Positions 1 through 64,000 of a stretch of DNA of 64,000 nt are shown piece after piece. Every line of letters starts with the position of its first letter. Position 1 is the stretch's first letter. The DNA comes from Spirochaetales bacterium (GTDB lineage: Bacteria > Spirochaetota > Spirochaetia > JABEVK01): positions 1-64,000 of the forward strand of contig JBAXAI010000002.1 in the NCBI GenBank assembly GCA_037142615.1. The letters are read 5' to 3'. A model generated the notes under the pieces. That model was not told where the DNA came from, ran no database searches, and saw only the letters and a program-made list of their open reading frames with translations. Both the position numbers and the translations under genes were made by a program.

Positions 1-912
1 ACTGACTGGGATGCGTTCGCCGCTGTTCCGATGGACTTTGCCGTCGTTTCCGTGAAGCGTGGGGCGGTCACCGACGTGGTGCGCCAACTTCGTCAGCGCG
101 ACATCGCTGTGTTGTGTGAGACGCCGCCGGCGGAGTCGCTGGAGGATTTGAAGGCCTTGTGGGCCGAGCAGGGCGGCGCTGGCGTTCGTTTTCAGGTGGC
201 CGAGCAGTATTTTTTGCAGCCTCTTTATGCCGCCTGGCTCGAAGCCATCCGTTTGGGCCTTTTGGGGGCCATCAGCAACGTCAACCTTTCGGCGGTGCAT
301 GGTTACCACGCCTCGAGTTTGATCCGTCGTTTGCTTGGCCTGCGGTTCCCGAGTTTCGTCGTTAGCGGGAAGGTGTTTCGTTTTCCGCTTACCAACACGG
401 GCTCCAGGGCTGGTCTCGATGTGTCGGGTACCGTGGGTGAGGCCGTCAGGCATCGGCTCGAGATGACCTTCGACAACGGTCAGGTCGCCTTCATTGACTT
501 CTCCGGCTCGCAGTATCACTCCACCATCCGTACGCGGCAACTGACCGTGCAGGGCAGCCGGGGCGAGATCGACGACCTGACCGTACGGTACCTCGGGACC
601 GACAACCGCGCGATCACACAGGTCTTGGAGCGGATCGACCGAGGAGTGTACAACAACACCGACTGGTCACACGATCGCTTGATGCTCGGTGGAATCTGCC
701 TCTACGCTACGCCGCTGGCGGGGGCCCGCCTTAACGACGACGAATTGGCCGTGGCCACCTGCTTGCTCGAGATGGCCCGCTCGCTCACTGACGGCAAGCC
801 GTTCTATGGCTTGGCTGATGCACTGGAAGACGCTTCGTGGGCCCTTTTGTGGGACGAAGCCCTCGCAAAAAGCACCCCGGTTGTGTCGGTACCGCAACCT
901 TGGCATTCTTGA
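1..912 (+). CDS. Gfo/Idh/MocA-family oxidoreductase (5' end probably outside the window)
   Basis: ORF open from the window edge; VLCETPPA (variant of the CEKP motif), QVAEQY, HGYH and GSRGEI are typical of this family. Confidence 0.8.
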   Translation, partial: TDWDAFAAVPMDFAVVSVKRGAVTDVVRQLRQRDIAVLCETPPAESLEDLKALWAEQGGAGVRFQVAEQYFLQPLYAAWLEAIRLGLLGAISNVNLSAVHGYHASSLIRRLLGLRFPSFVVSGKVFRFPLTNTGSRAGLDVSGTVGEAVRHRLEMTFDNGQVAFIDFSGSQYHSTIRTRQLTVQGSRGEIDDLTVRYLGTDNRAITQVLERIDRGVYNNTDWSHDRLMLGGICLYATPLAGARLNDDELAVATCLLEMARSLTDGKPFYGLADALEDASWALLWDEALAKSTPVVSVPQPWHS

Positions 913-938
913 CACCTGCTCGGGCTTTGGGATATAAA
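909..938 (+). promoter_or_regulatory. putative sigma70 promoter of tRNA-Leu
   Basis: TTGACA at 909-914 and TATAAA at 933-938 (18-bp spacer), 17 nt before the tRNA. Confidence 0.5.
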
Positions 939-955
939 GATCGAGCTATTGACCC

Positions 956-1038
956 GCGGCGGTGGTGAAATGGTAGACACGCCAGCTTGAGGTGCTGGTG
1001 GGAGCAATCCCGTGAAGGTTCAAGTCCTTTTCGCCGCA
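956..1038 (+). tRNA. tRNA-Leu(GAG), integration target; CCA not encoded
   Basis: Acceptor stem GCGGCGG/TCGCCGC+A, D-loop TGGTAGAC, anticodon arm CCAGC-TTGAGGT-GCTGG, long variable arm GGGA-GCAA-TCCC, T arm GAAGG-TTCAAGT-CCTTT. Confidence 0.97.
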
Positions 1039-1110
1039 AACTCTAAAGTCTTATAGACTAAGAAATTAGCCTACCGAACAACGGGGGCATATCAACAACG
1101 ATTCTGCTAG

Positions 1111-1130
1111 TGTCGCACTTTTGTCGCACT
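1111..1130 (+). repeat. putative integrase arm-type sites at attL (TGTCGCACT x2)
   Basis: TGTCGCACT at 1111-1119 and 1122-1130; same doublet at 26731-26751 and 27256-27275. Confidence 0.7.
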
Positions 1131-1147
1131 CTGCAGGGAGGAATGAT

Positions 1148-2350
1148 ATGTACCCCGGGAAAGTTCGCACCCCCTTTTCCCTTTACGAACGAAAGTTTTC
1201 AGGCAGGCCTTCGGTCTGGTACGTCCGATTTTGGGACGAAAGTACCGGGAAGTACCGTAAGGCCCGCTCCACCGGCATCCAGCTGATTGGAAAGCGTCTC
1301 CGTCGAGCAGACGCAGAAGCGGTTGCTCGCGAGTTCCTCCAGAGTGTCACCTTCGATACGCGCGTCGCCTCCGTGGGCTTCCTGGAGTACATAGAGAACT
1401 TCTGGACGCCCGACAGCCCCTATGTCCGTGAAAAGGCCCTCATCGACAAGCGGCCCTTGAGCAACGGCTATGTCAAGAACAGCCACGATGCGCTCGTTAC
1501 CCATGCACGGCCCTTTACGCGCTTTCAGAAGTTGAAACTACACGACCTCAAGGCGGGCGACATCCGCGACTGGATGCTTGAACGTTCCAGGGCAGGAGTT
1601 GGGCCCAGGCGCATCAACGCGGCACTTCAAGCAATGCGGATTGCTGTCAAAGAGGCCAATCGCCGAGGGGACCTACCGGCGAACCCGTTCCAGACGGTTG
1701 GAAAAGCCACCGACAGTCCCAAGGAGAAGGGCGTACTCACCGCTCCCGAGGTCGCCCAGTTGGCCACCATTGCCTTTGACGATCCCAGGGTTGGCCTGGT
1801 CATGCTGTTGGCCGCTGAGTGCAGTCTCCGCCGAGGCGAAGTTCTGGCACTGCGCTGGGGTGATCTTGAGTACGATAGCGAGTACATCCATGTCCGCCAG
1901 AACTTCGTGAGGAACGAAGGTTTCAAACCTCCCAAGAATGGGAAGCCCCGCAAGGTTCCACTGCCTGCAACAGTGAAGGAAGCACTCGCAAAGGTGAAGT
2001 CGGTGAGCCCTTGGCACGACGCGCTTGATCTTGTTGTGTTCAACCCTGACGGGAGAGGCAAACCCTTGAGCGAAGACTTCACCCGAAGCTCATTTCCCAA
2101 GGCTCTCGCCGCAATCGGGATAGCTGACGCAGAACGCGCCGAACGCAATCTGACCTACCACGGCCTACGCCATACGTTCGTAACACTTGCCCGGATGGCC
2201 GGTATTCCTGAATTGGCAATCCAAGCCATCACGGGGCACAAGGACGACGTGATGATGGATCACTACTCGCACGCGGCTCAGGTTCTCGACTTCAGCGATG
2301 CCATTGCCAAAATGGACGCCGCTCTCCGGCCCGCAAAGGACCCGGTATGA
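1148..2350 (+). CDS. int: tyrosine integrase
   Basis: Catalytic residues LRRGE, PKNG, YHGLRHT, GHKD, HYSH; GGAGG RBS before ATG 1148; adjacent to tRNA. Confidence 0.95.
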   Translation: MYPGKVRTPFSLYERKFSGRPSVWYVRFWDESTGKYRKARSTGIQLIGKRLRRADAEAVAREFLQSVTFDTRVASVGFLEYIENFWTPDSPYVREKALIDKRPLSNGYVKNSHDALVTHARPFTRFQKLKLHDLKAGDIRDWMLERSRAGVGPRRINAALQAMRIAVKEANRRGDLPANPFQTVGKATDSPKEKGVLTAPEVAQLATIAFDDPRVGLVMLLAAECSLRRGEVLALRWGDLEYDSEYIHVRQNFVRNEGFKPPKNGKPRKVPLPATVKEALAKVKSVSPWHDALDLVVFNPDGRGKPLSEDFTRSSFPKALAAIGIADAERAERNLTYHGLRHTFVTLARMAGIPELAIQAITGHKDDVMMDHYSHAAQVLDFSDAIAKMDAALRPAKDPV

Positions 2351-3225
2351 AGGCACTACGGCTCGTCACCAACTTCGGAATCTTCGCCATCCAAGGATTG
2401 CTCACGACGATGTTTTTCTTCGGCCTTGGTTCGACTGACGTGGAGCGATACCTGCTCGCCGGGCTGGGTGTCGTCCTGGAGTTGGCCAAGCGGCAAGCCT
2501 GGCTGGAGTGGAAAGGTCGTGAGGCAGACACCGGCTTCGTTGCGCTGCTCTTGGCCCTGATGCTCTCGTGCACTTCAGGAATTGCTTCTGCCGCGTTCTC
2601 GTACACCGCAATTCAGACCAGTTCGAAGGTCGCCACTGAGAATGAACAGGTTCGCAATAACCTACTGAAATCTGTGGAGAGTCTGAACCAGCAAGCCCAG
2701 GCACTTCAGCAGAAGCTTGATGCCATGCCGGTCGACTGGGTCACCAAGGGGCTCCAATACTCTGAGGCTCTTGGGGGAATCGCAGCACAGCGCGACCTCG
2801 CAGTGAAACAATTGGGTGAAATGGGTGGAACGGGGAAGAATGGTGAAAATGCCCAAGTTCTGAGGGCTTTGTGCGATTCGGTGGGCATCAGCTTCACCTC
2901 GGCAATGCTTGTGCTGTTGGGCATGCTCGCCCTGATCATGGAAGTGGCGACCTACGGAATGTTGCATGGGCGAAGGAGAAAACCCGGTTCTCCACCGCCG
3001 ACTCTCGAAGCGCTGGTCTTGGAAACGGCCTACCAGGCCGTCGACAAGCCGCTGGTCGGGAGAAGGGCGATTGCAGAAAGGCTACACATGAAAGAGGCGG
3101 ACATTCGCGTGCTGCTTGAACACTTCCAGAAGGTGGGCATCATCGACACTAGGCCGAAACGGCGGGGCTATTTTTTGACGATGCCCCTGAATGAGGCGCT
3201 GATGGCAATCGAATCTCGGGATTGA
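2347..3225 (+). CDS. hypothetical membrane protein (TM helices + coiled coil + C-terminal wHTH-like segment)
   Basis: ATGA overlap with int; 3 N-terminal hydrophobic segments, heptad-rich middle, a fourth TM, then GRRAIAERL..EADIRVLL..GII. Confidence 0.7.
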   Translation: MKALRLVTNFGIFAIQGLLTTMFFFGLGSTDVERYLLAGLGVVLELAKRQAWLEWKGREADTGFVALLLALMLSCTSGIASAAFSYTAIQTSSKVATENEQVRNNLLKSVESLNQQAQALQQKLDAMPVDWVTKGLQYSEALGGIAAQRDLAVKQLGEMGGTGKNGENAQVLRALCDSVGISFTSAMLVLLGMLALIMEVATYGMLHGRRRKPGSPPPTLEALVLETAYQAVDKPLVGRRAIAERLHMKEADIRVLLEHFQKVGIIDTRPKRRGYFLTMPLNEALMAIESRD

Positions 3226-3288
3226 AGTCGATTGTGCACTGATGGCGCAGTCGAATGCTTCAGGTTTTGAAAGGATAGGGGGCGACAT

Positions 3289-3753
3289 ATGCTTCTGGGA
3301 CACCCACAGACTCGCCGTGAGTTGATGCGGCCAGGCGACAAAGTACTGTACTGGAGCTCGTCGATGGAAGATTTCCTCCCACACGAGGTGCTCAAGCTCA
3401 CTGACAAGAACGTTTGCCTGGAAGTCTGGGACCGCAAACGAGGCGAACTAGTCAAGAAATGGATACCCTACGACCGAATGGCCTTGATCCCTTGTGAGCT
3501 GCATGGACCAGAAGCCCCCCGCGAGCTTGTGGCAACGCACCACCTCTGGGCGGGCCTTACAGAGTTGGAGCCTGAGTCGGGGTACCACACCATTGGGGCC
3601 GGTATTCGCTGCGTGCTTCGGAGTCGCTACTGGCTCATTCGAGCTGCTTCGAGCCGAGAAGGGAAGTACCTGCCGAGCGTCGCGACCGTGTGCAGTGCCC
3701 TGGAAGAAATTGGGGCAACTGAGATTGAGTTCGATTCTGGGCATCTGGACTAG
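3289..3753 (+). CDS. hypothetical protein
   Basis: 154-aa ORF with protein-like composition and purine-rich upstream sequence; no family recognised. Confidence 0.55.
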   Translation: MLLGHPQTRRELMRPGDKVLYWSSSMEDFLPHEVLKLTDKNVCLEVWDRKRGELVKKWIPYDRMALIPCELHGPEAPRELVATHHLWAGLTELEPESGYHTIGAGIRCVLRSRYWLIRAASSREGKYLPSVATVCSALEEIGATEIEFDSGHLD

Positions 3754-3788
3754 CCCGTTGACAACTAGTTGGCCAGTATTGCGGTTCG

Positions 3789-3817
3789 TTGACTTGTCTG
3801 TCTAGCCAACCTATGAT
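3789..3817 (+). promoter_or_regulatory. sigma70 promoter, probably giving a leaderless uvrD-like mRNA
   Basis: TTGACT (3789-3794), 17 bp, TATGAT (3812-3817); ATG at 3825 is 7 nt downstream with no SD. Confidence 0.65.
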
Positions 3818-3824
3818 GGCGTAG

Positions 3825-6602
3825 ATGTTGCAGCTTTCGCCCGCACAAGACGCCATCATCAATCACCGAGGCTCAGACCTTCAGATCATCGCGTGTGCCG
3901 GGGCGGGGAAGACCGAGTCCATTTCCCGCCGTGTTGCAGCCCTCCTGGCGGAGGGTGTTCCACCGTCGGCAATCATCGCATTCACGTTCACCGAGAAGGC
4001 TGGAGCCGAGCTCAAAGAGCGCATCTTCCAACGGACCGAAGACCTCATGGGCCACGACTTTCTCGACACCCTGAGTGCCATGTTTGTCGGCACGATCCAT
4101 GGCTACTGCTTCAGACTCCTTCAGGACAACGTCCCCGAGTACGGCAACTACGACGTTCTGGACGATCACAAGCACGCTGGTCTCCTGAGCCGGGAGTTCA
4201 AGCGCCTGGGCCTGGCTCAGTACGCCAAGCGGCATTGGGACGCTATCGGCGAATGGATTCGCTACACAGACGTCGCGGGCAATGAGTTGTATACCGACGA
4301 GCAAATGGAGGCTGCCGGACTGGGCGAGACCTGGAAGGTCTACAAGGAAACTCTAGACAAGTACCACTTCTTGACCTTCTCGATGGTCATCGCCAAGGCT
4401 GTCGAGTCACTCCAGCGCGACGATATCTTCCAGAAGGTTCACGGGCCGCTGCGGTACCTCATCGTAGACGAGTACCAGGACATCAACCCTGCCCAGGAAA
4501 AGTTGATTCAACTTCTCGCTCAAGCTCCCGTCGAACTCTGCGTGGTGGGCGACGATGACCAAGCCATCTACCAATGGCGTGGTTCCGACATCGACAACAT
4601 GATCACATTCAAGCTTCGAAAACCGGGAGCCAGGCTGGTTGAGCTTCTCGAAAACCGCCGTAGCCGCCCTGAGATCGTGAACCGTGCCTCCGCGTTCACC
4701 CAAACGATTTCGTACCGTCTGGAAAAGAGCATGCTGCCGGTACGGTCCGCCCAACAACCAAGTGTGATTCCTTGGAGTTCCGAAACCGCCGAAGATGAGG
4801 CGGCGCTTTTGGCCGACACGATTTTGAAGCTCAAGGCGCAGGGTCGGGCGTGGTCCGACATGGCACTCTTGTTCCGTTCGGTGCGAACCAGCGCGCCTGA
4901 GTTTCTGGAGGCCTTCCGAGAACGAGACATCCCGTTCTCGGCAGGTGGCCGTACGGGACTCTTCATGCAGGCTGACATGATCGCAATCGGAGAGCTCTAT
5001 GCGTGGCTCGCGGGGAGCAATTGGAGGAAAGGACCTTTCGGAGAGTTTTATGAGCCGGACCTGAACGAAGTGGCCAAGTCTCTTCACCAACTCTTCCCCC
5101 ATGGTCCGGCGTCGGAGGAACTGGAAGGCTTTGTCCAGGACTGGCAATCGTTCTACAAGAAGACCAACAAGCCCTTCGACCTGGTTGGCGACTTCTATCG
5201 GCTCCTGAGTTTCCTCAAGGTTGCCGACCAACTGGACCCGGACTCCTCCGTGGACTCGGCCCGGCTGGGAGCCTTCGCGCGTTTTAGCACCATCCTAGCC
5301 GATTTTGAGAGCGTGACCCGGCGCGGGCGCTACGTTGAGGAAGCCGGTGCCGTCGTCTATCGGGGTGGCCAGAATCGTGGGGTCTGGTACCTCACGAGCC
5401 TGCTGAACTACCTGCTCCACTACGCTCACGGGAACTACGAAGACTTCGAGGGAGAGGACGGCAAGGGTGCAGACGCCGTTCAGGTTCTCACCATCCACCA
5501 GGCGAAGGGGCTGGAGTGGCCCATCGTGTTCCTGCCCAGCATGGTGGATGGTCGCTTTCCGAGCCGACGCAGCGGCCGTGAACAGAACTGGCCGTTTCCC
5601 GACAGCGTGATGGGAAAGGATACCAAAGCCGCCTACCAGGGAACGGAGGACGAGGAGCGCCGGTTGTTCTACACTGCCGTCACCCGTGCCCGCGACGGAC
5701 TGTATCTTTCCTACTTCCGGCGCAAGAAGAACAGCTTCAAACCTTCGCCCTTTCTGGGCGAGTTTCTCGACAATTCCGATATTCCGCTTTGTGAGACTCT
5801 CCCAGTAGTACCGTTCACCGAGGCAGCCAAGATCGCCGAGAACCCCCCTGTGGCTGTCAGCTTCTCCGACACCGCACTCTGGCAGGATTGCGGCTACAAG
5901 TACCGACTTGCCACCATCTACGGCTTTCAACAGAGCATTGCTGAGGAGTTGGGGTACGGACGCGCTTTACACCACGTGTTGCGCCATTTGGCTGAGGCGA
6001 CTCAGGCCACCGGTACCGTTCCCGAGCCTTCGATGCGCAAGGTACTCATCAGCAAGGAGTTCTACCTCCCCTTTGCCGATAACCCGACGTTTGAGCGAAT
6101 GTATGGGGCAGCCGGAAGGCTCGTTGAACAGTACGTTGCCAAACACCAAGACGACCTGTTGAGGGTTTGGGCTGTTGAGCGCCCTTTCGAGCTGCATACG
6201 GCTGACGGGACACTATCGGGCCGCGCCGACGTGATTCTCGACCGTGAGGGCGGCGAGGATGGTCAGCTGGCCATCGTCGACTACAAGGTTGCCAAGGACG
6301 AGGAGCGCGAGCTCCGCTACCAGCAGCAACTCCAAATCTACACCCACGCTGGCCGCAGGGAAGGCGTCAACGTGACAGCTGCCTACCTTCACGGACTGGC
6401 TGGTTCCGACCGCGACGTTGTCGATGTTTCGGACAAGGCGATTGAGCTCGCCATCGCCAAAGCCACTGCCACAATGGCATCCATCCGCCAGAAGGACTTT
6501 CCTCCCCAGACCGAAGCACCCGGCTGCAAGGCTTGTGACTTCAATCGAGTCTGTCGGCACTGCCACCACAAGGTGAAGGCCGAACTGGAGCTGGGCGAAT
6601 GA
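3825..6602 (+). CDS. UvrD/REP SF1 helicase fused to a C-terminal PD-(D/E)XK (RecB/AddB/Cas4-like) nuclease
   Basis: CAGAGKT, DEYQD, GDDDQAIYQWRG, TIHQAKGLEW, EERRLFYTAVTRA; C-terminal GRAD..IVDYK with Cys pattern QDC ... CKACDFNRVC. Confidence 0.92.
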   Translation: MLQLSPAQDAIINHRGSDLQIIACAGAGKTESISRRVAALLAEGVPPSAIIAFTFTEKAGAELKERIFQRTEDLMGHDFLDTLSAMFVGTIHGYCFRLLQDNVPEYGNYDVLDDHKHAGLLSREFKRLGLAQYAKRHWDAIGEWIRYTDVAGNELYTDEQMEAAGLGETWKVYKETLDKYHFLTFSMVIAKAVESLQRDDIFQKVHGPLRYLIVDEYQDINPAQEKLIQLLAQAPVELCVVGDDDQAIYQWRGSDIDNMITFKLRKPGARLVELLENRRSRPEIVNRASAFTQTISYRLEKSMLPVRSAQQPSVIPWSSETAEDEAALLADTILKLKAQGRAWSDMALLFRSVRTSAPEFLEAFRERDIPFSAGGRTGLFMQADMIAIGELYAWLAGSNWRKGPFGEFYEPDLNEVAKSLHQLFPHGPASEELEGFVQDWQSFYKKTNKPFDLVGDFYRLLSFLKVADQLDPDSSVDSARLGAFARFSTILADFESVTRRGRYVEEAGAVVYRGGQNRGVWYLTSLLNYLLHYAHGNYEDFEGEDGKGADAVQVLTIHQAKGLEWPIVFLPSMVDGRFPSRRSGREQNWPFPDSVMGKDTKAAYQGTEDEERRLFYTAVTRARDGLYLSYFRRKKNSFKPSPFLGEFLDNSDIPLCETLPVVPFTEAAKIAENPPVAVSFSDTALWQDCGYKYRLATIYGFQQSIAEELGYGRALHHVLRHLAEATQATGTVPEPSMRKVLISKEFYLPFADNPTFERMYGAAGRLVEQYVAKHQDDLLRVWAVERPFELHTADGTLSGRADVILDREGGEDGQLAIVDYKVAKDEERELRYQQQLQIYTHAGRREGVNVTAAYLHGLAGSDRDVVDVSDKAIELAIAKATATMASIRQKDFPPQTEAPGCKACDFNRVCRHCHHKVKAELELGE

Positions 6603-6625
6603 CGACGAGCATTGTTCGGACCTTC

Positions 6626-6654
6626 TTGCAGTGCCACAGTCTTGAAGCTAGAAT
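6626..6654 (+). promoter_or_regulatory. putative sigma70 promoter upstream of mod
   Basis: TTGCAG (6626-6631), 17 bp, TAGAAT (6649-6654). Confidence 0.5.
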
Positions 6655-6666
6655 TGACGACAACAA

Positions 6667-6715
6667 GGCCGCCCACGCCACTGCTTGCACGCGTACCAGG
6701 GGCGGCTCTTTTTTT
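6667..6715 (+). terminator. intrinsic terminator-like hairpin in the mod leader
   Basis: GGCCGCCC (6667-6674) pairs with GGGCGGCT (6700-6707), followed by T7 (6709-6715). Confidence 0.55.
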
Positions 6716-6767
6716 GCCCGTAACTCGCACAATTTGACCCATTTTGAACCCCGCAAAGGACCCCGCC

Positions 6768-9743
6768 ATGGCAAAACAGAAACCTAGCTCTTCCGAGATC
6801 GTCCACCACCTGCATTCCGGCGACAAGCGTTCCAACATTCCGACGTCAGCTTTGGCGGGGCAGGGCTCCATCCCCAAGGCAGCTAAGAAGAAGTACTACT
6901 ACAACCCGCACTTGAGCCCCGTGCTCCGCTTTGACCCGACAGGCAAAGCCGACCATTTGGCCGAACTCATTGCCAAGGCGGGGAAAGGGCCGCTCACCGC
7001 CGACGAACAAAAGACTCTGGCCGAGGCACTCAAGAACCACCAGCCGTGGCTGGAATGGACAGGCAAGCGCGAAGCCGAAGAGAAAGGTTACTTCGAGGTC
7101 GACCCCGTGGCCCTGCACATCCATGAGCGAGTGAGCACCCAGGCAATCCTCCGAGCCGCCAAACGCGAAGACATTCAACGGGACTTGTTCGCCGACCCCC
7201 AAGAGGATTGGCGCGAAACCGTCAAATGGTACCAGCACGACATTGACTGGACCAACCGGTTGATTCTGGGCGACAGCCTTCAGGTGATGACCAGCTTAGC
7301 GACCAGGGAGAATCTTGCGGGGCAGGTGCAGATGATCTATATGGACCCGCCGTATGGAATCAACTTCAAGAGTAATTTCCAGTCGGAGCTTGGGAAAAGG
7401 GATGTGAAGGAAAAAGACAAGGACCTGTCGAGGGAACCGGAGATGGTCCAGGCATACCGAGACACTTGGAACCTTGGAGTCCATTCATATCTGGCTTACA
7501 TGCGTAACCGCCTTGAAGCAAGTAAGTCTCTATTGCACGCTTCGGGCTCAATATTCGTACAAATCTCAGAAGAGAACCTTCATCTCGTCAGGAACCTTCT
7601 GGATGAAGTAATGAAGCCGGAGAATTTCGTGTCAGTCATCTCGTTCCAGACAACCAGCGGGTTTGCAGATGCGAAATCACTTTCCCGACTGGGCGACTAC
7701 ATCCTCTGGTTCGCCAAAGACATTACACAGCTCAAGTACTATCCCCTCTATGACAAACAAGACGTAGAGCCAGGAAGTCTGGCGGCAGGATGGGTGCTTA
7801 CGGCTGACGGGGAATACCGAGGGACAAGTTCGAAAGAAGACAACGGTGAGAGAAAGCTTCCCGAGGGGAGCCGTCTCTACAAAGCAGACAACATTCTTTC
7901 GCAGGGCGCGGCCTCCGAACCACAACCATATGTGTTTCAAGGGAAGCTGTATGAGCCCAGTTCCAACAACCACTGGAAGCCCAGCTTCCCCATTGGGATA
8001 AACCGATTGGGAAAATCAGGGAGAATTCATGTTGCCAAGAACAGCATTCAGTACCGGCGATTTGCCGATGATTTTCCCTACACCTCACGTGGTAACATTT
8101 GGACCGACACGCTCACCGGGAGTTTCACCGATGACAAGGTTTATGTGGTACAGACGAGTCCCAAAGTAATTGAGCGTTGCCTGCTGATGACAACAGAACC
8201 CGGGGACCTCGTTCTTGATCCCACCTGCGGTTCCGGGACCACAGCATTTGTCGCTGAAGAGTGGGGACGGCGATGGATCACTATCGACACGAGTCGCGTC
8301 GCTTCGTCTGTCGCCCGGCAACGATTCATGACGGCGAAGTTTCCGATTTTCGCTTCAAATGTCCCAACAAATGGGGTGATGATCAATCCGGGCAGTGGGT
8401 TTGCGCTCAAGAAAGTACCCCACATCAAGCTCCAACACATCGCCCAGAACACCAACCTCGACCCAATCTTTGCCAAGCATGAACCGATTCTTGATGCTGC
8501 CTTGGTTCGATGCAATTCAGCGCTTGCTCAGGTGACGAGTGAACTGAGAAGTTCTTTGCGGACCAAGTTGGAAACTAAGCAGCGGGCAGAGGGGAAGTCA
8601 TCCATTACCGACGCCGATGAGAGACGCTGGATACTTAGGGACCGTTTCGAACACTGGGAAGTCCCATTCGACACGGAGCCAACATGGCCTCAGGACCTCC
8701 AATTAGCTGTCAAAGCCTACCGAACCGCTTGGCGTGCCAAGATGGACGAAGTCAACAAGTGCATCGCCGACAACGCTGACCAGGAAGAGTTGGTCGACGA
8801 CCCCGTCGTCCTTCCCGGCGTGCGTGTCAGTGGGCCGTTTACGGTGGAAGGGGTCATGCCTATCGAGGAGGGCGAGCTGGCCGGAGAACCAGAAGACCTG
8901 GCAGAAGACCCATATGCCGCTTACGATGCCAGCCGCAATGTCGAGGCCTACCTTGAATCGATGCTGGCCCACCTCAAATCGGACGGTGTGACCTTCCCCG
9001 GCAACCTCGTTCGCAAGTTCCGCAAGCTGGAACCCGTCTGGAACTCTGGCTTTGATCAACCGTGGCACGCGGAAGGCTGGTGGCAAGAGGACGACGAAGC
9101 GGGCGGTCCGTCCATCGCGATCGCCTTTGGACCTCCGTATGGCCCGCTAACGGCCCGAACAATGGAAGACTTGATGCGGCGAGTGGGCAGGAGCTTCAGC
9201 CAATTGGTGGTGGCCGCGTTCAATTTTGACCCTGAGACGGTGGAAGTCATTGAAGACGAAGCATCACACCCCCGCCTCACCATCCACAAGGCTTTCATTC
9301 GGCCCGACATCAATCCCGGCATGGACGGCCTGTTGAAGGACAGCCCTCGGAGCCAGCTGTTCACGGTGTTCGGCAAACCCGAGGTCGAGGTCCATTCTGC
9401 GCCCAATGGCGAATGGCAGGTAGAACTGCTGGGTGTCGATATCTACGATCCCCTCACGGGCGACATCCGCCCCACCAAGGCCGACAAGGTGGCAGCTTGG
9501 TTCCTCGATTCTGACTACGACGGCCGATGCTTCTGCGTAACACAAGCTTTCTTCCCTGACCAGGATGCTTGGGAGAAGATTGCCAAGGCCCTCAAGACCC
9601 AAGCCGACCAGTATGCTTTCGCCCCGTACAAGGGCACCAAATCAGTGACCTTCAAGGCGGGTACGCACGGGCGTGTGGCAGTCAAGGTGATCGACCCCCG
9701 AGGAAACGAAGTCATGGTGGTCAAGAAACTGGGCGAGGCCTGA
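6768..9743 (+). CDS. type III-like site-specific DNA amino-methyltransferase (Mod, beta class)
   Basis: ILGDSL, MDPPYG (motif IV) preceding LDPTCGSGTT (motif I); long C-terminal extension ending VKVIDPRGNE; start at ATG 6768 after AAGGA. Confidence 0.92.
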   Translation: MAKQKPSSSEIVHHLHSGDKRSNIPTSALAGQGSIPKAAKKKYYYNPHLSPVLRFDPTGKADHLAELIAKAGKGPLTADEQKTLAEALKNHQPWLEWTGKREAEEKGYFEVDPVALHIHERVSTQAILRAAKREDIQRDLFADPQEDWRETVKWYQHDIDWTNRLILGDSLQVMTSLATRENLAGQVQMIYMDPPYGINFKSNFQSELGKRDVKEKDKDLSREPEMVQAYRDTWNLGVHSYLAYMRNRLEASKSLLHASGSIFVQISEENLHLVRNLLDEVMKPENFVSVISFQTTSGFADAKSLSRLGDYILWFAKDITQLKYYPLYDKQDVEPGSLAAGWVLTADGEYRGTSSKEDNGERKLPEGSRLYKADNILSQGAASEPQPYVFQGKLYEPSSNNHWKPSFPIGINRLGKSGRIHVAKNSIQYRRFADDFPYTSRGNIWTDTLTGSFTDDKVYVVQTSPKVIERCLLMTTEPGDLVLDPTCGSGTTAFVAEEWGRRWITIDTSRVASSVARQRFMTAKFPIFASNVPTNGVMINPGSGFALKKVPHIKLQHIAQNTNLDPIFAKHEPILDAALVRCNSALAQVTSELRSSLRTKLETKQRAEGKSSITDADERRWILRDRFEHWEVPFDTEPTWPQDLQLAVKAYRTAWRAKMDEVNKCIADNADQEELVDDPVVLPGVRVSGPFTVEGVMPIEEGELAGEPEDLAEDPYAAYDASRNVEAYLESMLAHLKSDGVTFPGNLVRKFRKLEPVWNSGFDQPWHAEGWWQEDDEAGGPSIAIAFGPPYGPLTARTMEDLMRRVGRSFSQLVVAAFNFDPETVEVIEDEASHPRLTIHKAFIRPDINPGMDGLLKDSPRSQLFTVFGKPEVEVHSAPNGEWQVELLGVDIYDPLTGDIRPTKADKVAAWFLDSDYDGRCFCVTQAFFPDQDAWEKIAKALKTQADQYAFAPYKGTKSVTFKAGTHGRVAVKVIDPRGNEVMVVKKLGEA

Positions 9744-9744
9744 C

Positions 9745-12700
9745 ATGATTGCCGACAAACGCTTCGAAGTTCCGGTTCAGGCCGTCCCGACCCCGATTCT
9801 CAACAGCCCGTATGAAGAGCCCAAGGCCCATTGGATTTACAAAGACGGAGCGCCATTTCAGCAAGAAGGACGGCGACCGGCCTCGTACTGGTACAAGGAG
9901 AAGGGAGTTGGTACCGACCAGGGCGACCTATTTGCCGAGGAAGCGCGTGATGACCTCGTCTTGGTAAACCGGCTGCGCAAAGATGTCGGCCGCTGGCGCA
10001 AGTCGGGCTACAAGGGGGCCAGCCAGGTCACGAAGACCTTGCTCAAACACTGGGCGGACCCCATTCGCGGCCGCCGGTTGTTCTTCTGCCAGCTGGAGAG
10101 CGTTGAGACACTGATCTACTTGCTTGAAGTTGCCATTCCGGGTCGCCTGCCTTCCACAGACTACCGCACGTTCGAGGTCACTCAAGCCGCCATCGGTCAG
10201 CTACTGAACGGCGAGTTCCCGGACTCATTCACCGAACTCCGCAAGTCGGACACCTACTACCCGAAGCTCGTCGATCGTCCGGCGGACGAGTCCTTCTTGC
10301 CTTTGACCCGTATGGGCTGCAAGATGGCCACTGGCAGCGGTAAGACCCTGGTGATGGCCATGATGATCGCCTGGGCGTTCTGCAACCGTAGCCGCAACCC
10401 AGCCAGCCGACACTTCCCCAATGCCGTGGTGGTGTGCGCTCCAAACCTCACAGTGAAGAGCCGCTTGCAGGTTCTTCGCGCCGACACCGAGAACAACTAC
10501 TACGACCAGTTCAACCTGGTTCCGACGGCGTTCCGCGATGCGTTGAATGTCGGCAAGGTGCTAGTTACCAACTGGCACACGTTTGCCCTGGCCAGCGAGA
10601 ACTCCGAAGGCGATAAGACCTACAAAGTGGTTCAGAAGGGAGAGGAGTCCCCAGAGGCTTTCACCAGGAATCGCCTGTCCGACCTGGCAGACCGGCTGCC
10701 GCTGTTGGTTCTCAACGACGAGGGCCACCACTGCTGGCGTCCGGCTCCGGTTGAGCCCAAAACCCTGGCGGAACTCGAAGACGACCAGAAAGAAACCCTC
10801 AAGTCGGACCTGGAAGAAGCGCGAGTCTGGCTAGCTGGGCTCGACTTCATCAACAACTCGGGCCTGGCCGGGCGAGACGGCGACGTGCTTCGACGTGGAG
10901 TGCTCGCTTGCATAGACCTTTCGGCTACGCCGTACTACCTCGCGGGCAGTGGCTACGTGGAAGGCAGTCCCTTCCCTTGGCTGGTGAGCGACTTCGGACT
11001 GGTCGACGCCATCGAGTCCGGGATCGTCAAAGTGCCTCGCCTACCGGTCAAGGACAGCACCGGTGCTACCGACGAGGCCGGTCGCCCCGATCCGGAGTAC
11101 TTCCGGTTGTGGGACCATGTGGTCGAAAAGCTGACCAGCAAGGACAAAGTGGGCAAGAAATGGAAGGCAGATGCCCTGTACCGGGAAGCCGAGCCCGCCC
11201 TGCTTATGCTCTACTCCCAGTGGAAAGCCAAGTATGCCGCCTTGCTTGCCTCCAGCCGCGACGACAAACCCATTCCACCGGCGCTCATCGTCGTGTGTGA
11301 CAATACTGACCTGGCCCAGGCCATCTACGAAGCGATTTCCGGCGAGAAGAAAAATGCGGACGGAACGACGACTCGGACAACTTCGATGTTTCCCGAGTTC
11401 CAGAACTCCGACAATGAGCGTCACACCTTCCGGATTGACTCCAAACTCCTCGCGCTCGCCGAGGCAGAAGGCGACAAGACGAAGGACGAAGCTGCCTTGG
11501 CCCAGCGCAACCTGATCAACACCGTGGGTGTACGGGGCAAACCCGGCGAACAGGTACGCTGCGTAGTATCGGTTTCGATGCTCACCGAAGGCTGGGATGC
11601 CAACAACGTGACCCATGTCTTCGGACTAAGGCCCTTCCGCAGCCAGCTCTTGTGCGAACAGGTTGTTGGCCGAGGCCTCCGGCGGATGAGCTACACTCCC
11701 GACCCGATCACCGGCCTCCTGCCAGCCGAGTACGTGGATGTCTACGGCATTCCGTTTAGCCTAATCCCCTTCAAGGGGAGGGACACCACCAAACCGGAAC
11801 CGCCCGAAAAGCCCTACCACAACATCTTTGCCTTGCCCGAGCGCGAGGCATTTGAGATTCGCATCCCAGTCGTGGAAGGCTACACCTATGCACTGCGTGA
11901 AAGCGGTATCAAGTGCAACGTGGACGCCATCGAAGAGTACGAGATCGACGAGGACCCCACACACGTCTACCTTGCGGTGACCAGGGGAATCCGTGACCTC
12001 AAAGACCGCGTGCCCGAAGCCGACTTCGTCAAGCAGGACAAGACCGAGTTCTACCGGCAGGTCCGGGTCCAGCAAATCATTTTCAAGATCGCGCAACACA
12101 TCGTAGAGGACTTGGAACATGGGCAGGGGAAGGCCTATCAGAAGTCGAGGCACCAGCTGTTCCCAGAGGTACTCAAGATTGTCGAAGCCTTCGTGGAGCG
12201 CAGAGTCCGTCTCGGCGTTGGGGTCGACAAGCGTGAGATTGCGGCCGTGAAGCACGTGACGAGAATCCGCGAGTTGCTTCTGGCCGGGATTGTCCCTAAA
12301 GCAGCCAGCGAAGAGGCGCCTCTCATACCTTTGGTGAATCGGTTCCGTCCGGCCGTGGTGACGGGCGACGTGAACTACCGAACTTCGCGCGACGTGGAGA
12401 AGCTCGAAAAGAGCCACCTGAACTATGCTGAACTCCGGAGCAACGACGAGGCGCTCGCGATCCGCACCCTGGAAAATGCACCCAAGGTCCGCTGCTTCGC
12501 CCCCAACTCAAACAACCTTGGACTGAGCATCGGTTATGAGTACGAAGGGAATCAGCACCAGTACATCCCTGACTTCATTGTCGAGTTCCAGAGCGCTGAC
12601 GAGACCCGCCGGTTCCTTCTCCTGGAGATCAAGGGAGTTGGCGGCAAGCGTTGGGAACCCAATCAGGTCAACATCAAGAGCGAGATCGCCAAGAAGTGGT

Positions 12701-13344
12701 GCGATGCTGTTACCAACCTGAAGCGCTATGGGCAGTGGACCTTTGAAATCTGCGAGGAACCTGTCCGCCTTTCGAGCATTCTGGCCAACTTCGGCAAAGA
12801 CTCTGCGGTCGTCGAGCCCTGGAAGATCATTATGCACGAGTTTCAGAAGCCCTGGCAGAACTGCCTGCCAGTCGTCGCGCTCAAGACTGCCGCCGGATAC
12901 TGGAGCCGCGAACAGCTCAACCTGGAAGACGCGCCCGAGTGGGCTGACCTGTGGGTCCAGCCCGAAGGGCAGGAGGGACCTTGGCCGAGTGGCAGCTTCA
13001 TTGCCCAAGTGCAGGGCGACTCGATGGAGCCCCGGGTCCCCAACGGTTCCTGGTGCATCTTCACGCCTCCCAAGGCCGGTTCCCGGGAAGGGAGGGCCGT
13101 GTTGGTGTGGCACTCCGGAATCTCAGACCCGCACACGGGGGGCCAATACACACTGAAGGTCTATCACTCTGAGAAGAAGCAAGACGAGGAATCGGACTGG
13201 GTTCACAACCGTGTTGTTCTCAAGCCGCTGAATCCAGCCTACAACCCCATTGTGCTGGAGCCCCAGGACGAAGGCGAGGTGAGGGTGCTGGCGGAGTTGA
13301 GTACAGTGCTAAGGGCCGAAGGCGGCGTGAGTCGTGGAGTTTGA
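9745..13344 (+). CDS. type III-like restriction subunit (SF2 ATPase + PD-(D/E)XK) with a C-terminal S24/LexA-like peptidase domain
   Basis: KMATGSGKT, NDEGHH, SAT, EGWD, QVVGRGLR; nuclease YIPDF..LLEIKG; C-terminal TAAG..QGDSMEP..YTLK..LKPLNP. Confidence 0.9.
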   Translation: MIADKRFEVPVQAVPTPILNSPYEEPKAHWIYKDGAPFQQEGRRPASYWYKEKGVGTDQGDLFAEEARDDLVLVNRLRKDVGRWRKSGYKGASQVTKTLLKHWADPIRGRRLFFCQLESVETLIYLLEVAIPGRLPSTDYRTFEVTQAAIGQLLNGEFPDSFTELRKSDTYYPKLVDRPADESFLPLTRMGCKMATGSGKTLVMAMMIAWAFCNRSRNPASRHFPNAVVVCAPNLTVKSRLQVLRADTENNYYDQFNLVPTAFRDALNVGKVLVTNWHTFALASENSEGDKTYKVVQKGEESPEAFTRNRLSDLADRLPLLVLNDEGHHCWRPAPVEPKTLAELEDDQKETLKSDLEEARVWLAGLDFINNSGLAGRDGDVLRRGVLACIDLSATPYYLAGSGYVEGSPFPWLVSDFGLVDAIESGIVKVPRLPVKDSTGATDEAGRPDPEYFRLWDHVVEKLTSKDKVGKKWKADALYREAEPALLMLYSQWKAKYAALLASSRDDKPIPPALIVVCDNTDLAQAIYEAISGEKKNADGTTTRTTSMFPEFQNSDNERHTFRIDSKLLALAEAEGDKTKDEAALAQRNLINTVGVRGKPGEQVRCVVSVSMLTEGWDANNVTHVFGLRPFRSQLLCEQVVGRGLRRMSYTPDPITGLLPAEYVDVYGIPFSLIPFKGRDTTKPEPPEKPYHNIFALPEREAFEIRIPVVEGYTYALRESGIKCNVDAIEEYEIDEDPTHVYLAVTRGIRDLKDRVPEADFVKQDKTEFYRQVRVQQIIFKIAQHIVEDLEHGQGKAYQKSRHQLFPEVLKIVEAFVERRVRLGVGVDKREIAAVKHVTRIRELLLAGIVPKAASEEAPLIPLVNRFRPAVVTGDVNYRTSRDVEKLEKSHLNYAELRSNDEALAIRTLENAPKVRCFAPNSNNLGLSIGYEYEGNQHQYIPDFIVEFQSADETRRFLLLEIKGVGGKRWEPNQVNIKSEIAKKWCDAVTNLKRYGQWTFEICEEPVRLSSILANFGKDSAVVEPWKIIMHEFQKPWQNCLPVVALKTAAGYWSREQLNLEDAPEWADLWVQPEGQEGPWPSGSFIAQVQGDSMEPRVPNGSWCIFTPPKAGSREGRAVLVWHSGISDPHTGGQYTLKVYHSEKKQDEESDWVHNRVVLKPLNPAYNPIVLEPQDEGEVRVLAELSTVLRAEGGVSRGV

Positions 13345-13906
13345 GTCACCCAAGAGCGGCAAACAGGACGACAGTCTTCATAGCGTCGCGGGCTTTGCGT
13401 TTGTACAAGAATTGCTGGGAAAGGTCGAGCGCAAGGAGACACCGACAGGAGTCGCTGTGGCGACTCTACGTTCCGAACTACGTAGGGTGCAACTCGGCTT
13501 CTTTGTTGGGGATGCTGAAGTTATGCTCCCTGAAAACGAGGTCGATTTCGGGTCGTTCCTTCGAACGCGCAGGAGCTACATCGAACAACTTGAGAGTACG
13601 CTCCTGGAGTTGGAGGAAATAGACTCCATCGGGATTGCCGACGAAATTGCCGATCCCAAACAGAAGGAGCTAGCCCCACTGCGCTGGAACGGTGCAACGG
13701 CGGCTTTCTGGCAGGTTTTCGACTTGCTGAAATCAGAGAAGCTGATTTCCGGAACGAGGAAAAATTGGGGCGCGCATTTTCTCGATGCCAAAGGAGAGCC
13801 CTTTGCAGGGGACGGTAGCCAGAACCTCCAAAAAGCAGGTCCTCTGACTCCTTCGCTCGTTCGCAAGATCGCCAAAATCGCAGAGGAAACCGACGGCAAG
13901 GAATAA
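13334..13906 (+). CDS. hypothetical protein, C-terminus loosely RteC-like
   Basis: 190-aa ORF before the xis genes; LRWNGA..FWQVFDLLKSEKLI resembles the RteC-type W-x-G helix motif (recalled, unverified). Confidence 0.55.
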   Translation: MEFESPKSGKQDDSLHSVAGFAFVQELLGKVERKETPTGVAVATLRSELRRVQLGFFVGDAEVMLPENEVDFGSFLRTRRSYIEQLESTLLELEEIDSIGIADEIADPKQKELAPLRWNGATAAFWQVFDLLKSEKLISGTRKNWGAHFLDAKGEPFAGDGSQNLQKAGPLTPSLVRKIAKIAEETDGKE

Positions 13907-13993
13907 GGCAAACCAAGACAAACTCGCAGACAAACCCTAGGCGAGCCAATCAGATGCAACGTGATCTTGCGACCTCAAAGGAGGGGTCACAAG

Positions 13994-14233
13994 ATGCACA
14001 ATAGCGACAATCCACGCACCTACTTGAAGCTCAAGGAGGCTGCGGCATACCTCCAAATCTCCCCCCACACACTTCACAGGTGGACGAGCAAGGGGATCAT
14101 CCCCTTCTACAAGCCCAATGGGCGGGTGACCTACTTCCGGCGCGAGGAGCTGGATGCCTGGCTAACGCACAATCGAAGTGCGGCGAACTACGAAGCCACA
14201 TACTTGGCTGAGTCACGGGGCTGGAAACCATGA
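13994..14233 (+). CDS. excisionase-family helix-turn-helix protein
   Basis: YLKLKEAAAYLQISPHTLHRW..G.IP..K..GRVTYFRREELDAW; GGAGG upstream of ATG 13994. Confidence 0.88.
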   Translation: MHNSDNPRTYLKLKEAAAYLQISPHTLHRWTSKGIIPFYKPNGRVTYFRREELDAWLTHNRSAANYEATYLAESRGWKP

Positions 14234-14436
14234 GCGGTGCCAACTTTTTGACTCCCCGGGAGGTCTGCAAAGTCCTCAAGGTTTCCTACCCCAAACTTCT
14301 GCGACTGGTCAGGGATCACGAAGTGCCCGTGGTTCGGATTGGCAACCGCCTCATCTTCCCGGCTTCCTACCTGGAGTCCCTTGAGGCCAAGGCCTATGGC
14401 TCCGTCAAGGAGGTCGCCGATGTCAGCAACGACTAA
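14230..14436 (+). CDS. second excisionase-family HTH protein
   Basis: FLTPREVCKVLKVSY..L.RLV...EVPVVRIGNRLIFP; ATGA coupling. Confidence 0.85.
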   Translation: MSGANFLTPREVCKVLKVSYPKLLRLVRDHEVPVVRIGNRLIFPASYLESLEAKAYGSVKEVADVSND

Positions 14437-14614
14437 GGCGGTGCGCCTGCTGGATACCGTGAAAGCAGACCTGCTGCGAGCCTTCAGTTCCATTCCCGAC
14501 TTCGGGACCGTCGGCTTCACGGTCTACTTCAACGAAGGCGAGCCTGTGCGCTGCGAGTGGTCCGGTTCCACCAGCACATTACTCGGCCCCCGTGCCGAAA
14601 GGAGCCTCAAGTGA
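14420..14614 (+). CDS. small hypothetical protein
   Basis: AAGGAGG RBS before ATG 14420; overlaps both neighbours in an operon-like arrangement. Confidence 0.6.
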   Translation: MSATTKAVRLLDTVKADLLRAFSSIPDFGTVGFTVYFNEGEPVRCEWSGSTSTLLGPRAERSLK

Positions 14615-15093
14615 CGCGACCCGAATACGTGCTGAGGTTTCGAGCCTTGAAGACAACAGTCTTCGAACACCTAAAAACTGATGGTGGGCGATACGAGTTT
14701 GCAACCCCCCGCAAGAAGAAGGACCTGCACATTTCGGTTATCTCCGTGAATCCGCGAGGTGAGCTGGTCGACGGCAAACCGCAGTACTACGTGAAGAACG
14801 GCCGGGGCGAGGTCCTAACCGGGCTCTACTTTGATCCCGCCACCGGGACTGGGTACGGCAACTTCGAAAAACGCGACACGCTGATCTTCCTGTGGGACCG
14901 GGAAGCGTGCCTGATAACCGTGCTCGTGCTCAAGGACCGATCCAAGGGTGCAGCGGAGGACAAGCTCTGGCATGACCGATTCCTCAAGGGTGGAGTGGCC
15001 CGGGAGACGCCTTCTGGCAAGGTGTCCATGAATACAGTGGTTTTGGAGACAGAATCTGCAACAGGCAGCCCCCAAGGAGAAATCAATGATTGA
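14611..15093 (+). CDS. hypothetical protein
   Basis: AAGGAG RBS then GTG 14611 overlapping the previous stop (GTGA). Confidence 0.65.
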   Translation: MTRPEYVLRFRALKTTVFEHLKTDGGRYEFATPRKKKDLHISVISVNPRGELVDGKPQYYVKNGRGEVLTGLYFDPATGTGYGNFEKRDTLIFLWDREACLITVLVLKDRSKGAAEDKLWHDRFLKGGVARETPSGKVSMNTVVLETESATGSPQGEIND

Positions 15094-15961
15094 CCTGATC
15101 TCTGTTTATCTCCCTGGCCAGAGACCGACTTCTGACGTGGACTTCACACAAACGACCCGGCGCTTTGGAACGAGAATGGCTGACAAGAACTTGCTCATTC
15201 GGCCATACAAGGATGGTACTCTCCTTCAAGGGAGTCTTCCCAAATACTGGGCTGGAGAGAATGCTTCTACCTTGAGTCGCTTCCAACTCCAGGCCACGTT
15301 GTCAAAACTTGAGGCGAGAACTGGATTGGACCTCCGAGAGGGCAAACTCTTCGCCTTCGAAGTGGGTAAGACTCTGCTCGTCAACCGGCCGCCTCGCGAG
15401 TACCTGGATACTTGGTACTCTTTCGGAAGGTTCAAGAAGTGGACCGTGGCGGACTGCCAGACCGTCAAGTTCGTTACCGAGGGTCGGTCGTTCATCGGTT
15501 ACGACAAGCGACTCCAGATGAAAGGGCAGCCCATGCCCGAAGTCTTCGCGGGTTATCACGCTCTCCGTATGGAACTCAAATACCGCAACCGGAAGGCGGT
15601 TTGGAAGATCTATGGGCGAAATCTGAGTCCGTGGGACCTCACAGAGCGCCATGTGCTGGATGACTTGGAGAACAGGTGGAGAGAGTTTTACCGGCGAATT
15701 CCCAAGCCACGACAAGTCAGGATTGATCTTGCAGGACTAACCCAGAAGGAGTTCATGACGGTTTTGGCTCACGTCGGGGCCAAGAGCTACGGCTATGACA
15801 GGATGAACCATCTGCTTTCCGATGGCCAGAAGGCGGGCGATGTTGACCGCTACGTGACTTCCCGAATCAAAGCAGCACTTCGTGAGATTGCTGCCGACGA
15901 TCGACTGACCGATACGACCAGCCTTACCGAGGAGGTAGACGATGCAGTACGACGAAGTTGA
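15086..15961 (+). CDS. phage/plasmid replication initiator, gene II/X (Rep_trans-like) family
   Basis: GSLPKY..GEN, FIGYDK and LRMELK motifs; AAGGAG RBS; located after the xis genes. Confidence 0.7.
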   Translation: MIDLISVYLPGQRPTSDVDFTQTTRRFGTRMADKNLLIRPYKDGTLLQGSLPKYWAGENASTLSRFQLQATLSKLEARTGLDLREGKLFAFEVGKTLLVNRPPREYLDTWYSFGRFKKWTVADCQTVKFVTEGRSFIGYDKRLQMKGQPMPEVFAGYHALRMELKYRNRKAVWKIYGRNLSPWDLTERHVLDDLENRWREFYRRIPKPRQVRIDLAGLTQKEFMTVLAHVGAKSYGYDRMNHLLSDGQKAGDVDRYVTSRIKAALREIAADDRLTDTTSLTEEVDDAVRRS

Positions 15962-16220
15962 CATTGGACCTGACTGGAAGGCGGGCGACGTCCTGACACT
16001 CCTCATTATAGGGATTAACGCTCTTTCGGATGACCTCGAGATGCTACCTTTGAATGACCTCTCACCACTTAAGTTCGCTCTCCTGCAAGAGGTCGCCGGG
16101 TGGCTTCTGACATCGATGAAGGACTCAGCTCGAAATAGTCTTCTCCGGGAAATAGAGGCAATGCCAAAGGATGGTGTTCCGCCAACTGTAGTACTCCAGT
16201 GGTCGAAGACTCTCGACTGA
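15942..16220 (+). CDS. hypothetical protein
   Basis: GGAGG RBS, overlaps the rep 3' end; 92 aa. Confidence 0.5.
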   Translation: MQYDEVDIGPDWKAGDVLTLLIIGINALSDDLEMLPLNDLSPLKFALLQEVAGWLLTSMKDSARNSLLREIEAMPKDGVPPTVVLQWSKTLD

Positions 16221-16393
16221 CTCCCAGGTTGCTTGAATAGAGTGCCAAGTCTTGTCCCTTCCAGACCGCAAACCTACGTCTGGAGGGGACGTTTTCTGTT
16301 GGTGTTGGGGAGTGGCCGCAGTCTCGAATTGTCCAGACTGCTGGTTTACCGCCCCAAACCTACCGTCCCAATCGCCCCAGAACCATTTCATTT

Positions 16394-16508
16394 CGCCCCG
16401 AATAACGCCCCGAATAACGCCCCGAATCTGGCGTGAACCGAACGAACCAAACGGTCCTGAACCGAACGAACCGAACGAAAACACCCAAACCAACCGAACG
16501 AACCGAAC
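16394..16508. repeat. short tandem repeats (CGCCCCGAATAA x2.8; GAACCGAAC-type x6), possible origin/iterons
   Basis: 12-mer at 16394, 16406, 16418; 9-mer variants at 16435, 16444, 16459, 16468, 16491, 16500. Confidence 0.8.
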
Positions 16509-16616
16509 GGAAACTCCGTCGCCAGGATCAAAACCAATTGCGGACAGGCGCTCTATAGTGCACCGACAGTACACCAGAGTCAGGTATCATCGTTTCAGGA
16601 CGAGAGGTGCCAATAG

Positions 16617-17360
16617 ATGGAACTGAACTTTGCTGCAGACTATGACTTCGTTGGCGTAGTCAACGAGCTCGAAGCTTTTCATGCCGACGTTGACCAGCGC
16701 GCACAGCGTGGAGACCATGAAAAAGACATCTACCAACCGAGCCGGTACCTCGATACACTGAGGCACCTCCATGTCCATCAGGGCTGCGTCCTCGACTATA
16801 TACCAGACTTGAGCGACAATGGCTCGCCACAGCTCTACGTTCGGCCAGCCGACAGCGAAGCCCTGGTTTCTCGCTCCGAGTTCGAGAGTAGCCGGAGAGA
16901 CGGCAAGTTTGCCAACATGACGGACTACATGGTTTACCTGGATAGAGCTGGTGCCTTTCCCGATTGGCCGAGCATGATCCACCCCGATGACACGCCGGAG
17001 TCTTATTTTGAACTAGCTCTTCTGGCCCGCGTGGGCGGCCGCTGTCTGCTGCGATGGCACGCAGGGTATGAGGCTGTGAAGGTGTTCACTCTCGCCGAAC
17101 AGGTTGGACGTTTGGGCAATGACTTGGAGCGGAGCGAGTTCGAGATTCAGCTTCCCGACGATGTACTCAAAGCTGCTTTGTCACTGGACTTCATGCCCAA
17201 GGTCAACGGACTCAAGAGCGCGGTCCGGGTAAGGTTCATTACCTTCTCTAACTGGGCAGGTTTTCAGCGGCATACGGCGCTCATCGGGGGGCGGAGTCCC
17301 TTCACTTTGAAGGAGTCGTCAGAGGACCTCGTGCCATTTAGCTGCGGTATCGTTTTTTAG
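16617..17360 (+). CDS. hypothetical protein
   Basis: 247-aa ORF, GAGAGG RBS; no family recognised. Confidence 0.7.
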   Translation: MELNFAADYDFVGVVNELEAFHADVDQRAQRGDHEKDIYQPSRYLDTLRHLHVHQGCVLDYIPDLSDNGSPQLYVRPADSEALVSRSEFESSRRDGKFANMTDYMVYLDRAGAFPDWPSMIHPDDTPESYFELALLARVGGRCLLRWHAGYEAVKVFTLAEQVGRLGNDLERSEFEIQLPDDVLKAALSLDFMPKVNGLKSAVRVRFITFSNWAGFQRHTALIGGRSPFTLKESSEDLVPFSCGIVF

Positions 17361-17417
17361 TGTCGCTGCCGGTTGACCCTGCGGGGGAACCATCCCAAAA
17401 TCATATTGGAGGAAGCC

Positions 17418-18515
17418 TTGAGTCACGATCTTGGACAACAAGCGGTAAATCAGCTCATTGATCTGTGGCAGATTGATAAGCACCGAATGGTGCGGACCGA
17501 AAATGGTTTTGACTGGTGGCCGGGACAGAACAAAATCTCAGTTCAAGTCCAAGAGGGTGAAACGGCGGAGTCCGCGGGAACATGGAGAATCCGTATTGTG
17601 ACCGATTTTGTGAAAGAAGTCGACCTGACCCTAGATGCCAACACACAGGCCTTGTCGAAATTCGCTCGCTTCAGCCCGTCCTACGGTCTCTCGTACACGC
17701 CAACAGGACTCGAACCGGACCTGGGAATCACGAGCGACAGCAGAGTGTTCCTTTCGACGACTGGTTACCTGAGGGAAGATATGATTTCCTGGATGCCGAA
17801 GTTCTTAAGCGGAATGGCTATTCTTCAGGCTATCGACACAAGTTTGGCCGCCATCAAGACAAGTCGAATCCTCCACGGTGTTTCTGATACCAGCGGACCA
17901 AATAGCATTCAGGCTGACGACAACCACGACGAAATGCTTGATCTCGGCTCGACCTTCTTTGTTCCCAAAGGAAAGGAGCGCAACTTTTTCGATGGCCTCG
18001 ACGAGTACGAACAGTTCGCCGCGAATTACGGCCGCTCCGCGAATTGTTATGGAAACGGCGACTCGACAGGTCTGACGTTTGAAACGCCTCTCGGTGAACA
18101 ATCAATTCTGATTCGGTTAAGGACAACGCCAGAACATCCCGCGCTTGGCAAGGGCCTCCAAGTAACGATGCAGCTTCCGCTCGAACAAACGGAAGCAGAA
18201 ACGATTCAACACTGCTCGTGGCTTAACTTTCTTGAATCAATGGCCTGGACAAATACGCCTCAGTTGGGCTCTTGGCATGCCCAGCCAGCTCGAGTTGGAC
18301 TCAACGATCCCGACACGAGACAAGGCCACTATCAGATTGCCTACGGATGTTTTGTCCCCAATGCACTGTTTAGCCATGGCATCGTTACGAATCTTGCTCT
18401 TTGGCAACTTGGAAGGGCGAGCTGGGTAAAGTCGGTACTCTTTCCGGACCTCAAGGACCTGACAATGCCCGAAATCCTGAACAGGCGGTTCGGTATCAAG
18501 GACTCATCGGTTTGA
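17418..18515 (+). CDS. hypothetical protein
   Basis: Long ORF; GGAGG before TTG 17418; Trp-rich; no confident family. Confidence 0.75.
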   Translation: MSHDLGQQAVNQLIDLWQIDKHRMVRTENGFDWWPGQNKISVQVQEGETAESAGTWRIRIVTDFVKEVDLTLDANTQALSKFARFSPSYGLSYTPTGLEPDLGITSDSRVFLSTTGYLREDMISWMPKFLSGMAILQAIDTSLAAIKTSRILHGVSDTSGPNSIQADDNHDEMLDLGSTFFVPKGKERNFFDGLDEYEQFAANYGRSANCYGNGDSTGLTFETPLGEQSILIRLRTTPEHPALGKGLQVTMQLPLEQTEAETIQHCSWLNFLESMAWTNTPQLGSWHAQPARVGLNDPDTRQGHYQIAYGCFVPNALFSHGIVTNLALWQLGRASWVKSVLFPDLKDLTMPEILNRRFGIKDSSV

Positions 18516-18554
18516 GACTCGTGATGCGGTACCAAAGCACCGCCACCTGAACGA

Positions 18555-19544
18555 CTAGAGTAACCCTATTCCCTTGAGGTAGACCTCGGTCACCTGAATC
18601 GAAGAGTGGCCCAGCAACTCCTTCAGGCCGTAGATGTCCTTGCTCCTACGGTAGTGATCAACGGCAAAGAAGTGACGAAGGTCGTGAACAGAGTACGGCG
18701 CGGTGATTGTACCCTTGGCCGCGAGCTTCCCCGTAACGTAGCGGAAACGCGCCGCTAGTGCGCGGCTTGTGGAGGAATCGAACGGGCGCTTCAGGTCTAG
18801 TTCGGCTTCCAAGAGCACCTTCAGTGCTTCTTCTGGCAGTTCGCCTGAAATCAACTTTGCCTTGCTTCGCGCTGGGAACCGTCGGGATCGAATACTCAAC
18901 GATGGTAGCGCCCCAACTCGAAGGCCTCGGTAGGCCATGACAGCAAACGCGGCTCGGTCCGAAGGCGACTCAGTCGCTGCAAGAATCGCTTGGACCTCGT
19001 CCGTCGTAGGAAACTGAACCTCGCGGCTTGCCCGGCGCTCTGGGCGGGCCTTGGTCCCTCGGAAAGGATTCTGTATCTCGTCGAAGCGCCGAGCCAGAAA
19101 GGTGAAGAATGATGACACCCCGGCGACATCCAAGCGAACCGAACCCGGAGCGCGCCCCTGCGTCTGGAGAAAGTAGATGAAGTCGTCAGCATCCTTGGCC
19201 TTCAGTTCCACGACACGAACACCTCGTTTGTCCGACCATGCCTCGACCCGGTCCAGGGCGCGCGAATAGGCTGCCCGCGTGTGGGTGCTTTTCGTTCGGC
19301 TAGCGTTGACCAGGAAGGCCTCCCGCTCAGCCGCATAGTCGATCCGTTCCAGGTCAGCACGCCTCTTCAGGTCACTTGTGAGATTGCCCACCAAGACAGC
19401 TTGGGCGACCCTTTCCAGCTGTTCAGGCGTCAGGTCTGCAAGTTCGGGGGACTCGAAGGCAAGGCGGCGCGCCATGGCTAAAACCGCTTGGTCGCCGGAG
19501 TGCGGGGTAGGGATGTTCAAGTCAAAGTTGGGGTCAATTCTCAT
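18555..19544 (-). CDS. second tyrosine recombinase (Xer/resolvase-like)
   Basis: GLRVG, HDLRH, LGHSS, VYL catalytic motifs; SAM-like N domain; start placed at ATG 19544. Confidence 0.9.
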   Translation of the reverse strand: MRIDPNFDLNIPTPHSGDQAVLAMARRLAFESPELADLTPEQLERVAQAVLVGNLTSDLKRRADLERIDYAAEREAFLVNASRTKSTHTRAAYSRALDRVEAWSDKRGVRVVELKAKDADDFIYFLQTQGRAPGSVRLDVAGVSSFFTFLARRFDEIQNPFRGTKARPERRASREVQFPTTDEVQAILAATESPSDRAAFAVMAYRGLRVGALPSLSIRSRRFPARSKAKLISGELPEEALKVLLEAELDLKRPFDSSTSRALAARFRYVTGKLAAKGTITAPYSVHDLRHFFAVDHYRRSKDIYGLKELLGHSSIQVTEVYLKGIGLL

Positions 19545-19573
19545 GTCTGACATTATATATGATTATGTCAGAA
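19545..19573. promoter_or_regulatory. dif/res-like recombination site overlapping the recombinase -10 box
   Basis: GTCTGACATTA-TATATGA-TTATGTCAGAA; perfect 8-bp inverted repeat TCTGACAT/ATGTCAGA; TATAAT on the minus strand at 19552-19557. Confidence 0.7.
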
Positions 19574-19820
19574 TATCTGACTCCTGAGTGAAACAAAAAG
19601 CAAAGTGCCGGACATGCCTGCATGCTCGAACGGGGTTTCAACCCAACCCGCAGCAAATGCAGGTTCCAATCGCGGGGAAACTACGGCCCCAGCCACCGGC
19701 TATTGCGACCCGGTGACATTGGTTTCAGTCCAACTCGCCACCCCGCACGACAGGCAGAGCGATTGTGCATCAATAATGCACTTTTTGGGGTGATCATTCC
19801 TCATGCAGCTCCCGAGTCTC

Positions 19821-19866
19821 GATGACAAAATGTCGTCTTGACAAATGTCGAAGTTCAACACATAAT
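19821..19866 (+). promoter_or_regulatory. sigma70 promoter with overlapping GACA-N2/3-TGTC operator-like palindromes
   Basis: TTGACA 19838-19843, 17 bp, CATAAT 19861-19866; GATGACAAAATGTCGTC at 19821-19837 and TGACAAATGTCG at 19839-19850. Confidence 0.6.
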
Positions 19867-20056
19867 TATATACAGGATATAGAAATAATAGGCTATTTGG
19901 TAGTGCTATTTTTGGCGCTAATTTCTTTGCGTATGGGGGCAGCAAAATGCTGGGCAATTTCATGAGCTGTACTTTGGGCGGTTTTTCTCCACGGAAAAAC
20001 CGCAGTCCAGTAATCCTGCTAGGGGTCAACCGGTTGTTTTTGGTGGAGGTAACTGA

Positions 20057-20341
20057 ATGAAGTCTCAACGGTTTGTTGACACCTAATATTCAAGTCACGC
20101 GATCGACAGGGGATTGGAACGCGGGATTGGACCCAACGACGTCCAGAGCATCCTAAACTACGGGCAACGACGACGGGTCTTTGGAGACAGGGAAATCTGC
20201 CGAATTGAACCGAATCCGTTTCTCAACCTCAAGAGGCCAGATCTTGCACGACTTTCTGATATTGTCGTCGTGCTCGCTCCAGACAGCAGCGTCATCACGG
20301 TCCAGCGAGCCGACCACCGATTCGTTGAGTTTGCCCTCTGA
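20057..20341 (+). pseudogene. DUF4258-like small protein gene with in-frame TAA at codon 10
   Basis: GGAGG RBS, ATG 20057, TAA 20084-20086, then in-frame YSSHAIDRGLERGI..DV..IL.YG ... VITV. Confidence 0.6.
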
Positions 20342-20403
20342 ATGCTGAGGCGTTTGATGTCGGTACTCATACACTTTTCATTCAATGCAGCGATAATGGT
20401 CAG

Positions 20404-23400
20404 ATGATGTCCAACCTGGATGTGTTCCTGACCCAGAATGAGGAGCGACTCTGGAGGGTCTATGAAGCCTCGCCGAGTCGAATCCGAGAGGACTTCGGTC
20501 GAGAGGAGACAGTGCTTGCCGGTGGCTATGGCTATCGGCAGGTCCTGGAGTTGGTACAGAACGGAGCCGACGCAGTACTTCAGTCTGCACATGACGGAGC
20601 TCAAAGTTCCAGTACTTCCCGACTGAGAGTCCTGCTGACAGGACAATACCTGTACGTTGCCAATACTGGTGCACCACTAACCGAGGAAGGACTTGAGAGC
20701 CTGCTTGCATCGGATATTTCTCCGAAGCGCGACAACCAGATTGGTCGCTTCGGACTGGGTTTCAAGTCTCTACTCGCACTTGGCGGTCGCGTGGATATCT
20801 TCACGAGTGATCGGGGAACCATCCATTTCGACCCAGCGAGATGCCGAAAAACTATTGCTGCCAGATTCGGTGTAGAAGCGGCACCGGGAATGAGACTCGC
20901 CTGGTTTGGCCCTGCCGCAGATACTTCTGATCCAAACCTGGCCACAATGACTTGGGCGGAAACTGTCGTTCGGGCGGAAGTTGGTAACGCTACGACCTTC
21001 GGCCGCCTCAAGAATGAGATCGAAGAGTTCCCCGCTGAGTTTCTCCTGTTCTTCGAGAGTCCGTTGACGATCGATTTGGAGATCGAAGGAGAGACTCCCA
21101 ATCTGCTGAGCGTTGAGAGATTCGGGAACCGACGGACACTTCATCACGAAAGCAAGTCATCAGAGTGGTGGGTTTTCGATAAGGTCATTACAGTCACTGA
21201 CAAGGCGGCACAAGAAGATGCGAGAGGGATTCACCGTCGCGACAAGGTCCCGATTTCATGGGCCGTTCCGGAAGCCCGGGGACGTGACTCGCGGGGCCAC
21301 TTCTGGGCGTTCTTCCCAACGAAGACACCAACCCAAATTTCTGGAGTCCTCAATGCCCCCTGGAAACTGAACTCAGACCGGAACTCGATTGTCTCGGGTG
21401 ACTGGAATACCCTGCTCATGGCTGAAGCCGCTAAACTGATTGTCGACTCGTACCCCTACTTGTGTACTGTCGATGACCCCGCCCGCGCACTGGATTCGTT
21501 TCCCAACGCTGACGTTGGCCACGACGACCTCGCTCTACCGCTTGTGACGGAAGTCTGGGCCAAGATTGCAAGTGAAAGGACGATACCCGATGGAATTGGG
21601 AAACTACGAGACCCTTCGAACCTTTTGCTTTTTCCCGCTCTGAAGGAGGGCGCTGGAATTCTGCCCGTTCCAGTACTTTCTAGCTGGTGTGAGCTGGTAA
21701 CGAGGGACGAACGAGAACGCTATGCGCACCCGATGTGTTACAGAGGTGTTCGCTGGAGCAAACTTCGGCTCTTGAGGCAGAAATTGTCCGCAGATCATCC
21801 CGGCTCCCTTGCGAGCCCGACACTGGTGCAGTGGGCAGAATTGAAATCGGTTGAGATCGAACAATTCGGTCACGTTAACCTGGCGTTTCTCCGCTCCCTT
21901 TTGGAGGTACTTGAAGGGCCAGCAAGTAAGGACTTGCTTCAGAACGCAAGACTGGTACCCGACGCGAGTGGGGTCAGGCGACGTTCCACCGAGCTCGTAC
22001 TCGCGGATCAGGGAAAACTGCCGGAAGGCTACTTCGGAGTACTTCCTTCGTTACTAACCTCACCCGACTGCGTTAGGATAATGGCCGATGTTCTCGACAT
22101 CCAGTACCCCGGGCCTGAGCTGCAACTCAAACAAATTGAGATTCTGCGCAAGCAAGGCCAATGGACGAAGTTCTGGGAGGCCTTTTCCGACTTACCTGCA
22201 ACCTATCAGAGTTCTTACCTCGAAAGCGACGGTGTTCTGGTAAAGGTGCCCGACCGAGTCGGTACTTGGCGTTGGCCGGACGACGTTTTGCTTCCCGGGG
22301 CGGTCGTACAGGACGTAGACGAGAACGCTTCGGTACTCGTCGATGCCATTTTCGCTCGCAAATACGAAAGGATACTTAAGAGGGTTGGACTGACAAATGA
22401 CCACAGATTTGACGAGCTCAGCTACTTCAGCCCTACTGAACTCAAACGTTCTGAGGTCCTCAAGGACTGGGAAGGAGAATGCGGTGCCCTATACCGAAGT
22501 ACCTATAAGAACTTCGTGCACAACTACTACGTAAGGCAATTTGCACTTCCGCGTGGTTGGCATTTACTTGAAAGATGCGGAGCCGATGCCACGCGACGCC
22601 TAACTTCAATCATGCTGACTCTTGTTGCCAAGAAGCTGATTCCAGGGTCAGTGGGCTTCAAACCAGCCGGAGGGGCATACCCCGAACTAACCGTACCTCA
22701 TCCGATTGTGTCGCTGTTGATGCGGTGTGGACGGGTGATGGTTACTGGAGTCGACTTGTCGCTGAGGTTAGCCGTAGCGCGAATCGAAGTACTTAGGATC
22801 GTGGAGCTTGCACCGCCCGAGCTTGGAGGACTCGAAGCCTCCTGGCTCGGGCTGGACTTCAAATTGTTTGACGTTAGCCAGGCTGAGTTCCTTCCACTTT
22901 GGAAGGCAATCGCCAAAACCCCACCTTCGGAACGCTTCCACCTTTCTAGCGCGAGCCCTACAGTCTGGTCCCAAGCAGCGGCTGACGGTTACGTTCCAGA
23001 AGCGCTACCTTTTCGCGGAACAGAGGTTCCGATGACTCAAATTTTGGTGACCTCGAACTTGGATGCCGCTAAACACAGCTACAGTTTGCCACGGCTCGTA
23101 GTCCACCTCAGCGAGGACACTCTACCAATTTGGACTGCGAAAGGTGCTACGCGGCTAGAAGAAGTGCAGAAACCCCTCTGGAAAAATGTAGTCGGCCCCA
23201 CAATGAAACTTCTCGAAGTTTACCCCGAACTTGGGGACTTCCTCGCAGAGGAGAGTGCCGATGGTTTGCTCTACAAACCAGTTGAAGGCCTCATGCTCTC
23301 CCTTGCAGGTCAGAATTCTCCAGTTCCAGTGGCATTTGAGGATCAAACCACTCTGGTGGACCTCAAGCAATGCGAAGTTCTGGGTGCAAGAGAATTGCTG

Positions 23401-25050
23401 GTCTTGATCGTGGAGCTTCTCGACGGCTTGGGATGGTTCACTGAGGACGCCCGGACCATCCTCGACAAGGTTGCCAATTCTCGTCAGCTGGCCTTTTTCG
23501 AACGCCTTTCGTCAGCTCGTACCTTGGCAGAGCGACTGCTCCTTCTTGTTCACGGCAAACCAGAATGTCTTGGCATTCTTCTTTCACGAACTCTGCCACC
23601 AAATCTCGTTGAACGAGTTTCGACACTGGAACGGGCCCAATTGTTCCTGGCACTCCATGGGCCAAATGCCCTCAGGGAACTGAGCGAGTACATTGAGGTT
23701 CCCGGAGTCGACGTTCCCACGAGGTGGGCTGGCGCAAGAGCGCGAAGTTTTGTTTCGACTCTTGGATTCCCTGAAGTCTTCGGCGCAGCCCGGGCCGGAA
23801 GGCGTGAACCCGAAATCCTCGTAGAAGGTCCTTACGACCTGCCTCCGTTGCACGACTATCAGAACGAAATTCTGGATACGCTCACTTCAGAAGAGTTCAT
23901 GGGCAAGAGAAACGCTCGCGCAATAGTGTCGCTTCCCACAGGCGGTGGCAAGACGAGAGTTGTGGTCCAGCTTGCCGTACAGTCGTATCTCCACCAAAAG
24001 AGACCGGACCGCACAGTACTGTGGATTGCTCAGAGCGACGAGCTGTGCGAGCAGGCAACTGAGTCCTTTGCCCAAATCTGGTCAAAGAATGGCAGTCCCG
24101 AGTCCCTCCGAGTGTGTCGACTTTGGGGCTCCCAGGATTCCCCGCGCCGTTCGGATTCGAGTCGCCCAACAGTTGTTGTCGCGTCCATTCAGACTTTGAA
24201 TGTCCGCCTGGATGACGAAGAACTTGGCTGGCTTAAGTCACCAGGCCTAGTGGTCGTCGACGAGTGCCATAGGGCAGTTTCAAGCTCGTACACGAGGCTC
24301 TTGAGGTGGCTTGACGGCTCTAAAGGTCCAACGATTCTCGGCCTAAGCGCTACTCCCTTTCGAAGTGACCCCGAAGAGTCAAAATGGCTAGCAAATCGCT
24401 TTGGCAAGAGGATAATCCCCGGGGACCAGGAGGGACTACACCAGCGGCTACTTAGGATGGGCGCGCTGGCCTCGACGGAGTACCTCGAGTTGCAGACTGA
24501 GAGTCAGCTCACTGAAGAAGAAGCTCGTTCACTCGGCACAGTTGACTGGAATAACCGGGGTATCGAACTGGAACGGATTTCTGACCAGATCAACACGAGG
24601 CTGGCGGTTGACCCTGACAGGAATGAGCTGATCGTCGCGTCGATAGAGCGCGCTCAGGGGAAGTCGACGCTTGTGTTCGCCAACTCCGTTCCGCATGCCA
24701 TGGAACTCGCGGCTCTGCTCACGCTGAGGGGCGTCAATGCCGCCTCCATTTCTGCCGATACCCCCAGTCAGGCAAGAAGGTACTTCCTCGACGAGTTTCG
24801 CTCGGGCAGAATCCAGGTGCTCTGCAACTATGACGTGCTGTCAACTGGCTTTGACGCGCCCAAGACCGACCTCGTAGTGATCTCCCGCCAGGTATTCAGT
24901 CCCGTGCGCTACCAGCAGATGGTTGGGCGAGGCCTTCGGGGACCGAAGAATGGTGGCAAGGAGGTCTGCCGTGTCGTCACCCTCGTTGACAACCTTGGAA
25001 GGTTCTCTGAGAAGTTGGCCTACCACTACTGGAGACGATTTTACGTGTAG
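20404..25050 (+). CDS. sacsin-like GHKL ATPase fused to a C-terminal DEAD/DEAH SF2 helicase (1548 aa)
   Basis: N-terminal ELVQNGADA, VANTGAPL, IGRFGLGFKS; C-terminal LPTGGGKT, DECH, SATP, TGFDAP, QMVGRGLRG. Confidence 0.9.
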   Translation: MMSNLDVFLTQNEERLWRVYEASPSRIREDFGREETVLAGGYGYRQVLELVQNGADAVLQSAHDGAQSSSTSRLRVLLTGQYLYVANTGAPLTEEGLESLLASDISPKRDNQIGRFGLGFKSLLALGGRVDIFTSDRGTIHFDPARCRKTIAARFGVEAAPGMRLAWFGPAADTSDPNLATMTWAETVVRAEVGNATTFGRLKNEIEEFPAEFLLFFESPLTIDLEIEGETPNLLSVERFGNRRTLHHESKSSEWWVFDKVITVTDKAAQEDARGIHRRDKVPISWAVPEARGRDSRGHFWAFFPTKTPTQISGVLNAPWKLNSDRNSIVSGDWNTLLMAEAAKLIVDSYPYLCTVDDPARALDSFPNADVGHDDLALPLVTEVWAKIASERTIPDGIGKLRDPSNLLLFPALKEGAGILPVPVLSSWCELVTRDERERYAHPMCYRGVRWSKLRLLRQKLSADHPGSLASPTLVQWAELKSVEIEQFGHVNLAFLRSLLEVLEGPASKDLLQNARLVPDASGVRRRSTELVLADQGKLPEGYFGVLPSLLTSPDCVRIMADVLDIQYPGPELQLKQIEILRKQGQWTKFWEAFSDLPATYQSSYLESDGVLVKVPDRVGTWRWPDDVLLPGAVVQDVDENASVLVDAIFARKYERILKRVGLTNDHRFDELSYFSPTELKRSEVLKDWEGECGALYRSTYKNFVHNYYVRQFALPRGWHLLERCGADATRRLTSIMLTLVAKKLIPGSVGFKPAGGAYPELTVPHPIVSLLMRCGRVMVTGVDLSLRLAVARIEVLRIVELAPPELGGLEASWLGLDFKLFDVSQAEFLPLWKAIAKTPPSERFHLSSASPTVWSQAAADGYVPEALPFRGTEVPMTQILVTSNLDAAKHSYSLPRLVVHLSEDTLPIWTAKGATRLEEVQKPLWKNVVGPTMKLLEVYPELGDFLAEESADGLLYKPVEGLMLSLAGQNSPVPVAFEDQTTLVDLKQCEVLGARELLVLIVELLDGLGWFTEDARTILDKVANSRQLAFFERLSSARTLAERLLLLVHGKPECLGILLSRTLPPNLVERVSTLERAQLFLALHGPNALRELSEYIEVPGVDVPTRWAGARARSFVSTLGFPEVFGAARAGRREPEILVEGPYDLPPLHDYQNEILDTLTSEEFMGKRNARAIVSLPTGGGKTRVVVQLAVQSYLHQKRPDRTVLWIAQSDELCEQATESFAQIWSKNGSPESLRVCRLWGSQDSPRRSDSSRPTVVVASIQTLNVRLDDEELGWLKSPGLVVVDECHRAVSSSYTRLLRWLDGSKGPTILGLSATPFRSDPEESKWLANRFGKRIIPGDQEGLHQRLLRMGALASTEYLELQTESQLTEEEARSLGTVDWNNRGIELERISDQINTRLAVDPDRNELIVASIERAQGKSTLVFANSVPHAMELAALLTLRGVNAASISADTPSQARRYFLDEFRSGRIQVLCNYDVLSTGFDAPKTDLVVISRQVFSPVRYQQMVGRGLRGPKNGGKEVCRVVTLVDNLGRFSEKLAYHYWRRFYV

Positions 25051-25169
25051 TGTGAAAAGCTTTGGTGTGTACCAAGTGGTTCACAGTGGAAAACTGGAGT
25101 GCACTCTTTCGCTGTACTCAAGGTACGATTTCTCGAACCTGAATATTCACTTGAAGAGGTCCTCCTGCG

Positions 25170-26021
25170 GTGACTCCTGAACCTAACCTAGACATTGATA
25201 CCTACAACGTGAAGTTCGCGCAATTGCGTACAAGATCCCTGGAGCTGGCCAGATGTGTTGTTCCAATCTTTGTGCAGACCGGGCTCACGTTCAGCTACAT
25301 TGGGAGCTCAATATACGTGAGAGTTGGCGATACTGAGTGGCTAGTCTCCGCTGGTCACGTATTTTCGGAATTGGGAGGGAAGGCGGTCGCCTGCCCCCAA
25401 AGCTATGAACTCATGATGCAGATATCAACTGACAAGTTCATGATATCTAGGATCGCGATTGCGGACGTCGGAGTTTGTAGACTCTTGAGCGAATTGCCAT
25501 TCTATCGTCCTGTCGACCTCTTTTCGATTCGAGGCTTCGAGCCAAGTTCGAAGTTGTTGTACTTGTTCGCGGGATTTCCTGGAAGTCGAACAAAGACCCG
25601 TGTCGCGAATATTCGGTCGGAGCTCATGGTCTACATCTCTGAAGAGAGCAACCTTGACTATTACGACTTCCTTTCAGTTGAGCGGAAGTCATCTTTGCTC
25701 TTTGACTTTGGGAAGGACGTTGCCTATGGAATGGATATCAAGAAGATTACCTTTCCCGACCTATTCGGGATGTCTGGCGGTGCAGTCTTCTATTTCGTTC
25801 CGGAGTTTGCTCGTAATTTCACCTTGGGCGGAATCATTACGCATTGGCACCAAGGGAAGAACGAGTGTGTTCAAGCGCTCAACATTGAATACGCAATGTC
25901 GATGATCCTAGAACAAGAGATTACTGGATTTCCGGAACTTCGGTTGAACTACCTGAAGATGATCCGAAGCTCACCCCCCCAACCGAGCACGCTGAGTACC
26001 ATTGAACCAAGCAAAGGGTAA
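25170..26021 (+). CDS. trypsin-like serine protease domain protein
   Basis: Catalytic triad contexts VSAGHV, ADVG, GMSGGAV; no signal peptide. Confidence 0.75.
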   Translation: MTPEPNLDIDTYNVKFAQLRTRSLELARCVVPIFVQTGLTFSYIGSSIYVRVGDTEWLVSAGHVFSELGGKAVACPQSYELMMQISTDKFMISRIAIADVGVCRLLSELPFYRPVDLFSIRGFEPSSKLLYLFAGFPGSRTKTRVANIRSELMVYISEESNLDYYDFLSVERKSSLLFDFGKDVAYGMDIKKITFPDLFGMSGGAVFYFVPEFARNFTLGGIITHWHQGKNECVQALNIEYAMSMILEQEITGFPELRLNYLKMIRSSPPQPSTLSTIEPSKG

Positions 26022-26036
26022 GGAAGTTGGACAGCG

Positions 26037-26330
26037 TTAGGCCATGGCGGGCGTTTTGGCCTCAACCCGTAGAGTCAGCCCCATGGCGTCCAGTGCCTGG
26101 AACACCGTAGCAAACCCCGGATTCCCGACTTCCGAGAGTGCCTTGTAGAGGCTCTCGCGGCCGATACCTGACTTGCGGGCGAGCTCGGTCATGCCCTTCG
26201 ATCGGGCAACCGTACCAAGGGCCTTGATGAAGAACTGTGGGTCATCCTCCTCAAGTGCGGCTTCGAGATAGGCGACCACGTCGGCCTGGTCTTCCAGGTA
26301 TTCGGCTGCGTCAAACTTAGCTGCTTTCAT
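26037..26330 (-). CDS. addiction-module antitoxin (HI1420-type HTH)
   Basis: FDAAEYL..YLEAALEE.DP..ALGTVARSKGMTELA..GIGRESLYKALS..GNP; start ATG 26330. Confidence 0.92.
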   Translation of the reverse strand: MKAAKFDAAEYLEDQADVVAYLEAALEEDDPQFFIKALGTVARSKGMTELARKSGIGRESLYKALSEVGNPGFATVFQALDAMGLTLRVEAKTPAMA

Positions 26331-26646
26331 GCCAGTCTCCTTCCTCGTCCTGCTCAATCTCCAACCGCGCTGCGAGAGCCTTGGCTCGTTCAATGTCTGC
26401 TGACTGCGTGCTCTTGTCGCCGCCACCCAGCAGGACGTAGACCTTTCCGAACTTCTCGACGAAGTAGACTCTGAATCCTGGGCCGAAACTGATTCTCAGT
26501 TCTAGAACTCCGGCTCCGACGGCCTTGCAGTCCCCTGGGTTTCCTTCTTCCAACCGTTGAATCCGGACAACGATCTTCTGCTTGGAGACCTTGTCCTTGA
26601 TGGAACGCAGCCAGTCATCGAACTCGCCCAGTCGCAGAATGTACAT
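26317..26646 (-). CDS. RelE/ParE-family toxin (HI1419-type addiction-module killer)
   Basis: FDDWL..RI.RLEEGNPGDCKAVG.GVLELRI.FGPGFRVYF..LLGGGDKSTQ..DI..A; minus-strand TTGACG/TACATT just upstream of ATG 26646. Confidence 0.92.
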   Translation of the reverse strand: MYILRLGEFDDWLRSIKDKVSKQKIVVRIQRLEEGNPGDCKAVGAGVLELRISFGPGFRVYFVEKFGKVYVLLGGGDKSTQSADIERAKALAARLEIEQDEEGDWHESS

Positions 26647-26730
26647 GATCAAATGTATGCCATAGGCTACAGATCGTCAAGGTGTCCGGGTTGGCAGGAC
26701 TTTGGTACCTGGATGATGAACGGTCAGTAG

Positions 26731-26751
26731 TGTCGCACTAAATGTCGCACT
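26731..26751 (+). repeat. putative integrase arm-type sites near attR (TGTCGCACT x2)
   Basis: TGTCGCACT at 26731-26739 and 26743-26751. Confidence 0.7.
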
Positions 26752-26912
26752 TTTTCGGCGAACTTGCCCCAATTTCCGCTTCCCACACCTGATAGTTCCT
26801 GATAGTGTTTGAGGATCGACGTGACAGTAAGGTCTTTCTTAGAAAGAAGATATTGTCTGGTTGTGATGCTTGTTTGAGTCCTGTTGATAGCCCTTGATTT
26901 CGATAGTCCCAG

Positions 26913-26966
26913 GCTTGAGGTGCTGGTGAGCGTAAGCTCGTGAAGGTTCAAGTCCTTTTCGCCGCA
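26913..26966 (+). repeat. attR: displaced 3' half of tRNA-Leu
   Basis: GCTTGAGGTGCTGGTG-AGCGTAAGCT-CGTGAAGGTTCAAGTCCTTTTCGCCGCA matches 985-1038 except in the variable arm. Confidence 0.93.
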
Positions 26967-26980
26967 GTAAGTTAAGCACA

Positions 26981-27008
26981 CAAAAAGCTCCCGTCCGGGA
27001 GCTTTTTG
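26981..27008. terminator. bidirectional intrinsic terminator after the displaced tRNA end
   Basis: CAAAAAGCTCCC-GTCC-GGGAGCTTTTTG perfect 12-bp stem. Confidence 0.85.
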
Positions 27009-27022
27009 CATTTCAAGACGCC

Positions 27023-27183
27023 TGCGGCGAAAAGGACTTGAATGGGAGCGCCGCCGAGCCTTGAGCGACCCGCAGGGGAGCGGTGCGAGGAAGAGCCCGC
27101 ATGGATGCGGGCGGCAGGCGCGAACCCTGGGCGGCTGGTTTGGCAGGATGCCAAACCACGAAGCCCAAGTCCTTTTCGCCGCA
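27023..27183. repeat. element bounded by 18-bp inverted copies of the tRNA 3' end, with internal palindromes
   Basis: TGCGGCGAAAAGGACTTG (27023-27040) and CAAGTCCTTTTCGCCGCA (27166-27183); hairpins at 27095-27112 and 27136-27158. Confidence 0.85.
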
Positions 27184-27292
27184 AACATTAAAGTCTTTTA
27201 GACTAAGAAATTAGCCTACCGAACAACGGGGGCATATCAACAACGATTCTGCTAGTGTCGCACTTTTGTCGCACTCTGCAGGGAGGAATGAT

Positions 27293-27466
27293 ATGTACCC
27301 CGGGAAAGTTCGCACCCCGTTTTCCCTTTACGAAAGAAAGTTTCCTGGCAGGCCCTCGGTCTGGTACGTCAAGTTTTGGGACGAAAGCTCCCGGAAGTAC
27401 CGCAAGGCCCGGTCCACTGGTGTCGAGGCTGTTGGTAAACGCCGACGACGCGCCGATGCCGAGGCC
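27293..27466 (+). pseudogene. truncated integrase (N-terminal ~58 codons of a close relative of the 1148 integrase)
   Basis: 27166-27466 parallels 1021-1321 at constant offset; MYPGKVRTPFSLYERKF..RRRADAEA, then similarity stops. Confidence 0.9.
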
Positions 27467-27599
27467 TTCCTCGGGCAGTTCTTTGGGAATTGCCAAACCT
27501 GCCTCCTCATCTCAGGCTCGGACGTTTACACGGAGTTTGTTAGGGGCCTACTCGAACCAACAACACGGCAACCAGTACCCCCCAATTGTGACTCCGGTC

Positions 27600-27650
27600 T
27601 TGACAATCCATTTTGCTTGAAGTATATGAATATCATATTGTCAGACAATA
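27600..27650 (+). promoter_or_regulatory. promoter and FadR/GntR-type operator upstream of the transaldolase operon
   Basis: TTGACA at 27600-27605; perfect palindrome TATTGTC-A-GACAATA at 27636-27650; FadR-type regulator is the third gene of the operon. Confidence 0.7.
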
Positions 27651-27675
27651 CGGTTAAATGACCGAGGAGAGAGTT

Positions 27676-28764
27676 GTGAAGGTTTGGAAGAGTGCGTTGC
27701 ACCAGATGGCTGAGACGACAAAAACCCAGCTCTGGAATGATTCATGTGCGGTTTCCGAGTTGACGGAGTCGATGAAACATGGCGCCGTGGGCGCTACCAC
27801 GAACCCAGTGATTGTCGGCAACGTCCTCAAGAAGGAACTTCCGGAATGGAGTCCTCGGATTCTCGAGTTTGTTCACGCCCACCCCTTGGATAGCGAAGAC
27901 GATATCGCTTGGCGCATCATCGAAGAGATGGGCACCACAGCCGCCAAGCTCCTACTTCCGGTGTTTCGAGCTTCGGGCGGCCTGAAAGGCCGCCTTTCCA
28001 TGCAAACAAACCCGAAGTACTGGCGAGACAGCCAAAAAATGGTAGAGCACGCTCTGCACTTGGCCTCTTTGGCCCCGAACATCCAGGTCAAGATTCCCAC
28101 CACCTTCGCCAGCCTGTCCGCGTTCGAAGAGGTCACCTACCGTGGGGTGAGTATCAACGCAACGGTAAGTTTCACTGTTGCCCAGGCCGTCGCAGTTGCC
28201 GAAGCCGTCGAACGCGGGTTGGCCCGCCGCCGGCGGGAAAGTCTGGACTGCTCAGCCATGAGCCCGGTCGTCACCATCATGGTAGGTCGGGTGGACGACT
28301 GGCTCAAGAAAGTTGCCGAAAAGCAAGGGATCATCACCGACCCGGGCTACTTGGAGTGGGCGGGAGTTGCGGTTTTCAAGCACGCCTACGAGATCTACCA
28401 GCAGAGGGGCTACAGGTCAAAACTGCTCTCCGCGGCCTATCGCAACCACATGCATTGGTCTGAGTTCATTGGAGGAGACGTGGTCGTAAGCATCCCGTTT
28501 GACTGGCAACAGAGGTTCGTCGCAAGCGATGTGACTTGCGAATCCAGGATGGCCAACCCAGTCAACCCAGTCGCCGTTGGCGAGCTCCTCCGCAAGTTCC
28601 CGGATTTCGTCAAGGCGTATGAGGAGGGAGCGTTGATACCTGCGGAGTTTGACAGCTACGCCCCGACCCGCCGCACGCTGCGGCAGTTCATCGCCGCGTA
28701 TGATGAAGTCGTCAGCATTGTCCGAAACCTAATGATCCCTGACCCCGACCTGAAGGGTCAATAA
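27676..28764 (+). CDS. transaldolase-family protein
   Basis: WNDS, GATTNP, NIQVKIP (Schiff-base Lys), INATVSF, VGRVDD; GAGGAG before GTG 27676 (ATG 27658 is an alternative). Confidence 0.85.
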   Translation: MKVWKSALHQMAETTKTQLWNDSCAVSELTESMKHGAVGATTNPVIVGNVLKKELPEWSPRILEFVHAHPLDSEDDIAWRIIEEMGTTAAKLLLPVFRASGGLKGRLSMQTNPKYWRDSQKMVEHALHLASLAPNIQVKIPTTFASLSAFEEVTYRGVSINATVSFTVAQAVAVAEAVERGLARRRRESLDCSAMSPVVTIMVGRVDDWLKKVAEKQGIITDPGYLEWAGVAVFKHAYEIYQQRGYRSKLLSAAYRNHMHWSEFIGGDVVVSIPFDWQQRFVASDVTCESRMANPVNPVAVGELLRKFPDFVKAYEEGALIPAEFDSYAPTRRTLRQFIAAYDEVVSIVRNLMIPDPDLKGQ

Positions 28765-28775
28765 GAGGAGTTCCT

Positions 28776-30296
28776 ATGTCGTCCCCCCAACGGCTGAAGT
28801 TCTGTGTCGATGGAGTCTGGAAGGACTCGAAGACTGACCGGTTTATCGACATGTTCAACCCCAGCACCGGCGAAGTGATGGCCAAGGTGCCGTGTTGCAC
28901 AGAAGAGGAGATCAGCGCTGCCATCGCTTCGGCACACGCTGCCTATCCACGCTGGAGCGCCACCCCTGCGACCAAGCGTGTCCAAGTCCTGTTCCGATTT
29001 AGAGAACTGCTGGACAAGCACATGGAAGAACTCGTCGTTCTCTGCTCAACCGAGCATGGCAAGACCCTCGAAGAGTCCCGCGGTGACCTTCTCAAGGTAA
29101 GAGAACCCGTCGAGATGGCTTGCGGCACGCCGTCGCTGATGATGGGCGAATCCCTCATGAACGCCTCAACCGGGTTTGACACCGTGCTTTACCGCGAGCC
29201 TCTTGGAGTCTTCGTCGGGCTGGTGCCTTTCAATTTCCCGGGGATGATCCCTATGGGGTGGATGATGCCCTTGTGTATAGCAACAGGCAATACCCTGGTC
29301 CTCAAGGCTTCCAACGCCACTCCCATGACTGCGATGCGACTCCTGGAGTTGCTTTATGAGGCGGGACTGCCCAAAGGCGTCGTCAATCTACTGACAACGC
29401 ATAATGACGATGCCCACGCGTTCCTGATCCACCCCGATGTCCGGGGAGTCTCGTTCGTCGGTTCGACCGCAATAGGACTTCAGGTTTACGCCACGGCGGC
29501 GGCCCATGGAAAGCGGGTCCAGGCACAGTGCGAGGCGAAGAACCACGCGCTTGTCCTCGAGGATGCCAATCTCGAGGGCGCTGCGCGGGCCATCATCAAC
29601 TCCGCCTTCGGTTGCGCCGGGGAACGGTGCATGGCCCTGCCTGTTGTAGTCGCTCAGGAAAGTATCGCCGACCGATTGGTCGCCTTACTTGTAAGTTACG
29701 CCTCAGACCTCAGGATGGGCCCCGGTTACGAGTCCCATTCTGAACTCGGACCGGTTGTCTCAGAAAATCGTCGGCAATCTATTTTGGGCTGGATCGAAAC
29801 CGGTGTGAAAGAAGGCGCCAGCCTTGTCCTCGACGGTCGGGACTGGGTGGCGAAGGGGTTCGAAAAGGGCTTCTTCTTGGGACCCACCATCCTCGACCAT
29901 GTGAAGCCGGGGATGACCGTCGGGGATACAGAGATCTTCGGCCCGGTGGTCTGTATCAAACGGGTGTCAAGTTTTGAGGAAGGCCTGAGACTGATGAATG
30001 CCAATGCGTTCGCCAACGGGTCCATCATCTTCACCCAAAGCGGCTACTACAGCCGTGAGTTCAGCATGCGCTCCGACGCCGGCATGGTCGGAGTAAACGT
30101 CGGCATCCCTGTCCCCGTCGGCATGTTCCCTTTTGCCGGGCACAAGAAATCGTTCTTCGGGGACCTCCACGTTTTGGGCAAAGACGGCATCCGGTTCTAT
30201 ACTGAGTCGAAAGTTGTGACCAGCAAGTGGTTCCACCCGGAGACCGTCGCGACAGCAGGCAAAGTCGACACTTGGGAAGGCTCAATTGCCCGATAG
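28776..30296 (+). CDS. iolA: CoA-acylating (methyl)malonate-semialdehyde dehydrogenase
   Basis: PFNFP, SFVGST, AKNH, GERCMA, EIFGPV, GVNVGIPVP, SFFGDLH; next to iol genes. Confidence 0.88.
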   Translation: MSSPQRLKFCVDGVWKDSKTDRFIDMFNPSTGEVMAKVPCCTEEEISAAIASAHAAYPRWSATPATKRVQVLFRFRELLDKHMEELVVLCSTEHGKTLEESRGDLLKVREPVEMACGTPSLMMGESLMNASTGFDTVLYREPLGVFVGLVPFNFPGMIPMGWMMPLCIATGNTLVLKASNATPMTAMRLLELLYEAGLPKGVVNLLTTHNDDAHAFLIHPDVRGVSFVGSTAIGLQVYATAAAHGKRVQAQCEAKNHALVLEDANLEGAARAIINSAFGCAGERCMALPVVVAQESIADRLVALLVSYASDLRMGPGYESHSELGPVVSENRRQSILGWIETGVKEGASLVLDGRDWVAKGFEKGFFLGPTILDHVKPGMTVGDTEIFGPVVCIKRVSSFEEGLRLMNANAFANGSIIFTQSGYYSREFSMRSDAGMVGVNVGIPVPVGMFPFAGHKKSFFGDLHVLGKDGIRFYTESKVVTSKWFHPETVATAGKVDTWEGSIAR

Positions 30297-30320
30297 TGAT
30301 ACGATGGCCGGGGAGTCATC

Positions 30321-31049
30321 ATGACTGAAGACTTGAGCGAGAAACTGCGTCAGAAGACCGTCGTTACGCAGGTCATGGAACGGATCAAGGATCTGATCGC
30401 CTCCGGCCAGTATGGCCCGGGGGATCGGTTTCCCACTGAGCAGGAACTGGCCGAGAGGTTCGGTACAGGTCGGTCGAGCATCCGTGAGGCGATTCGAATC
30501 TTCCACCACCTTGGGGTCGTCGAAACAAGGGTTCCCAAGGGGACTTTTGTGGGAGACAGGTCCACAATTGCCACCGAAGCCATCACCTGGGCCCTTCTGT
30601 TGGGGCCCAACGACAAGCTGGAGGTCATTGAGCTACGACAGGTTTTGGAGGAGCGGGGCTTTCGCAAGGTCGCCGAAGGGTGGGCGGACGGTACTTCGAT
30701 GGCTACCCGCGCCCTGGAGGCACTCGGAGCAGCAGTAGAAGTGATGGAGGCTTGTGCCAAACGAGGTGATTACGATGGTTTGGTCCTCGCAGACTACCAG
30801 TTCCACGAAACCATCGTGGTCGAGAGCGGAAACTCGCTGTTCGCTGCTTTGTTTCATACTCTGCACCACTTTACTGAAGAAGAGATCCGCGCCACCCACT
30901 ACTCACTGTCGGATCTCCTGGAAATAGCCCGAGATCACCGGGACATCGTCCAGTCGCTGAGGGTAGGGACGGTAGAGAGTGCCGTGTCACGACACCGCGC
31001 CCACTTCGATCGGATTCGCAGTCTCCTTGAGTCTCGCAACCCTACCTGA
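30321..31049 (+). CDS. GntR/FadR-family transcriptional regulator
   Basis: PGDRFPTEQELAERFGTGRSSIREA wHTH; FCD domain DYQFHE..SGN..H..I. Confidence 0.92.
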   Translation: MTEDLSEKLRQKTVVTQVMERIKDLIASGQYGPGDRFPTEQELAERFGTGRSSIREAIRIFHHLGVVETRVPKGTFVGDRSTIATEAITWALLLGPNDKLEVIELRQVLEERGFRKVAEGWADGTSMATRALEALGAAVEVMEACAKRGDYDGLVLADYQFHETIVVESGNSLFAALFHTLHHFTEEEIRATHYSLSDLLEIARDHRDIVQSLRVGTVESAVSRHRAHFDRIRSLLESRNPT

Positions 31050-31872
31050 AGAGACTCGCCTCCGACTTGATCCATACATGGTCCGGGTCGTCATGAAACT
31101 TCCAAGTGCGGCGAGGTCCCGCCATGACATTCAAGTAGTACAATTCGTACCCAGGCGCGGCAGCCACGGGGTGGTAGCCCCGCGGTACCATTACGGTGTC
31201 ACCATCCTTGACGGTGAGAGTTACTCCTCGGTCCCCGTCTTCGTAAAGCCTCTGGATAGCGAAGCCGTTCCGGGGTGGATCGATGCGGAAGTAGTAGGTC
31301 TCCTCAAGGTAGGACTGGCTCGGAAGGTCGTCCACATCGTGTCGGTGCGGGGGGTAACTGGACCAGTGACCGTTGGGCGTGTAGACCTCTGTGATAAGCA
31401 GACTGTCGGCGGGTTGTGTTTCGGGCAAGACGTTGAAAATAGTACGGCTGGTGGACGCGTAGCCCCGCGCCTCAATGCTGACGTCTTCGCTTCGGATGAG
31501 GCGGGCTGGGAACTTGCCCCGACCGGGAGCACTGCAAACGGCAAACTCCAGACGGGTCAGTGCACTGACGCGGAACCAGTCATTGTGTGGAACGTAAACG
31601 GAGACTGGCGGGATTCGCTCGAAGACTGACTCGCGCTTCCCTATTTCCATCCAGGCTGATTGTGAGGTCACGATGTCGGCTTTTCCGCTGAGCAAGACGA
31701 TGCAGAACTCTCGGTCGTCTGTCTTTTTGGCAAACGTCTCCGATGGCCCTAGGGAGTAGACAGCGAACCCGACGTACTTCCAATTCGCCGATTCCGGCGT
31801 AATCTCCAAGACGCGACCATCAGGTTCCGGAAGGGTAGCGTGAATGAGGTACTGATCCATCGCGCTATCCAA
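31042..31872 (-). CDS. iolB: 5-deoxy-glucuronate isomerase
   Basis: WKYVGF, EVYTP.GHWSSYPPHRHD, LEETYY, VPRGYHP, YLNVMAGP. Confidence 0.95.
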   Translation of the reverse strand: MDSAMDQYLIHATLPEPDGRVLEITPESANWKYVGFAVYSLGPSETFAKKTDDREFCIVLLSGKADIVTSQSAWMEIGKRESVFERIPPVSVYVPHNDWFRVSALTRLEFAVCSAPGRGKFPARLIRSEDVSIEARGYASTSRTIFNVLPETQPADSLLITEVYTPNGHWSSYPPHRHDVDDLPSQSYLEETYYFRIDPPRNGFAIQRLYEDGDRGVTLTVKDGDTVMVPRGYHPVAAAPGYELYYLNVMAGPRRTWKFHDDPDHVWIKSEASLFR

Positions 31873-32887
31873 TGATCTCAGAAACTCTGACAGGACGCTG
31901 CTCTATCAGGGATCGTTTGGCCGCAAGGGCGACCAGCAAGTCCTGCAGGCCATCTTCACCTGAGACCAGGACCGGAGACTCGTTGCGCACTGCTTCGAGG
32001 AAGGCCATCACCTCGGCGACGAACGCCTCTCGGTAGCGCTCCAAGAAGAAGAAGAGCGGCTTCTCCGTCATGACGCCTTCTTCGGTGGAGACTCGGACCG
32101 TGGAAGGAAGGTCGTTCTCGGCACTCGCGGACCCCTTAGATCCGAACACCTCGACACGTTGGTCGTAGCCGTAGACAGCCTTGCGGGAGTTGTCGATGAC
32201 CGCAAGAGCTCCATTGGCAAACCGAAGAGTGACAACGGCCGTATCGATGTCGCCCGCCTTTCCAATCAGTGGATCAACCAGTACCGCACCCGCAGCATAG
32301 ACTTCGGTTACCTCGCTACCAGCTTGAAAACGGGCCATGTCAAAGTCATGGATCGTCATGTCAAGAAACATCCCGCCGGAAACCGCAGCATACTCCGGCG
32401 ACGGAGGTGATGGGTCCCGACTGGTGATCTTGATCAGGTGAGGTTGGCCGATCGTTCCCGCCAGTGTCGTCTCGCGGATCTTGCGGAAGTTGTGGTCGAA
32501 CCGCCGGTTGAACCCAACCTGAAGCCTGACACCCGCAGTTTGGACGGCCTTGAGGGCCGCACGGACCTTTTCGACGGTGAGGTCAACCGGCTTCTCGCAG
32601 AAGATGTGTTTGCCTGCTCGGGCCGCGCGGATGACCAGATCGGCATGGGTATCCGTAGAAGTACAGATGAAGACGGCCGAAATGGTGTTGTCTGACAAGA
32701 TAACCTCAGGGTCTGTCGTGACGACCGGTACTCCGAGGTTATCCAGCCATGCCCTCGTCTCGTCGGGCATGACCACGTCTGCTACCGCGATGAGCTCGGC
32801 GTCTGGAAGGAAGTTGACAATGTTTGACGCGTGGATCTTGCCGATTCGACCGCATCCAAGTATTCCTACCCTTATTCGCTTCGACAC
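31865..32887 (-). CDS. iolG: inositol 2-dehydrogenase
   Basis: GCGRIG..H, CEKP, GFNRRFD, TSRDP, DMTIHDFD, YGYDQRVE; AAGGAG before GTG 32887. Confidence 0.92.
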   Translation of the reverse strand: MSKRIRVGILGCGRIGKIHASNIVNFLPDAELIAVADVVMPDETRAWLDNLGVPVVTTDPEVILSDNTISAVFICTSTDTHADLVIRAARAGKHIFCEKPVDLTVEKVRAALKAVQTAGVRLQVGFNRRFDHNFRKIRETTLAGTIGQPHLIKITSRDPSPPSPEYAAVSGGMFLDMTIHDFDMARFQAGSEVTEVYAAGAVLVDPLIGKAGDIDTAVVTLRFANGALAVIDNSRKAVYGYDQRVEVFGSKGSASAENDLPSTVRVSTEEGVMTEKPLFFFLERYREAFVAEVMAFLEAVRNESPVLVSGEDGLQDLLVALAAKRSLIEQRPVRVSEIIG

Positions 32888-32899
32888 CTTTTGTCTCCT

Positions 32900-32981
32900 T
32901 TGAAACCGTTCCCACAAGACACTACCAGACCAATTTCGTTTTGTCAAACACCTTGAAACCGTTCCCATGATCCAGTACAGT
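32900..32981. promoter_or_regulatory. divergent iolG/iolD promoters with two identical LacI-type operators
   Basis: TTGAAACCGTTCCCA at 32900-32914 and 32953-32967; minus-strand TTGACA (32942-32947)/TAGTGT; plus-strand TTGAAA/TACAGT, each with 17-bp spacer. Confidence 0.8.
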
Positions 32982-33009
32982 GACATGAAGGCATTCCAAG
33001 GAGGCAGAA

Positions 33010-34944
33010 TTGGCACGTATAAGGATGACAACCGCCCAAGCACTGGTGAGGTTCCTGAACCAACAGTATCTCGAAGTGGATGGAGTGCAGCACCCTTACG
33101 TTCGAGGAGTCATGGCCATCTTTGGCCACGGGAATGTCCTCGGTCTGGGGCAGGCGCTTCTTGAGCAACCCGGCCACCTGGTGGTCCACCAAGCCCGTAA
33201 TGAGCAAGGAATGGGCCATGCAGCCATAGGCTTCGCCAAGCAGAAGCGGCGCCGTCAGATCTACGCCTGCACTTCCTCGGTTGGACCCGGTGCGGCGAAC
33301 ATGGTAACGGCTGCCGCCACTGCCACGGCAAACCGTATTCCTGTCCTCTTTCTGCCCGGTGACGTCTACGCGACCCGGCAGCCGGACCCAGTTCTTCAAC
33401 AACTTGAGCACTTCCATGACCTCGGAATCTCGACGAACGATGCCTTTCGGTCGGTGAGCAAGTATTGGGACCGGATCAATCGTCCTGAGCAACTGATGAC
33501 GGCCCTCATCCACGGTTTCCGTGTCCTCACAAGCCCGTCAGACACCGGCGCCGTCACCATCGCGCTTCCCCAGGACGTCCAGGGAGAAGCCTGGGACTTC
33601 CCCGAAGAGTTCTTCGCGAAACGGGTCCACTACTTCGATCGGCGCCGCCCGAGTTCTGTCACTCTGCAGCAGGGTGTCGACCTCATCTCCCGCAAATCCC
33701 GACCACTCCTGATTTGCGGTGGCGGAGTGCCCTACTCTGACGCGGCGGCGGCTTTCCTTCGTCTTGCCGAGGAGTTTCAGATTCCCTTTGGCGAGACCCA
33801 GGCTGGTAAGGGGGTGATTGCCTGGGACCATCCCCTCAATCTCGGTGGTATCGGCACGACGGGTACTCTGGCCGCCAATACTCTGGCCCGAACCGCCGAT
33901 GTCGTGATCGGGGTCGGCACCCGATATACCGACTTTACCACGGCTTCCAAATCGCTCTTCCAGGATCCGAACGTCGAGTTCGTCAACATCAACATCGCTG
34001 AGTTCGACGCCGTCAAGCTTGATGGGGTCTCCTTGGTTGCCGACGCTCGGGCGGGGGTCGAAGCACTGGCCGAAGGTTTGCGAGGCCGTCAGTGGTCTGG
34101 CCTTCGATCGGAATCAGCGACACTGGCGAAACAGGGCTGGGTCAGAGAACTGGCCAGGCTCGACGAGGTGCGGTACTTCGGAAAAAGGTTCCGTCCGGAA
34201 GTCAAGTGTCCTTCAAACCAGTTGTTGCCCGAATACGGGACCCTCCACGGTTCTTGGCTCACCCAAACGAGGGTTCTGGGTCTTCTGAACCAGTTGCTCG
34301 CCGGTGACGCAATTGTCGTGGGCTCTTCTGGAAGCTTGCCAGGCGATCTTCAGAGGATGTGGCGACCCTCGGCTCCGGGTTCCTACCATGTGGAGTACGG
34401 TTTCTCGACCATGGGCTATGAGGTCAATGCTGCCTTGGGAGTCAAGCTTGCGTGCCCAGATCGGGAGGTCTACGCGATGGTCGGCGACGGGTCCTACCTG
34501 ATGTCTCATAGCGAGCTGCCGACCTCATTGCAGGAAGGTGCCAAGATCAATGTCCTTCTGTTCGACAACATGAGTTTCGGGTGCATCAACAACCTGCAGA
34601 TGAGCCATGGGATGGCCAGTTTCGGCACGGAGTTCCGATCTCGGAACGCGGCTACCGGGAGGCTCGACGGACGACTGATCCCTACCGATTTTGCTAAGTC
34701 TGCCGAGGCATACGGCTGCAAAAGCTACCGCGTCACGACTGAGGAAGAGCTGATCTTGGCGGTTAAGGACTCCCAGACGCAGACAAGGTCCACGCTTATC
34801 GACATCAAGGTCCTGCCGAAAACCATGACCGACGGCTACCTCGCTTGGTGGAGAACGGGAGACGCCCAGATCGCAAAGGATCCCAAGCTCGTGCGTTTGG
34901 CCAAGCAGAACGCAAAGGTGCTCAAACGTGCCCGCCAGTACTAG
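33010..34944 (+). CDS. iolD: 3D-(3,5/4)-trihydroxycyclohexane-1,2-dione acylhydrolase
   Basis: [55 protein letters not shown] (ThDP motif). Confidence 0.96.
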
Positions 34945-35959
34945 GGTCATTGGGACGGCGGCCGACGGGCCCCGTGGATTCACGGACGACCAGCTCTGGT
35001 GCGATGGTCACTTCACGTTCCTGGGGTTCCTTCGACTCGAGCAGGTCCTGCAGTACCGAAGTGGTTCGCAGGCCCAATTCCCCGATCGACTGGCTTACCG
35101 TGGACAGCGCGGGCCCCAAGAACGTCACAACGTCGATGTCGTCAAACCCGATGATCGAGACATCGGCAGGAACTCGAAGTCCATGTTCGAATGCGCAGCG
35201 CACGGCACCGATTGCCAGCTCGTCCGTGACTGCGAACACGGCGCTGTGGTCTCGACCACTATTGAGCAGGGCCTCCATACCCAGACGTCCAGCCTCCATA
35301 GAGTAGGACTTCATTCGCACCACATCGGCCGCGTCCAGGGTCACGCCCTGAGAGGCCAGTGCTTCCTCAAATCCTTGATGTCGAAGCCTGTCAAAACCGA
35401 AACCTGGGCCTCCGAGCAAAGCTGCACGCTGGTGCCCGAGTGCTACCAGGTGCCTCGCCGCCAGCGCAGCGCCCCGAACGTCATCGACGCTCACCGAGGC
35501 CAGGCCCACGTCGGGGAGCCGGAACGTGCACAGCACTGTGGGAAGTCGACGGCCCTGCAGGTACCTGTAGAAGGCGGGATGTGTCACCTCGTGGATGCAG
35601 ATCACACCGTCCAGTCTCTCAGCCTTCAAGCGCGGCAAGAAACTTGGTTCCCCTGTCGCCCCCCAAGCCTCAAAGAAGAAGTCCGTGCGGTACCCCAGGT
35701 GTTCCAGGTGGTGTTCGATGTGTGCGAACAGTTGCCGCTGGAACATGTTGAAGGCTTCTGGGATGACAATCCCGATGGTGAACGTCCGTTGTTGGGCCAT
35801 GCTTCGGGCCGCCCGGTTGGGCACGAAGCCAAGCGAATCGATAATGGTCAAAATGCGATCGCGCAGTTCAGGCGCGACCCGGGCGCTACCCGTCAGGACC
35901 CGAGAAACTGTCGATTTCGAGGTACCAGCAAGTCTGGCAATGTCGATGATGCTCACCAT
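34922..35959 (-). CDS. LacI-family transcriptional regulator
   Basis: [46 protein letters not shown]; start ATG 35959. Confidence 0.93.
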
Positions 35960-35997
35960 AGCTCGTTCTAGCATAGAGACGATACAAGGAGGAATCA

Positions 35998-36894
35998 ATG
36001 TTGAACAAGAATAGAGTCAGGCTCGGAATCGCTCCCATCGGCTGGACCAACGATGACCTGCCCGAACTCGGAGGCGCCAACACTTTTGAGCAATGCGTCA
36101 GCGAGATGGCGCTAGCGGGATTTTCCGGCAGCGAGGTCGGAAACAAGTACCCGCGAGATCCAGCTGTACTGAACAAGGCATTGGGTCTCAGAGGACTGAC
36201 GATTTGCAACGCCTGGTTCAGCAGTTACCTGACCACAAAGACACTCAAGGAGAACATCGGGGCGTTTCTCGAGCATCGAGACTTTCTGCACGCCGTAGGT
36301 GCCAGGGTCATCGGTGCCTCGGAGCAGGGACACAGCATTCAGGGGCAAATTGAGACTCCGATTCTCGGCCGCAAGCCGGTCTTCACAGACGACGAGTGGA
36401 AAAGGTTGGCCGACGGACTTGACGAACTGGGGAGTCTGGCTGCCGACAAGGGTATGATCCTGACCTACCATCACCATATGGGTACAGGGGTGCAGACTGT
36501 CGAGGAAATCGACCGCCTCATGTCTTCAACGGATGCGTCGAAGCTCTCCCTCTTGTTCGATTCAGGACACCTGACTTTTGCCGGAATCGACCCCGCTGAG
36601 GTTCTCAGAAAGTACATCCACCGTGTTCGCCACGTTCATCTCAAAGATGTCCGAACCGATGTTCTTAAACGGGTGAAGAAGGAGAACTGGAGCTTCCTGA
36701 GGGCCGTCAGGGAAGGGGTCTTCACGGTTCCTGGCGACGGTTCTGTCGACTACTTGCCGATTCTCAAGGTTCTGGAGACCACAGAGTACAACGGGTGGAT
36801 TGTCGTCGAGGCAGAGCAAGACCCAGCGATCGCTAACCCGCTGGAATACGCAATCAAGGCCAGGAAGTTCCTAAGGGAAACTACGGGCCTCTAG
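35998..36894 (+). CDS. iolE: myo-inosose-2 dehydratase
   Basis: [44 protein letters not shown]. Confidence 0.96.
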
Positions 36895-36971
36895 TGGTCT
36901 GCCGGTGAGGAGAGGAGGAAGACCCTCGGCCACCAGCCCACAACGATCGAATGGGAAAAGAGGAACCAACC

Positions 36972-38285
36972 ATGAACTATCTTGACATCCGAGACTTCGG
37001 AGCCGTTGGCGACGGCAAAACGATGAACACCCAGGCTATCCAGAAGGCCCTCGACGCGGCCAACCAAAGCGGCGAAACCGTCCTCATCCCCGCCGGGGTG
37101 TTCGTCAGCGGTACCCTGAACCTGCACAGCGCCTCGCTCCACCTCGACGCGAACAGTATCCTCAGGGGCTCGGGCGACTTGAAGGACTACCCGGCGACAG
37201 GGTACCAACACAACGAGATGGGCCCGGTCACCAGCCTGCTTTACAGCCTCGGAGGGAAGAACATCCGGATCACGGGGTACGGAACCATCGACTTTAACGG
37301 CACGGTGTTCTTCGACCTCGGCAAGCCCAACGTCCCGGAGTGGTACAAGACTCCCCTGAACAACCTCCAACTCAGCGAGTGCAACACCGTCTTTGGTGAT
37401 CGGGTTAACCAACCAGCCTTCTTCGACAGCGTTGTCGGCTTGGTCATCGAAGGGGTCACATTTCGGGATTCTTCCTGTTGGACTCTGAGCTTCAATCACT
37501 GCCAGAACGTCTTGCTGAAGAATCTGATCGTCGATTCAGACAAGCGTCTCACCAACAACGACGGCATGCACTTCTGCGCCTGCAACGGCGTCGTGGTTCA
37601 GGGCTGCACGATTTCCACTGGCGACGACTGCATCGCCCTCACCTCGATCACGGACTGGGATACGCCCTGCGAGAACTTCGTCATCAGTGACTGCCTCTTG
37701 AGCTCGTGCTCCAAGGCTCTGGTCCTCGGTTACCAGTATAGCCATGTCCGCAACGTCACCATCAGCAACTGCGTGATTAGGGAGAGCAACCGCGGCTTTT
37801 GCATCATGTCGGGGGCAGGCGTCGGGCTCGTCGAGAACGTCACCGTGAACAACTTGGTTATCGATACCAAGATCCGGGCAGGCAACTGGTGGGGCAACGG
37901 CGAGCCCATCTTCCTGATGGGCATCGAGCACGACAATGGCATCGTAGTCCAGTTCAACGTTCAGAAGCCCAACCGAAAGGTGGAGTTCACCATCGACAAC
38001 GTGATCATCAACAACGTGGTGTGCCATGCAGAAAACGCCATCGGTATCGTCGGCAACGGCCACAGCATCCGCAACCTGTCTCTCTCGAACATCTTCTACA
38101 CCGCGAAGCCGACCAGTCTCAACATCGCACTGAAGGGAAGAACCCTCGACACCCTTCCGGCCCTCGACTTTGTCCCGGTACCTGAGGACTGCTTCCTGAG
38201 GATCTCCGGTGCTTCGGATGTTATCCTCAACAATGTTCACGGAGACAAGAGCAACGGGGTGAACCGCATAGTATCGACGGACTAG
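36972..38285 (+). CDS. GH28-like / pectin-lyase-fold glycoside hydrolase
   Basis: DFGAVGDGKTMNTQAIQKA, NNDG, TGDDCIA; Asn/Val-rich beta-helix repeats. Confidence 0.85.
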   Translation: MNYLDIRDFGAVGDGKTMNTQAIQKALDAANQSGETVLIPAGVFVSGTLNLHSASLHLDANSILRGSGDLKDYPATGYQHNEMGPVTSLLYSLGGKNIRITGYGTIDFNGTVFFDLGKPNVPEWYKTPLNNLQLSECNTVFGDRVNQPAFFDSVVGLVIEGVTFRDSSCWTLSFNHCQNVLLKNLIVDSDKRLTNNDGMHFCACNGVVVQGCTISTGDDCIALTSITDWDTPCENFVISDCLLSSCSKALVLGYQYSHVRNVTISNCVIRESNRGFCIMSGAGVGLVENVTVNNLVIDTKIRAGNWWGNGEPIFLMGIEHDNGIVVQFNVQKPNRKVEFTIDNVIINNVVCHAENAIGIVGNGHSIRNLSLSNIFYTAKPTSLNIALKGRTLDTLPALDFVPVPEDCFLRISGASDVILNNVHGDKSNGVNRIVSTD

Positions 38286-38575
38286 AGGAGTGGCCCGCCT
38301 CTGAAAGACATCGGTCGAACCTGTGCGTTCCCCAGGGAGGGCCCGGTGACCTAGCTCCATGGGCTGAACTTCTGCATAGACTCGCGATTCTACCGGGCAT
38401 CTGTGGACTTGGGCGACGATCAAGTCGCCCGGGGTCGTCCTGCCGATTTGCAGGGGCAGCTATTTTCGCCTGCCGAAATAAAAAAAGACGAGTTGTCGGT
38501 ATTGTCCTTTGGTTCAATAATCGAACTTCCAGCTGGATTCATCCGGCTCTGATTGTAAGAAAGGGGTCTTGTGTC

Positions 38576-39778
38576 GTGAATCACATTGCGCTGTTAACTG
38601 CTTTCCTTGTCCTGTTTCTTCTGGATTCTCCAACGGCCGCCCAAGCCACCAAGGCTCCTGTAACCGTCGAGATCTACTACAGCGACGACTGCAACCACTG
38701 TAACGAAGCGCGGCGAGTCCTCGAGCAATTGGCACGCCAGGATTCGACGATCCACGTTCTTGAGTTCGAGGTCTGGAACGACGAAAAGAACCTGGCGCGC
38801 CTGGTTGCCAAGGCGGCTGTTTTCGGCTACACGCCGGACGCACTGCCGAACATTTTTGTGGGAAGCAAGTACTGGGTCGGCTATTCCGCTACCGTTGATA
38901 GGGAAGTTCGAGCGGCTCTTGGCGCCGAACCGGTTCGGGACCAAACTCAGCCTCCGCCGGTTTCCGCCCCGGCATCCGGCGGACCAGTCGCGGATCTTGA
39001 GTCAAAATCCTCCCCGAGCGACCAAGGCGTGGTACTGAACTTCCCCATAATTGGCGCGATTGACCTACGGGGTCAGTCGCTGCTGATCGCGACGCTGATC
39101 ATAGGCTTCGTTGACGGTATCAATCCCTGCAGCCTGTGGGTCCTCTCGATGCTGCTGACGCTGACGCTCCATACGGGATCTCGGCTCAGAGTCTTCTTGA
39201 TCGGCGCGCTTTTTATCCTGGCAACATCAATTGTCTATGCCGCTTTCATCACAGGCATGTTCGCCCTCACGACACTCGTAACTCTCAATGGATGGATGAG
39301 CGGCCTGGTCATTGCGACCGCAGGAGTATTTGGGTTAGTCAATATCAAGGATTATTTTTGGTACAAGAAAGGTCCGTCACTTAGTATACCTGACAAGTCC
39401 AAGCCGAAGATCTTCGAGCGCATCCGGGGCCTGATGGTACAAGATGTTTCGCTGTGGGCTTTGATCATCGGAACAGTTGTCCTCGCGGTTGGAGTTTCGT
39501 TTGTGGAACTGGGTTGCACAGCAGGACTCCCGATGCTCTGGACCCAGTTGCTCACCGAGTCACACGTCGACCCCGCAACGTATGCTTGGTTGCTTTTTGC
39601 TTACATGCTTGTCTATCAGGTGATTCCTATGGTGCTGTTTGTCGCAGCAGTCTGGTCGCTCCGCGCCAGCCGTATTGGAGAGCGCCACGGCCGAATGCTG
39701 AAGCTCATAACCGGTGTCATGATGCTACTTCTCGCGGCCGGCATCCTCGGCCAGTTGCTGAGCCACGGCGGGGTCTGA
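38576..39778 (+). CDS. exported thioredoxin/glutaredoxin domain fused to a DsbD/CcdA-like membrane domain
   Basis: Signal peptide, CNHC, Pro-rich linker, DGINPC and ELGCT in a multi-TM domain. Confidence 0.82.
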   Translation: MNHIALLTAFLVLFLLDSPTAAQATKAPVTVEIYYSDDCNHCNEARRVLEQLARQDSTIHVLEFEVWNDEKNLARLVAKAAVFGYTPDALPNIFVGSKYWVGYSATVDREVRAALGAEPVRDQTQPPPVSAPASGGPVADLESKSSPSDQGVVLNFPIIGAIDLRGQSLLIATLIIGFVDGINPCSLWVLSMLLTLTLHTGSRLRVFLIGALFILATSIVYAAFITGMFALTTLVTLNGWMSGLVIATAGVFGLVNIKDYFWYKKGPSLSIPDKSKPKIFERIRGLMVQDVSLWALIIGTVVLAVGVSFVELGCTAGLPMLWTQLLTESHVDPATYAWLLFAYMLVYQVIPMVLFVAAVWSLRASRIGERHGRMLKLITGVMMLLLAAGILGQLLSHGGV

Positions 39779-39780
39779 AA

Positions 39781-42153
39781 ATGCCCAATCCGACACGATC
39801 GAACGAGGACACTTTGTGGTACACGCGCCCCGCTCAATTGTGGACAGAGGCGCTCCCGATCGGAAACGGGCGACTCGGGGGAATGGTATTTGGAGGGGTC
39901 GCTGAGGACCTCCTTCAGTTGAACGAAGACACTCTTTGGTCAGGCTATCCCGACGGTTGGACTAACGCCGAGGCGTTGGGGGTACTACCTGAGGTGCGGC
40001 AGTGCCTTCTGGATGGAAGAATCGGGCGGGCGCAAGAACTCGTCGAACGCCACATGGCGGGCAAATGGTCACAATCCTATCTGCCGCTAGGTGACCTCCG
40101 TGTCCGGCTACACGGGGTGGAGTCCTTCTCGGCCTATCGAAGGGAACTTCGATTGGATGAAGCTGCAGTGCTCAGTGAGTTTAGGACAAGCCAAGGCACC
40201 GTCAGCAGAAAGACCTTCGCTTCCTTTGCCCATGATGTCATTGTCTACGAAGTCGAAAGTGAGTTTCCAATGGATGCCAGCGTCATCCTCGGCAGTCAAC
40301 TGAGGTCGTCGATTTCCGGCGCCGGGAATGTGATTACGCTCTGGGGAGTGGCACCAGGTTGGGTCGCTCCTCACGACAAGGTGTATGAAAACCCCATCGT
40401 CTACGGAGAGGGCCCCGAGACCTCGGGAATGCGATTCTGTGCGATGGTGGCTGGCACGGCCGACTCGGAGCGGATGGATACCGACCAACTGGCACTCTGG
40501 TTTCGCGGTTTCACAAGACTTAGGCTTGTCTTGTCCGCAGCGACAAGTTTCCGAGATCGCGACAGCCATCCTTTTGTCAATGGACTCGATGAGCTGGCCC
40601 TGGCAAGGAGTAAACTTGACCGTGCGATGGGCGTGCCGGGAAACGAGCACCGAGAGAGCCACAGGCAACGCTACCAACTCCAGTACCAGAGGGTAGAGCT
40701 CGAAGTCGACTCGCCTACCGAAAAGCGGTTGCTGCCGACGGATCAACGGCTTCTGGAATCCAACCCAACCGCTGATCCGGCGCTGGCCGTCCTCGCGTTC
40801 AACTTCGGTCGCTACTTGATGATCTCTTGTTCTCAGCCGGGCTCCCAAGCGGCAAACCTGCAAGGCATTTGGAACAAGGACCTCCGGCCTTACTGGTGCT
40901 GCAACTACACGACCAACATCAACACCGAGATGAATTATTGGGGTGTTGAGATCGGCAACCTATCAGAGTGTCACGAGCCTCTGTTTGATCTGGTGAAGTC
41001 TGCGTCCCAGCACGGCGTACGAGTCGCGCGGGACCACTATGGAGCTCGCGGCTGGGTGGCCCACCACAATCTGGACATCTGGGCGAGTTGCGTTCCGGCC
41101 GGCTACGAGGGCCACGTGGACAAGGGCGCCGCTTGCTACGCGTTCTGGCCCATGGGAGGAGTGTGGCTGACGCGTCATCTTTGGGAGCACTTTCTTTTCA
41201 CAAGGGACAAAGCCTTCTTGGCCCTGGATGCCTGGCCCGTCATGAAGGAGTGCGCGAAGTTCTGCTTGGATTGGTTGATTTCCGACAAGGACGGATACCT
41301 CGTTACGGTGCCGGCGACTTCACCGGAGAACGGCTACTATTTGGAGACCGGTGCCCACTTCGCAATCGATGCTGGCACGACCTCAGACACCGAGAGCATT
41401 CGGGATCTGTTTCAGAATTGTCTGAGCGCTATTCTGGTGCTCGGTAACGATGAGGTCATTGCCGATGACCTTCGGAGGGCTTTAGGCCGCCTTCGCCCGC
41501 TGCGAATTGATGCCAAGGGCACGCTGGCCGAGTGGTCCCAGGACTTCCAACCTGCCGATCCCGGACATCGTCACCTTTCGCATCTTTACCCCTTGTTTCC
41601 GGCGACTTATGCCCAAGGATCAGGTGACAAGGAAGTGCTTGATGCCTGCAGAGCAACTCTCGCTTCCCGGTTGCAGCACGGAGGTGGGGGGACGGGGTGG
41701 TCACTCATTTGGCTTGTCTGCTGCTTCGCACGGCTTGGTGATCAACGTGCTGCGGAAACGGAACTGTACCGATGGGTGAGACACTCTACTTACCCCAACC
41801 TTCTTGATCTTCATCCCCCTCTTTCCGAGCGTGAGACCGACGCCTTCCAGATAGACGGAAACCTTGGGGTCGTCGCAGCAATTGGTGAGATGTTGCTCCA
41901 GAGTCACCTTGGGGTGATTCACCTTCTCCCTTGTCTGCCGACCGTTTGGAAAAATGGCTCATTTCATGGACTTCGTGCCCGAGGCGGTTTTGAGATCTCA
42001 GTCTCCTGGCACGATGGAGAGCTGGAAACAGCCACCATTTCAAGTTCTTTCGCGACGAGCATTGAGGTCCGTTATCGGTCAACGACTGTCAATCTGACTT
42101 TTGAGCGCCCGGGAGTACACCGGCTCGGAAGTGGGTTCTGGAGCCGACCCTAA
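39781..42153 (+). CDS. GH95 alpha-L-fucosidase / L-galactosidase family
   Basis: WTEALPIGNGRLG, LNEDTLW, FGRYL, NLQGIW, NINTEMNYW, HRHLSHL, FQIDGN; start ATG 39781. Confidence 0.93.
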   Translation: MPNPTRSNEDTLWYTRPAQLWTEALPIGNGRLGGMVFGGVAEDLLQLNEDTLWSGYPDGWTNAEALGVLPEVRQCLLDGRIGRAQELVERHMAGKWSQSYLPLGDLRVRLHGVESFSAYRRELRLDEAAVLSEFRTSQGTVSRKTFASFAHDVIVYEVESEFPMDASVILGSQLRSSISGAGNVITLWGVAPGWVAPHDKVYENPIVYGEGPETSGMRFCAMVAGTADSERMDTDQLALWFRGFTRLRLVLSAATSFRDRDSHPFVNGLDELALARSKLDRAMGVPGNEHRESHRQRYQLQYQRVELEVDSPTEKRLLPTDQRLLESNPTADPALAVLAFNFGRYLMISCSQPGSQAANLQGIWNKDLRPYWCCNYTTNINTEMNYWGVEIGNLSECHEPLFDLVKSASQHGVRVARDHYGARGWVAHHNLDIWASCVPAGYEGHVDKGAACYAFWPMGGVWLTRHLWEHFLFTRDKAFLALDAWPVMKECAKFCLDWLISDKDGYLVTVPATSPENGYYLETGAHFAIDAGTTSDTESIRDLFQNCLSAILVLGNDEVIADDLRRALGRLRPLRIDAKGTLAEWSQDFQPADPGHRHLSHLYPLFPATYAQGSGDKEVLDACRATLASRLQHGGGGTGWSLIWLVCCFARLGDQRAAETELYRWVRHSTYPNLLDLHPPLSERETDAFQIDGNLGVVAAIGEMLLQSHLGVIHLLPCLPTVWKNGSFHGLRARGGFEISVSWHDGELETATISSSFATSIEVRYRSTTVNLTFERPGVHRLGSGFWSRP

Positions 42154-42275
42154 TGAATGTTGAGACGGAACACTTTTGTGGAGCGGAGTTCTAGCCGGAT
42201 GGGATCTCGGTGTTTCTTGACGTGTGAAACGAGATTATTCGCGACGCCCAGCAGTAGGCGGAGGAGGAGTAGACT

Positions 42276-44378
42276 ATGAACCAAGAATACGAGCCCGGCG
42301 AATTCGTCGATGTTTCTATTGTCACCGGCCGGCCGGGAAGAACCGATGGGAAGAATACCGATCGGTCGGCCAACCTGGTTTTGCCGGACGTCCTGAGCAA
42401 ACTGCCGGTGGGACAGGTCCTCCCTCTTGGATGGCTGAAGGAGTGTGTGGAGAGGCTCCGCACTGGGCTTGCCGGGCATCTGGGGCAGATTAGCGCCTGG
42501 CTGCAAAAGTCGAACAACGCGTGGCTTGACCCTTTGGGAACCGGTGAGTTCGGCTGGGAAGAAGTGCCCTACTGGTTGAAAGGTTACGCCCACATCGGGT
42601 ACCTCACCGGCGATCCAAAAATACTCCAGGAGGTCGGGGTTTGGTTCGACAGAGTCCTGGAGTATCAACGTGATGACGGGGACTTCGGACCAATTCACTA
42701 CGAAGAGGGTGGCGAAAAAAGAGACTATTGGGGCAACATGATCATGTTGACTTGCTTGAGTTCCTGGTACGAGTACACCGGCGACGCTCGGGTCATCCCT
42801 TTCTTTCAGCGCTACTTCAAATATCAGTTGAACTGCTCCGACGGCGAACTCCTGGCAGGATATTGGCAGAGGTTGAGAGGTGGCGACAACCTCAAGAGCG
42901 TCATCTGGCTCTATAGGCTGACGGGCGAAAACTGGCTGGTTGATCTCGCCGAGAAGATCCACCGTGTTACCGCCGACTGGACTCGTCGAGACTACGATCT
43001 TTCTGAGATTCGGGGGGTGAAAGCGAGTCGGGATGGATCATTTCCTCAGTGGTTCTTTTCGTTGCCCGATTGGCATAATGTCAATATTGCCCAGGGTTTC
43101 AGGGAACCGGCACAGTACTATCAGGTCTCTCGGGACAGAAAGCATCTTGCGGCAAGTTACGAAGTCTTTGAAATCGTTCACAGCCATTTTGGGGGCGTCC
43201 CGGGAGGGATGTTTGCAGGGGACGAGAACTGTCGGGTTGGCTATTCTGATCCTCGGCAGGCCGTCGAGACGTGCGGGATTGTGGAGCAGATGAACTCCGA
43301 TCAGCACATGTTCCGGATTACGGGCGATCCCAAGTGGGCCGACCACTGCGAAGAGGTCGCACTCAACAGTCTTCCAGCAACCATGATGCCCGACTTTCGG
43401 TCCCTCCGATACCTTACGGCTCCCAATCTCGTCACGGGTGACAGTCGGAATCACCATCCCGGTATCGCCAATGATGGGCCCTTCCTCTTGATGAATCCTT
43501 TCAGTTCACGGTGCTGCCAACACAATCACGCTCAAGGTTGGACCTACCTCGCAGAGAACTCGTGGATGAGGACTGACGATGATGGCTATTGCATGGCTTT
43601 CCCCTTCCCCTGTGAGGTCAATACGACCGACGGCTCAGGGCATCCTCTGAGAATCGAAGTGGAAACTCGTTACCCCTTTGAAGAGACTGTTCAGATTCGG
43701 GTCCATTCGACAGCGAGTTCCTCGATTCCTCTTTACCTGCGAGTTCCCGACTGGTGTAGCGAAGCTAAGGTATCCGTCAACGGTTACCAGGTTAAGGTCA
43801 AAGCCCTACCTGGCGCATACCTCCGTCTGGTAAGAACCTGGGTAACAGGCGATCTTGTGACCTTAACTCTTCCGATGTCGCTTCGCTGGGTCCAATTTGA
43901 GAGACTTGGACCCGCCGCGAGCCTGTACTATGGGCCCACAGCGTTCTCACTCGGCATCCGGCAAGAGGTGCTTGAACGGAACAGTATCGAAACCGCCATC
44001 TTCGACTCGAAATGGCAAGCGTCAGTGGATGGCAGTGCTTGGCCTTCGTACGAACTTCTGCCGGCTTCGGCGTGGAACTTTGGCCTGCCGGTGTCAGCTC
44101 AGTCAGAACTGGGCAAGATGGTGCTTCGGCGGCGGCCCTGGCCAAAAGACAACTTCCCGTTCGAGTTCGGGTCTACACCACTGACGCTCCAACTGGAGGG
44201 TGTCCGCCTTCCTACCTGGACCCTCGATGAGTACGGACTATGCGGGGAGCTCTCCTCGATCGACCGGGAGCAACTGGGTGTCCTTGAAGAACTGGAACTC
44301 ATACCTATGGGAGCTGCCAGACTCAGAGTTTCCGTCTTTCCTGTTGTTGGTGGGAGCAACGAGCAAGATTCATTCTAG
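42276..44378 (+). CDS. GH127/GH146 beta-L-arabinofuranosidase-family protein
   Basis: GWEEVPYW, HNVN, VETC, CCQHN (Zn/Cys ligands), YPF, LRVPDW, LIPMG..LR. Confidence 0.88.
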   Translation: MNQEYEPGEFVDVSIVTGRPGRTDGKNTDRSANLVLPDVLSKLPVGQVLPLGWLKECVERLRTGLAGHLGQISAWLQKSNNAWLDPLGTGEFGWEEVPYWLKGYAHIGYLTGDPKILQEVGVWFDRVLEYQRDDGDFGPIHYEEGGEKRDYWGNMIMLTCLSSWYEYTGDARVIPFFQRYFKYQLNCSDGELLAGYWQRLRGGDNLKSVIWLYRLTGENWLVDLAEKIHRVTADWTRRDYDLSEIRGVKASRDGSFPQWFFSLPDWHNVNIAQGFREPAQYYQVSRDRKHLAASYEVFEIVHSHFGGVPGGMFAGDENCRVGYSDPRQAVETCGIVEQMNSDQHMFRITGDPKWADHCEEVALNSLPATMMPDFRSLRYLTAPNLVTGDSRNHHPGIANDGPFLLMNPFSSRCCQHNHAQGWTYLAENSWMRTDDDGYCMAFPFPCEVNTTDGSGHPLRIEVETRYPFEETVQIRVHSTASSSIPLYLRVPDWCSEAKVSVNGYQVKVKALPGAYLRLVRTWVTGDLVTLTLPMSLRWVQFERLGPAASLYYGPTAFSLGIRQEVLERNSIETAIFDSKWQASVDGSAWPSYELLPASAWNFGLPVSAQSELGKMVLRRRPWPKDNFPFEFGSTPLTLQLEGVRLPTWTLDEYGLCGELSSIDREQLGVLEELELIPMGAARLRVSVFPVVGGSNEQDSF

Positions 44379-44428
44379 GTTCACTCGTTCTGAAGTGTCT
44401 GTACCAGTTTACAGAGGAAGGAATTGAA

Positions 44429-46684
44429 ATGGAGCCAAAACGTCGAGTCATTTCTCATCGAAGACGCCCCGGTAAGTACGACAGAACTAGTATATCGCGA
44501 GCACCGGTCGGAGCCAACCTCGCCGGAGACCGCTTCTACCTCCGCTTCCTTCGGCCTTCACTTGCCCTGCTGATCATCGCGTTCGGAGCGGCGGTCGTTG
44601 TGACTCAGATTTCCTTGGGCTTCTTGCAGGAAGAAGTGCGCCAGTCATCGCGGCTCGCTCTTGAGCAGACTCGCGACATGGTCGACTTGCGGATTCGCGA
44701 GATCGACTTAATCGCTACGGAACTCTCTCTTGATCCTCAGGTCAACGCCTTCCTTCTTTCTCCAGCAACCCCGAGCAACACCTCCGCCACGTTTGACCTG
44801 TGGGCATTCTCGAAAAGCCTGCCCGACCTCAAGCTTTTCAACTCCCTCGTTGATGCTTATTTCGTCTATTCGAGCCGCTCAAACCTGATTGTGACCCCGG
44901 GGCAAGTTCTCTTCGATGTAGAACGAGACTTTGAACGAATGTTCAAGTTCGACGAACTGACACTCGACGCTTGGAAGCAGAGCTTTCTTCTGAGTTCACA
45001 TAGCCACGAGTTCTTTCCCAATGCCCAACTCAGGACGGGGCAGTCTTTCGTCAAGGGGTTCTACTACCTGCAATCTTTGCCGATCGGATCGAAGACGAAT
45101 CCGCCACTGGGCCAAGTGATGTTCTTCATCAGCGATACGGCGCTCGCGTACTATCTGGCCAAGCTCAACTTCGGCAGTGATGGCGTCGTCATGGTCATGG
45201 ACTCGAGCGGTGCGATTCTCGCCAGTCAGTCGGCCTCGCCGGACGCCAGCCGCGAGAAGCTGTTGAGCCATCGATTCACCGACCAAAGGGGTGTGGAACA
45301 GAACCTTCCGGGCTATTTGGTTTCCCACGCCTCGTCATCGTTCACTGGCTGGACATTTTGGTCAGTACAGAAGGAAGACCTGGTTCAGCAACGAGTCCTC
45401 TGGTTGAGGAACCTCGTACTCGTCCTGTTGCTCGCCTCCATTGGTTTGGCCCTTGCCGTTGCCTTTTTCCTCGCCCGGAGATCGGCGCTCCCTATCGAAG
45501 CCGCGTTCCTGCAGCTTGAAGTACAACAAAGTGCTCTTCATGCCATTGTGGAGGCCCAACGTTCGGCGGTGCGTTCTGAGTTAGTCCGGCGCCTGCTTCT
45601 GGGGTCGGTCAGCGACCCGGAGGAAGTCGCCGTTCTTGCCAAGGGTGCGGAAATGGACTTTCACGGTGGCCCATTCGGTTCTGTCACAATCAGGATTGAA
45701 GGGTACGCAGAACGCCTTGACCTCGATGTCGTCAGGGAGACGAACCTTGTGAAGGCCTACATTCGCGAGTATGCCGGCAAAGCCACTGCACTGAGCATCT
45801 ACTTCTACGAGGCCGACTCGATGCAACTTGAAGGAGTCGCTGTGTCGCGCGCTGAACTCGAATCAACGTTCAAGGCAACCCTCTCTGGTTTCATCGAAGC
45901 CTTGGTTGGTTCGGTCAGGGAGAAGTTCAAGCTGATTTGCCTTACTGCGGTCGCTGAGCCCTCGGCCTCCCTAGACCAAATCCCCTCCCATCATCGTGAG
46001 AGCAAGAGGGCGCTGGACTTTGCTCAAGAGGTCTACTGGGATCGTCCTGCCGATGAGTTTGTCTTCGCTCTTGAGACCGAGTTGCAGCTTTCTTCCTGGA
46101 TCCGCAGCGGAAACGCAGACGGCGTACGGCGGGTTGTGAAGCGGATACGCGATGACAACCTGACAAAGATCGATGCTACCCGGAACGCTCTAGCCACCCT
46201 TGCATCCCTTATTTCGGCCGTGCTCACACGACACGGATTGGCTAAGGCTACGGCAGGTTTTCCCCATCCCACCGCGACATCGAGCATGAGTGACTGGTTC
46301 AGCAAACTTGAGGATCATCTGGTACAAGTCTGTGCTTCAGCCCAGGACGAACGAACGACGAGAACAAGTGAGCGCATCCAAGCAATCAACGGCTACATTT
46401 CCGCCAACTTGTCTGACAGAAACTTCAGCATGGAAATGGCCGCCGACCACTTCGGAATGTCTCCCACTTCCTTCTACCACTTCTACAGAGACAACGCGAA
46501 AGAGTCCTTTGCCGACCGGCTTGAACGGGCAAGAATTGCCGAGGCATGCAAAATCTTGGGCGATGGAGATCTGCAAATCAAGCAACTGATATCGATGGTC
46601 GGGTTCGCAAACGACTCGACGTTTCGGCGCGCGTTCCGCCGCGTGATGGGAATGTCACCTCACGAGTACCGTCCAGCCCAATGA
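44429..46684 (+). CDS. membrane-anchored AraC-family regulator with Cache-like sensor domain
   Basis: Two TM segments flanking an extracytoplasmic domain; C-terminal AraC HTH (..VGFANDSTFRRAFRRVMGMSPHEYR). Confidence 0.88.
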   Translation: MEPKRRVISHRRRPGKYDRTSISRAPVGANLAGDRFYLRFLRPSLALLIIAFGAAVVVTQISLGFLQEEVRQSSRLALEQTRDMVDLRIREIDLIATELSLDPQVNAFLLSPATPSNTSATFDLWAFSKSLPDLKLFNSLVDAYFVYSSRSNLIVTPGQVLFDVERDFERMFKFDELTLDAWKQSFLLSSHSHEFFPNAQLRTGQSFVKGFYYLQSLPIGSKTNPPLGQVMFFISDTALAYYLAKLNFGSDGVVMVMDSSGAILASQSASPDASREKLLSHRFTDQRGVEQNLPGYLVSHASSSFTGWTFWSVQKEDLVQQRVLWLRNLVLVLLLASIGLALAVAFFLARRSALPIEAAFLQLEVQQSALHAIVEAQRSAVRSELVRRLLLGSVSDPEEVAVLAKGAEMDFHGGPFGSVTIRIEGYAERLDLDVVRETNLVKAYIREYAGKATALSIYFYEADSMQLEGVAVSRAELESTFKATLSGFIEALVGSVREKFKLICLTAVAEPSASLDQIPSHHRESKRALDFAQEVYWDRPADEFVFALETELQLSSWIRSGNADGVRRVVKRIRDDNLTKIDATRNALATLASLISAVLTRHGLAKATAGFPHPTATSSMSDWFSKLEDHLVQVCASAQDERTTRTSERIQAINGYISANLSDRNFSMEMAADHFGMSPTSFYHFYRDNAKESFADRLERARIAEACKILGDGDLQIKQLISMVGFANDSTFRRAFRRVMGMSPHEYRPAQ

Positions 46685-46821
46685 AAGAGGAGCTCGCAGG
46701 CCAGTTCTTTCGGCTTTTCGGCCACTGAAAACTGCTCGCTGCCAAAAAAACTGGCAGGTTGCGCAAACCTCTAGCAGGGTAGAACATTCTTTCAAGCTGG
46801 ATGCCTTTGGAGGAAGAAAGC

Positions 46822-47754
46822 ATGTCAAGAGAGTTGCCCCTGAGTCCTAGAGGGACCTTACTGAGGCGAATAACAAGGTACTGGCAACTCTATCTCATTG
46901 TGGCACTACCAGTGCTCTGGTTACTCGTCTTCAGCTATCTACCGATGTACGGAGTGCAACTTGCCTTCAAGAGGTATTCGATCTCAAAGGGTATCGTCGA
47001 TAGCCCTTGGGTTGGACTCAAGTACTTTGAGATTCTGGCGACGACACCGTCGAGCCTGCGAGTTCTTGTCAACACATTGGTTCTCAGTTTTTACGGATTG
47101 GTGGCCTCGTTTCCGCTACCTATACTGCTGGCAATTGCCCTCAACGAGACACGAAGACGGTTTGTCAAGAAGAGTGTGCAGCTCATCTCCTATGCACCCT
47201 ATTTCATTTCGACCGTCGTTGCCGTCGGGATGTTGCTGCAACTTCTTGATAGTCGTTCGGGGATCATAAACAGGATCATTGTGCTGGCCGGTGGGCAACC
47301 GGTCAATTTCATGGCAGACCCTGGTTTGTTCTCGAGCGTGTATGTCTGGTCCGGAATCTGGCAAACAATGGGATACTCGGCTGTTATCTATCTGGCGGCA
47401 CTTTCCTCGGTAAGCACTGAGCTTCAAGACGCAGCCAACATCGACGGTTGCACGCGACTGCAAAGAATCCGGCACGTTGACATTCCCTCTATCATGCCTA
47501 CCGTGACAACGTTGCTCGTCCTGAACTTTGGTTCCGTAATGAGCATAGGGTTCGAAAAGGTCTACCTCATGCAAAACGCCCTCAATCTCGACACTTCGGA
47601 AATCATTGCAACCTACGTCTACAAAGTGGGGCTCATCAATTCAGACTATGGGCTCTCGACGGCGATTGGGTTGCTGAACTCAGTTATCAACGTCATTCTC
47701 CTGCTAGCGGCGAACCGGATCGCTCGGCGGTTGAGCGGAAATGGATTGTGGTGA
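46822..47754 (+). CDS. carbohydrate ABC transporter permease (LplB-like)
   Basis: YLPMYG..AFK, SPWVGL, PYFIS.VV, EAA-loop variant DAANIDG, GFEKVYLMQN. Confidence 0.92.
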   Translation: MSRELPLSPRGTLLRRITRYWQLYLIVALPVLWLLVFSYLPMYGVQLAFKRYSISKGIVDSPWVGLKYFEILATTPSSLRVLVNTLVLSFYGLVASFPLPILLAIALNETRRRFVKKSVQLISYAPYFISTVVAVGMLLQLLDSRSGIINRIIVLAGGQPVNFMADPGLFSSVYVWSGIWQTMGYSAVIYLAALSSVSTELQDAANIDGCTRLQRIRHVDIPSIMPTVTTLLVLNFGSVMSIGFEKVYLMQNALNLDTSEIIATYVYKVGLINSDYGLSTAIGLLNSVINVILLLAANRIARRLSGNGLW

Positions 47755-48659
47755 GGTCGACGGTGAAAGTTAAGAAAGGCATGCGACGGGCCCGTGGCGA
47801 TCTCTTCTTCGAGCTTGTCATGGGCAGCTTCTTGCTGGTCGTGGCGCTCGTTACGCTCTTTCCGATTCTCTTTGTTGTGGCAGCCTCGCTTTCGTCGCCG
47901 CAAGCGGTTATTGCAGGCCAAGTATGGATTTGGCCGGTTGATCCGACACTCAAAGCCTACGAGAATATCCTCTCGAATCCTAAGTTGTCGCTCGGCTTCC
48001 TGAACTCCGCTATTTACACGATTCTAGGGACGATAACGAGCATCGCGTTGACCCTGATGATGGCGTATCCGCTCTCGAAACTGCGCCTTCCGGGGCGGAA
48101 GCTGCTGACTTGGATGCTGGTCTTTACGATGCTTTTCTCGGGTGGCCTGATCCCGACCTACATGGTTGTCAGGCAGTTGGGCCTGCTCGACACCTGGTGG
48201 GCGGTTGTCCTCACGTCGGCACTCTCTCCCTGGAATGTGTTTATTGCTCGGACGTACTTTCGCTCGCTGCCTGATGAGCTTTATGAGTCGGCTACGATCG
48301 ATGGCTCCGGAGAACTTGGTCAGTTTTTTCGAATTGCTATTCCTCTTTCCTCACCGATCATCGCCGTTGTCGGTCTCTTTTCCGCTATCGCCTACTGGAA
48401 CTCCTACTTCACCGCTTTGATCTACCTCTCGGATGAAGCTCTCTTCCCCCTTCAAATTGTTCTGAGAGACATCTTGATCCTTGGCAATCTTGACCTGACA
48501 CGGGTCTTTGACTTCGACGCAATGGTGCGAAGGCAAGGACTCAGCGATCTGCTGAAGTACGCGGTTATAGTTGTTGCTAGCGCTCCTCTTCTCGTTTTGT
48601 ACCCTCTCGTTCAGAAGTACTTTGTTCGAGGGCTCTTGATAGGTTCAATAAAAGGTTAG
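47748..48659 (+). CDS. carbohydrate ABC transporter permease (LplC-like)
   Basis: FTMLFSGGLIPTY, LYESATIDG, WNSYF, YPLVQKYFV.G..IGSIKG. Confidence 0.92.
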   Translation: MVRSTVKVKKGMRRARGDLFFELVMGSFLLVVALVTLFPILFVVAASLSSPQAVIAGQVWIWPVDPTLKAYENILSNPKLSLGFLNSAIYTILGTITSIALTLMMAYPLSKLRLPGRKLLTWMLVFTMLFSGGLIPTYMVVRQLGLLDTWWAVVLTSALSPWNVFIARTYFRSLPDELYESATIDGSGELGQFFRIAIPLSSPIIAVVGLFSAIAYWNSYFTALIYLSDEALFPLQIVLRDILILGNLDLTRVFDFDAMVRRQGLSDLLKYAVIVVASAPLLVLYPLVQKYFVRGLLIGSIKG

Positions 48660-48727
48660 CCTTCTTGCGGTTGGGCCCGGCCTGCAAGATGCGACCTGTA
48701 GAAAGATTAGTCTAAAGGAGTTTTCAA

Positions 48728-50377
48728 GTGAAGCGATTACCTCTAGTGCTCACCTTTATGGTGGCTATGTCCTGGTTGGTTTTTTCTCAAGTTCCGAAGC
48801 CAGAATGGTTAGTGACAAAGAATCTGCCGCTTAGCAGTCAAAAGACAACTTTCAAGATGCTGATTCAGGCTGTTCCTGAAGTTGCGGATTTCAAGACGAA
48901 CTGGTTCACGACTTGGCTTGAGGCGAAGACGAACGTTGCCATCGACTGGATTGTGGCGCCCAATGACTCCGATGCGGCGAAGCAGAAGATGAACCTCCTG
49001 ATCGCATCGGGTGATTTTCCCGAGATCATCAATTCGATGCCCTTTGACGCCGCCTTGGAAGCCAAGTATGGAACCGATGAGAAGATCCTGCTTCCTTTAG
49101 AGAAGTTCATTGATGACCCTGCAGTGATGCCGAACCTGAACGCGTGGCTTCGCAAGAACCCCTCGTTCCGGGGACAGATCACGGCCGTCGATGGTCACAT
49201 CTATGGATTCCCGAACATCAATGTCTGCTACCATTGTACCCTGCAGCAGAAGATGTGGATCAATCAGGACTGGCTCAAGAAGGTGGGACTCAAGATGCCC
49301 ACCACGACGGACGAGCTGTACAACGTGTTGAAGGCTTTTGCGACCAAGGACCCCAACGGGAATGGCAAGGCTGATGAGATTCCGCTCATTGGTGCGACTG
49401 ATGGCTGGAACAGCCAAGTGGATCCCTTCCTGATGTCTTCCTTCGTGTTGGACCCAGGCATGAACCAGAAGCTGAAGCTGTTGGTAGATACCAAGTCTGG
49501 AAAGGTCATGTCCGCGCTCAATCAGGCTGGCTACAAAGACGGTCTCAAGTACATTGCGAAGCTCTATCGAGAGAAGCTTTACTATGGAAACTCCATCATT
49601 CAGAAGAATGATCAGGGGCGGCAACTTCTTGCCAGCGGCGTTGTGGGCGCCTTCATGGGCGGCTATCCTGGCGTGATGATTGATGGTGCGGATAAGGCTC
49701 TTTGGCGTGCTTTCGTGAATGTACCGCCTCTCAAGTCACCCAGCGGATACTCATCGACGCCCTTCTACGTCAATGACGGTGTCAGGCCTGACAGAGTTCT
49801 GTTTACCACGGCTCTCAAAGATCCGAAGTTGGCGGCAAGATGGGTCGATCTCTTCTACACCTACGAGATGGGACTACACAAAACTAACGGCGAACCGGTA
49901 GTAAGATGGCATTGGGCCAGTTCGACAGAAACTGGTCTGGACGGGAAACCTGCCATTTGGGTGCCTGGTGGCACTGCGAAAGTTGCCGACCCGAACGGAT
50001 CGTGGCAGCAACAGGGCATTGAGTTCGCTACTGCTGAGTTCCGAAATGGTCAGGTCTCGCCTCCCGGTGTCGATATAGGGTCACCTGACAGCTTGGAGCC
50101 AATGCTCATTTTGGCCAGCAAGGCCAACGAGCGAGCCGTGAGGACGGACGTGGTGATCATGCCCAACGTGAGTTTTACGAGCCAAGAGTCGGAAGATCTG
50201 CAGATTCAAAGGGTGGAACTGGAGCGTTACGCCGAGTCGCAGCGAATCGCCTTCATCACCGGTGCTACCGATGTTGATGCCGGCTGGGCAGCTTATCTCA
50301 AGAAGCTTGGCGAACTGGGTCTTGCGAAGGTGACCTCAACCTACCAGAGCGCGCTGGACCGCCAGAATAAGCGATAG
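48728..50377 (+). CDS. extracellular solute-binding protein (LplA-like)
   Basis: Signal peptide; ASGDFPE, DGHIY, WINQDWL.KVGL.MPTTTDEL, DPNGNGKADEIP. Confidence 0.92.
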   Translation: MKRLPLVLTFMVAMSWLVFSQVPKPEWLVTKNLPLSSQKTTFKMLIQAVPEVADFKTNWFTTWLEAKTNVAIDWIVAPNDSDAAKQKMNLLIASGDFPEIINSMPFDAALEAKYGTDEKILLPLEKFIDDPAVMPNLNAWLRKNPSFRGQITAVDGHIYGFPNINVCYHCTLQQKMWINQDWLKKVGLKMPTTTDELYNVLKAFATKDPNGNGKADEIPLIGATDGWNSQVDPFLMSSFVLDPGMNQKLKLLVDTKSGKVMSALNQAGYKDGLKYIAKLYREKLYYGNSIIQKNDQGRQLLASGVVGAFMGGYPGVMIDGADKALWRAFVNVPPLKSPSGYSSTPFYVNDGVRPDRVLFTTALKDPKLAARWVDLFYTYEMGLHKTNGEPVVRWHWASSTETGLDGKPAIWVPGGTAKVADPNGSWQQQGIEFATAEFRNGQVSPPGVDIGSPDSLEPMLILASKANERAVRTDVVIMPNVSFTSQESEDLQIQRVELERYAESQRIAFITGATDVDAGWAAYLKKLGELGLAKVTSTYQSALDRQNKR

Positions 50378-50404
50378 CCCAATTTCGAAGGCCCACCGCT
50401 AGAC

Positions 50405-50436
50405 GTGCCGCCGTAGCCGAGAGGGTGCGGCGGCAC
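50405..50436 (+). terminator. GC-rich hairpin after the SBP gene (mRNA stabiliser or terminator)
   Basis: GTGCCGCCGTA / TGCGGCGGCAC stem, no long U-tract. Confidence 0.55.
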
Positions 50437-50531
50437 AATTACTCCTTCACCAGAGTCTTTGCGCCTTCCCCTCAACTCATTGAACTGCCCTGAGCGATCA
50501 GGGCCAAAATTGACACTCGAGGAGTGACACC

Positions 50532-52430
50532 ATGACGATCAAGAATGCGATTTCTGAGCTGGATTCTCTCGCCAGAAAGGCGTTTCCTGCCTTGCCGCGA
50601 CCAGAGTATCCGAGACCCCAATGGGTGCGGTCACGGTGGCTCAACCTGAACGGAGACTGGAACTTCGAGCTGGATCCGGGTGATTCTGGGTTTTCAAGGG
50701 GCCTATCGGGCATGTCGGCTTCTTCCGGCGAGTCGGATGGCAACGGAAGACGTGACGAGCCCAGGGACCTCAAGAACCGTATCGTCGTTCCCTTCTGCCC
50801 GGAGTCCCGACTATCTGGAGTTGACAACCAGGATTTCCACAACGCCGTTTGGTACCGAAAGGAAATCACAATTCCCTCGGACTGGGTGGACTGCCACACA
50901 ATCCTGCACTTCCAGGCCGTCGACTACGATGCCACCGTTTGGGTCAACGGAGTCGAAGTCGGCCGACATCGGGGAGGGTTCACGCCGTTCGAGTTGGATC
51001 TTGATGGTGTCGTGTCCCCAGGTGCCAAGGCAACCATCGTGGTTCGCGCCCGTGACGACCACCGCTTGCCAACACCGAAAGGGAAACAAACTCGGACGTA
51101 CGAGAACCGCGGTTGTGACTACACCAGGACGACTGGGATTTGGCAAACGGTTTGGCTTGAGCCGGTGAGTCCGACGTACCTACGCCGCCCGAGAATTGCG
51201 CCCGACTTGGCAGCCTCGGCTTTCAGGATCACCGTCCCCGTGGTGGGCCCTCGTGTCGGCATGACCCTTGCCGTCGAGGTTCACGCCGATGGGGTGAGCG
51301 TTGCGACCTGCTCGGTGCCAATTGACGTCGATTTTCAACCAACGATCGATGCCGTCATCCCAAGGGATAGGCTTCATCTGTGGAGCCCCCAGGACCCCTT
51401 CCTCTACGATTTGACCTTTGAGCTTCTTGATGACCAGGGCAACTGTCTTGATAGGGTGATGAGCTACGCGGGGATGCGCAGCGTGACAATTCGGGGAAAA
51501 GCGATCTTGATCAATGGACAACCCGAGTTTCAGCGCTTGGTCTTGGATCAAGGCTACTACCCCGATGGTATCATGACGGCGCCTACCGACGCAGCTTTGC
51601 TCCGGGACATTGAGCTCGCCAAAGAAGCGGGATTCAATGGAGCCAGACTTCATCAAAAGGTTTTCGAAGAGAGGTTCCTGTTTCATGCGGATGTGACCGG
51701 ATACCTGCTTTGGGGGGAGTTCGCAGACTGGGGTTGCGGCGGCTTTGGTCCACCCGAGGACCATCAGCAACCGAGTGCCACCTACATCACGCAGTGGCTG
51801 GAGGTGTTGGAGCGGGACTTTTCTCACCCTGCTATCGTTGGATGGTGCCCACTGAATGAGACTTGGCAAGGTATAACGGACAAAGTTCGTGTCTTGGACG
51901 ATGTTACCCTCGGGCTGTTTCTCGCAACAAAAGCGTTTGACCTGACGCGCCCCGTGCTGGACACCTCCGGCTATTCCCATCGCGTACCCGAGACGGATGT
52001 CTATGACAGTCACAGCTATGAGCAAGATGTGCCTAAGTTCGCAGAGATGATGTCCGGCCTGTCTTCGGGAAGGCCCCATGTCAATGTGGGCGATCGCGCG
52101 GTAGCATTTTCTACACCCTACCGAGGCCAACCCTACTTCTGTAGCGAGTTTGGCGGAATCTGGTGGAGTCCAGGGGCGAGGCCCGGGGAAGTCACTTGGG
52201 GATACGGCGATCGCCCGCAATCGGAAGAGGAGTACTATGAACGCTTTGCCGCCCTCTGCCATGTGCTGCTTTCAAATCCCGACATGTTTGGGTACTGCTA
52301 CACCCAGTTGACTGATGTGTTTCAGGAGCAGAATGGAGTAGTTGCGTTTGACCGTAGCTACAAACTCGACCTCCGGCGCCTCAAGAAGGCACAGGCTAGG
52401 GTAGCGGCCATGGAAATGGGGACAAGATAG
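50532..52430 (+). CDS. GH2 glycoside hydrolase
   Basis: EYPRPQ, LNG.W.F, HFQAVDY, TGIWQTVWLE, LDQGYYPDG, NE acid/base (PLNETW), SEFGG. Confidence 0.92.
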   Translation: MTIKNAISELDSLARKAFPALPRPEYPRPQWVRSRWLNLNGDWNFELDPGDSGFSRGLSGMSASSGESDGNGRRDEPRDLKNRIVVPFCPESRLSGVDNQDFHNAVWYRKEITIPSDWVDCHTILHFQAVDYDATVWVNGVEVGRHRGGFTPFELDLDGVVSPGAKATIVVRARDDHRLPTPKGKQTRTYENRGCDYTRTTGIWQTVWLEPVSPTYLRRPRIAPDLAASAFRITVPVVGPRVGMTLAVEVHADGVSVATCSVPIDVDFQPTIDAVIPRDRLHLWSPQDPFLYDLTFELLDDQGNCLDRVMSYAGMRSVTIRGKAILINGQPEFQRLVLDQGYYPDGIMTAPTDAALLRDIELAKEAGFNGARLHQKVFEERFLFHADVTGYLLWGEFADWGCGGFGPPEDHQQPSATYITQWLEVLERDFSHPAIVGWCPLNETWQGITDKVRVLDDVTLGLFLATKAFDLTRPVLDTSGYSHRVPETDVYDSHSYEQDVPKFAEMMSGLSSGRPHVNVGDRAVAFSTPYRGQPYFCSEFGGIWWSPGARPGEVTWGYGDRPQSEEEYYERFAALCHVLLSNPDMFGYCYTQLTDVFQEQNGVVAFDRSYKLDLRRLKKAQARVAAMEMGTR

Positions 52431-52461
52431 CCGCGGCCAAAAGCCCGCTAGGAAGGAACCG

Positions 52462-55095
52462 ATGAAAATCCAACCGCGTTTTCAATACGAGGGTGAGCGG
52501 ACCCGTACCATTTCCTTTCCCCTTGGGGGACTCGGAACCGGCAGTCTCGGGTTGGCGGGAAACGGGGCGCTCGTCGACTGGGATATCTTCAACCGGCCAT
52601 CCAAGGGGTCCCACAACGGATTTTCCCACTTTGCCGTCTCGGTAATCGACGGAGAACAGACCATCGATGCCCGCGTCCTTAACGGCGACCACGAAGGTCC
52701 CTACGAGGGGCAGCACGGGAGCGAGAACTTCTACTCTGGCTTCGGCTGGGGCCCACACCGGGAAACCATGGTGGGGATGCCCCACTTCCGGGATACTCGG
52801 TTCACGGGTACCTTTCCCATTGCCCAGCTCGAGTTCCTCGATTCTGATTTCCCCGGAGCCATCAGCCTGACGGCATCCAACCCCTTCATCCCGTACGATG
52901 ACCGGGCCAGCGGGATGCCTGCAGCCTTCTTCGAGTTTCAAGTCACCAATTCGACCCACCGCCCGTTGTCCTACCAATTCTCGTGCGCTCTCACCAATCC
53001 CTTCCCTGTTGATCCCGTGAACCACTTCACGGAGTCCGAGGGAATCAGTTCTCTGGTCCTGGCTGGAGAAGGCACGAGTCTGGAAGGATCCGGGCAGCTC
53101 TGCGTCGCCGTGGAGTCGGGCTCCGTCTCATACCAGGAGCACTGGTATGAGGGGGGATGGTTCGATGAATTGGAGGTCTACTGGCGCGACTTGGGTGACC
53201 CTGCAGGCTTTCGGAACCGCCGTCATCCGGAGAAGAAGAACGCCTCGACCATGACGGGGGTCCTGGCGACGAGGATCGAGTGCCTCCCCGGGGAGACCAA
53301 GACGGTTCGCTTCGTCCTCGGTTGGTACATCCCCCAGTGCCGACGATTTTGGGACCGCCAGCCCCTGGGCCCGGGAGAAACCTTCACCGACGAAGAAAAA
53401 CTCGCGATGGCCAAGCCTTGGAAGAACTGGTATTCGGTCGTCTGGCCGTCCGTCACTGCCGTCGTTCAAGAAGCCTTGGACAGGTGGGACACGCTATGGC
53501 AGCGGACCAAGGAGTTCCGAGACGTCCTCTTCTCGTCATCGCTCCCCGACTCATCGTTGGATGCTGTCTCGGCTACCCTTTCGGTCCTGAAAAGTGCAAC
53601 CGTCCTTCGTCTGGAAGACGGCAGTTTTTACGGATGGGAAGGCGCAGGGGCCAAGTTGGGCTCGTGTGAGGGAACCTGCACCCACGTTTGGAGCTATGCC
53701 CAAAGTCTGGCGTTTCTCTTTCCTCACCTCGAACAAGGCATGAGGAGTGTTGAGTACCGGTACAACCTGGGACCGGAGGGCGGCATGAGCTTCCGAACCA
53801 TGCTTCCGCTCGGGTCGCCTGCCTGGCGATTCCGGGCCTGTGTCGACGGCCAATTTGGAACCGTGTTACGAGTTTACCGCGAGTGGAAAGTCATGGGAAA
53901 CCGGGAATGGCTCACCTCAATCTGGCCCGCCGTGAAGAGCTCGGTGGCCTTCGCGTGGCATCCGGGCAATCCCGACGCCTGGGATCCCGATCGGTCCGGG
54001 GTGATCGTAGGGCGGCAGCACCACACTCTCGACATGGAGTTGTTTGGACCAAACTCGTGGCTGACAGGAATGTACCTCGCCGGTCTCAAGGCCTCGGCAG
54101 AACTCGCCACCATCCTCGGTGACTCGACCTTTGCCGCCGAGTGCCAGGAGGTCTTCCAGCGGGGAAAGGTCCGCCTCGACACCGAACTGTTCAACGGCTC
54201 GTACTATGGCCAAGTGCTCGACCTGACCTCCCCGTCGACGATAGCCGCCTACGACAGTGACGTTGGCGACATGTTCGGCAATTCCCTGCTGAAGTCCTAC
54301 TGGAGCCAGGAGCACCGCCAGATCAAGTACCAAGTCGGTGGTGGACTTCTTATCGACCATGCCCTGGCTCAGTGGCATGCGGGACTTTACGGTCTGGGCG
54401 AGATCTTCGATCCCGACCAGTTGAGGGTTTCCCTGAAAGCCCTCTGGACCAACAACAGAAAGCGATCGATGCGCCGCGAGGCTAACCCTTGCCGGGTGTT
54501 TTCGTTGAACGACGAAGAAGGGATGGTGATCTGCACCTGGCCCGAAGGCAGCCAGAGGCCCGGGATTCCCATTCCCTATGCTCAGGAAACGATGACGGGA
54601 TTTGAATATGCCGCCGCCGCGCTCTTGGTCCAGTCAAGTATGGTCGACGAAGGTCTCTCCCTCGTCGAGGCCATCCGGAGCCGTTATGACGGGAAGAAGC
54701 GCAACCCGTGGAACGAGCTGGAATGCGGTTCGAACTACGCTCGAGCCCTTTCGGCGTACTCAGTCCTCTTGGCCGTGAGCGGTTTTGTCTTCGATGCGGA
54801 CAGGGGGATCCTCGGCTTTCGGCCAGCCATCGAGAAACCTTGGAGTTTCTTTTGGAGTGCCCTTGGGGGCTGGGGCTCTGCGACCATGACTGAAAATCGC
54901 TTCGACCTTGTCCTCAAGGGCGGTAGCATCGCGTTGGAGCAACTCGTCCTGCCCGAGTTGACCGCGGGGATGGACCTTCTGGTCAAGGTGGACGAGGAGC
55001 CCGTGCCCATCAAGGTCGACACCGGGGGAATCCAGTTGGGGTCCAAGGTTGTGGTTCACCACAAGATTGAAGTGGAGTTTTCCCGGTCATTTTGA
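52462..55095 (+). CDS. GH116 glycoside hydrolase (GBA2-like)
   Basis: PLGGLGTG, GSCEGTCTHVWSY, DGQFG, QHHTLD, E.MTGFEY, NPWNELECG.NYAR. Confidence 0.9.
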   Translation: MKIQPRFQYEGERTRTISFPLGGLGTGSLGLAGNGALVDWDIFNRPSKGSHNGFSHFAVSVIDGEQTIDARVLNGDHEGPYEGQHGSENFYSGFGWGPHRETMVGMPHFRDTRFTGTFPIAQLEFLDSDFPGAISLTASNPFIPYDDRASGMPAAFFEFQVTNSTHRPLSYQFSCALTNPFPVDPVNHFTESEGISSLVLAGEGTSLEGSGQLCVAVESGSVSYQEHWYEGGWFDELEVYWRDLGDPAGFRNRRHPEKKNASTMTGVLATRIECLPGETKTVRFVLGWYIPQCRRFWDRQPLGPGETFTDEEKLAMAKPWKNWYSVVWPSVTAVVQEALDRWDTLWQRTKEFRDVLFSSSLPDSSLDAVSATLSVLKSATVLRLEDGSFYGWEGAGAKLGSCEGTCTHVWSYAQSLAFLFPHLEQGMRSVEYRYNLGPEGGMSFRTMLPLGSPAWRFRACVDGQFGTVLRVYREWKVMGNREWLTSIWPAVKSSVAFAWHPGNPDAWDPDRSGVIVGRQHHTLDMELFGPNSWLTGMYLAGLKASAELATILGDSTFAAECQEVFQRGKVRLDTELFNGSYYGQVLDLTSPSTIAAYDSDVGDMFGNSLLKSYWSQEHRQIKYQVGGGLLIDHALAQWHAGLYGLGEIFDPDQLRVSLKALWTNNRKRSMRREANPCRVFSLNDEEGMVICTWPEGSQRPGIPIPYAQETMTGFEYAAAALLVQSSMVDEGLSLVEAIRSRYDGKKRNPWNELECGSNYARALSAYSVLLAVSGFVFDADRGILGFRPAIEKPWSFFWSALGGWGSATMTENRFDLVLKGGSIALEQLVLPELTAGMDLLVKVDEEPVPIKVDTGGIQLGSKVVVHHKIEVEFSRSF

Positions 55096-55527
55096 AGTGC
55101 CCTTCCTGAACTTACGTGCAATAGACTTATGGGTTGCTCAAAGCTCGGGAGGGCGGCGGAATCAACCAAGAGAGAAACCGGTGCATCTTAAAGGAACCAT
55201 GACTCAAGGCGGCCAAAAGCACAACCATGCAAGTTTTCGTGGGCAATCCCTTCCCGATGGCCAACTATTCGGAAAAAGATTGCCCACCTTCCAGGTCTGT
55301 GACCCCCTGCGACCAGAAGTCGAGGTGGACACGCACGGAACCTCGCCACTGGCAGCGTACTCGGCGAGTGCAATCAAGAGCACAAAGCGGTCGCCTCCAT
55401 TGCTCTCTTGAAGAAGCTCGACGGGGCGACATGCTCGCCAAACACCTACATTTGTATGGGAAAATGGGTATCAGTGTCGGTTTCGAGGTCGCTCCCTCTG
55501 CTATAGCATTTCCGCAAGAGGTGAGGA

Positions 55528-56412
55528 ATGAAGGCCCACAGCGGTACCCGAAAGGCCTATTGGCTGCGACAACTGACGTTTCTGGCCCCATCGCTGCTCT
55601 TCTTCACCGTCTTCACGGTGTTTTCCTTTGTCGCGGGGCTCTACTACTCCTCCACCAAATGGAACGGGCTGTCGTCGGCGGTTGAGTGGGTTGGACTTCA
55701 GAACTACCTCACACTGGGCACCGATGAGCTATTCCTTCAGTCGTTCCTCTTCTCCGCGAAGTTCACGCTGGTCAGTGTCATCGTCACCAACCTCCTGGCC
55801 TTCTTTCTTGCCTTGGTCCTTTCTGAGGCTGTGAAGGGACGCGGACTACTCAGGGCCGGCTTCGTTCTACCCAATGTGATCTCGGGATTGGTGCTCGGCT
55901 TTATCTGGCAGTTCATCTTTGTAAGGGGTTTCGACGCCTTCGGCAGGGCGCTGGGGGTGGAGTTTCTCTCGGGCTGGCTCGGCGATGAGACGACAGCATT
56001 TTGGGGAATGGCCATTGTTTTTGTGTGGCAAAACGCCGGCTACATGATGGTGATCTACATCGCTGGCCTGAGCAACATTCCCCAGGACCTCCGCGAAGCG
56101 GCGGCCATCGACGGTGCCGGCGCTTGGAAGCGCTTCACGGCGGTCACCTTTCCGCTGGTCATGCCGGCCATCACGGTCTGCCTCTTCATGAGCCTCGCGG
56201 CCGGCTTCAAGCTTTTTGAGGTGCCGTTTGCCATGACTCGCGGAGGGCCCTACAGCTCGACCCGCTCCATCACCATGGACATCTACTTCGAGGCGTTCAC
56301 CAACGGAAACTACGGTCTGGGCGGCGCCAAGGCCGTGGTGTTCTTTGCCGTGGTGGCGCTGGTGACTCTGATTCAAGTGAGTCTGACGAAACGAAAGGAA
56401 GTGCAATTGTGA
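55528..56412 (+). CDS. sugar ABC transporter permease (MsmF-like)
   Basis: WVGLQNY, EAAAIDGA, FAMTRGGP; multiple TM segments. Confidence 0.92.
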   Translation: MKAHSGTRKAYWLRQLTFLAPSLLFFTVFTVFSFVAGLYYSSTKWNGLSSAVEWVGLQNYLTLGTDELFLQSFLFSAKFTLVSVIVTNLLAFFLALVLSEAVKGRGLLRAGFVLPNVISGLVLGFIWQFIFVRGFDAFGRALGVEFLSGWLGDETTAFWGMAIVFVWQNAGYMMVIYIAGLSNIPQDLREAAAIDGAGAWKRFTAVTFPLVMPAITVCLFMSLAAGFKLFEVPFAMTRGGPYSSTRSITMDIYFEAFTNGNYGLGGAKAVVFFAVVALVTLIQVSLTKRKEVQL

Positions 56413-57245
56413 AAAGCTCCGCCTCGGCCCGCGTCGTCTTGAGATTGGGGCATCTGGTCACCGTCGTATTGGTCGTCGTCTTTTTGGTGCCGTTCTACTT
56501 TGTGTTCGTCAACAGCTTCAAACCCCTGGGTGAGATCCTGACCAACACCGCCGGCCTGCCGGCTCACTGGGACTTCCAGAACTTTCCCCGGACCTTCCAG
56601 ATTCTGAGCTTCGGCCAGGTGCTGCTGAGCTCGTTCATTGTCACGGCTCTGACGGTGCTGGGGCTGGTCTTTTTCAGCGCAACGGCAGCGTATCAGTTGC
56701 TTCGTCAGGCCACACGGACCAATCGGGTGCTCTTCAGCGTCTTGGTTGCTTCGATGATTATCCCCTTTCCGAGCCTGATGATTCCCTTGGTGACGACGGC
56801 GGGCAAGTTGGGTATTCAGAACTCCTACGCCGGACTCGTCTTGACCTACCTGGGTCTTGGACTCCCCTTTGCGATTTTCCTGTACCACGGCTTCATCAAG
56901 TCAATCCCGGTCGAGATCGAGGAAGCCGCCATCATCGACGGCTGCGGACCTCACTCCGTATTCTGGCGGGTGGTCTTTCCGTTATTGCAGCCTATCACCG
57001 TCACCGTAGCCTTGCTCAACGGACTGCAAGTCTGGAACGACTTTCTGTTGCCTTCACTCATCCTGTCCCGCAAGGCGCTGTGGACCATTCCGCTTTCGAT
57101 CAACTCACTGTTCAGCCAGTACAACCAGCAGTGGGACAAAGCCTTGCCCGGGTTGGCCATGAGCATCTTGCCAGTTCTGGCCATGTTCCTGTTTGCCCAA
57201 AAGCACATCATCACCGGAATCAGCCAAGGTGCCATTAAGGGCTGA
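56409..57245 (+). CDS. sugar ABC transporter permease (MsmG-like)
   Basis: IPVEIEEAAIIDG, WNDFLLP, QKHII.G...GAIKG. Confidence 0.92.
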   Translation: MKSSASARVVLRLGHLVTVVLVVVFLVPFYFVFVNSFKPLGEILTNTAGLPAHWDFQNFPRTFQILSFGQVLLSSFIVTALTVLGLVFFSATAAYQLLRQATRTNRVLFSVLVASMIIPFPSLMIPLVTTAGKLGIQNSYAGLVLTYLGLGLPFAIFLYHGFIKSIPVEIEEAAIIDGCGPHSVFWRVVFPLLQPITVTVALLNGLQVWNDFLLPSLILSRKALWTIPLSINSLFSQYNQQWDKALPGLAMSILPVLAMFLFAQKHIITGISQGAIKG

Positions 57246-57327
57246 GCCAAACTATCAAAGAAGGAGGGCAGAACGTTTGACAATGCGCCGCGCGTGCCGT
57301 GGTGAATACCTTTCTAGGAGTATTTCT

Positions 57328-58545
57328 TTGAAAAAGATCCTGTGGACCTTGCTTGCACTGACCCTTTTGATCCCGGTCGCCACTGCCGAACAGGCTGTGA
57401 CGGTCAAAATCTTCCCGCTCAAGAATGACCTTACGGACGGCCTGACGGCAGCCGGTCTGGCGTACACCAAGCTGCACCCCAACGTGACCATCAGCGTGGA
57501 AAACGGTCAGGGAGCTGACTACACCGCAAGCCTGAAGGCCAAGTTCGCCTCGGGCGACGAGCCCGATATTTTTAATTTCCAAGGTGAGACCGAACGCCAG
57601 ACTTTCCTTGAAAAACTCGAAGACCTCAGCAACGTGCCCATGCTGAAGAATGTGGTCAAAGGCGTCGACACGAGCGGCGCGGTGGACGGAGGCAAGATTT
57701 ATGGTCTGCCCCAGAACATTGAAGGTTATGGCTTCATTTACAACAAAGACCAGTTCAAGAAGGCTGGGATCACGAGCTTGCCAACGACCCTCGCCGAGTT
57801 GGAGGCCGCCTGCAAGAAACTTCAGGCCATAGGCGTGACCCCGTTCACAAACGCCTACGGCGAGTGGTGGGTTCTGGGTGTGCACAACTTCAACATCGTG
57901 CTGGCCAACCAGGCCAATCCCAAACAGTTTGTCGCCGACCTCGCAGCCGGAAAGGCTAAGCTGGTAGGCAACGACGTGGCCAGGCGCTACCTCGACCTGA
58001 TTGACCTGACCATCAAATACGGTCCCAAATCGGGCACCTTGACGGTCAACTACGCCGGGGCCCTCACCGAACTAGCCACCGGAAAGGCTGCCATGAACCA
58101 GCAGGGGCAGTGGGCACAGAGCACCATCGACCCGATCACCCCCAACATGAACCTGGGCTTTTTGCCCATGCCGGTCACGGCCAAGAGCACCAAGCTGTAT
58201 GCGGGAGTACCCGGGTTCTGGGCGGTCAACAAGAACTCTCCCGCCAAAGAGGCTGCCAAGGACTTTCTGAACTGGCTGTACACCAACAAGGATGCTGGCT
58301 CGTACATCGTCGCCCAGATGAAGTTCATTCCACCGGTGACCAACATCACGACCCAGGGAACCTCGGCGCTCAACAACGCCCTGTCGGAATACTCGTCCCG
58401 CGGCGAGGTGCTCGGTTGGCCCATGATGAGCCTGCCAGAAGGCGCGACCACCCTGATCGCGCCGGACCTTCAGGCCTACATCGGCGGCAAGGTGACCAAA
58501 GACGCCTTGCTGGCCAAGCTGGAGAAGGACTGCCTCAAGAAGTAA
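57328..58545 (+). CDS. sugar ABC transporter solute-binding protein (MsmE-like)
   Basis: AGGAG then TTG 57328; signal peptide; LKAKFASGDEPDIF, EGYGFIYNK. Confidence 0.9.
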   Translation: MKKILWTLLALTLLIPVATAEQAVTVKIFPLKNDLTDGLTAAGLAYTKLHPNVTISVENGQGADYTASLKAKFASGDEPDIFNFQGETERQTFLEKLEDLSNVPMLKNVVKGVDTSGAVDGGKIYGLPQNIEGYGFIYNKDQFKKAGITSLPTTLAELEAACKKLQAIGVTPFTNAYGEWWVLGVHNFNIVLANQANPKQFVADLAAGKAKLVGNDVARRYLDLIDLTIKYGPKSGTLTVNYAGALTELATGKAAMNQQGQWAQSTIDPITPNMNLGFLPMPVTAKSTKLYAGVPGFWAVNKNSPAKEAAKDFLNWLYTNKDAGSYIVAQMKFIPPVTNITTQGTSALNNALSEYSSRGEVLGWPMMSLPEGATTLIAPDLQAYIGGKVTKDALLAKLEKDCLKK

Positions 58546-58550
58546 CGACC

Positions 58551-58587
58551 GGGTTGCCGCTTGCGCTGGCGTGGCGGCAACCCTTTT
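58551..58587 (+). terminator. hairpin with short U-tract between the SBP and GH127 genes
   Basis: GGGTTGCCGC / GCGGCAACCC perfect 10-bp stem followed by TTTT. Confidence 0.65.
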
Positions 58588-58596
58588 GGAGGATCA

Positions 58597-60489
58597 ATGC
58601 CCCTGCAGCACTTTCACAAGCTCAAGATCACGTCACTAAGTCCCCAGGGTTGGGTCCTCGAGTTCCTCAAGCGTCAGGAGTCCGGCCTCACCGGCCACAT
58701 CGAGGTCGCCGGCTACCCCTTCAACACCTGCCTGTGGGCTGGCGAACGAATGGAGGGCTCGCCCACGGCGTGGTGGCCCTACGAGCAGACTGCCTACTAC
58801 CTCGACGGTGCCCTTCGTCTAGGTTACTTGCTGCGCAGCCGCCGGTTGCTCGACAAGGTGCACGAGAACTTGGACTACGTGCGCGATCACGTGACCGCCG
58901 AAGGTCGTTTTGCAACCCCTCTGAGTGAGCGCTGGCGTCATTGGCCGTACGCCAGTTTCAACCGCGCGTTTATGTGCGAATGGGAAACGACGGGTGACCC
59001 GGTCGTTGTCGAACTGCTGCGGCGGCACTACCTGAGCTTTTCGGCGGCTGACTTCGCCGACGTTCTCGAGCTGGCCAACGTAGAGCACCTGTGTTGGGTA
59101 TATGGTGAAACCGGTGACCAGCGACTGCTCAATCTGGCCCAAGAGGCCTACGCCCTTTTTCAGCAACACTACCACTACCGCAATTGGGAAGACTGCGACA
59201 TCCAGTTTGACACCGACAGCCCCCCGACCACCCATGCGGTCGTGTATCTGGAACTCGTCAAGGTTCCCCTGATTCTGTATAGCCACACGGGCGAACTTCG
59301 CTACCGTCTTGAGGCCGAGCGTGGCCTGCGGTCGATGCTCAAGCACCATATGCTGGCTTCCGGCTTGCCCAGTTCCACCGAACATTTTGAAGGTAGTGCC
59401 GAGGATTGCGGTTCTGAGACCTGCAACGCCGCAACAATGCCCTACACGCTGGGGTACTTCCTTCGCATTACTGGCGTGGCCACCTATGGTGATGCGATCG
59501 AAAAGGCCGTCTTCAACGGTGGCTTGGGGGCCATCACCAAGGACTTCCGATCACACCAGTACTTCTCGGCTCCCAATCAGGTGGTCGCGGCCCTAGACTC
59601 CAACCCCTACGGACACCATGCGGCGCGCATGGCCTATTTGCCCGGCCACGATGTCGAGTGCTGCACCGGCAACGTCAACCGCTTCATGCCCTACTACGTG
59701 GAACAGATGTGGCTGGGCACGGAAGACGGGGGGCTCGCCGCTGCCTTGCTGGGCCCCTGCTCCGTAACGGCCGAGGTGGGTCAGGACAAGGTGCCCGTCA
59801 CCATCCAGGAACTGACAGAATATCCGCACACTTCCGGGATTGACTTTCGCTTCTCGATGCCACGGTCGGCCCACTTTCCCCTGCAGGTTCGCATCCCGGA
59901 CTGGTGCAAGGCGCCTGTCATGGCTCTCAACGGTGGGGCGCTGGCCGGAGTCGTTCCGGGCGAGTTCTTCCGCCTCGACAGGGAGTTCCACGACGGCGAC
60001 CTGTTGCGGCTTGAGCTCCCAATGGAGGTCACGCTCAGCCACTGGCCCAATGGCGGCATCGCGGTCGAGAGGGGTCCGCTGGTGTACAGCGCACCGATTG
60101 TCGCCGAGGAAACGGCGGTCGAGTACGGCAAGTCCTCGACAGAGTTCCCTGCGCTCGAGCGTAGGGCTGCTGGCCCCTGGAACTTTGGGGTTGGAACCGA
60201 GGGTTTGGACACCAGTCAGATCGCCGTAACGACCCGTTCGCCAGGAGGCTACCCCTGGGACGCCCAGAATGCGCCCATCTCGCTCCGGCTGCCTGTCCGG
60301 CCCGTTCGCAACTGGCGACTGCGGACCAGGTCGGACCTGCGGGTGAAAACGAAGATCACCCGGACAACGGCATTTCCCCGGAAACCCGAATACCTCGCAC
60401 AGGGGACAACGCTCGAACTGATTCCTTACGGGTGTACCCTTCTGCGAATCACGGTCTTTCCCACGGTCAGTGATCACTCTTCTTGTTAA
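58597..60489 (+). CDS. second GH127-family glycoside hydrolase
   Basis: WWPYEQ, HAV, SETCN, ECCTGN, RIPDW, LIPYGCT.LRIT; GGAGG before ATG 58597. Confidence 0.88.
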   Translation: MPLQHFHKLKITSLSPQGWVLEFLKRQESGLTGHIEVAGYPFNTCLWAGERMEGSPTAWWPYEQTAYYLDGALRLGYLLRSRRLLDKVHENLDYVRDHVTAEGRFATPLSERWRHWPYASFNRAFMCEWETTGDPVVVELLRRHYLSFSAADFADVLELANVEHLCWVYGETGDQRLLNLAQEAYALFQQHYHYRNWEDCDIQFDTDSPPTTHAVVYLELVKVPLILYSHTGELRYRLEAERGLRSMLKHHMLASGLPSSTEHFEGSAEDCGSETCNAATMPYTLGYFLRITGVATYGDAIEKAVFNGGLGAITKDFRSHQYFSAPNQVVAALDSNPYGHHAARMAYLPGHDVECCTGNVNRFMPYYVEQMWLGTEDGGLAAALLGPCSVTAEVGQDKVPVTIQELTEYPHTSGIDFRFSMPRSAHFPLQVRIPDWCKAPVMALNGGALAGVVPGEFFRLDREFHDGDLLRLELPMEVTLSHWPNGGIAVERGPLVYSAPIVAEETAVEYGKSSTEFPALERRAAGPWNFGVGTEGLDTSQIAVTTRSPGGYPWDAQNAPISLRLPVRPVRNWRLRTRSDLRVKTKITRTTAFPRKPEYLAQGTTLELIPYGCTLLRITVFPTVSDHSSC

Positions 60490-61123
60490 CCATCAAAAGG
60501 AGTTCGAGTCTGTCATGCACTCCGATCTTCGCGTACAGCCGGCTGACATGGTTGCGAACGGTTTGTTCCTCAATGAACAGCAGGTCAGCGATCTTCTGAT
60601 TGCTCAGGCCTTCGGAAAGGTGAAGCAGAACTTCCCTTTCACGGCGGGTGAGAGAGTCCAGCCACTTCTCTGTGCCGGCTTGTTGCGATAGCCCAGCCCC
60701 CGAGCCTAGTTGCTTGACAAGTTTGCGAGCGATTTCCGGTGAAATCATGACGGAGCCCTCGTTCACCGCCTGCAGGCACATGATCAGGTTGGATGGATGG
60801 GTTTCCTTCAGCAGATACCCCACCGCACCGAGCGACAGCGCCTGGTGAACGAATACCTCATCGTCGTAGGTGGTCAGGATAACGACTTGGGTTTGGGGGT
60901 TGGCCTTTCGGATTCGGGCGGTAGCCTCCACGCCGTCCATAAGGGGCATCTTGATGTCTAGCAAAATGATATCCGGCTTCAGTCTCGCGACGGCCGCCAC
61001 CGCCTCGAGTCCATTGGCGGCCGTGCCCACTACCTCGATGAAGTCACTGCGCGACTCAATGACCGATTTCAGGCTCTCCACAAACAGCATCTGGTCATCG
61101 GCGATCACAATTCTCGTCTTCAC
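60467..61123 (-). CDS. NarL/FixJ-family response regulator
   Basis: IADDQ, LLDIKMP..DG, GYLLK, LTRREREVL..G.SN..IA..TVRNH. Confidence 0.95.
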   Translation of the reverse strand: MKTRIVIADDQMLFVESLKSVIESRSDFIEVVGTAANGLEAVAAVARLKPDIILLDIKMPLMDGVEATARIRKANPQTQVVILTTYDDEVFVHQALSLGAVGYLLKETHPSNLIMCLQAVNEGSVMISPEIARKLVKQLGSGAGLSQQAGTEKWLDSLTRREREVLLHLSEGLSNQKIADLLFIEEQTVRNHVSRLYAKIGVHDRLELLLMVNKKSDH

Positions 61124-62376
61124 AGGCGACTCCCACTGGTTTGGCGGATGGGAATCACAACACTGACCGAAAAGCCGCCTTCGACGTTGCCTGCCTCGAC
61201 CCTCCCCTCCCAGGGCAACAGGCGTTCTTCCATGCCCTGCAAACCGATTCCTTTTGTGATCGAAGGCGTGCCTTTTCCGTTATCAAAGACATGCACCACC
61301 AGTTCCCTGTCATCGGCAAGTTCCCGGATCCAGAACGAGATGGCAATCTTCGAGGCTTTGCCGTGCCGGAAGGCGTTGGACAAGCTCTCCTGGACGATTC
61401 GATAGACGGCCCTGTCCATTTCGTCTTCCAGTTCCCAGGGAAGGTTTCCGTAGCTGATGTTGATTTCGAGCCCCGTCGCCTCGGCAAAGACCGAAACCAA
61501 ATGCTGTAGCGCCTTGACCCCGCGCCGGGTTGGGTCGTCGAACAGGCGAAGCTCCCGTAGCGACTCGCGGGTATCACGGATGGCTTCCTTACCCTCGAGG
61601 ATGATCAGGTCCAGGCAGCGGCTTGCCTTCGTCTGGGCAGGACTCAGATTGTCGTGAACTGACTCAGCCAGCATCAAGATATTCGTCATCGTGTGGATGG
61701 CGGTGTCGTGAATGTCTCTGGAAATCCGTTTTCGCTCGAGCAGCACCGACCGCTCGGCGGCCGAGGTTGCGTACGCCTGAAAGCCAATGTTGGCATCGAT
61801 TAGCTGGGCCACGGCGGTCTCGAGCCGCAATCGTTGCCTGTCGAGGGCCTCAATTCTGAGCACGAGCCAGCGCACGAGGAGCGAGAGGAGCGTGACCACC
61901 AAGAGCACAAGACCAGCCGGCGCCAGAACTTGCCACGTGATCTGAGGGAAGCCCGTGTCGAGGGAGCTGGTGTACAGGGCGATCCCTGCGGTCAGCGCTC
62001 CGAGCACGAGGCTAAGGACCAACGCCACTCGAGCCGGAACAAAGAGTGCGAACTCCGCCGCCTGGGCAGCGAAAAAAACCGACTCTAGACCCCAGAACTG
62101 GCCGACCGTAAGGCTGACCACTGCCGCTGTATTGGAAAAGAAGACGGCGAACAACAGCTTAGGAAGAAACAGTAGTCGGGCGTAGGGCCTGCTCTCGAAG
62201 AACACCATCGCCAGCGTCAAAGAAGCACATAGCCCCAGGAGCACGTGAAACTGGAGTCCCCACTGTGCAGGCCCACCCCTGCGAGGCTCGATATTCCAGT
62301 AGAGGACCGACAGCAAGGCGTACAGGAACAACAGCAAGGCGAGCGTCAGGTTCTTCGCGATTCGAAGGATGTTCAC
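61120..62376 (-). CDS. membrane sensor histidine kinase (HisKA_3)
   Basis: ERKRISRDIHD, RIVQESLSNA.RH, DNGKG, GIGL.GM.ER; N-terminal TM helices. Confidence 0.93.
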   Translation of the reverse strand: MNILRIAKNLTLALLLFLYALLSVLYWNIEPRRGGPAQWGLQFHVLLGLCASLTLAMVFFESRPYARLLFLPKLLFAVFFSNTAAVVSLTVGQFWGLESVFFAAQAAEFALFVPARVALVLSLVLGALTAGIALYTSSLDTGFPQITWQVLAPAGLVLLVVTLLSLLVRWLVLRIEALDRQRLRLETAVAQLIDANIGFQAYATSAAERSVLLERKRISRDIHDTAIHTMTNILMLAESVHDNLSPAQTKASRCLDLIILEGKEAIRDTRESLRELRLFDDPTRRGVKALQHLVSVFAEATGLEINISYGNLPWELEDEMDRAVYRIVQESLSNAFRHGKASKIAISFWIRELADDRELVVHVFDNGKGTPSITKGIGLQGMEERLLPWEGRVEAGNVEGGFSVSVVIPIRQTSGSRL

Positions 62377-62398
62377 CCGTCGCCTCGCCCAGCCATCG

Positions 62399-63184
62399 TC
62401 ATGGCGTGAAGTCCTTCCAGACTTCGGCCTTCAGCCCGGGTTGGGATACAAACTGAAACAACTCAGGGTTGCGCTCAAATTGCCGGTAAATCGGAACCGC
62501 GGTTTGGATTCCGAGCCGAGAGTAGTCGGCTGGCGCCTTGCGGACTACTTCGCTGGCGCGGTAGGCGGGATTGGCCTCGAAGACGACCTCGTCCGAGAGT
62601 ACCGAGGTGAACACCGGAAACCAAGCCAGACCTCCGTGAGCCCGAACCGCCTCGTACTCGAAGCCGTACTCGCGGTCGCACCAGGCTCCAAAGGCCAGCG
62701 GGCTAGTCGGTGAGGCGCTGATGGTCATGTGAGCCCAGTTGGGCGGCACGACGACCACATCGCCTGGACCGGCTTCCACCGCGAAACACCGCCCGGGGTC
62801 GTCGTCGGCGGTTTCCTGCAGGTAGATCAATGCCTTTCCCGTCCAGATTTCATAGATCTCGGGAGGCGACCAACCGCTGTGGGCCGACACGCTGTGGATA
62901 TGGCCCTGGCTTCGCACCGGCTCGCGACCAAGCCGGCCTGCGGCATAGGTGACGGCACCATAGAGCAACATCTGTTTCTGCAACAAGGGTTTATGCACCG
63001 CCTTCCCGATATCCATCGAGATGGCGTACACCACTTCTGGTCCGTTGCAACTTGGGTCCTTCAGGCTTTTCCGGATGGCATCGAGGCCGCGCAACTCGGG
63101 CGTGGGGCCGAACACGCCAGGGCCGTAGTCAAAGCCCAAGGGTGAGAACGTGGGGCGGATGGCAAAGCCAGGGTCAAATGGCAT
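62399..63184 (-). CDS. cupin-type (archaeal-like) glucose-6-phosphate isomerase family protein
   Basis: EP.RSQGHIH, PEIYE, VPPNWAH. Confidence 0.8.
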   Translation of the reverse strand: MPFDPGFAIRPTFSPLGFDYGPGVFGPTPELRGLDAIRKSLKDPSCNGPEVVYAISMDIGKAVHKPLLQKQMLLYGAVTYAAGRLGREPVRSQGHIHSVSAHSGWSPPEIYEIWTGKALIYLQETADDDPGRCFAVEAGPGDVVVVPPNWAHMTISASPTSPLAFGAWCDREYGFEYEAVRAHGGLAWFPVFTSVLSDEVVFEANPAYRASEVVRKAPADYSRLGIQTAVPIYRQFERNPELFQFVSQPGLKAEVWKDFTP

Positions 63185-63195
63185 AGGAGGCTCCT

Positions 63196-64000
63196 TTAGG
63201 TGCGGACGTAGGCCTTCAAGGTCGCAAGAGTCCCGGTCACCCCATCTGCCGGGCGGATCAGGTAGACCCCGACAGCGGCGGGCACGACGAAGGTTTCGGC
63301 GTAATGCACCTCAAAGGGCTCGAAGGCCCCGCTTGGGCTTTCCACCACCGCCGCCGAGCCCTCGACCAGGTTGAGCACGTTGACCCCGCCTTGGGTGTCG
63401 TGCAACACCGGGCCCTCGAACCAGGTGCGCCGGGTTTCGATGAACTCGCGCTCGTGCAGGCCCGTGCGCTCTTCTTTCCAGCCGGGACCGGAACCGGTAG
63501 GCTCCACGCGGTTGACGAGGTTCTGCCGCACCCATTGTGTGTCACGGTCCCACTGGATGTTCTTGACCCCGTGCTCCAAGTGGATGGGGCGGGGCTTGCC
63601 GTCAAGGCCCAAACGACCCCAGTCCCACAGCTTGAAGGTGAAGATGAACGGGGTAGCGCTGATTTCGAGCACCACGGAGTCCTTGCCCGAGCAGTGCACC
63701 GTTCCGGCCGGGATCAGGAAGTGATCGTGTTTTTTGGCTGGCCACTGGTTGGTGTGCTTGTCCGCGGGGAACTCCACCTCGCCACGTTGCGCCCGCTCCA
63801 GATCGGTCAAGAAACTCCCGCGGTCGGTACCCGTCTTGACCCCGAGGTAGACCGTCGCGTCGGCGCCGGCCTCGAGCAGGTAGTAGCTTTCGTCCTGAGT
63901 GTAGTGCATGCCGAACTCTTGCTGGATGTACTCGGTAAGCGGGTGCACCTGCAGGCTCAGGTTGCCACCGCCCATGGTGTCAAGAAAGTCGAAGCGGATC
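63196..64000 (-). CDS. class I mannose-6-phosphate isomerase (5' end outside the window)
   Basis: NLSLQVHP, QDESYY, IPAGTVH, EIS, FKLWDWGR....PRPIH. Confidence 0.85.
   Translation of the reverse strand, partial: IRFDFLDTMGGGNLSLQVHPLTEYIQQEFGMHYTQDESYYLLEAGADATVYLGVKTGTDRGSFLTDLERAQRGEVEFPADKHTNQWPAKKHDHFLIPAGTVHCSGKDSVVLEISATPFIFTFKLWDWGRLGLDGKPRPIHLEHGVKNIQWDRDTQWVRQNLVNRVEPTGSGPGWKEERTGLHEREFIETRRTWFEGPVLHDTQGGVNVLNLVEGSAAVVESPSGAFEPFEVHYAETFVVPAAVGVYLIRPADGVTGTLATLKAYVRT

Follow-up and report, generated by a model that had tools for sequence, protein, structure and literature searches.

The window, meaning the whole stretch of 64,000 nt that was analysed, carried a cassette of restriction genes; every feature described here lies on the forward strand. 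A tRNA-Leu(GAG) gene, identified by ARAGORN at 956–1038, formed the integration site of the cassette-bearing island and was followed by the island's tyrosine integrase (1121–2350; Pfam Phage_integrase, 3.7e-18). The 3' half of the tRNA (985–1038) recurred as a direct repeat, with 91% identity, at 26913–26966; this is likely to be the distal end, and would make the cassette part of a tRNA-Leu-integrated island of about 25.9 kb.

The cassette ran from UvrD-Cas4 (3825–6602) through Mod (6744–9743) to Res (9745–13344). The product of the first gene (925 aa), which the first-pass annotation had not mentioned and which is the likely third member of the cassette, combined a UvrD-type SF1 helicase with a Cas4/PD-(D/E)xK nuclease and a C-terminal Cys cluster (Pfam UvrD-helicase, 5.5e-53; UvrD_C, 1.1e-32; PDDEXK_1, 4.3e-20; Cas_Cas4, 8e-6). 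The second gene encoded the cognate Mod subunit (999 aa when read from a TTG start), an N6/N4 DNA methyltransferase (Pfam N6_N4_Mtase, 3.4e-28; PADLOC MTase_III, 9.5e-150), and ended 1 nt before the start of Res. An ORF at 13334–13906, overlapping the Res stop by 11 nt, was set aside as a member of the system, having no match in Pfam, PADLOC or NCBIfam and no homologue in three related loci.

The Res subunit (1199 aa) comprised an SF2 helicase motor, a PD-(D/E)xK nuclease and a C-terminal S24 tail in one open frame. It matched the NCBIfam equivalog NF046055 (BPTD_3080 restriction endonuclease) across the full length of the model, at 873.8 bits against a cut-off of 800; this model has 970 positions and stops short of the tail. 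Pfam ResIII was matched by residues 191–330. Among 27 aligned Res homologues, the Walker A motif MATGSGKT (aa 194–201; 10324–10347) was invariant or nearly so from M194 to T201, while the helicase motif II DEGHH (aa 325–329; 10717–10731) was invariant. So too were Asp943, Glu961 and Lys963 of the nuclease core (12562–12636), which consists of YIPDF at aa 940 (12562–12576) and LEIKG at aa 960 (12622–12636); the nuclease region gave weak Pfam matches to Tn7_TnsA-like_N and RE_endonuc. The protein had been annotated at first as a type III restriction subunit. The PADLOC models of classical type III enzymes (REase_III) matched only a 44-residue helicase stretch at aa 604–647 (E = 4.4e-7 and 4.2e-4), outside which no PADLOC model identified Res with any known defence protein, and it is therefore called type III-like here: a member of the BPTD_3080 family, and not of the classical EcoP15I type.

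The S24 module, including its cleavage-site region, occupied residues from about 1025 to 1199 (12817–13344), as delimited by Pfam, the predicted fold and alignment with LexA. The search for Peptidase_S24 (PF00717) that the first-pass annotation had proposed matched aa 1042–1179 (E = 3.2e-9) at 36.9 bits, above the curated cut-off of 23.3, and a whole-genome profile scan gave 41.1 bits for nt 12868–13281. All of the motifs named in that annotation were found where it had put them, in the single frame of 1199 aa. The AAG motif (aa 1049–1051; 12889–12897) contains the predicted scissile bond, Ala1050|Gly1051 (12892–12897), which was assigned from column conservation and from its register with residues 84–85 of LexA. 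The predicted nucleophile is Ser1093 (13021–13023) in G-D-S-M (aa 1091–1094) and the predicted general base is Lys1138 (13156–13158) in Y-T-L-K (aa 1135–1138); these pair with the Ser of GDSM and the Lys of TLK in the genome's own LexA. LKPLNP followed at aa 1159 (13219–13236). The span originally given for the module, 12860–13344, began too late, since the conserved and confidently folded part starts at about aa 1025 (nt 12817).

The predicted structure agreed with the profile. An AlphaFold2 model of aa 1015–1199 had a mean pLDDT of 84.8 and a pTM of 0.82, and all 30 Foldseek matches in the PDB at E <= 0.001 were chains of LexA, lambda CI or UmuD. With VIA-align, the model scored Z = 10.9–11.8 to LexA and 9.5–11.8 over LexA, CI and UmuD together, compared with 5–7 to signal peptidases. 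Alignment to LexA 1jhe_A placed model residues 26 to 177 on LexA 75 to 198 (rmsd 2.8 over 115 residues), and so put Ala1050-Gly1051 within about one residue of Ala84-Gly85 of LexA. A profile of the tail matched PDB sequences of LexA chains only weakly (E = 3e-3 to 1e-2), so that the relationship rests on Pfam and fold. These results confirmed that a complete LexA-folded S24 module, with Ala-Gly, Ser and Lys, is a real part of Res and not a chance resemblance.

The tail and the genome's own LexA were 31% identical across 108 aa (E = 2e-7), and the Ser and Lys of the one aligned with those of the other. The Ala-Gly site and the Ser were separated by 43 residues in the tail, compared with 35 in this LexA, and the tail had two inserts, of about 7 aa before the Lys and about 10 aa after it. 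It also had conserved motifs of its own, namely D-P-x-T-G-G, and S-E-K after the Lys. Judged by these sequence characters, the tail is a divergent S24 subfamily, and the inserts and subfamily-specific motifs could mean a partner other than RecA.

S24 proteins undergo self-cleavage at Ala-Gly through a Ser-Lys dyad, stimulated by the RecA filament (PMC13148647). The pocket of LexA that takes Phe203 of RecA is formed by V79, V82, F111, L113, V146 and V153 (10.1101/2023.10.30.564768). Mapped by anchor offsets and not by superposition, Phe1085 (Ser minus 8) would correspond to F111 and was invariant; Tyr1135 (Lys minus 3) was Y or F in 144 of 151 tails; and Thr1048 (Gly minus 3) was replaced by A, V or I in most tails. 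The residue at Ser minus 6 was Ala1087, not Leu, and the equivalent of V146 was obscured by an insert. The genome encodes RecA (456 bits) as well as a LexA of canonical type (111 bits); the presence of RecA is necessary, but not sufficient, for RecA-stimulated cleavage of Res.

The distribution of the tail was assessed with the query Res (P0001) and its best 150 representatives out of 1.84 billion proteins, with the number of filled cells varying by column; this list was seeded with an intact module, and dead variants are accordingly under-sampled in it. The P1 position was Ala or Cys in 136 of 138 filled cells (Ala 128, Cys 8), Cys being the sole common substitute for Ala, and P1' was Gly in 134/138. 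The nucleophile column held Ser in 146/149 filled cells, the general-base column Lys in 148/150 and the column of the motif Met was Met in 150/150. Cys is the other P1 residue found in S24 proteins, as in UmuD, and an A-A-C-G site was present in three other cassettes. The tail was found in 151 of 153 pooled proteins scanned, and nearly all close Res homologues had it. Beyond Res, carriers included type I (HsdR), ISP, IIL, IV, MmeI-like, McrBC and LlaJI enzymes and helicase-nucleases, as well as PLD nucleases, Schlafen-type helicases, AlbA_2 proteins and DUF1998 helicases. The survey of Res-S24 fusions proposed at first pass thus showed such fusions to be common, both on Res and on a wide range of restriction and defence enzymes. 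Almost all carriers are enzymes able to break the host chromosome. On a tree of the module with 13 partner groups, at least 20 changes of partner type were required, and the module is therefore best regarded as a portable regulator, not as part of the chemistry of one enzyme. The column counts indicate that selection maintains site and dyad in widely differing carriers. A tblastn search of a plasmid collection with the module gave one match, on a 1.8-Mb replicon of Halomonas, in an unannotated stretch where the frame apparently differs from that of the upstream ORF; this match was left out of the analysis.

Genes homologous to UvrD-Cas4 adjoined tail-bearing Res genes in related loci. A complete Res end was available for 74 loci of the BPTD_3080 family. 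Three of these had the tail, each together with UvrD-Cas4; the other 71 carried no tail and no UvrD-Cas4. Sister clades at 45–47% identity had neither. Three further genomes showed the same gene order with unrelated Mod and Res genes; a counter-example, G260, had a UvrD-Cas4 + Mod + Res cassette without the tail. The co-occurrence within the BPTD_3080 family may represent a single ancestral event, because kin are not independent. It appears from these patterns that tail and UvrD-Cas4 were co-inherited within this Res family, and the domains of UvrD-Cas4 suggest an enzyme able to resect DNA ends into ssDNA.

From the module, its conservation and its carriers we infer cleavage, trigger and direction alike, and propose that the tail is a self-cleaving 'fuse', triggered by RecA filaments, that would turn restriction down after DNA damage; this is offered tentatively, as plausible but falling somewhat short of probable. 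RecA-ssDNA filaments would arise after DNA damage, or after cutting and resection of the cell's own chromosome. In catalytically intact tails, contact with RecA-ssDNA would push the loop that bears the cleavage site into the active site formed by Ser1093 and Lys1138, and Res would then cut itself between Ala1050 and Gly1051. The 1050-aa motor-nuclease would be parted from its 149-aa tail and restriction would be turned down, giving a built-in restriction-alleviation fuse that is both autonomous and portable. The tail would in addition have a binding or assembly role independent of cleavage, for which RecA filaments, the UvrD-Cas4 partner and a second Res are candidates. More speculatively, the new C-terminus, which would end in Ala-Ala, might connect the cut enzyme to ClpXP.

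Variation among 123 full-length Res homologues bears directly on this proposal. The first-pass annotation had counted a lack of dyad conservation among fused homologues as evidence against its case, and this is in part what was found: Ser and Lys were both kept in 94/123, and 81 of the 123 had site and dyad intact. In 13 more the dyad was kept with a residue other than Gly at P1', while 29 had lost Ser and/or Lys but kept the domain. The A/C-G site was retained in 81 of the 94 homologues with an intact dyad, compared with 7 of the 29 with a dead one; such coupled loss is expected if site and dyad work as one self-cleavage unit. On the core tree, dead dyads called for no fewer than 13 changes, of which 11 were forced by well-supported branches, and in the smallest well-supported clade around this Res the dyad was lost in 6 of 10 rows. 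Since 29 of 123 homologues are without the dyad, self-cleavage is dispensable for the system, and since the domain is kept in all 29, the tail also has a role independent of cleavage. Proteolysis would therefore seem, from these sequences, to be an optional layer on a domain that has another job too.

The same pattern also supports another reading, that the tail serves mainly in binding or assembly (for example by pairing Res subunits, docking onto RecA filaments or contacting UvrD-Cas4) and that self-cleavage is incidental, a slow constitutive process, or a RecA-independent maturation without regulatory meaning. Repeated loss of the dyad with retention of the domain and its subfamily-specific motifs would be explained in this way, as would the arrival of the tail together with UvrD-Cas4 in a Res family whose sister clades work without either; moreover, at least one LexA-like protein is reported to be processed without RecA (PMC7101444). 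However, site, Ser and Lys were kept together in about two thirds of the Res homologues (the 81 above) and in nearly all other carriers sampled, and the joint decay of site and dyad speaks for selection on cleavage in every tail that retains it. As an account of the whole, binding or assembly is rather unlikely.

A third reading reverses the outcome of the proposed fuse. The tail would restrain Res or its cassette, and RecA filaments or ssDNA from phage replication would provoke self-cleavage that frees an active nuclease, making the tail an infection sensor. UmuD is a precedent, being activated by S24 cleavage, and the co-inherited UvrD-Cas4 might produce the ssDNA signal from DNA entering the cell. 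The tail also occurred on effectors whose own polypeptide has no cognate methyltransferase domain (Schlafen-type and DUF1998 helicases, AlbA_2 and PLD nucleases), and such enzymes would profit from a trigger. Yet a methylation-guided enzyme needs no infection trigger, and in LexA and CI, which have the same layout of N-terminal cargo and C-terminal protease, cleavage inactivates, in line with PMC13148647. Furthermore, a purely auto-inhibitory tail that had to be removed would leave the dead-dyad enzymes permanently inactive, and the 29 dead tails would be locked off if cleavage were obligatory; this favours a tail that is needed, with cleavage as 'off', over obligatory activation. An activation switch was considered unlikely.

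A tail that works as a protease in trans, with for example a phage protein, a repressor or UvrD-Cas4 as its substrate in place of its own linker, is very improbable. UmuD can be cleaved between subunits, and related signal peptidases cut other proteins, though they are the structures with Z of only 5–7 to the tail model; against this, there is a conserved A/C-G site on the same chain, ahead of the domain at a LexA-like register, which is lost along with the dyad, and no conserved candidate substrate gene was seen, the ORF at 13334–13906 being without a homologue in the related loci compared. That an assembly error, a frameshift or a coincidental motif match accounts for the fusion has a negligible probability, given the single open frame, the tail in 151/153 pooled proteins and the agreement of Pfam, predicted fold and LexA alignment.

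The self-cleaving fuse might extend well beyond this cassette. In its general form, a portable damage fuse derived from LexA would sit on many unrelated restriction and defence nucleases, reading RecA-ssDNA filaments so that the enzyme cuts itself off; this is possible, but on the doubtful side. Where UvrD-Cas4 is present, the fuse would close a feedback loop: Res would cut DNA, the helicase-nuclease would resect the ends, RecA would load and Res would cleave itself. Breaks that the system inflicts on its own chromosome would thereby switch it off, while foreign DNA would be destroyed, and repeated loss of the dyad would represent lineages in which just the part that binds filaments has been kept.

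Among the papers listed by literature searches aimed at this fusion, which covered main texts, none was found to describe a restriction or defence enzyme with an S24 or LexA-like domain (supplementary tables could list the tail). Word look-ups in PMC3702460, PMC10542128, 10.1101/2022.05.11.491447, PMC12458937 and PMC5704561 found no S24 or LexA-like peptidase domain on such enzymes; the main texts of PMC12458937 (ARMADA) and PMC5704561 did not contain S24, LexA or peptidase. The 'S24' in 10.1101/2022.05.11.491447 denotes table numbers, and the one 'LexA' in PMC3702460 refers to an N-terminal HTH clade. The name 'BPTD_3080' was not found in the literature either. The tail on defence enzymes is apparently undescribed in print, and the initial remark that no characterised type III enzyme is known to be regulated in this way agrees with the literature searched. 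What is new is the mixture of live and dead tails among Res homologues and the co-occurrence of tail and UvrD-Cas4; UvrD-Cas4 as a predicted type III partner has been known since 2017.

Only for a few type I enzymes, in which ClpXP degrades HsdR, is it understood how immune systems that cut DNA keep from killing the host cell once its DNA is damaged. A self-contained, transferable autoprotease tail would, if true, be a general and directly testable answer to self-damage; it would tie the RecA filament, the SOS signal, to post-translational control of immunity, not to transcription, and would explain why one module caps so many unrelated nucleases. It would also give a testable function to the UvrD-Cas4 partner, and the natural live, site-altered and dead tails in close homologues are ready-made controls.

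The cassette and its tail can be compared with several known systems. With LexA, lambda CI and UmuD (MEROPS S24, PF00717), the tail shares the fold, the Ser-Lys dyad and an Ala-Gly site (Cys-Gly in relatives) in a loop before the catalytic core, and with LexA and CI the order of cargo and protease. It differs in that their cargo is a DNA-binding domain, whereas here it is a helicase-nuclease of 1050 aa and self-cleavage is predicted from sequence; the inserts around the Lys and the motifs D-P-x-T-G-G and S-E-K are further departures. Type I enzymes undergo alleviation after DNA damage by ClpXP degradation of HsdR, which protects unmodified chromosomal sites (PMC3874165). The outcome proposed for Res would be analogous to that described there for types IA and IB (EcoKI HsdR), in that proteolysis after damage removes the activity of the DNA-cutting subunit; however, the host protease degrades a translocating HsdR, whereas Res would carry its own protease and sensor. 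With the BPTD_3080 family and classical type III Res proteins (EcoP15I type), this Res has in common the helicase and PD-(D/E)xK motifs and an adjoining Mod gene, but it showed no full-length similarity to the PADLOC models of classical EcoP15I/EcoP1I-type enzymes, and the tail was absent from 71 of 71 BPTD_3080-family loci at about 30–47% identity with a complete Res end. Hudaiberdiev et al. (2017, PMC5704561) describe type III Mod/Res neighbourhoods as the setting in which UvrD-Cas4 fusions most often occur, and the gene set and order given there match those of this cassette; that Res bears a tail, and that this tail co-occurs with UvrD-Cas4, are additions made here to what the main text of that paper describes. 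Lastly, in DUF1998/YprA-type helicases of about 2000 aa the module is likewise at the extreme C-terminus, on a different cargo.

The restriction subunit Res (stored protein P0001) was encoded by a single unbroken frame of 1199 aa at 9745–13344 (+), and NCBIfam placed it in the BPTD_3080 family of restriction endonucleases (873.8 bits against a cut-off of 800; model length 970 positions). Its SF2 helicase motifs (MATGSGKT, DEGHH) and PD-(D/E)xK core (YIPDF...LEIKG) were invariant across 27 aligned homologues; classical type III Res models covered just 44 of its residues. Directly upstream lay Mod (6744–9743, +), an N6/N4 methyltransferase (PADLOC MTase_III, 9.5e-150) whose stop fell 1 nt before Res; since this methyltransferase adjoins Res, the two were interpreted as a type III-like Mod/Res pair. 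A possible gene, an ORF of 190 aa (13334–13906, +), had a GTG start 11 nt ahead of the Res stop; it gave no Pfam, PADLOC or NCBIfam match and had no homologue in three related loci.

The first-pass annotation had proposed that Res ends in an intact, self-cleaving LexA-like domain. Pfam Peptidase_S24 did match aa 1042–1179 (E = 3.2e-9, above the curated cut-off), and the residues it had named were all in place: Ala-Ala-Gly at aa 1049–1051, with the predicted scissile bond Ala1050|Gly1051, Ser1093 in G-D-S-M, Lys1138 in Y-T-L-K, and L-K-P-L-N-P at aa 1159. An AlphaFold2 model of aa 1015–1199 (46 aligned sequences) had a mean pLDDT of 84.8 and a pTM of 0.82, with confidence dropping to 61–74 in the blocks containing the predicted cleavage loop. 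Every one of the 30 Foldseek matches to this model in the PDB at E ≤ 0.001 was to LexA, lambda CI or UmuD, and VIA-align gave Z scores of 10.9–11.8 to LexA chains against 5–7 to signal peptidases. Alignment with the 'cleavable' LexA 1jhe_A paired model residues 26..177 with LexA 75..198, and therefore placed Ala1050-Gly1051 within ~1 residue of LexA Ala84-Gly85. The first-pass annotation was thus borne out as to the domain and its residues.

Among P0001 and its best 150 representatives, a list biased because it was ranked by similarity to an intact query, P1 was Ala in 128 and Cys in 8 of 138 filled cells, and P1' was Gly in 134 of 138; Ser was kept in 146/149, the next Met in 150/150 and Lys in 148/150. 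A second set comprised 123 full-length Res homologues (≥1100 aa), after two scrambled tails, two tail-less proteins and rows below 1100 aa were dropped. Here, the A/C-G site, Ser and Lys were all kept in 81, while 13 kept Ser and Lys with Gly replaced by Ser, His, Thr, Asn or Cys, and 29 had a dead dyad (Ala in place of Ser, and/or Arg or Gly in place of Lys). The dyad was intact in 94 of 123 homologues and lost from the remaining 29. The site was present in 81/94 dyad-intact and 7/29 dyad-dead homologues; therefore, site, Ser and Lys decay together, like one functional unit. On a FastTree of the Res core, from which tail columns were left out, the distribution of dead tails took at least 13 changes, 11 of them forced by well-supported branches, and the smallest well-supported clade around the window's Res held six dead and four intact tails. 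Dead tails nevertheless retained the domain, with its D-P-x-T-G-G motif, L-x-P-x-N strand and C-terminal strand. Judged from these alignments, predicted self-cleavage appears to be under selection in most lineages, that of the window's Res included, and the tail domain appears also to have a cleavage-independent job.

S24 proteins are described as cleaving themselves at Ala-Gly through a Ser-Lys dyad once their cleavable conformation has been stabilised by RecA filaments (PMC13148647, section 7), RecA Phe203 entering a hydrophobic pocket of LexA (10.1101/2023.10.30.564768). Placed by sequence offsets from site and dyad, the tail residues at such pocket positions were an invariant Phe1085 (LexA F111), Tyr1135 three residues ahead of Lys, Thr1048 three ahead of Gly, and Ala1087, not Leu, six ahead of Ser. 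At least one LexA-like protein reportedly does not depend on RecA (PMC7101444). After DNA damage, type I restriction is alleviated through degradation of HsdR by ClpXP, which shields unmodified chromosomal sites (PMC3874165, section 11). Our tentative preference is that the tail is an autonomous version of this safeguard, in which RecA-triggered self-cleavage lowers restriction: RecA filaments would trigger the cut at Ala1050|Gly1051, and cleavage would strip Res of a needed tail and turn restriction down. As a further idea, the new C-terminus (...Thr-Ala-Ala in Res, ...Ala-Ala-Ala in most homologues) might serve as a ClpX tag; the LexA fragment reportedly has such a tag at its own new C-terminus. 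It is possible, if rather unlikely, that the tail is mainly a non-proteolytic binding or assembly domain; the domain kept in dead tails speaks for this, the decay of site and dyad as a unit against it. A switch of the opposite sign, with the same predicted cut turning Res on, is improbable: dead tails are kept, and such enzymes would be permanently locked if activation needed cleavage, which is the main reason for preferring 'off' over 'on'. That the tail is a trans-acting protease, set beside the joint decay of its own site and dyad, is very improbable.

A word-index search with aa 1020–1199 matched 70 proteins, mostly Res proteins of ~1200 aa; the others included ~1980-aa DEAD + DUF1998 helicases, an MmeI-like enzyme, an AAA ATPase, DUF2075 helicases, a HIT-helicase-PLD protein and a type I HsdR. 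The best 120 Res homologues listed for aa 1–1000 had 53–65% identity. A survey of Res-S24 fusions, as the first-pass annotation had suggested, found them to be common, an HMM built from tails detecting the module in 151 of 153 pooled proteins (all stored proteins minus Mod and helicase-nuclease). P0082 and P0121 were without a tail and ended just past the nuclease domain, while P0069 and P0073 had scrambled, frameshift-like tails; these four could have decayed or could be naturally without a tail. Exhaustive phmmer with the tail against 1.84 billion representatives gave 1541 matches at E ≤ 1e-3 and 825 at E ≤ 1e-10, and in almost all of the best 150 of the 1541 (104–1878 aa) the module was C-terminal or nearly so. 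Pfam was run on 67 of these 150, the longer ones being chosen, and the cargo identified included Type_ISP_C/Eco57I, MmeI-type domains, T1RH-like_C and HSDR_N (type I HsdR), McrBC, RE_LlaJI, Schlafen group-3 helicase, SLFN_AlbA_2, PLDc_2/NgoFVII and RE_endonuc, besides the helicase combinations HIT + PLD + SF2 helicase and DEAD + MZB (+ MTES_1575 REase). A tree of 42 labelled modules in 13 groups required at least 20 cargo-label changes (minimum possible 12, shuffled mean 29.2), and therefore the module has repeatedly moved between enzyme types. It occurred at E ≤ 1e-15 in 7 of 401 sampled genomes of the phylum, the window's own included, a sporadic distribution as expected of mobile defence genes.

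The gene upstream of Mod (3825–6602, +) encoded a 925-aa fusion of a UvrD-type helicase with a Cas4/PD-(D/E)xK nuclease (UvrD-Cas4). Of 107 BPTD_3080-family loci compared (27 from genomes, 80 from metagenomes), 74 had a complete Res end and at least 500 nt downstream; a UvrD-Cas4 homologue stood upstream of Mod in all three tail-bearing loci and in none of the 71 tail-less ones. Where at least 3 kb was available either side of the Mod/Res pair, three loci had both tail and UvrD-Cas4 against 29 with neither. The three may represent one event, because they are kin. In a fourth BPTD_3080 locus with UvrD-Cas4 (L046), the contig ended within Res. The order UvrD-Cas4, Mod, tail-bearing Res recurred in genomes G316 and G228 (Mod ~1078 aa, Res ~1260 aa) and G188 (Mod 624 aa, Res 1022 aa), whose Mod/Res pairs had no BLAST relation to the window's and whose tails all combined a Cys-Gly site with an intact dyad. 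UvrD-Cas4 accompanied a tail-bearing type III-like Res in the window and at loci L041, L042, L043, L044, L052 and L123. In G110, a dead-tail Res (59% identity) had the helicase-nuclease 5.4 kb upstream. As a counter-example, G260 combined UvrD-Cas4 and Mod with a tail-less Res of 995 aa. In the 401-genome sample, a further five UvrD-Cas4 genes were not seen adjoining a tail-bearing Res: one was beside a type I system, three were without Mod/Res in the flank fetched, and that of G352 was on a 2.4-kb contig. The tail-bearing Eco57I-type enzyme of G105 had no UvrD-Cas4 within its 9.3-kb contig. In G188 an HTH_3 + Peptidase_M78 (ImmA/IrrE-type) gene lay between UvrD-Cas4 and Mod (L123, 7554–8699, +), and in G188 and G316 a small extra methyltransferase and a HerA-like DUF87 ATPase followed Res.

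The cassette of UvrD-Cas4, Mod and Res is carried on a ~25.9-kb island integrated at tRNA-Leu (956–1038); a 54-nt stretch from the tRNA 3' half occurs at both ends (985–1038 and 26913–26966, 91% identity). The island encoded tyrosine integrases at 1121–2350 and 18555–19553 (-), and an excisionase-like HTH (HTH_17) at 13961–14233. A second defence-type gene (20404–25050, +) encoded a TmtA-like helicase of 1548 aa, of which the N-terminal 350 aa matched PADLOC TmtA (E = 3.7e-44) and the C-terminus was an SF2 helicase (ResIII, Helicase_C). A 300-nt direct repeat (1021–1320 and 27166–27465, 88% identity) spanned the tRNA end and integrase gene start, and could be what is left of a second, tandem island or integrase. 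Between ORFs 15942–16220 and 16617–17360, short repeats of the AACCGAACGAACC type formed a cluster at 16425–16517, with four to six copies that overlap.

The neighbourhood of UvrD-Cas4 with type III Mod/Res has been published already (PMC5704561, section 8), in a paper whose main text makes no mention of LexA, S24 or peptidase. Neither full-text searches nor the main texts of candidate papers described a restriction or defence enzyme with an S24 tail; as far as can be told, repeated dyad loss with the domain retained, and the co-occurrence of tail and UvrD-Cas4, are new here. The window's genome encodes RecA and a canonical LexA of its own (200 aa; R-V-A-A-G, G-D-S-M, T-L-K); a third, weak and partial Peptidase_S24 match (26.6 bits, 192-aa frame) was seen outside the window on the same contig, at C2:185093–185308. 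Tail and LexA were 31% identical over 108 aa (E = 2e-7), and their Ser and Lys residues aligned with each other. The tail had two inserts, of ~7 aa before Lys and ~10 aa after it, and two conserved subfamily motifs that are absent from the genome's own LexA (13120–13170, aa ~1126–1144), D-P-x-T-G-G before the catalytic Lys and Y-x-S-E-K after it, which may mark a binding surface.
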